Shown: positions 1 through 19,148 of the stretch, one piece after another | How positions within the stretch are numbered: position 1 is the stretch's first letter | Layout: each line of letters starts with the position of its first letter | Source: Candidatus Hodarchaeota archaeon | GTDB lineage: Archaea; Asgardarchaeota; Heimdallarchaeia; Hodarchaeales; Hodarchaeaceae | Length of the DNA stretch: 19,148 nucleotides | Direction: 5' to 3' | Assembly (NCBI GenBank): GCA_029856365.1 | Contig: JAHQWW010000071.1 | Coordinates: 1 to 19,148 of the forward strand | Program-made: the position numbers and the translations under genes | The notes under the pieces: model-generated | The model's database searches: none | What the model saw: the letters and a program-made list of their open reading frames with translations, nothing else | Told to the model about the DNA's origin: nothing

Positions 1-675
1 AGTTAATCTCTCTCCCCATTCAGGATTACTTGCTGCAATTTGCGCAGCATCCGATTCCGCAGTTCCAACACTTTTTAGAAAAATTCCAGGACGACCCACT
101 CTTCGGGCGGCCTCCCGGAACATCATAGCATGAGAAACAGATCCCTTTACTTCTGAGGGGTATCCCGAGCGAATGGGCGTTCCCTCTATCTCATCAAGGA
201 TGGGTGCACAGACTCCGCCTGCTAGAGGCTCCTGCAGGTAGGCCATACTCATTGGAACAAAAAGATCTTCATCACATGTTATGTCAGGTGTAAACATGCA
301 GAAAGGCTTACGAGGATCCGCGATTTGTCTATTTGAAATCTCTCTTGAATCACGTCCAAATCCCAATGTGAACTTACCAGGGTAGTTTCCGAGAGCCTCA
401 TTCATCTCCTCTTCGGTAAATAAAATCCTCCGATGAGTATCTGTGCAAAGAGTTCCCACTGTTAGATAAAGATCTTTTGCGGCATCCCAAAGATTATCTA
501 CCTGAGTGTCATCCTCTGGAACTGGTGTCGCAGGGTCAAAATTTATATCGTAATCCTTGATAATCCTCCGCAATTCAGGGACTAAGAATTTGAGGTCGAA
601 ATCTTTTTCTAAACAGACTGGCCCATTTTGTGCTCTGTCCAGTACTTCATTGATACGCCACGGAGGAGTTCCCAT
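1..675 (-). CDS. mtmB: Monomethylamine:corrinoid methyltransferase MtmB-family protein, non-pyrrolysine type (3' end runs off the window)
   Basis: Hand translation from ATG 675 is open to base 1: MGTPPWRINEVLDRAQNGPVCLEKDFDL...LCTDTHRRILFTEEEM...FTLGFGRD...EDLFVPMSMAY...PSEV...VGRPGIFLKSVGT. This is collinear with Methanosarcina MtmB motifs (DRAxxG..C...D, CTDTHR, LGxGRD, EDVFMP, GRPG). Missing from the ORF track because it has no stop in the window. Confidence 0.9.
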   Translation of the reverse strand, partial: MGTPPWRINEVLDRAQNGPVCLEKDFDLKFLVPELRRIIKDYDINFDPATPVPEDDTQVDNLWDAAKDLYLTVGTLCTDTHRRILFTEEEMNEALGNYPGKFTLGFGRDSREISNRQIADPRKPFCMFTPDITCDEDLFVPMSMAYLQEPLAGGVCAPILDEIEGTPIRSGYPSEVKGSVSHAMMFREAARRVGRPGIFLKSVGTAESDAAQIAASNPEWGERLT

Positions 676-727
676 TTTACTCACATAATATCTTTTCTTA
701 TACAAATTTAAAAGTAGATCTTTTGAT

Positions 728-1396
728 TTAAGACCAGACCAAAATTTCGGATAACTTTTTTCTTTTTATATCAGGAACAGTTACCTCTTCCTTTGGATAT
801 CCAATAGGCATTATTACAAACGCTTTCTCGTTTTCAGGTCGGTTTAAATGATCTCGTAGAAAATTCATACTGATAGGGGTGTGTGTTAATGTTGCTAAGC
901 CTGCATTATGGATGGCCATAATGAGTATCCCAACAGCAATTCCAACACTTTTAGTTACATAATAATTTTTTCGTTTGTTATTGAATTCATCCAATCGATA
1001 CTTTTGTTGAAAAACGACTATTAAATAAGGAGCTATTTCTAGAAACGGTTTTTTCCAAGTGGTTCCTAAAGGAGCTAAGTCTTGACGCCACTCATTTGAA
1101 ATCCTACGTTCATAAAATTCTTTTTCTTCAAGTTCTGCAGCTACTCGAATCTTATGTTTGAGAACAGGGTCACTTACAATAACAAACGTCCAAGGTTGTT
1201 TATTTGCCCCCGAGGGAGCCGTACCAGCAGTTTTGATAATATTCTCAACGATTTCTCGTGGAAAAGGCTTATCTGAAAAATCCCGTATTGATCTACGAGA
1301 ATTGGCAAAATGATACATTTCTTGGGATCGTCTATTCATATCCTCCTTGGAATATGTTTTAAAGTGATAGGGAATAAATGAATACTTATTTTCCAT
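728..1396 (-). CDS. Nitroreductase-family flavoprotein, iodotyrosine deiodinase (IYD) subgroup
   Basis: RRSIRDF, APSGANKQPW, LATLTHTP and PIGYP motifs; IYD-type lid AELEEKEFY...W..DL.PLGT.WKKPFLE. ATG 1396 follows GGTGAGG, so it is preferred over the GTG at 1408. Confidence 0.88.
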   Translation of the reverse strand: MENKYSFIPYHFKTYSKEDMNRRSQEMYHFANSRRSIRDFSDKPFPREIVENIIKTAGTAPSGANKQPWTFVIVSDPVLKHKIRVAAELEEKEFYERRISNEWRQDLAPLGTTWKKPFLEIAPYLIVVFQQKYRLDEFNNKRKNYYVTKSVGIAVGILIMAIHNAGLATLTHTPISMNFLRDHLNRPENEKAFVIMPIGYPKEEVTVPDIKRKKLSEILVWS

Positions 1397-1576
1397 TGAC
1401 CTCACCACAAAACAGGCATGAGATGTATTTTAATAATACATTTATTGAATTTTCAGTCAAAATTTTCCCTAAAGGATGATTATTATTAGCTATAGAAATA
1501 CATATTCACTTTTACTAATAGTGGTATGATTTAGTGTTGTACCTTCTGAGAATCTGATAAAGTAAGTAGATGATAT

Positions 1577-3157
1577 ATGGATCCCAAAGAAAAAAGTTTT
1601 TTATCAGAAATTAGTGATATTTCAGGTCAAAAACTACTAAAAGTTGATAAGGTGGGATATGGAAGAAATGGTTATGTTGAGCAGCGCAATCATATAATAA
1701 AATTATCCATTTCCAATCTAAAACTTGATTATATCCCGGAAAGTATAGAAAATTTAACTGAACTAAATGCTCTTCATATGGGGGGAAATTATCTAACTAA
1801 AATATCAGATCCGATTTTAACCCTAAAGAATTTGGAACTTTTGGAAGCTTGGGAAAATAGGATTGAATCAATACCTAAAGATATTGGGGTTTTGGATAAG
1901 GTTTGGCGATTACATCTTGCAGGGAATAAAATTACCGAACTACCGTTTTCCATAGGTAATCTACCTATGAAGAAGCTGTATCTCAAACATAACAATGTTG
2001 GTTATGTTCCTGAAAGTATTGGGAATTGGATACATCTCGATGTTTTCGGTCTGCCAATCAATAATCTTCCAACACTACCTGAAACTATTAGTGGTTGGAA
2101 AAATGTACGCGTAATTTCACTCTGGCAAAATAAGCTTAAAGCGTTACCAGATGTTCAACTCAACGTTAAAGAATTACGTATTAATAACAATTTTTTTACT
2201 GAAGTCCCTCCTCGGGTGTATGAGATCAAACAATTAAGGAAGCTTTGGTTGAATAGCAATCAATTGACAGAGATACCAGAAATTTCGAGTGGTCATCTTC
2301 AAAATTTATGGTTTCTAGATTTACAGAATAATCTCCTTTCTTCATTACCTAAGTCTCTTCAATATTTACCTAACCTTCGTGATTTAAGACTCTCAGGCAA
2401 CCTGTTTGAGTCGTATCCAAGCTGGTTGGATTCTCTTAAAGGTTGTAAAGTTGACACCACGACTCATAGGCGACAAATACAACAACCAGATTATATTGGA
2501 GTCAAGAAATATGTGAAATATCTCGAAGATAATCACTTACCAATAGAACACTTAGTAGAGATAAAACAATTCCAGAGATTTCTTGAGAATGAGAAAGGAT
2601 TCTCCAGAATTGTGAAAGCAAAGGCTAATGATGTTAAAGATTATATTGCGCAGGGGGCAATTACAGCTTTTACATTGAGATCTTTGTATCTTTATTTCTC
2701 TTGGCTTCAAGATTATCCTTTGCGTCAAATTATCAAAAAAGAATTAGAAAATTTCGCAAAGATAATGAGTATTAATCTTCAAGATGTCAGCAGACTTGCA
2801 AAGGAATCGTTGGCTGTTACTTCATTATTATCATTGGACGTAACAGAAGAAGAGACCCCTAGCATTGTTTCCCGGCCCCAAATAATTGAACATAAAATTG
2901 AAGGGGAAGAATGGGAGTATTTCGTAGCAAGATTGGAGATAACTTCTTTAGATGCATTGAAAATCCTCTTAAAGTCTTCAAGACCAAAAATTGCACTTGA
3001 AAAATTTGCTAATAGCCAAAACAGACTTCCAGAAACCCTTATTGAATCAATTAACGAAATAGCATTGGAATGTATTGGTGATCTATTATTGGATCAAGAG
3101 ACCTATCAAATCACTGAAAAAGCATACGAACAGAAATTACGTGAAATTTCATTGTGA
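1577..3157 (+). CDS. Leucine-rich-repeat protein with helical middle domain and C-terminal TerB_C-like domain
   Basis: About 11 LxxLxLxxN repeats (~1690-2450). C-terminal ~130 aa (INLQDVSRLAKES...EEWEYFVARL...LPETLIESINEIALECIGDLLLD) align by eye with the C-terminus of the 9128-12622 protein. Confidence 0.88.
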   Translation: MDPKEKSFLSEISDISGQKLLKVDKVGYGRNGYVEQRNHIIKLSISNLKLDYIPESIENLTELNALHMGGNYLTKISDPILTLKNLELLEAWENRIESIPKDIGVLDKVWRLHLAGNKITELPFSIGNLPMKKLYLKHNNVGYVPESIGNWIHLDVFGLPINNLPTLPETISGWKNVRVISLWQNKLKALPDVQLNVKELRINNNFFTEVPPRVYEIKQLRKLWLNSNQLTEIPEISSGHLQNLWFLDLQNNLLSSLPKSLQYLPNLRDLRLSGNLFESYPSWLDSLKGCKVDTTTHRRQIQQPDYIGVKKYVKYLEDNHLPIEHLVEIKQFQRFLENEKGFSRIVKAKANDVKDYIAQGAITAFTLRSLYLYFSWLQDYPLRQIIKKELENFAKIMSINLQDVSRLAKESLAVTSLLSLDVTEEETPSIVSRPQIIEHKIEGEEWEYFVARLEITSLDALKILLKSSRPKIALEKFANSQNRLPETLIESINEIALECIGDLLLDQETYQITEKAYEQKLREISL

Positions 3158-3753
3158 GTATCTGATTCCACCAACGGCATAATCGTCGACTTTATCGCCG
3201 CCTCTCACTGAATGTTTTGAGTCCCATCGTTTTAATGCGAATTTTTCTTGGAAGGTATCACTAGTGCTTTAAAGCAGCTCTCTTAAATATTCCTCCCCCA
3301 GTAAGGATAGCCATATCAGTGATTTGAAAATGTATTTAAGGATTTAACAGAGAAAGAAGTACTAAAATAACCAAAATGTAAAATAGCTTCAAAAAAGATG
3401 GTTAAAAAAAGCAAACAAATTCAAAGAGAGACAAACTAGAGTATCCATCAATTATAGGGGGTTGATCTAATGGTTTTATCTTCAATGAAGGAATATCACA
3501 CTTCAATCGTTGAAATTGGTTTCGAAGAAATATAAACGAAGTAACTGATTAAAATCAATCTGTTCTGTTTAATCGAGGAAACTACATTTAACATCACTAG
3601 TCTTAAGATGATGAAGAATAAATAAAAAGTGAGAAGCGAAATTATTTTCTTTTTCATACAACGATTATCATTCCTACTGGTGAAATGAAAGGAAGAGAGA
3701 TATAAATCTCATCTCTTTTCGGTTCTGATATGCTTGTTGGATTTATTGAGGTT

Positions 3754-5421
3754 TCATCGTTTTTGCTTTTTGCGGAAAGAGATTATCACACCTGTAGCAC
3801 TGAGAAGATAAATGAAACTTGGGAAATTCACTTCCACTGGAGTGGTTGTAGGAGATGGTGGGAGAGTTGGGAGATCCGTAAAATTCAATTGAGATATACA
3901 GACATCGGATTGGCCATTCAATGTCTTATTCAATGCATTGTTTGTTACGGGATAATCTGCGGAATCGGTGCTACCTACAATAACCACGGAATTCTCACTA
4001 AGAAGTAGATAATCAGGTTTATTCGGCCCCCAAATTCCACTCTGCCACAGAGTGGGTTCATATTCACTTCCACCTAGATATGAGGAATACAAAATGCAGG
4101 AACCATTTGATGGCATTTTCGTAATTATAAAATCGAAATCTCCTTTGTTTGTTGTGGCATAGGCATTTGAGCTTGTTGGATAATTGTCAGACGCAGAGAC
4201 ACCCAATAGATAAATATTGTTCTGGTTATCTAGAAGAATTTTTTCAAACACATCTAAATCTAAACCTCCAAGATAGCTGGAATAGAGCAATTCTCCACTT
4301 GAAGCTATTTTCATTAAAATACCATCATCGACCCCTTCTATGGAATTGAATGTCTTATCAAACGCATTCGAGGTGATTTCTATATCTGAAGAACATGTAA
4401 ACCCTGCCAAGTACATTGTTCCAGATCCATCTACAGCCATATCAAAAACTGTATCGGGGGCAGAACCGCTTACATACGTCGAATACAGCAGTTCGGATCC
4501 ATCCAGTGATATTTTTGCAATGAATCCATCACAATTGTAATCCCCAACTGATTTACCCACAGGATCAAAAGCATTGGATGTGATTGGGAGATCTAGAGAG
4601 TATGTCTGCCCAGAAATATAGATATTATTTTCAGTGTCTAATAAGATGTTTAAGTAAACTTCTTGCATCGAACCCCCAAAAAAAGTGGAATAAAGGAGTA
4701 AGGAGCCATTCGATGCTAATTTTGAAACAAAAGCATCCCATTCCCCGTTATGTGTTGTATTCAACGCGTCTGGTGTTGTTGGAAAGTCAGTTGATTCGGT
4801 AAATCCTGACAAGTAGATATTATCAGCTTCATCTACAGCCAAGCTGCGAGCGTTCTCTTCCGCATCGGATCCACCAAGATATGTAGAGAACAAGAGATCA
4901 GATCCATTTGCTGCTAATTTAAGAACAAACATATCTCCTGTTCCACTATATGTATCATCATATGCACCAGGGGTCACGGGAAAATCAGATGAATGTGTTG
5001 GTCCATGAACTATAATATTATCTGAAGAATCAACTGCAATCGCAATTTGTGACGCCCAATGGTCTTGTGAATAATGATGTAACTCGTCTTCACTTCCTCC
5101 AATATATGTTGAGAAAATTAATGATGACCCATCTGGGGAAAATTTACTCACAAACACATCCACACCTCCATTATGGGTTTCATCGTATGCCCCAGAAGTT
5201 ACAGGAAAGTCCGTTGAATATGTTAATCCTGCGATAATGATATTTCCTTGACTATCTTGAATTGTTGCGGTTCCAATATCAATCGCTGATCCTCCCAAGA
5301 ATGTGGAATACACTAAATCATCTAAATCTAGATTTTCAGTAGTAACAGGATTTATTCCTTGTCCTAATGAGAATGATACAAAAGTAATTCCTATAATTAA
5401 TAACCATTTTTTCTTCATCAT
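3754..5421 (-). CDS. Secreted/surface SBBP-repeat beta-propeller protein with C-terminal membrane anchor
   Basis: Signal peptide MMKKKWLLIIGITF; about 7 repeats of YSTYLGGS..D......D..xNIYxxGxTxSxDFPxT..AxD; Pro/Thr linker followed by FPSF-hydrophobic helix-RKKQKR. Confidence 0.88.
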   Translation of the reverse strand: MMKKKWLLIIGITFVSFSLGQGINPVTTENLDLDDLVYSTFLGGSAIDIGTATIQDSQGNIIIAGLTYSTDFPVTSGAYDETHNGGVDVFVSKFSPDGSSLIFSTYIGGSEDELHHYSQDHWASQIAIAVDSSDNIIVHGPTHSSDFPVTPGAYDDTYSGTGDMFVLKLAANGSDLLFSTYLGGSDAEENARSLAVDEADNIYLSGFTESTDFPTTPDALNTTHNGEWDAFVSKLASNGSLLLYSTFFGGSMQEVYLNILLDTENNIYISGQTYSLDLPITSNAFDPVGKSVGDYNCDGFIAKISLDGSELLYSTYVSGSAPDTVFDMAVDGSGTMYLAGFTCSSDIEITSNAFDKTFNSIEGVDDGILMKIASSGELLYSSYLGGLDLDVFEKILLDNQNNIYLLGVSASDNYPTSSNAYATTNKGDFDFIITKMPSNGSCILYSSYLGGSEYEPTLWQSGIWGPNKPDYLLLSENSVVIVGSTDSADYPVTNNALNKTLNGQSDVCISQLNFTDLPTLPPSPTTTPVEVNFPSFIYLLSATGVIISFRKKQKR

Positions 5422-5542
5422 TTGCTTTTCACCTGTTTTGTATTTTTAATCATCCTACAAAGCATGATTTGCAAAGTTTACAAAAGATATTAGTCTCAAT
5501 TGTCACAAAAACCAATATATATACTTATTCATGGTTTTCTAA

Positions 5543-5591
5543 TGTTCTAACATTTATACAACTTATTATTTACTGTACCAAAGTTAGAACA
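5543..5591. promoter_or_regulatory. Tandem palindromic operator-like sites (consensus TGTWCTAA-N2-TTAGAACA) upstream of the SBBP gene
   Basis: TGTTCTAA-CA-TTTATACA at 5543-5560 and TGTACCAA-AG-TTAGAACA at 5574-5591, 31 bp apart; a near-identical site lies at 8477-8496. Confidence 0.6.
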
Positions 5592-5636
5592 CTAGTTAAG
5601 AATTAGAAAAAAATTATAAAAAATTGCTGAAAGATT

Positions 5637-6212
5637 TCAATTTGGTCGAATTCCCCACATTTTTAATGATTCAAAAACGAATGCCAGAGTTCCTATTGTT
5701 AGAAATACAAAGAGTAGGACACTTCCAGGATGTGTGATAAAATCATCACCCATAATGAATGATAAGATAAAAAAAGCAAAAAATCCACAGATAAATAAAC
5801 TGAGATAGATCGAAAAACGGGGGATCATTCGATACCCAAAACGAATATAAAAACCAAGAATACCAGATTTAACTTCCTCCTTTATATAATATTTTTCTGA
5901 TTCCTCATGTTTTGAAATAATTCCCAATTCGGTCAGCTTGTTGAGTTGATATGAAACTATGCCTGGTGAAGAAAAGTTTAATGATTTCTGAATTTCACGT
6001 ACACCAGCAGCTCCATGCGTTATAAGGTACCAATATACTTGAAGCGGTTTTCCCTTGAGAACTTCATCATATTGTATAGATTCTTTTTCACTCTGCATTT
6101 TTGACATACCTGAAGGGAATAATCTTCGGATTAAGGTAGGAAAAGTATACTGATTTGAAAATTCATCATCTTTTATAAGGGAAAAATCTTTCTTTCCATC
6201 AAGTGAGTTCAT
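5637..6212 (-). CDS. Winged-HTH transcriptional regulator with two C-terminal transmembrane helices
   Basis: LKGKPLQVYWYL...GVREIQKSLNFSSPGIVSYQLNKLTELGII (archaeal wHTH) followed by two hydrophobic helices after MIPRF. ATGA overlap with the upstream gene; the true start may be ATG 6107 or 6098. Confidence 0.85.
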   Translation of the reverse strand: MNSLDGKKDFSLIKDDEFSNQYTFPTLIRRLFPSGMSKMQSEKESIQYDEVLKGKPLQVYWYLITHGAAGVREIQKSLNFSSPGIVSYQLNKLTELGIISKHEESEKYYIKEEVKSGILGFYIRFGYRMIPRFSIYLSLFICGFFAFFILSFIMGDDFITHPGSVLLFVFLTIGTLAFVFESLKMWGIRPN

Positions 6213-8362
6213 TTTAATTCATACTTCCTCCTTAAATAATTTACCTGCTTATAATTATAATAAATAGTGACAGTGGCAACTGCTATGATTAACCCCGAGA
6301 CTATTGATATTCCAAATAAATATTTAAAGGTTTTTTCTATAATTTCTGTTCCTACACGAAGTAGAATATCTCCTTTTACTTTAATCTCAACATATTGAAG
6401 GCTTGAATTTCTCACTATTGATTGTATTTCATTCCACTCTGCAGATTGATCATCCCATTGAAATACTGGAATCTCCTCTTCTCCAGAAATAACAATTTCA
6501 CTAGGCTCATAATAACAACGAAACAGATATTCTTCTTTTTGGTTATCAACTGTTGTTTTAAAGTATTTCCCTCTTTCTTTACGATTAAGATTGAATGTAT
6601 TCAAAGAAGTACTCATTTCTGAAGTCACTGTGAGTTGATTTTTTGTATTTATTATTCCATCAGTAAAAGGAAAATAAATAGATTGATTGATGATTTCTAT
6701 ATTCTCGATTATTTTTGGAGTAATTTTCGGACTATTGATAAAATTAAAATATACTCCTCCTTCAGGGATTGGATCCACCCAAATATAAGACTCAACTGAT
6801 GCTGTTTTTAGATATCCATGCTCAAATTCTGCTAATAGTATATGAGGTACATATTCATGTACACGCTGTAATATTTTGGAGAGGTAAAAAGGTTTTTCTT
6901 GTTTCACCGGAGTTTGTATAATCAATGAAGTATAAGATTCCAGGATAGAATCTGATACTTGGGTCCCAATATTGTTTGAACCTTGTGTATTGAGCAGGGA
7001 GTATAAGTCATAACCCCAATCTCCACTAAAACCCCATGATACGAAATAAATGCCATAATCTCCTCGATAAAAGTCATTATACCAATCAATGCTATCAGAA
7101 ATCGAATAAATACATAATATACCAATTTCATCTAGATAATTCCCAAATTGTATAATATCATCTTTCATCCAAGGGACTCCAGCAACTTTTAGAGAAAAAC
7201 GGTAGCCATCTAGTTCACTTCTTCGTGGATAACCAGCTTTATCTAAAAGGATATTAGCATGTTCGGGATCATAAGAAAGACTCAGAATAGAGGCATTCCC
7301 TAACGTGTCATCTGGAATTATGTTTTTGGCAAGGAAATATTTTAGAGGGAACCGATTCTTTTGTTGTTTTAGATATGTTTCTTTGTTAATTGCATAGTTT
7401 AATGCAAGACGGACCTCAACTTTGGTAAGCTCTGGTTTTTGATGATTAAGAAAACCAAGTACCATACCTCGGGGATAGTGATATACTAGCTTCCAATAAT
7501 CTAGATTTAAATCTGAATAATTACAAATAGAGGATATGAACGGGCCTACTTCTCCTTTTTGATCTAGCACTGCTTCTACAGCATCTTCTAATGACCAATA
7601 TAAGAGATAATATATCGTTTCAAAAGGAGGATCCCCACGATAATAATTTGGAAATTTTTTAAACGTATAATTATAATAATTGTCTTCCTGGGTGATCATT
7701 TGTAAGACATAAGGACCTGTTCCGATTGGCCAGTTAAATTCCTCGATATTAATTTCAGGATAACTTGAGAATGAGGGAAATCGAATTTTAGCTGCTTGAA
7801 TTCGTATGAAAGGGGAGTAGGGCATTGAAAAATTGATACGGATTGTATATTCATCAATAATTTGTACTGATTCAAGAGGCATTGTAAAATAGTCATAAAT
7901 TGCCTCGTTCGGTTTTTCTGGATCATACCACAACAATGTAGTTGGATCAAGGATCATATTGAATGCTGCTACAACTGCTGAAGCATTGAATAGTGATCCA
8001 TCATGACACATAATATTTTCTTTTAAATAAAAAGTCCACTGCTTACTATCATTCGTTACAACCCATTGTTTGGCTAGAACGGGAATTACATCACCTGTTA
8101 CGGGATCTACTTCTACAAGTGTATCGAAGGGTAGCGATAATAATGAATGTGTGTCGTACATCGGATGAAATGTAGGCACAAACTTTCCTGCCATACCATT
8201 AATTATGGTGATTGATTTTGGAGGATATTGATTTTGTACACTTTTTTCGATTTGACCATTGGTAATATTAGTATCGATCTGAGGTATTGCATAGGTATTC
8301 ATTGAAATGACTGCAAGTAAAGATAATTGTAAAATGACTAAAAAAGAAAATATTCTCTTCAT
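6209..8362 (-). CDS. ABC-type family-5 (peptide/nickel, OppA/DppA-like) solute-binding protein with extra C-terminal domain and TM anchor
   Basis: Signal peptide; FDTLVE..P.LAKQW...WTFYLK...HDGS.FNA.AV, PIGTGPY, VRLALNYAINK and YDPEHA..LLDKAGY motifs; C-terminal hydrophobic helix with basic tail. Confidence 0.88.
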   Translation of the reverse strand: MKRIFSFLVILQLSLLAVISMNTYAIPQIDTNITNGQIEKSVQNQYPPKSITIINGMAGKFVPTFHPMYDTHSLLSLPFDTLVEVDPVTGDVIPVLAKQWVVTNDSKQWTFYLKENIMCHDGSLFNASAVVAAFNMILDPTTLLWYDPEKPNEAIYDYFTMPLESVQIIDEYTIRINFSMPYSPFIRIQAAKIRFPSFSSYPEINIEEFNWPIGTGPYVLQMITQEDNYYNYTFKKFPNYYRGDPPFETIYYLLYWSLEDAVEAVLDQKGEVGPFISSICNYSDLNLDYWKLVYHYPRGMVLGFLNHQKPELTKVEVRLALNYAINKETYLKQQKNRFPLKYFLAKNIIPDDTLGNASILSLSYDPEHANILLDKAGYPRRSELDGYRFSLKVAGVPWMKDDIIQFGNYLDEIGILCIYSISDSIDWYNDFYRGDYGIYFVSWGFSGDWGYDLYSLLNTQGSNNIGTQVSDSILESYTSLIIQTPVKQEKPFYLSKILQRVHEYVPHILLAEFEHGYLKTASVESYIWVDPIPEGGVYFNFINSPKITPKIIENIEIINQSIYFPFTDGIINTKNQLTVTSEMSTSLNTFNLNRKERGKYFKTTVDNQKEEYLFRCYYEPSEIVISGEEEIPVFQWDDQSAEWNEIQSIVRNSSLQYVEIKVKGDILLRVGTEIIEKTFKYLFGISIVSGLIIAVATVTIYYNYKQVNYLRRKYELK

Positions 8363-8476
8363 AGGTTTTTCCTTGCCATTATATTTCTGCTTTCAGAGAT
8401 TAAAATATGATTCTTTTATACATGTACTTATTTTAAATCTTTCTACCCATCTTTGCTGTTTTAATACAGTTTCAGC

Positions 8477-8496
8477 CTGTACTAACTTTAGAACAG
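8477..8496. promoter_or_regulatory. Palindromic operator-like site upstream of the solute-binding protein gene
   Basis: CTGTACTAA-CT-TTAGAACAG is a 9-2-9 inverted repeat with 1 mismatch; 16/19 identical to 5573-5591. Confidence 0.6.
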
Positions 8497-8904
8497 TATT
8501 TTCCTTTTAGATTTGATTTGACCCTAATGGTTTCAGATTCATAAATTAATGAAAAACAAGTCCTCCTTATACTTTTCAGAATAAGCTTATAAAAGACATG
8601 AGTTCTATATCAGAAGATAAATCATAAGCAATATTAATTAGAAAGAAGGATTTTTTGGAATATTTAGGATCTTTCACTAGCATCTTATCATCATAAGGAG
8701 TACCATCGGAATTCTTGTTGAATCAAATGTGTTTTTCTTTTCAGTGTTGGATTTTTACTTGATCTGGAGTAAAATTTCCGAATACAAATATCCAAGATGT
8801 TAAAAAGCTTTTACAGGAATCATTTACACAATTGATATTAGAGTAATCTTGATATATAACTATATCATCTTATGATCATGTTATTAACCTTTTTAAAAGA
8901 CTTC

Positions 8905-8922
8905 TCATCAAAATTTTGATGA
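8905..8922. repeat. Perfect 18-bp palindrome, possible operator upstream of the Shango-like operon
   Basis: TCATCAAAA-TTTTGATGA; a 7-4-7 inverted repeat TGATATA-TAAC-TATATCA lies at 8850-8867. Confidence 0.45.
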
Positions 8923-9127
8923 TGATTGACATCTAATGGATGTTTTCACACTCTAGATAGGGTTCAGAGTCATTCTGATATTGAAGAAGGTGTGTAATAA
9001 TATTATAAACACTTATCCATATTATCCTCTTATTGAAATAAAGTTCTCTCTCTAACTCTGAACACGGTATTAATTAGAGTTGATTGAGTAAAAAGAATCT
9101 TATGAGTTGTACGGTAGGCATCTTTCG

Positions 9128-12100
9128 ATGTCAACAACTATAACAATTGTTGCAGAGAATTTTCGGGATAAAACACAAAAAATAGGAGATTCTCCGTTAT
9201 CTATCCCCAAAAAATTCGCAGATGTTTCTCCTGTGAAGGTAACGAGAATTATTATAGCTTTTCAAGGCAACTCTATCCTTAACATTGGAGATTACTTTTC
9301 TTTTCAGATTTCCTCCGAAAAATCTATAATCCAGATAGAAACTCAAACTGAATTGTATGTCCAAATTGATGAAATAACCTCATTTGAATCAATATTAGGA
9401 TATATTAATGAGGAGGAAATCGAATCAATCCTTCAAATATCTCCAAAAGAAATTAATTATTGGATTGTAGCAATTGTCCTTGGATACTATTCTCCAAGAC
9501 GAAAGAAGATACTAATGCCAGAAGATTCCCTCATAGGAAAGGTAGGGAAGATTTCTGATTCAGAATCTATATTAATTTTTCTAAACCAATATATGGAATG
9601 TCTATTTTACAGTTTCCCCCTTAAACTAATAAATTACTTAGTTTATAACTCGATCCAAGGAAGTAAGTTCTGTCAAAGAGGGAATACCAAGATTATGGAG
9701 AAAATTCTTCCTAAAATCTTAAAAAACGTCAACAAACGCTTTTTAAAATATGAAAATAAAGAATTTCTTAAAATATTTCCGCCGCAAACGAGTTTCGCCA
9801 TTGTAAAAGAAACAGCAAATATCAATGATATTAAGCAGGAATATATTGATTGGCTTGCTTCTAATAAACCAATGGTGAATTTTTTAACTGATATAATGAA
9901 ATACACTGAAAAAAAATTAAGCCTAATTGTGAAATATCGAGGGAAAGTAGAAGTAAATCCAAGACCACTTCCTGATCACATCAGAGAAATTGTTCAAACA
10001 GAACTAAAGAAATATGAAGGAAGACTCCAACCAAGAAGAAAACTGGATCAAAAACAACCAGTCTTTGCAGATTTTGAAATTGGTTTCACGCCAGAGAAAC
10101 AAATCGAAATATCTATCATAGAACCTGAAGTGAATTCACAGGTTAGTATTGACAATAAGAAACCAATCCCCATTGAAATCAAAAAAATCATCTCCAAAAC
10201 TAGTGAAAATCAAGAAGATATTAGTGAACTTGAATCTAAGATGAAGCTCGCTGCTCACTCTCTGGACTTTAAGAAAGCATCCAGAATTCGAGAGAGAATT
10301 GAAGAGTTAAAGGGAGAAGATAACGATAGAGAAACAGAAAAACAACCTTCTGACTTCAAAACGACTTCAGTAGAGAAGTCTCTTAGAACTCCCAAATTCG
10401 TACCATTTGACCAATACTGGCCAACCTTAGACACCCTGAATGAGGATCAAAAGAGGTGGTACGATTATTGGGTGTCAGAAATCGAAAACGGACATTATTA
10501 TCCAACCGATTTGTCATATATTTTTCTTTATATTTATCAAGCACTTGATTATGAAGATAAAGAAAAAGGCTATCGCATTTTACGGGACCTTTGGATTCAT
10601 TATCGAAAAGAACATCCTAAACTGGATCGTTACTTGATTGATTGGATAACGGATTATATTCTTCTTCATAAATGTCATTATGATCAAAGGACTATACTAA
10701 AGGAATTATTCAAATTTCATTCAAAATACACACTTGAATGTCTTGATTCAATACTGACATTATTTCCCCCTCGCTCATTTAAAGAAATGCCAATTGATTG
10801 GATTAATGTTCTGACAAATAACAGTATAAGAAGTAGTTCATTTTATGTGTCGAAACCCAATGTCATGAATGAAATAATACCTGAAGTACTTGATGCAATT
10901 GATCGATATTATCATGAGAATGAAAATATAGGCTTATTAGAGAAATTTAAACCTGATAAAGTCACACGGTTCGTTTTTGATCGAGCACTCAAGGATGAAA
11001 GTTATCTTACTAAGACTATTGAAGTTTTATCCTACACAAAATCGCTACCTCTTCTTGTTTTCATCTCCGAGGTTGTAAGCACAACAGAAAGTAAACTACG
11101 TAAGTATTATCGTTTTCCAGCCCTTCCTCATATTAGTATATTAGAAAGAGAAATCGAAAAAGTAATTGAAACCACATTTACGAAATTTATCAATGAGTTG
11201 AGTCAAACAGAACGTGAGACAGAATTATCCTTCATTGATGCAGCTCAGAAATATGTTGACAGAGTTGAAGATGACGATAACGCTAAACCTGTTCCTCTCT
11301 ACCAATTTCAACCAAATTATCAAGATATGACAAAAGCTCAGTTGAAATGGTACTTTTATTGGCGTAACCACATCAGGAATGGAAATTTTCTTTCTACTCA
11401 GATTGGGTACATTATTTTATATATTTATGAAATTATCAATGATATTGGAACCCAGGATCATCAGGAGGGTTATAAACGATTATTAGCTATCTGGGAATAT
11501 TATCGTATTGATAATCCTGAATTGGATGAATATTTACCTGAGTGGATCGTGGAATATTCAATACTAAAAGAAATTCCTGTTGATGGTATCGAAAAACTCT
11601 ATCATAATATCTTAAAAAGATTAGATAGGAGAGAACAAAGAGATCTCCGATATGAATTAACGGAACTCCTACTTTCTCAGTATCATCATGAAGTATTTAA
11701 CAAAATTCCAATCAAAATGATCTATGAGCTCGTAGGATATCTTAATTTTTTACCCTATACCAGATTAAACAAATCTGTTCGGCTCACAATGGATCAACAC
11801 GTTAGTACTATCCTAAATGAAGTGAATCAATACTATTTGCAAAAGTACAAAAAATCTTTGTTTGAATTCTATCACCCAACCAAGAAAAGGAGAATCCCCT
11901 TTGTTCTCGCCCGATATTTTGGTGATATCGATATTATGGAGGTAAAAAGCTACACACGACAATTCTTAAATTTTTTAGATAATACCATAAGATTTATCCA
12001 TAATCGTTTTCGTGATATCGAGTTAGATACAACCAAAACCCGATTAAAGGCTGAAATTCCTGATCCTGAAGTTGAAGCATTAATTGATCATTATTTTGTT

Positions 12101-12622
12101 GATAACTTAAATGCCACAAACATCACCCCTAAATATTCTAAAATAGCATTACAGGTTCAAAGTGGCGATCTAGGTGTAGACCAAACTAAAATAAAAGCAT
12201 TAACCGAAGAATCTGATGAAATTCAAATCCTTTTAACAAGCTCAGATACATTTGAGTTTGAGGAGGAAGAATCTGTACCAGCGTTAGAAGAAGTTCAAGA
12301 AGAAGTTGAAGTAATGGTTAATCAAGAATCTGTTCAGGAAGTAGAAGCAAGCGAACCAGATGAGTGGGAACTATTCAGATTAAAATTGACTGATCTTCAA
12401 TTAAGAATTTTAACGATATTAATAACCAGTGAAAACCCTAAAGAGCAATTAAATCAAATAGCTGAACAAACTGGGACGTTACCAGAAGCGATAATAGAGT
12501 CAATAAACGAAACTGCAATTGAGATCATAGATGATGTAATAATAGATGGTGAACTCCTTAAACTAATAGATGAGTATTTAGATAATATTAAGTCAATTAT
12601 CAAGATATTATGGTGTAAGTAA
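9128..12622 (+). CDS. sngA: Shango SngA-like protein: unknown N-terminal region, UVR (UvrB/C) motif, two TerB_N domains, acidic linker, TerB_C
   Basis: TerB_N signature twice (FVPFDQYWPT...QKRWYDYW...TDLSYIFLYIYQ; PVPLYQFQPNY...QLKWYFYWR...TQIGYIILYIYEIIN); TerB_C signature LPEAIIESINETAIEIIDDVII; followed by a DUF2791 ATPase and helicase genes. ATG 9128 after GGTAGG is preferred over TTG 9107. Confidence 0.85.
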   Translation: MSTTITIVAENFRDKTQKIGDSPLSIPKKFADVSPVKVTRIIIAFQGNSILNIGDYFSFQISSEKSIIQIETQTELYVQIDEITSFESILGYINEEEIESILQISPKEINYWIVAIVLGYYSPRRKKILMPEDSLIGKVGKISDSESILIFLNQYMECLFYSFPLKLINYLVYNSIQGSKFCQRGNTKIMEKILPKILKNVNKRFLKYENKEFLKIFPPQTSFAIVKETANINDIKQEYIDWLASNKPMVNFLTDIMKYTEKKLSLIVKYRGKVEVNPRPLPDHIREIVQTELKKYEGRLQPRRKLDQKQPVFADFEIGFTPEKQIEISIIEPEVNSQVSIDNKKPIPIEIKKIISKTSENQEDISELESKMKLAAHSLDFKKASRIRERIEELKGEDNDRETEKQPSDFKTTSVEKSLRTPKFVPFDQYWPTLDTLNEDQKRWYDYWVSEIENGHYYPTDLSYIFLYIYQALDYEDKEKGYRILRDLWIHYRKEHPKLDRYLIDWITDYILLHKCHYDQRTILKELFKFHSKYTLECLDSILTLFPPRSFKEMPIDWINVLTNNSIRSSSFYVSKPNVMNEIIPEVLDAIDRYYHENENIGLLEKFKPDKVTRFVFDRALKDESYLTKTIEVLSYTKSLPLLVFISEVVSTTESKLRKYYRFPALPHISILEREIEKVIETTFTKFINELSQTERETELSFIDAAQKYVDRVEDDDNAKPVPLYQFQPNYQDMTKAQLKWYFYWRNHIRNGNFLSTQIGYIILYIYEIINDIGTQDHQEGYKRLLAIWEYYRIDNPELDEYLPEWIVEYSILKEIPVDGIEKLYHNILKRLDRREQRDLRYELTELLLSQYHHEVFNKIPIKMIYELVGYLNFLPYTRLNKSVRLTMDQHVSTILNEVNQYYLQKYKKSLFEFYHPTKKRRIPFVLARYFGDIDIMEVKSYTRQFLNFLDNTIRFIHNRFRDIELDTTKTRLKAEIPDPEVEALIDHYFVDNLNATNITPKYSKIALQVQSGDLGVDQTKIKALTEESDEIQILLTSSDTFEFEEEESVPALEEVQEEVEVMVNQESVQEVEASEPDEWELFRLKLTDLQLRILTILITSENPKEQLNQIAEQTGTLPEAIIESINETAIEIIDDVIIDGELLKLIDEYLDNIKSIIKILWCK

Positions 12623-12657
12623 GATCCTATCATATTTACTTGGAAGGACGTAATGTA

Positions 12658-13989
12658 ATGATGTCAAAGAAAAGGATACCTCAACGTGTATCAGCGACAA
12701 TACTTAAATCCTTGAGTGCTGGTGTAGTACCTCGTATAGGCTTAGAACACATAGCTGTAGGCCGAAAAGAGGAAATAGAATCATTATTAGAAGATTTGGA
12801 AAACATTGAAGTTGGTAGTGCAGCTTTTCGGTTTTTCATTGGACGATATGGATCGGGAAAGAGTTTCTTAATTCAACTCCTAAGAAACTATGCAATGGAT
12901 CGGGATTTTGTGGTTGCTGATGTAGATTTATCCCCAGCTCGACGATTCATTGGAGCAGGAAACAAAGGTGTTGCTACGTATCGTGAGCTCATTTCAAATA
13001 TGTCCACAAAAACACGTCCTAGTGGTGGCGCATTAACAGCTATTTTAGAGAAATGGATATCCAAGATCCAATCCACAGTGATCACCGAAAAAGGAATCAA
13101 ACCTACTGATCCTGTTTTTGTTGATCAGGTGGAAACAGAGATAATAAATGCCGTAAATAATATAAAAGATCTCGTTCATGGCTTCGACTTTGCTATCGTC
13201 ATCTCAACATATTGGCGAGGTCATAAACTAGGTGAGGAAGAAACAAAAGAAAAGGCACTTCGATGGTTACGAGGGGAATATACTACAAAAACTGAGGCAC
13301 GAAATAGCATAAGTGTTAGTATCATTGTTGATGATGATTCTTGGTATGATTATATCAAATTATTGGCACGATTTGTCACAGAAATTGGATATAAAGGATT
13401 ATTAATCTTTTTTGATGAAGCTGTCAACTTGTATAAGATAACTCATACTCAATCGCGGACTAATAACTATGAAAAACTGTTAACAATGTATAATGACACT
13501 ATGCAAGGAAAAGCTGAATATCTAGGAATTTTTGTTGGAGGAACACCCCAATTTCTTGAAGATAGACGAAGAGGTCTCTATAGTTATGAAGCACTCCATT
13601 CTCGTCTCGTTGAAAGTCGGTTTACTAAAAATGGTTTGCGTGATATATCAGGCCCCGTTATAAAACTTGAACGGTTAACCTTGGAAGAGATTTTTGTACT
13701 TTTAACTCGTGTTATGAATGTTCATGCTCTCCACTATAAATATGAAGCATTCTTAACTAATGATGAGCTTCAAGAATTCATTAAAGTAATAGTCAGTCGC
13801 ATTGGAGCTGATAAACTCCTTACTCCTCGTGAATTTGTTCGGGAGTTCATTATCTTATTAAATGTCTTAAGAAGAAATCCACAACAATCCTTCTTAGGTT
13901 TAATTCATGGAGAAGACTTCAAACCACAAGTTCCAAGCCAGTTAGATGAATCTGTACAAGGAACGGAATATGAGGAATTTACCTTATGA
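12658..13989 (+). CDS. sngB: Shango SngB-like P-loop ATPase (DUF2791 / BrxD family)
   Basis: SLSAGVVPRIGL...VGR..E N-terminus, Walker A GRYGSGKS, Walker B LLIFFDEA, RRGLYSYEALHSRL, TPREFVREF. ATG 12658 or 12661 follows GGAAGGA. Confidence 0.9.
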   Translation: MMSKKRIPQRVSATILKSLSAGVVPRIGLEHIAVGRKEEIESLLEDLENIEVGSAAFRFFIGRYGSGKSFLIQLLRNYAMDRDFVVADVDLSPARRFIGAGNKGVATYRELISNMSTKTRPSGGALTAILEKWISKIQSTVITEKGIKPTDPVFVDQVETEIINAVNNIKDLVHGFDFAIVISTYWRGHKLGEEETKEKALRWLRGEYTTKTEARNSISVSIIVDDDSWYDYIKLLARFVTEIGYKGLLIFFDEAVNLYKITHTQSRTNNYEKLLTMYNDTMQGKAEYLGIFVGGTPQFLEDRRRGLYSYEALHSRLVESRFTKNGLRDISGPVIKLERLTLEEIFVLLTRVMNVHALHYKYEAFLTNDELQEFIKVIVSRIGADKLLTPREFVREFIILLNVLRRNPQQSFLGLIHGEDFKPQVPSQLDESVQGTEYEEFTL

Positions 13990-16223
13990 GTGACGCTATC
14001 TTCAGCCGTTTTCCTGCATTCATTCAAGAATGGATTTACTCGCATGGATGGGAGGAATTACGTGAAATTCAAATAGCTGCAGCTCAAACGATATTTACTA
14101 CAAAAACCCACGTACTATTAGCGACTGGTACCGCAAGTGGAAAGACAGAAGCAGCTTTTTTACCTGCTTTAACACTAATTCATGAAGATCCCCCTGCAAG
14201 TATTGGAATACTTTACATCTCACCTTTGAAAGCTTTAATTAACGATCAATTTAACCGTATAGAGGAATTATTAGAGGAAGCAGAGATTTCAGCTTGGCCT
14301 TGGCACGGTGATATCCCTCGAAATCTGAAAAGAAAACTAATTGAAAATCCCAATGGTGTTCTCCAAATTACACCCGAATCTATGGAAAGTTTGTTAATAA
14401 ACAGACAACAAGATTTACGTAGAATGTTTGGTGATCTCCGATTTGTGATTATAGATGAAGTCCATGTCTTTATGAACGCAGAGAGAGGGATTCAAATTTT
14501 ATGTCAATTAGAACGCCTAGGGAACATCATTGGATATCATCCCCGTCGTATAGGTCTTTCAGCAACTCTAAGCGATTATAGTTCTGCAGAAAAGTGGTTA
14601 AGTTCAGGTACCAATATTCCAGTGAATACTCCAAAGGTCCAAGGATTAATCAAAAGAATAAGATTGGCTGTTGAGAATTTTATTGATCCTAATCCTAACC
14701 CCTCTGGAATAATGCAATATAGTGAGGCTGGTGAATTAATTGCTCCTACTTCAGAACCCTCTTCTGAGCCATATCCCTCAAATTTGTATTTATTTGATCA
14801 AACGTTAAATCGTCAATGTTTGATCTTTACTAACACACGGGAAAGAGCAGAAACTACAATCAATGCGCTAAGAGCAATTGCTGATCAAAAAAAATACCCA
14901 AATCGGTATTATATTCACCATGGAAGTATTTCAGCTACTCTAAGAGAAGAAGCTGAAACAATCATGAAAGCAGGAGACATCCCTTCTGTAACAGCATGTT
15001 CAGTTACCTTGGAATTAGGGATTGATATTGGATCTCTGGAAAGAATTATTCAAATTGGATCCCCACGAACAGTATCCAGCTTTTTACAACGTCTAGGGCG
15101 ATCAGGTAGAAAAAAAGCTGATGTATCTGAAATACTTTTTATTCATTCAGAAGAAGAACCATCAGATAATAAACCACTACCTTACTTAATTCCATGGGAA
15201 TTAATCCAATCAATTGCAATTATTAATTTATATTTAGAAGAGCGTTGGATTGAACCAATCCAAGAATTAAAATCTCCATTTAGTTTATTATACCACCAAA
15301 CAATGTCTTCTCTCGCTTCAGCAGGTGAACTCTCTCCTCAGGCTCTTGCTCAACGCGTACTATCATTAACACCATTTCAACACGTTTCTCAAGACGATTA
15401 TCGTATTCTCATTCGTCATCTTATTGAATTGAACCACATCGAGCAGATTGAAGATGGAGGGTTAATTATTGGTTTAGATGGTGAACGAATTATACGTAAC
15501 TATCGATTCTATGCCGTCTTCCCTGATGTGGTGGAATGGACGGTAAAGGATGCAGAAGAGTCATTTGATGAAATAGGTAAAATTGGACAGTTATTTCTTC
15601 CAGGTGATCGGTTTCCTCTAGCAGGATATACTTGGGAAGTTAAAGAAATCTATCCAGATCAAAAAATAATAATAGTATCAAAAGTGGGTGGTCGTACGAG
15701 ATATTTTTGGCCTGGAGGAATTGCTCCTGTTCATACTAGGATCCTTCAACAGATGCGAAAAATCCTTTTTGAAGACAAATTTTATCCTTATTTGCAGCCC
15801 AGTGCCATTGAACGGATTCAACAGGTTAGAACACTAGCTCGGAAAGTAGAGATGGATAAACGAGTGCTTTTCCAACTTGCTGGCCATAAATTTGTCCTTA
15901 TCCCTTGGGCTGGATCAATTTCATTTCGTACAATCGGAAGAATATTAGAATTCCATTCTGAAGAATTGGGGATCAGAAGTATAAGTCAACAATCTCCCTA
16001 TTTCTTTTTATTTGAAGCAGAGGATCAATCAAGAGATAATCTTGAATTAGTAATTAAGAAATTGTGTAGTAGAATTAAATCACCTTCTGAACTTATCAAA
16101 GAGGATGAGATCTTTGTCTGGCGGAAATTTGATCAATATATTCCGATGAATCTCCAACAGCAGACATTGATGGATGATTATTTGGATTTGGAAGAAGTTA
16201 AAGATATTATCCAAAGCTGGTGA
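13986..16223 (+). CDS. sngC: Shango SngC-like Lhr-family SF2 DEAD/DEAH helicase, copy 1
   Basis: TASGKTEAAF, PLKALINDQ, TPES, DEVH, SAT, TLELGIDIG, QRLGRSGR; ATGA overlap with the ATPase stop. Confidence 0.92.
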   Translation: MSDAIFSRFPAFIQEWIYSHGWEELREIQIAAAQTIFTTKTHVLLATGTASGKTEAAFLPALTLIHEDPPASIGILYISPLKALINDQFNRIEELLEEAEISAWPWHGDIPRNLKRKLIENPNGVLQITPESMESLLINRQQDLRRMFGDLRFVIIDEVHVFMNAERGIQILCQLERLGNIIGYHPRRIGLSATLSDYSSAEKWLSSGTNIPVNTPKVQGLIKRIRLAVENFIDPNPNPSGIMQYSEAGELIAPTSEPSSEPYPSNLYLFDQTLNRQCLIFTNTRERAETTINALRAIADQKKYPNRYYIHHGSISATLREEAETIMKAGDIPSVTACSVTLELGIDIGSLERIIQIGSPRTVSSFLQRLGRSGRKKADVSEILFIHSEEEPSDNKPLPYLIPWELIQSIAIINLYLEERWIEPIQELKSPFSLLYHQTMSSLASAGELSPQALAQRVLSLTPFQHVSQDDYRILIRHLIELNHIEQIEDGGLIIGLDGERIIRNYRFYAVFPDVVEWTVKDAEESFDEIGKIGQLFLPGDRFPLAGYTWEVKEIYPDQKIIIVSKVGGRTRYFWPGGIAPVHTRILQQMRKILFEDKFYPYLQPSAIERIQQVRTLARKVEMDKRVLFQLAGHKFVLIPWAGSISFRTIGRILEFHSEELGIRSISQQSPYFFLFEAEDQSRDNLELVIKKLCSRIKSPSELIKEDEIFVWRKFDQYIPMNLQQQTLMDDYLDLEEVKDIIQSW

Positions 16224-18508
16224 GGGATCTGGCCTCAGATCAATTCTATCGATTAGCTCCATGGATTCAAGAGTGGATTTATCGGCAACAATGGGAGGTT
16301 TTTAGACCAATTCAAGAAGAGGCTTGTAAAGTCATTTTCGACAGTCCTCATCATCTTCTGTTAGCAACTGGGACTGCTAGTGGGAAGACTGAAGCTGCTT
16401 TATTTCCCATCTTGACTCTATTGGATCAAAACCCTTCCACAAGCGTCGGTGTTTTATATATCGGACCATTAAAAGCCCTTATTAATGACCAGTTCCAGCG
16501 AGTCGAAGATCTCCTCCAAGAGGCAGACATAAAAGTTTGGCGATGGCACGGAGACGTTCCACAGAGTCATAAATCTAAATTAGTACAAAATCCAAGCGGA
16601 ATATTGCAAATAACTCCAGAATCATTAGAAAGCTTATTGATTAATCGTACTGCTAATTTACGTAGACTTTTTGGTGATTTAAGATTCATTATTATTGATG
16701 AAGTTCATGCATTCATGCCTCAATTATCTGATAGAGGAAGACAGGTTATTTGTCAACTCGAACGTCTTCAAGAGTATACAACCCGAATTACACCACGACG
16801 AGTAGGTCTTTCAGCTACTCTTGGTGATTATTCCTATGCAGAACAGTGGTTAGCATCAGGTACTACTCTACCTGTTGTAACTCCGATAACAAATGAACCC
16901 TCGAAAAAGCTTCGAATTGGTATTGAACATTTTACCGAAACAACATGGTACCAAGCAAAGATGAGAGGCCAACCCCCACCACGCGGCCTTGACCTCCCGT
17001 CCCATAGATGGATCTTTGATTTAACTTTAGGAAGAAAATGTATTATATTCCAGAATGATCGTGAACGAACTGAGTTAATAACTCATGGATTGCGAGAGAT
17101 TGCAGAATCAAAAGGTTTACCAGATGTTTACCATTCACATCATTCCTGTATTGCTGGTCTGTTAAGAGAAGATGCAGAAGAGTTTTTGAAAGAAAAGAAT
17201 GGAGTTCCTCATGTTGTTGCAGCAACTATGACACTAGAACTAGGTATTGATATTTCTGACATTGAAAGAATTATTCATGTTGATAGCCCTCATGCTGTAT
17301 CCACTTTCGTGCAACGTTTGGGAAGATCTGGTCGAGTGAATAATGCATCTGAGATGTTATTTGCTATTTCGGAGAATCCTAAATCCCCGCGTACTCCTCT
17401 TGTATATCAACTCCCTTTTAGGTTATTACAAGCCATGGCTGTTGTGCAGCTCTATCTTGATGAAAGATGGATCGAACCAGCTATTCCACTCAAAAAGCCA
17501 TTTTCCATATTATTCCACCAAACCATGTCAATTCTAGCTGCAGCTGGCGAGCTTTCTCCTCAAGGGTTAGCCAAAAGAGTATTATCTCTGACTCCTTTTA
17601 AAAATATTAACATGAACGAATTTCGTGTATTATTAAACCATCTAATTAACAATGATTATATAGAGCAAATTCAAGATGGTGGACTCATTCTTGGCTTAGC
17701 TGGAGAGAAAATTGTCCGAAACTACCGCTTTTATGCTGTATTTCGAGACTACGCAGTTGACTATTCAGTCAAAGAGGGAACACATGAAATTGGCCATATT
17801 GAACAACTCCTTGAACCAGGTGATCAATTGTTAATTGGGGGGTATCCTTATCGAATAACTCAAGTTTATCCCAAACAAAAGGTTATGCTAGCAGAAAAGA
17901 TAAATGAAAAACCATTGTATGTATGGCCAGGGAGATTAGCTCCTGTTCATACCAGAGTTCTTCAACGAATGCGGCGTTCTCTCTTTGAAGATCAAAGTTA
18001 TTCATTTCTTCAGAGAGCAGCAAGACTTCGTCTGGAAGAAGGACGTCTATTCGCAAAAGCGCAACAGTTAGACAGGAAGGTTTTATTGCAGGAGTCAAGA
18101 AACAGATATAGTCTACTACCGTGGATGGGATCCACACCCTTTAGGACACTTCTTCGTATATTGAAATTTTTAGGCCCAGACACTCTAGGCATTAGATGGT
18201 TACAGCCTGAACCTGTTACGACAACTGATCCCCATCTTCCAGTCCATGTGGTTCAATTTGAAACAAGTAGTTATAATAACGTTAATTCTCTATATAGGGA
18301 TCTATACAATCTAGTAGAAAGCGTTACAGAGAAAGAATTACATCGACTATATGAGCAGACTGAGAAGTTCATTTATGAACGCTACCATCATTTATTACCA
18401 ATAGAATTGCAGCGGGAGGTCTTAGTTCATAACTATCTAGATCTAAATGAGCTGAAGGATGTTATTCGTACGTGGGAGGATTATTCCATTTACTGGCATA
18501 ACGAATAG
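16220..18508 (+). CDS. sngC: Shango SngC-like Lhr-family SF2 DEAD/DEAH helicase, copy 2
   Basis: Same motif set intact (TASGKTEAA, DEVH, SAT, TLELGID, QRLGRSGR); GTGA overlap with the copy 1 stop. Confidence 0.92.
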   Translation: MRDLASDQFYRLAPWIQEWIYRQQWEVFRPIQEEACKVIFDSPHHLLLATGTASGKTEAALFPILTLLDQNPSTSVGVLYIGPLKALINDQFQRVEDLLQEADIKVWRWHGDVPQSHKSKLVQNPSGILQITPESLESLLINRTANLRRLFGDLRFIIIDEVHAFMPQLSDRGRQVICQLERLQEYTTRITPRRVGLSATLGDYSYAEQWLASGTTLPVVTPITNEPSKKLRIGIEHFTETTWYQAKMRGQPPPRGLDLPSHRWIFDLTLGRKCIIFQNDRERTELITHGLREIAESKGLPDVYHSHHSCIAGLLREDAEEFLKEKNGVPHVVAATMTLELGIDISDIERIIHVDSPHAVSTFVQRLGRSGRVNNASEMLFAISENPKSPRTPLVYQLPFRLLQAMAVVQLYLDERWIEPAIPLKKPFSILFHQTMSILAAAGELSPQGLAKRVLSLTPFKNINMNEFRVLLNHLINNDYIEQIQDGGLILGLAGEKIVRNYRFYAVFRDYAVDYSVKEGTHEIGHIEQLLEPGDQLLIGGYPYRITQVYPKQKVMLAEKINEKPLYVWPGRLAPVHTRVLQRMRRSLFEDQSYSFLQRAARLRLEEGRLFAKAQQLDRKVLLQESRNRYSLLPWMGSTPFRTLLRILKFLGPDTLGIRWLQPEPVTTTDPHLPVHVVQFETSSYNNVNSLYRDLYNLVESVTEKELHRLYEQTEKFIYERYHHLLPIELQREVLVHNYLDLNELKDVIRTWEDYSIYWHNE

Positions 18509-18526
18509 CTTTTACTGATATTTTAC

Positions 18527-19147
18527 TTAGGAAAATAATGTCAAATTTTCAAGTTTTTCTAATACTATATTGTACGCTTTTTTTTCTAATTCTTCAAGTA
18601 ATGTGCTTTTACCATTTAAGAAAAAATCAATGATATAGGGATGGGCAGCTTGAGGAATGTTTAATCTCCTAAATTCGCTCTTGTCTAGCTCAAAAACATC
18701 TTTGGGATGTTTTTCCAGAAAAGTTGCTGCTTTGTTTAATTGGTATGTTTCACCCGAGGATTTTTCTCGAATAATCCAGGAGGCAATGTAGGCAGCTCTC
18801 AGCAATATTTCAACGAGTCGGAGATTATTCTCAATCCGTCCAGGGGGGATATATCGTTTTGAAGTATAAGGAAGACTAAATTCATGGTTGTATTTGAATG
18901 ATTTTATCTCTGGATAGATAAGATTAAGCCTTTTTAATTGAAAATAATCTAAAGTCCCATATTTATTGTTGTTTCCATACAATTGCCGATATTTAGATAA
19001 AAGATGGGGATAATGTTTTTGGATTGTACGGAGAAAACTTATTTTATTTCTACCAGGTTTTAGGGTTAATGACCAAACGTATACAAATTCTGCACCTACA
19101 TCTATCGCTTTCTGAAATATTGCTAGCATATTTTCGTCTGTATCTCC
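18527..19147 (-). CDS. C-terminal part of a radical-SAM protein, SplB/Rv2578c-like (5' end outside the window)
   Basis: Frame is open to the window edge (GDTDENMLAIFQKAIDVGAEFV..SLTLKPG..K..F...I..HYPHL..KY..LY), resembling the post-barrel segment of this family. The CxxxCxxC motif is not in the window. Confidence 0.6.
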   Translation of the reverse strand, partial: GDTDENMLAIFQKAIDVGAEFVYVWSLTLKPGRNKISFLRTIQKHYPHLLSKYRQLYGNNNKYGTLDYFQLKRLNLIYPEIKSFKYNHEFSLPYTSKRYIPPGRIENNLRLVEILLRAAYIASWIIREKSSGETYQLNKAATFLEKHPKDVFELDKSEFRRLNIPQAAHPYIIDFFLNGKSTLLEELEKKAYNIVLEKLENLTLFS

Positions 19148-19148
19148 A

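Follow-up and report, generated by a model that had tools for sequence, protein, structure and literature searches.

The leucine-rich repeat (LRR) protein encoded upstream of the Shango genes in this archaeal window (the whole 19,148-nucleotide stretch of DNA analysed here) has only its TerB_C tail in common with SngA, an LRR solenoid and a helical bundle replacing TerB_N. That it serves as an accessory part of a Shango variant with five genes, specific to one genus (LRR protein, long SngA, SngB and two SngC), we judge to be as likely as not. Shango is composed of the TerB-like protein SngA, the ATPase SngB and the helicase SngC (10.1101/2022.11.11.516204, 10.1101/2022.05.11.491447), with anti-phage activity known only from bacterial three-gene systems (10.1101/2022.11.11.516204). 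The first-pass annotation of this DNA knew of no LRR component described for Shango, and we found none in the literature searched. New here are the limitation of the homology to TerB_C, the tyrosine-recombinase core-binding fold predicted for the middle domain and the winged-helix-like core of TerB_C.

Table 1. Positions of the genes, domains and non-coding block of the locus within the window.
Feature	Position	Strand	Basis
LRR / core-binding-like / TerB_C protein gene (P0001)	1577..3157	+	ORF, 526 aa
About 11 leucine-rich repeats, aa 40-295, behind an N-terminal cap	1694..2461	+	Pfam, AF2 model
Four-helix middle domain, aa 305-387	2489..2737	+	Predicted structure, VIA-align
TerB_C region, aa 394-526	2756..3154	+	Pfam, hhalign, alignment, model
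Three intervening genes outside the system: SBBP beta-propeller, TrmB-like HTH, family-5 solute-binding protein	3754..8362	-	Pfam
Conserved non-coding block abutting the 5' side of sngA	8839..9106	+	Six-genome alignment
Long SngA, 1171 aa	9107..12622	+	Pfam, PADLOC, phmmer domain mapping
SngB, BrxD-like (DUF2791) AAA+ ATPase	12640..13989	+	Pfam, PADLOC, motif scan
SngC-1, Lhr/BrxHI-like helicase	13986..16223	+	Pfam, PADLOC, motif scan
SngC-2, SngC-1 paralogue	16220..18508	+	Pfam, PADLOC, motif scan

The downstream genes are the Shango-like operon that the annotation had proposed, with Pfam and PADLOC agreeing on SngA (PADLOC 2.6e-92), SngB (4e-187) and two SngC (1.5e-225 and 5.5e-211). SngA carries both TerB_N (146 bits) and TerB_C (46.6 bits) along with a UVR match in Pfam, and is organized as an N-terminal extension, the UVR motif, two TerB_N-like units and the TerB_C tail. 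SngB matches DUF2791/BrxC_BrxD at 554 bits and has the intact Walker motifs of an ATPase—a Walker A GRYGSGKS in the motif scan and D259-E260 as candidate Walker B—with G68/G71-K74 and D259-E260 invariant across 13 sequences. Motifs I, II (DEVH), III and VI of a helicase are intact in both SngC proteins, which are 49% identical to each other. The LRR gene and the four Shango genes are all on the forward strand and 5,950 bp separate the LRR stop from the sngA start, matching the spacing of about 6 kb noted earlier. The SngA-B-C-C genes overlap or abut, and the LRR gene has no translational coupling to sngA; since a promoter-like block and, in the window, three opposite-strand genes stand between them, operon coupling is absent. 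Those three genes are missing or present as collinear remnants in the other carriers. A promoter and terminator scan used bacterial models and is uninformative for an archaeal host.

The homology of the LRR protein's tail to the SngA C-terminus, claimed in the first-pass annotation, is established by Pfam, BLASTP and hhalign in agreement and is confined to TerB_C. The profile search proposed there as a check gives a Pfam TerB_C match (PF15615, aa 394-519) of 31.2 bits against a cut-off of 26.3, and 34.4 bits in a whole-genome scan, in which the tails of the LRR protein and SngA are the only two TerB_C domains of the genome. BLASTP aligns the two proteins at 45% identity across 55 aa (E 2e-8), a first profile-profile comparison of the tails gave a probability of 98.5% (E 2.4e-15), and hhalign equates aa 394-526 of the LRR protein with aa 1019-1169 of SngA (99.4%, E 5.9e-22). 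The three motif pairs that had been quoted for the two tails are found in both translations and align with each other, and the tails have the motif LPE..I..INE.A.E..GD..ID in common, with N, D and P invariant in the alignment. The region consists of a conserved helix, a disordered acidic linker (aa 421-442) and a winged-helix-like core (aa 442-526), which in structure comparison of the model matches winged helices generically, at Z 6-7. The cores of the LRR protein and SngA evolve at an equal rate (mean pairwise identity 0.71 vs 0.73). The LRR protein also matches the PADLOC SngA model (6.8e-17) with a long envelope (aa 311-522) that might suggest homology past TerB_C; we reject this, as the HMM search found no detectable homologue of aa 300-404 in any SngA and hhalign likewise found none for the middle domain. 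In the TerB_C tree the LRR clade is monophyletic and long-branched within an unresolved polytomy, which argues against its tail being a recent copy of that of the neighbouring SngA. A three-chain prediction of SngB, the SngA tail (aa 930-1171) and the C-terminal half of the LRR protein, run without controls, returned an ipSAE of 0.00 in both runs, which speaks neither for binding nor against it.

Ahead of the tail, the 526-aa protein matches LRR_4, LRR_8 and LRR_14 in Pfam, its N-terminal 300 aa being LRRs, and the AF2 model of this part alternates strand and helix with block-mean pLDDT mostly of 76-94, falling to about 65 in a few blocks. Its orthologues form 14 clusters, 68-76% identical across the C-terminal half, all with LRR plus TerB_C. 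Pfam finds in it neither TerB_N—so that the TerB_N-before-TerB_C order of the SngA family is lacking—nor any NTPase family, and the predicted model comprises LRR, helical bundle and winged helix only. Parsing of the repeats in 17 orthologues found 37 of the 55 concave-face positions invariant, making this face the most conserved non-scaffold portion of the solenoid; it is conserved, not diversifying. This counts against the LRR fusion being a swappable receptor, as the annotation proposed, or a fast-evolving one, as does the finding of LRR as the only N-terminal alternative in the lineage.

The middle domain, which the annotation overlooked, is confidently modelled (pLDDT 86-92), and its top six VIA-align rows are all tyrosine-recombinase core-binding (SAM-like) domains, led by XerD (1a0p; Z 9.5, rmsd 2.2, 80 aa), with further matches to 3nrw (Z 8.5), XerA (Z 8.2) and Brujita Int (Z 8.1). 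Phage_int_SAM matches in Pfam are sub-threshold only, and the predicted tyrosine-recombinase core-binding fold is thus assigned by fold only. Foldseek of the model of the C-terminal half returned no PDB match at E <= 0.001. There is no recombinase catalytic domain: Pfam has no Phage_integrase match, and where the R-H-R-Y active site would be expected stands TerB_C. Because of this recombinase-like middle domain, the predicted structure would make a DNA-directed role for the LRR protein no less plausible than that of a receptor.

The annotation had suggested a survey of whether proteins combining LRR and TerB_C occur only alongside Shango, and in 399 Asgard species genomes they do: the C-terminal half of the LRR protein was found in seven, all of one genus of 22 members, and these are exactly the genomes with an SngB at 93-96% identity, so that all seven carriers have the same Shango subtype. 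The suspected Asgard host is also confirmed, the orthologues being labelled Heimdall-, Hod- or Promethearchaeota at NCBI. In every assembly that allows a call the LRR gene lies upstream of sngA on the same strand, at 281, 297, 335, ~530, ~736 and 1,520 bp in the other carriers, and the LRR and long-SngA clusters from further MAGs, whose longest contigs match in length, probably share a contig. The only apparently unlinked arrangement, in CP070760, where SngC-2 lies apart at 2.59 Mb, is an assembly artefact with 100-N scaffold gaps at both junctions. The boundaries of the block formed by the LRR gene and SngABCC are unchanged across three flanking contexts, and the LRR-sngA spacer has been deleted repeatedly, by several independent deletions, with neither gene lost. 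All five genes have dS of ~0.9, and with dN/dS of 0.15 (LRR), 0.17 (SngA), 0.034 (SngB), 0.057 (SngC-1) and 0.054 (SngC-2) the LRR protein is under purifying selection at a relative rate equal to that of SngA. No LRR protein accompanies the divergent Shango of G059, a member of the same genus, or the Shango of two other Asgard families; it is therefore not needed for Shango as such.

Other front ends are also joined to TerB_C. Two proteins with TerB_C and no Pfam TerB_N (P0098 and P0037) occupy the SngA position ahead of a BrxC_BrxD ATPase, followed by a helicase where the contig continues, so the N-terminal module beside TerB_C is exchangeable in Shango-like operons. A coiled-coil+TerB_C protein sits in a neighbourhood unrelated to Shango; TerB_C is hence not exclusive to Shango and also has a role independent of SngB or SngC. 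LRRs are absent outside the LRR-TerB_C family among the best 150 of 1,398 TerB_C representatives, and a search by word for longer TerB_C proteins yielded close relatives only.

These observations suggest that the shared tail is a handle and the front ends alternative inputs. TerB_C, with its conserved helix, acidic linker and winged helix, would be the shared handle by which the LRR protein and SngA engage a common partner or substrate, be it DNA or the SngB/SngC motor. In that case the LRR protein would be a second input to one ATPase-helicase output, responding to a conserved ligand on its basic and aromatic concave face, possibly joined as input by DNA held by the middle domain; transcribed from its own promoter, its gene would not require co-transcription with sngA. 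In its full form—that Shango receives input via exchangeable N-terminal modules on one TerB_C handle, and that in this Hodarchaeales-like genus the SngA and LRR-protein adaptors share one motor—we offer this proposal tentatively and regard it as rather doubtful.

Alternatively, the LRR protein could be a paralogue that captured TerB_C, stands next to sngA through the ancestry of a young subclade and gives SngB/SngC no input, acting separately, for instance as a scaffold associated with DNA; we think this unlikely. The seven carriers do appear to form one subclade—identity in a flanking gene is 75-80% among them and does not exceed 56% in other members of the genus—and their co-occurrence is for that reason not independent evidence and may reflect one ancestral event followed by conserved synteny. 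Between the window and genome G076, dS rises from 0.40 for the LRR gene to 0.96 for SngB, so the LRR and motor genes do not have a single shared history, and such mosaic values are what separable histories would leave. The occurrence of TerB_C proteins outside Shango, the long branch of the LRR clade and an LRR gene that, unlike the tightly packed SngA-B-C-C genes, is not translationally coupled point the same way. However, none of the 399 genomes has the LRR gene or the Shango subtype alone, the adjacency has outlasted flank rearrangements and several spacer deletions at dS ~0.9, and the genome offers TerB_C in no proteins but these two.

That the LRR protein is a regulator and not a sensor seems to us still more improbable. 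It could be a ligand-responsive transcription factor, with the bundle and winged helix acting on the block upstream of sngA and the LRRs as signal input, or a decoy whose TerB_C competitively occupies the SngA site and holds the system off. Its two domains with DNA-binding folds in the predicted structure, its own transcription unit and a conserved LRR face suited to a fixed partner would fit, as would the position of its gene directly upstream of an unusually conserved non-coding block of ~290 bp. That block (~270-290 bp, with long invariant runs in an alignment of six genomes) makes up nearly the entire LRR-sngA spacer in G073 and G076; in it we saw no conserved ORF and no Rfam family, and covariation lent no support to a folded RNA. 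Yet SngA bears the same tail and nothing marks it as a transcription factor, the matches to winged helices (Z 6-7) are of a generic kind, repeats that could serve as binding sites were not identified, and no motif that could be an operator is common to the regions upstream of the LRR gene and of sngA.

As a natural paralogue that keeps the TerB_C tail alone with its front end swapped, the LRR protein identifies the tail as what stays constant in Shango, and it gives binding and deletion tests a pair of defined proteins to work on. Should it feed the SngB/SngC motor, it would reveal the way in which Shango gets its signal and, on the two-adaptor proposal, offer an Asgard example of immune coupling from an LRR to an AAA+ protein, acting in trans, in archaea near the eukaryotic stem; if it does not, it is still a clean case of domain shuffling around TerB_C.

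Compared with known Shango systems, the locus has the same SngA with TerB_N and TerB_C, DUF2791/BrxD-like ATPase and Lhr-like DEAD/DEAH helicase, arranged as A-B-C. It differs in comprising five genes instead of three, with an SngA of twice the usual length (N-terminal extension, UVR motif and second TerB_N-like unit), a duplicated SngC and the additional upstream LRR/core-binding-like/TerB_C protein, and in its archaeal host. The coiled-coil+TerB_C and unknown-N+TerB_C proteins likewise join the tail to a different N-terminal module, whereas the LRR protein is additional to a full SngA and not its replacement. With the tyrosine recombinases XerD, XerA and lambda Int it shares the four-helix architecture of its middle domain, aa 305-387 (Z 9.5-6.5, rmsd 2.2-2.5, 73-81 residues), but it has no catalytic domain, and the sequence similarity is sub-threshold. 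The likeness to NLRs drawn by the first-pass annotation holds only as a concept, in that a defence locus combines an LRR solenoid with a system built on an AAA+-type NTPase and the TerB_C core can be superposed on the winged helices of STAND proteins (Z 6.5-6.7). It fails in that this match is no better than that to MarR or ORC/Cdc6, the concave face is not of the diversifying kind and the LRR protein contains no NACHT/NB-ARC-type NTPase, so that any coupling would be in trans. Finally, SngB matches BrxD (6.7e-52) and SngC matches BrxHI (8e-115) in PADLOC, recalling the dyad of type 2 BREX in which BrxD, an AAA+ ATPase of the ORC/Cdc6 type with a tight link to BrxHI, is a proposed helicase loader (PMC12839542); PglX, PglZ, PglW and BrxC are absent from the locus, where the ATPase-helicase module is paired instead with TerB-type proteins.

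The evidence at this locus best supports a reading in which the LRR protein serves a five-gene Shango system, specific to one genus, as an accessory adaptor; it shares its TerB_C domain with SngA, and its association with the system has persisted under selection. In the window, which is contig C84 of a MAG of 4.24 Mb and 84% completeness, PADLOC matched SngA (2.6e-92), the BrxD-like ATPase SngB (4e-187) and, twice, the Lhr-like helicase SngC (1.5e-225 and 5.5e-211). In SngB a Walker A motif is present and D259-E260, which is invariant, is the candidate Walker B; both SngC helicases carry motifs I, II (DEVH), III and VI, their called reading frames overlapping by 4 nt.

Coordinates of the genes in the window and of the segments of the LRR protein
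Feature	Position	Strand	Basis
LRR/TerB_C protein, 526 aa	1577-3157	+	ORF
SBBP beta-propeller, TrmB-like HTH protein and family-5 solute-binding protein, between LRR gene and sngA	3754-8362	-	Pfam
SngA (1171 aa), SngB, two SngC, tightly packed	9107-18508	+	ORFs
LRR solenoid, ~11 repeats	aa 1-295		predicted model
Four-helix bundle	aa 305-387		predicted model
Conserved helix	aa 394-420
Disordered acidic linker	aa 421-442
Winged-helix-like core	aa 442-526		predicted model

The first-pass annotation had claimed that the LRR protein and SngA have homologous C-termini, and this is borne out. Pfam assigns to the LRR protein several LRR families and, at aa 394-519, TerB_C (31.2 bits against a cut-off of 26.3), and BLASTP aligns 55 aa of it with SngA (45% identity, E 2e-8). 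Two profile-profile comparisons of 17 LRR orthologues with SngA tails gave 98.5% and 99.4% (E 5.9e-22), the latter equating aa 394-526 with SngA aa 1019-1169. The motif pairs quoted for the two tails are present in the translations and align. The homology holds for the TerB_C region (aa 394-526) and does not reach aa 300-404, from which an HMM retrieved orthologues only and no SngA; at the level of sequence it is confined to TerB_C.

Among 1.84 billion proteins, the TerB_C profile found 1,398 representatives (E <= 0.001). Within the best 150 of these, most have TerB_N, about 20 lack it and have coiled coils or unassigned N-termini, and LRRs occur in no TerB_C protein outside the LRR-TerB_C family. 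Two TerB_N-less proteins precede a BrxC_BrxD ATPase, just where SngA would stand, and in one of these loci a DEAD helicase comes next; the neighbourhood of one coiled-coil form is unrelated. The varied N-termini and neighbourhoods indicate that TerB_C is modular and that its tie to the SngB/SngC module is frequent but not universal. In the TerB_C tree the LRR clade sits on a long branch, its neighbours without resolution. In the genome G131 (L043 7851-20003) a TerB_C-only protein of 578 aa is followed by a SngB-like ATPase (50% identical); large ORFs past it are on the opposite strand, with no SngC match at 1e-5, and this ATPase may have a different partner set.

LRR-TerB_C proteins were found only where Shango occurs, the pattern to which the first-pass annotation had looked: they are present in 7 of 399 Asgard species genomes, all inside one genus of 22 species, and the same 7 have SngB at 93-96% identity. 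The C-terminal half of the LRR protein matches 14 other clusters at 68-76% identity; each has the LRR+TerB_C architecture and an Asgard label. Divergent Shango systems (SngB identity 74%, 73% and 49%) occur without the LRR protein in one genus member, G059, and in two genomes of other families. The G059 locus (L041) encodes a 646-aa TPR protein (16417-18357, +), divergent from sngA (12404-15550, -), with a weak TPR-S 'sensor' match and no TerB_C. In the source genome, TerB_C is found in the LRR protein and SngA only. The sole other LRR paralogue there at E <= 1e-8 is a 259-aa ORF (G000:C78:11279-11863; 38% identity to aa 94-287), which places the LRR domain outside any large local expansion.

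In linked genomes the LRR gene lies upstream of sngA on the same strand, its stop separated from the sngA start by 281 bp (G076), 297 bp (G073), 335 bp (G077), about 530 bp (JBHLQX010000005), about 736 bp (G078, whose contig ends inside sngA), 1,520 bp (G069) and, in the window, 5,950 bp. The spacers of G069, L005 and G078 hold collinear remnants of the three genes that intervene in the window (L003 11600-13119, L005 11600-12149 and L038 996-1731 against window 3158-9106), one a 75-aa solute-binding-protein fragment; hence the insert is old, predates these species and was trimmed independently several times. Through these deletions the LRR gene and sngA were both retained, and the ends of the five-gene block are constant across three different flanking contexts. 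In CP070760 the two appear 260 kb apart, an arrangement we reject as an assembly artefact because 100-N runs stand at both junctions, one 50 bp past the LRR gene and the other immediately ahead of a C-terminal SngA fragment. This single-contig record (3.16 Mb, 70% complete) joins pieces by 100-N gaps (L004 11649-11747; L040 9055-9154) and scatters Shango among three sites, with reading frames interrupted and a piece of SngC-2 at 2.59 Mb (G067:C1:2590628-2592319), so its gene order is untrustworthy.

Judged by its substitutions, the LRR gene is functional: at a pairwise dS of about 0.9 for all five genes, dN/dS is 0.15 for LRR, 0.17 for SngA, 0.034 for SngB, 0.057 for SngC-1 and 0.054 for SngC-2. 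Its rate thus equals that of SngA and is three to five times that of the motors; between the two proteins the TerB_C cores do not differ in variability (mean pairwise identity 0.71 and 0.73). Against G076 (L036), dS across window 728-18508 rises from 0.28 in the NitroR flank through 0.40 (LRR) and 0.66 (SngA) to 0.96 (SngB), with 0.78-0.87 for SngC; this rise suggests recombination inside the block, with motor genes exchanged between lineages. That the LRR gene merely neighbours Shango by descent may be so, since carriers share a flanking gene at 75-80% identity, against <= 56% to other genus members, making the carriers probably one subclade and the 7/7 co-occurrence perhaps a single historical event; set beside this is its retention next to sngA.

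A serious rival is a DNA-directed or regulatory role, favoured by the predicted folds and by a highly conserved block of ~290 bp between the LRR gene and sngA. The solenoid is visible in a full-length AF2 model (pLDDT 72.8); a second model, of aa 300-526, drew on an alignment of 72 rows in which TerB_C domains were enriched (pLDDT 79.2). Among 48,161 PDB representatives, the six best structural matches of aa 305-387 are all tyrosine-recombinase core-binding domains (XerD, Z 9.5, rmsd 2.2 Å, 80 residues; Haloarcula integrase N-domain, Z 8.5; archaeal XerA, Z 8.2; Brujita integrase, Z 8.1), with Phage_int_SAM matches in Pfam sub-threshold only; unlike in the recombinases, no catalytic domain follows. 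The modelled TerB_C core matches MarR, STAND and ORC/Cdc6 winged helices equally (Z 6-7), a generic likeness that indicates no single family. The block directly 5' of sngA (~270-290 bp; window 8839-9106, L035 3783-4078, L036 5982-6261) is conserved far above the SngA protein in a six-genome alignment and contains long invariant stretches as well as a TATA-like ATTATAAA; it shows no RNA covariation, Rfam match or conserved ORF and is probably a promoter/operator region. On the predicted LRR ligand face, where Arg, Lys, Trp and His abound, 37 of the 55 positions do not vary (entropy 0.32 vs 0.50 for the rest of the domain), a pattern more in keeping with a fixed partner or nucleic acid than with an arms-race receptor.

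For the accessory adaptor, we propose that TerB_C would be a handle common to SngA and the LRR protein, which brings a different front end; TerB_C may contact SngB/SngC or DNA, and the LRR face may supply an input. The LRR-protein sequence shows no evident signal peptide or membrane helix. We found no description of an LRR+TerB_C protein in the literature, and a study listing Shango as enriched in Asgard archaea leaves an LRR partner unmentioned (PMC11291487). BrxD has been classed among the ORC/Cdc6-type AAA+ ATPases, with a link to BrxHI and a proposed role as helicase loader (PMC12839542). Shango was described as a three-gene TerB-like/ATPase/helicase system giving modest protection by a mechanism not known (10.1101/2022.11.11.516204; 10.1101/2022.05.11.491447). 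Whereas the bacterial system of those papers has a single SngC, every Asgard Shango locus examined here, divergent ones included, has two in tandem, among them the window (13986-18508, 49% identical, motifs intact), L041 and L042.

What the first reader, a model, noticed from the sequence alone, without database searches (positions are those of the whole stretch)
13986..18508. Two tandem, translationally coupled Lhr-like helicase paralogues in one Shango operon
Seen: 745 and 762 aa helicases joined by ATGA/GTGA overlaps. Both keep motifs I, II, III and VI, are similar in the RecA and winged-helix regions, and diverge at the C-terminus and at loops (HHGSI vs HHSCI; IQIGSP vs IHVDSP; different Pro-rich inserts). 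Both frames are intact and the DNA is well diverged, so this is an old retained duplication rather than an assembly repeat. Known: described Shango has one helicase gene. Inference: a heterodimer or sub-functionalised effectors, possibly one per TerB_N domain or one per TerB_C-bearing protein.
Basis: partly seen in the sequence, partly recalled or inferred. Interest (0 to 1): 0.72.

Follow-up and report, generated by a model that had tools for sequence, protein, structure and literature searches.

The report
Two-helicase Shango defence operon, Asgard archaeon
An Asgard archaeon carries the known Shango anti-virus gene set with two old, intact helicase genes where the described system has one; the same doubling arose separately in some Clostridia, which suggests the two helicases work as a pair.

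Summary
Window 13986-16223 and 16220-18508 encode two full-length SngC (Lhr-core-like) helicases. They are 49% identical and follow SngA and SngB through conserved ATGA and GTGA overlaps.

Both keep every helicase motif. Both are under equally strong purifying selection within the genus (dN/dS about 0.05).

The duplication is old. All 9 Shango-bearing genomes among 399 Asgard genomes have both copies, and the upstream and downstream copies separate on the tree.

A second, independent duplication exists in Clostridia, in at least 13 species. A test of a single shared origin rejects it (p about 2e-13).

Elsewhere the doubling was not found: 0 of 64 cyanobacterial genomes, and 1 of 78 non-Asgard loci in one scan.

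In both lineages the downstream copy is the more derived, mainly outside the first motor domain.

The clostridial SngA proteins examined have one TerB_N, and no extra TerB_C gene was seen.

A heteromeric helicase pair is the best reading but is untested.

I found no paper describing this form. First readers of this scan noted the same pair in four other genomes.

Verdict: a new variant of a known system, of moderate interest.

The parts
13986..16223 (+). SngC1, the upstream Shango helicase (745 aa). It is Lhr-core-like: RecA1, RecA2, winged helix, domain 4 and a C-terminal region.
   Evidence: PADLOC SngC 1.5e-225. Pfam DEAD/Helicase_C, weak WH_Lhr. AF2 model pLDDT 85.4, pTM 0.85. Best fold match is Lhr 5v9x_A, TM 0.69. 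dN/dS 0.055.
16220..18508 (+). SngC2, the downstream Shango helicase paralogue (762 aa, GTG start). All motor motifs are kept. Motif IV reads HHS instead of HHG.
   Evidence: PADLOC SngC 6e-211. 49% identical to SngC1. The C2 clade has 100% support and 80%. dN/dS 0.052.
13986..13989 (+). ATGA overlap of the SngB stop codon and the SngC1 start codon.
   Evidence: Sequence. Conserved in 5 species.
16220..16223 (+). GTGA overlap of the SngC2 start codon and the SngC1 stop codon.
   Evidence: Sequence. Conserved in 5 species.
12640..13989 (+). SngB, a BrxD-like P-loop ATPase. The real start is probably one of the two ATG codons at 12658/12661.
   Evidence: Pfam BrxC_BrxD 3e-166. PADLOC SngB 4e-187, BrxD 6.7e-52. 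dN/dS 0.037.
9107..12622 (+). SngA with an N-terminal extension, a UVR motif, two TerB_N units and one TerB_C. The real start is probably the ATG at 9128.
   Evidence: Pfam TerB_N (2 stretches), TerB_C and UVR. PADLOC SngA 2.6e-92. Two TerB_N-region hits in all 5 SngA proteins of the genus, against one in all 21 bacterial SngA examined. In L032 a TAG lies just upstream of the ATG.
1577..3157 (+). LRR-TerB_C protein, probably the fifth gene of the cassette. It lies 288-374 bp upstream of SngA in three sister species (four loci).
   Evidence: Pfam LRR plus TerB_C. PADLOC SngA tail 6.8e-17. Adjacent to SngA in L030, L032, L033 and L059.

Best explanation
Shown: this is a Shango anti-virus operon (SngA TerB protein, SngB BrxD-like ATPase, SngC Lhr-core-like helicase). 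Its helicase gene was duplicated long ago. Both copies have since been kept intact, tightly linked and under strong purifying selection across Asgard archaea. Inferred: the two helicases act together as a paralogous, asymmetric pair (a hetero-oligomer) that replaces the single SngC of ordinary Shango. The upstream copy stays close to the ancestral protein. The downstream copy keeps a working ATP motor but has changed in the winged-helix, domain-4 and C-terminal regions, so it probably makes different contacts with DNA or with SngA/SngB. The 4-base overlaps would allow coupled translation of the three genes, and so balanced amounts of the proteins.
For: Both proteins match SngC at full length and are 49% identical. 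All motor motifs are present in both. dN/dS is 0.055 against 0.052, with dS about 1, in 5-6 species. The ATGA and GTGA overlaps are conserved. All 9 of 9 Shango-bearing Asgard genomes have both copies, including one from a different family. The downstream copies form one clade (100% support, 80%); the upstream copies are an unresolved grade beside it. An independent duplication in Clostridia shows the same gene order and the same asymmetry. The AU test rejects a single origin at p 1.8e-13. In both lineages the downstream copy has the longer path on the tree and keeps fewer invariant sites: 152 against 165, and 140 against 162, of 186. The sites lost by the two downstream copies overlap more than expected (15 against 8.4, p 0.005). 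These losses lie mostly outside RecA1.
Against: No physical interaction was tested or modelled, because only monomers can be folded here. The closest solved relatives, Lhr-core and MrfA, are as far as I know monomeric (from memory, not checked here), so even a homo-oligomeric ancestor is an assumption. No fused SngC-SngC protein was found among longer proteins (weak evidence). A few relatives may stand alone: L143, and P0009 and P0011, which have no partner on a contig of the same length. Some clostridial second copies carry a stop or are truncated. The site-overlap test uses small groups, was not corrected for multiple tests, and is confounded by sites that are generally less constrained.
Confidence: 0.45

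Rival explanations
1. Two parallel channels: each helicase serves its own sensor module (one per TerB_N unit of SngA, or one for SngA and one for the LRR-TerB_C protein). The system would then be two Shango circuits sharing one SngB.
For: In the Asgard genus, in every locus with readable flanks, the two helicases co-occur with a doubled TerB_N in SngA and with an LRR-TerB_C gene next to SngA. SngA and LRR evolve faster (dN/dS 0.18 and 0.15) than the helicases, as sensors often do.
Against: The independent clostridial two-helicase loci examined have one TerB_N, one TerB_C and no second TerB_C gene upstream. Helicase doubling therefore does not need sensor doubling. There is only one SngB. The SngA of the second Asgard family (G282) is cut off by the contig end, so the link cannot be checked outside one genus.
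Confidence: 0.2
2. The downstream copy is mainly a regulatory or scaffolding partner, not a second unwinding motor. This would resemble the second cassette of tandem Ski2-like helicases such as Brr2 (comparison from memory).
For: The downstream copy is the more derived in both lineages. It has fixed changes at positions invariant in 118 single SngC proteins: F61L and G309S in motif IV. Its relaxed sites cluster in accessory domains.
Against: Walker A, DEVH, SAT, motif V and QRLGRSGR are all intact in C2. C2 is as constrained as C1. RecA1 invariant sites are kept at 72 of 76.
Confidence: 0.2
3. A redundant or dosage duplicate with no distinct role, or a copy on its way to loss.
For: A few clostridial loci have a stop or a truncation in the second copy: L229, L276 and G429.
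Against: Both copies are retained across two Asgard families and at least 13 clostridial species at 48-49% identity between copies. dN/dS is about 0.05 for both. The gene order and the overlaps are conserved.
Confidence: 0.05
4. An assembly or binning artefact that places two helicase genes side by side.
For: The genome is a fragmented MAG of 204 contigs. In two sister assemblies the copies are not adjacent.
Against: The same junction, with the same 4-base overlap, occurs in five independently assembled species. The copies differ at about half of their residues. The G015 split lies at 100-N scaffold gaps.
Confidence: 0.01

Closest known systems
Shango (SngA-SngB-SngC) anti-phage system; Millman et al. 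2022 (bioRxiv 10.1101/2022.05.11.491447), Johnson et al. 2023 (bioRxiv 10.1101/2022.11.11.516204)
   Same: TerB_N/TerB_C protein, PF10923 ATPase and DEAD/DEAH Lhr-like helicase, in the same order in one operon. All three PADLOC models match strongly.
   Different: There are two helicase genes instead of one. SngA has a doubled TerB_N and a long N-terminal extension with a UVR motif. An LRR-TerB_C gene accompanies the operon in this genus. The host is an Asgard archaeon. The papers describe a three-gene system.
Clostridial two-helicase Shango loci (for example JAAZDK010000281, MGOY01000036, JAQWDK010000002; loci L063, L227, L230)
   Same: SngA-SngB-SngC-SngC' order. The copies are about 48% identical and tightly linked, and the downstream copy is the more derived.
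   Different: An independent duplication. SngA is short, with a single TerB_N, and there is no LRR-TerB_C gene.
BREX type 2 accessory pair BrxD + BrxHI
   Same: SngB matches BrxD (6.7e-52), and both helicases match BrxHI (8e-115 and 8e-110), as second-best PADLOC hits. It is the same ATPase-plus-Lhr-like-helicase module.
   Different: No other PADLOC model, and so no BREX core model, matched any gene of the window. A TerB protein is present instead.
Lhr-core helicase (M. smegmatis Lhr, PDB 5v9x) and MrfA/YprA (6znp)
   Same: The same four-domain fold: TM 0.69 to 5v9x_A, sequence E 4e-32. The same motif set.
   Different: About 20% identity. These are repair helicases encoded by single genes. 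There is no TerB or BrxD partner, and no paralogue pair.
Tandem-cassette Ski2-like helicases (Brr2, ASCC3, Slh1): an analogy only
   Same: Two related Ski2/Lhr-type helicase units that work together, with the second unit the more derived (this description is from memory). They appear among the fold and sequence matches.
   Different: There the cassettes are fused into one eukaryotic polypeptide and act on RNA. Here they are two separate genes in a defence operon. No fused SngC-SngC form was found. No common origin of the doubling is implied.

Membership tests
Shango | SngA: a protein with TerB_N and TerB_C domains | tested here: met
   Pfam TerB_N 1.3e-42, TerB_C 5.4e-12. PADLOC SngA 2.6e-92.
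Shango | SngB: a PF10923 (BrxC/BrxD-type) ATPase | tested here: met
   Pfam 3e-166. PADLOC SngB 4.1e-187.
Shango | SngC: a DEAD/DEAH Lhr-like helicase | tested here: met
   Met twice: PADLOC SngC 1.5e-225 and 6e-211, both full length.
Shango | Three genes adjacent, on the same strand, in the order A-B-C | tested here: met
   Coordinates. A fourth gene (a second C) is added.
Shango | Protects cells against virus infection | not testable with these tools
   Shown only for the E. coli and P. aeruginosa systems. No archaeal or two-helicase locus has been tested.
Lhr-core-type SF2 helicase | RecA1-RecA2-winged helix-domain 4 fold with motifs I-VI | tested here: met
   AF2 model pLDDT 85.4. Foldseek 5v9x_A E 1.9e-30, TM 0.69.
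Lhr-core-type SF2 helicase | 3'-to-5' translocation on single-stranded DNA | not testable with these tools
   Biochemical property. Inferred from the fold only.
BREX type 2 | BREX core genes (such as PglX and PglZ) next to BrxD/BrxHI | tested here: not met
   Apart from one weak Csa3 match, PADLOC matched only Shango-related models for the genes of the window. Pfam found none of these domains.
Paralogous heteromeric helicase pair | Physical C1-C2 complex | not testable with these tools
   Only monomers can be folded. No fused form was found among longer proteins.

The most novel reading that the evidence does not exclude
Shango's helicase normally works as a symmetric dimer. In two unrelated lineages it has become an obligate asymmetric heterodimer: one ancestral-type protomer and one protomer that keeps the motor but has re-tuned accessory domains. 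In Asgard archaea the whole input side was doubled as well (two TerB_N units plus an LRR-TerB_C adaptor), giving a two-input immune sensor built on one ATPase.
Probability: 0.2. Interest if true: 0.65.

Novelty: new variant of a known kind. Interest (0 to 1): 0.45.

Why it matters
How Shango works is not known; the papers I read offer only a guess that the TerB proteins take part in membrane surveillance. A natural form in which the helicase role is split between two conserved, distinguishable proteins offers a way to ask what the helicase does. One can ask which copy must hydrolyse ATP, which copy contacts SngA or SngB, and which copy meets the viral DNA. The doubling arose twice and went the same way both times: the downstream copy is the more derived, and mainly outside the first motor domain. 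That argues the helicase acts in more than one copy per complex. It also shows that every Shango locus found in the Asgard genomes searched is this expanded form. [quoted passage not shown]

Tried and rejected
The gene neighbourhoods of the further archaeal-clade proteins P0009-P0012, P0016 and P0115 could therefore not be read.
2. The Anantharaman-Iyer-Aravind 2012 Ter paper is not held. A text search for TerB-N/TerB-C plus helicase found nothing useful. A search for 'SngC' returned only unrelated uses of the letters.
3. The bacterial promoter and terminator scan gave no more sites than shuffled sequence. It does not apply to an archaeon.
4. An apparent in-frame TAG in the SngA of L032 turned out to lie upstream of the real ATG start. 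It is not a stop inside the gene.
5. I looked for a fused two-cassette SngC protein as Rosetta-stone evidence. None was found. The longer relatives are Lhr-like helicases fused to PD-(D/E)XK nuclease or to SF1 helicase domains.
6. I tested whether the two TerB_N units of SngA arose together with the helicase doubling. The units are 29% identical and their position on the tree is unresolved.
7. A single shared duplication for archaea and bacteria was rejected by the tree and the AU test.
Full report
WHAT IS THERE

The window is a whole 19,148-base contig of a fragmented genome (204 contigs, 83.6% complete). Records holding near-identical loci are named by their depositors as Heimdallarchaeota, Hodarchaeales, Promethearchaeota or similar, so the host is an Asgard archaeon.

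On the + strand lie four genes in a row:
- SngA (9107-12622). It has a UVR motif, two TerB_N stretches and one TerB_C.
- SngB (12640-13989). It is a PF10923 ATPase.
- Helicase C1 (13986-16223, 745 aa).
- Helicase C2 (16220-18508, 762 aa).

PADLOC names them SngA (2.6e-92), SngB (4e-187) and SngC twice (1.5e-225 and 6e-211, both end to end). BrxD and BrxHI are the second-best matches.

C1 and C2 are 49% identical along their whole length. SngB/C1 overlap as ATGA and C1/C2 as GTGA.

ARE BOTH COPIES FUNCTIONAL GENES?

Both keep motifs I (GTASGKT), Ia, II (DEVH), III (SAT), V and VI (QRLGRSGR). The one motif difference is HHG in C1 against HHS in C2.

I compared 5-6 species of the genus, where dS is about 0.7-2. 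Median dN/dS values were:
- C1: 0.055
- C2: 0.052
- SngB: 0.037
- SngA: 0.178
- upstream LRR-TerB_C gene: 0.150

Neither helicase is relaxed. Some pairs are near saturation at synonymous sites, so the figures are approximate. The conclusion of strong constraint on both copies does not depend on that.

The ATGA and GTGA overlaps are identical in all five species with contiguous loci.

An AlphaFold2 model of C1 (pLDDT 85.4, pTM 0.85) superposes best on mycobacterial Lhr (5v9x_A, TM 0.69), then on MrfA. This agrees with the sequence matches to solved structures. No Shango structure turned up among the sequence or fold matches.

HOW OLD AND HOW WIDESPREAD?

I searched 399 Asgard genomes with the SngC model at E <= 1e-120. 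Nine genomes had a match: eight in this genus and one (G282) in another family. All nine had two copies.

Six of the eight in this genus show the tandem directly.
- In G015 the copies sit apart only because the deposited 'chromosome' is joined by runs of 100 N, exactly at both breakpoints.
- In G017 the two copies lie on different contigs. These contigs stop resembling the window at the C1/C2 junction and continue into unrelated genes. I cannot explain this.

Trees were built with IQ-TREE (LG+C20).
- The archaeal sequences are split from all bacterial SngC with 100% SH-aLRT support.
- The downstream copies, including the second gene of G282 and four further database proteins, form one clade. 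Its support is 100% and 80%.
- The upstream copies form a grade next to it.

The duplication therefore predates the split of two Asgard families.

A SECOND, INDEPENDENT DOUBLING

Three scans of species-representative genomes and metagenomes gave:
- 77 single and 1 double among 78 non-Asgard loci;
- 3 doubles against 44 singles among metagenome contigs with enough flank;
- with the bacterial double as query, 12 further two-helicase loci. With L063 that makes 13 species, all named Clostridia or Bacillota, with G+C from 0.38 to 0.56.

These scans were seeded with the doubled forms, so they are enriched for them.

Evenly drawn samples give a fairer rate.
- In the clostridial class, 30 of 399 genomes have SngC. 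Apart from the seed genome, two have a clear tandem and one has two copies on separate contigs.
- In Cyanobacteria, 64 of 401 genomes have SngC and none has a tandem.

On the tree the clostridial first copies (95%) and second copies (100%) are sisters inside one bacterial clade (100%), separate from the archaeal pair. Forcing all upstream copies into one clade costs 169.5 log-likelihood units (AU p 1.8e-13). One caveat applies: early gene conversion between tandem copies could mimic this pattern. Because the copies sort cleanly by position across many hosts, any such conversion must have stopped long ago.

A SHARED ASYMMETRY

In both lineages the downstream copy has the longer path from the duplication node, by roughly 1.5 to 2.7 times (branch lengths).

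I took 186 alignment columns that are at least 95% conserved in 118 single-copy SngC proteins. The number of these columns kept was:
- archaeal C1: 165
- archaeal C2: 152
- clostridial first copies: 162
- clostridial second copies: 140

The columns lost by the two downstream copies overlap more than chance predicts (15 against 8.4 expected, p 0.005). Nine columns are lost only in downstream copies and none only in upstream copies. The losses lie mostly in the winged-helix, domain-4 and C-terminal parts. RecA1 is nearly untouched.

This is suggestive, not strong. The clostridial second-copy group has three sequences, six comparisons were made without correction, and weakly constrained sites inflate any overlap.

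Within the genus the link holds. All five SngA proteins examined have two TerB_N-region units.

The LRR-TerB_C gene (window 1577-3157) lies 288-374 bp upstream of SngA in three sister species. The conserved unit there is five genes. In the window a 5.9-kb block of three minus-strand genes (3754-8362) lies between the LRR-TerB_C gene and SngA.

The link is not general. Every clostridial two-helicase locus I examined has a short SngA with one TerB_N and one TerB_C. I saw no extra TerB_C gene upstream. The SngA of G282 is cut by the contig end, so the link cannot be tested outside one genus. The two TerB_N units are 29% identical and their origin is unresolved.

HOW IT PROBABLY WORKS

How Shango works is not known; the papers I read offer only a guess that the TerB proteins take part in membrane surveillance.

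These points are shown:
- two intact motors;
- tight linkage, with overlaps that would allow coupled translation;
- equal constraint on both copies;
- long retention;
- recurrence in two unrelated lineages with the same polarity of divergence.

From this I infer, at about 45% confidence, that the two proteins act as one asymmetric pair. The upstream copy would keep ancestral contacts. The downstream copy would keep ATP-driven movement but change its accessory surfaces.

The rivals are:
- two parallel channels, one per sensor (about 20%; weakened by the clostridial loci);
- a mainly regulatory second copy (about 20%; weakened by its intact motifs and equal constraint);
- mere redundancy (about 5%).

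Several facts count against the pair reading. No interaction could be modelled. Lhr-core and MrfA are, as far as I know, monomers (from memory, not checked here). No fused SngC-SngC protein exists among the longer relatives found. A few relatives may stand alone.

COMPARISON WITH WHAT IS KNOWN

The locus meets every sequence-level criterion for Shango. It is not BREX: no other PADLOC model, and so no BREX core model, matched any gene of the window.

Both founding papers describe three genes. A survey of Asgard defences lists Shango as more frequent there than in other prokaryotes, in its one mention of the system. None of the other papers I opened mentions a second helicase.

First readers of this scan noted the same tandem pair in four other genomes. 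An earlier follow-up described the LRR-TerB_C companion gene in this genus. Both agree with what I found independently.

VERDICT

This is a real, ancient and selectively maintained two-helicase form of Shango. It is universal in the Asgard loci found, arose independently in Clostridia, and was not seen in the other groups sampled. It is a new variant of a known system. Interest is moderate, mainly as a handle on Shango's unknown mechanism.

Noticed in passing
window 1577-3157 and 3754-8362; L030, L032, L033, L059: In three sister species (four loci) the LRR-TerB_C gene sits 288-374 bp upstream of SngA, giving a five-gene cassette. In the window a 5.9-kb block of three minus-strand genes (SBBP beta-propeller, wHTH regulator, family-5 solute-binding protein) lies between them. 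L031 has a fragment of the binding-protein gene at the same place.
   Followed up: partly
window 9107-9130; L032 5181-5190: The TTG at 9107 is probably not the SngA start. In L032 the equivalent upstream stretch contains a TAG, and conservation begins at the ATG that corresponds to window 9128.
   Followed up: yes
G017 contigs C34 (L060) and C257 (L058): In this sister MAG, C1 and C2 are on different contigs. Similarity to the window ends at 16240 on one contig and starts at 16244 on the other, exactly at the C1/C2 junction. The flanks encode a beta-propeller protein, a Cache-HAMP protein and an Orn/Arg decarboxylase. This could be a real insertion or rearrangement, or a mis-assembly; it is not resolved.
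   Followed up: partly
L056, L057 (CP070760, 'chromosome' of bin272): The deposited single-contig chromosome is stitched with runs of 100 N. The apparent truncation of SngA and the displacement of C2 both fall at such gaps.
   Followed up: yes
L030 and L058 compared with the window and L032: The nitroreductase gene lies downstream of C2 in L030 and G017 but upstream of the LRR gene in the window and L032. The cassette has therefore changed orientation or position relative to its neighbours within the genus.
   Followed up: no
L034, L043, L045 (and L044, L039): The bacterial single-helicase loci closest to C1 have very long SngA proteins (980-1237 aa). They have one TerB_N unit and an uncharacterised N-terminal extension of 500-700 aa.
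   Followed up: no
L229, L276, G429:C312:12893-15073: Some clostridial two-helicase loci have a stop codon inside the second helicase, or a truncated second helicase. L224 and L229 have an enlarged first copy (810-823 aa).
   Followed up: no
L144 / L222 (WRDG01000033, Defluviitaleaceae): In this two-helicase locus SngB is preceded by a creatininase-family gene, not by SngA. The contig ends inside the second helicase, so SngA may lie elsewhere or be missing.
   Followed up: no
proteins P0183-P0221: The longer relatives of SngC are Lhr-like helicases fused to a PD-(D/E)XK nuclease (about 1600-1870 aa) or to an SF1 helicase module (about 1660-1920 aa). The second kind is a natural two-helicase polypeptide of another sort.
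   Followed up: no
L074 (SUSU01000033, Thermoplasmata archaeon): An archaeal Shango locus with a single SngC that nests inside a clade of otherwise bacterial SngC. This suggests transfer from bacteria, separate from the Asgard lineage.
   Followed up: no
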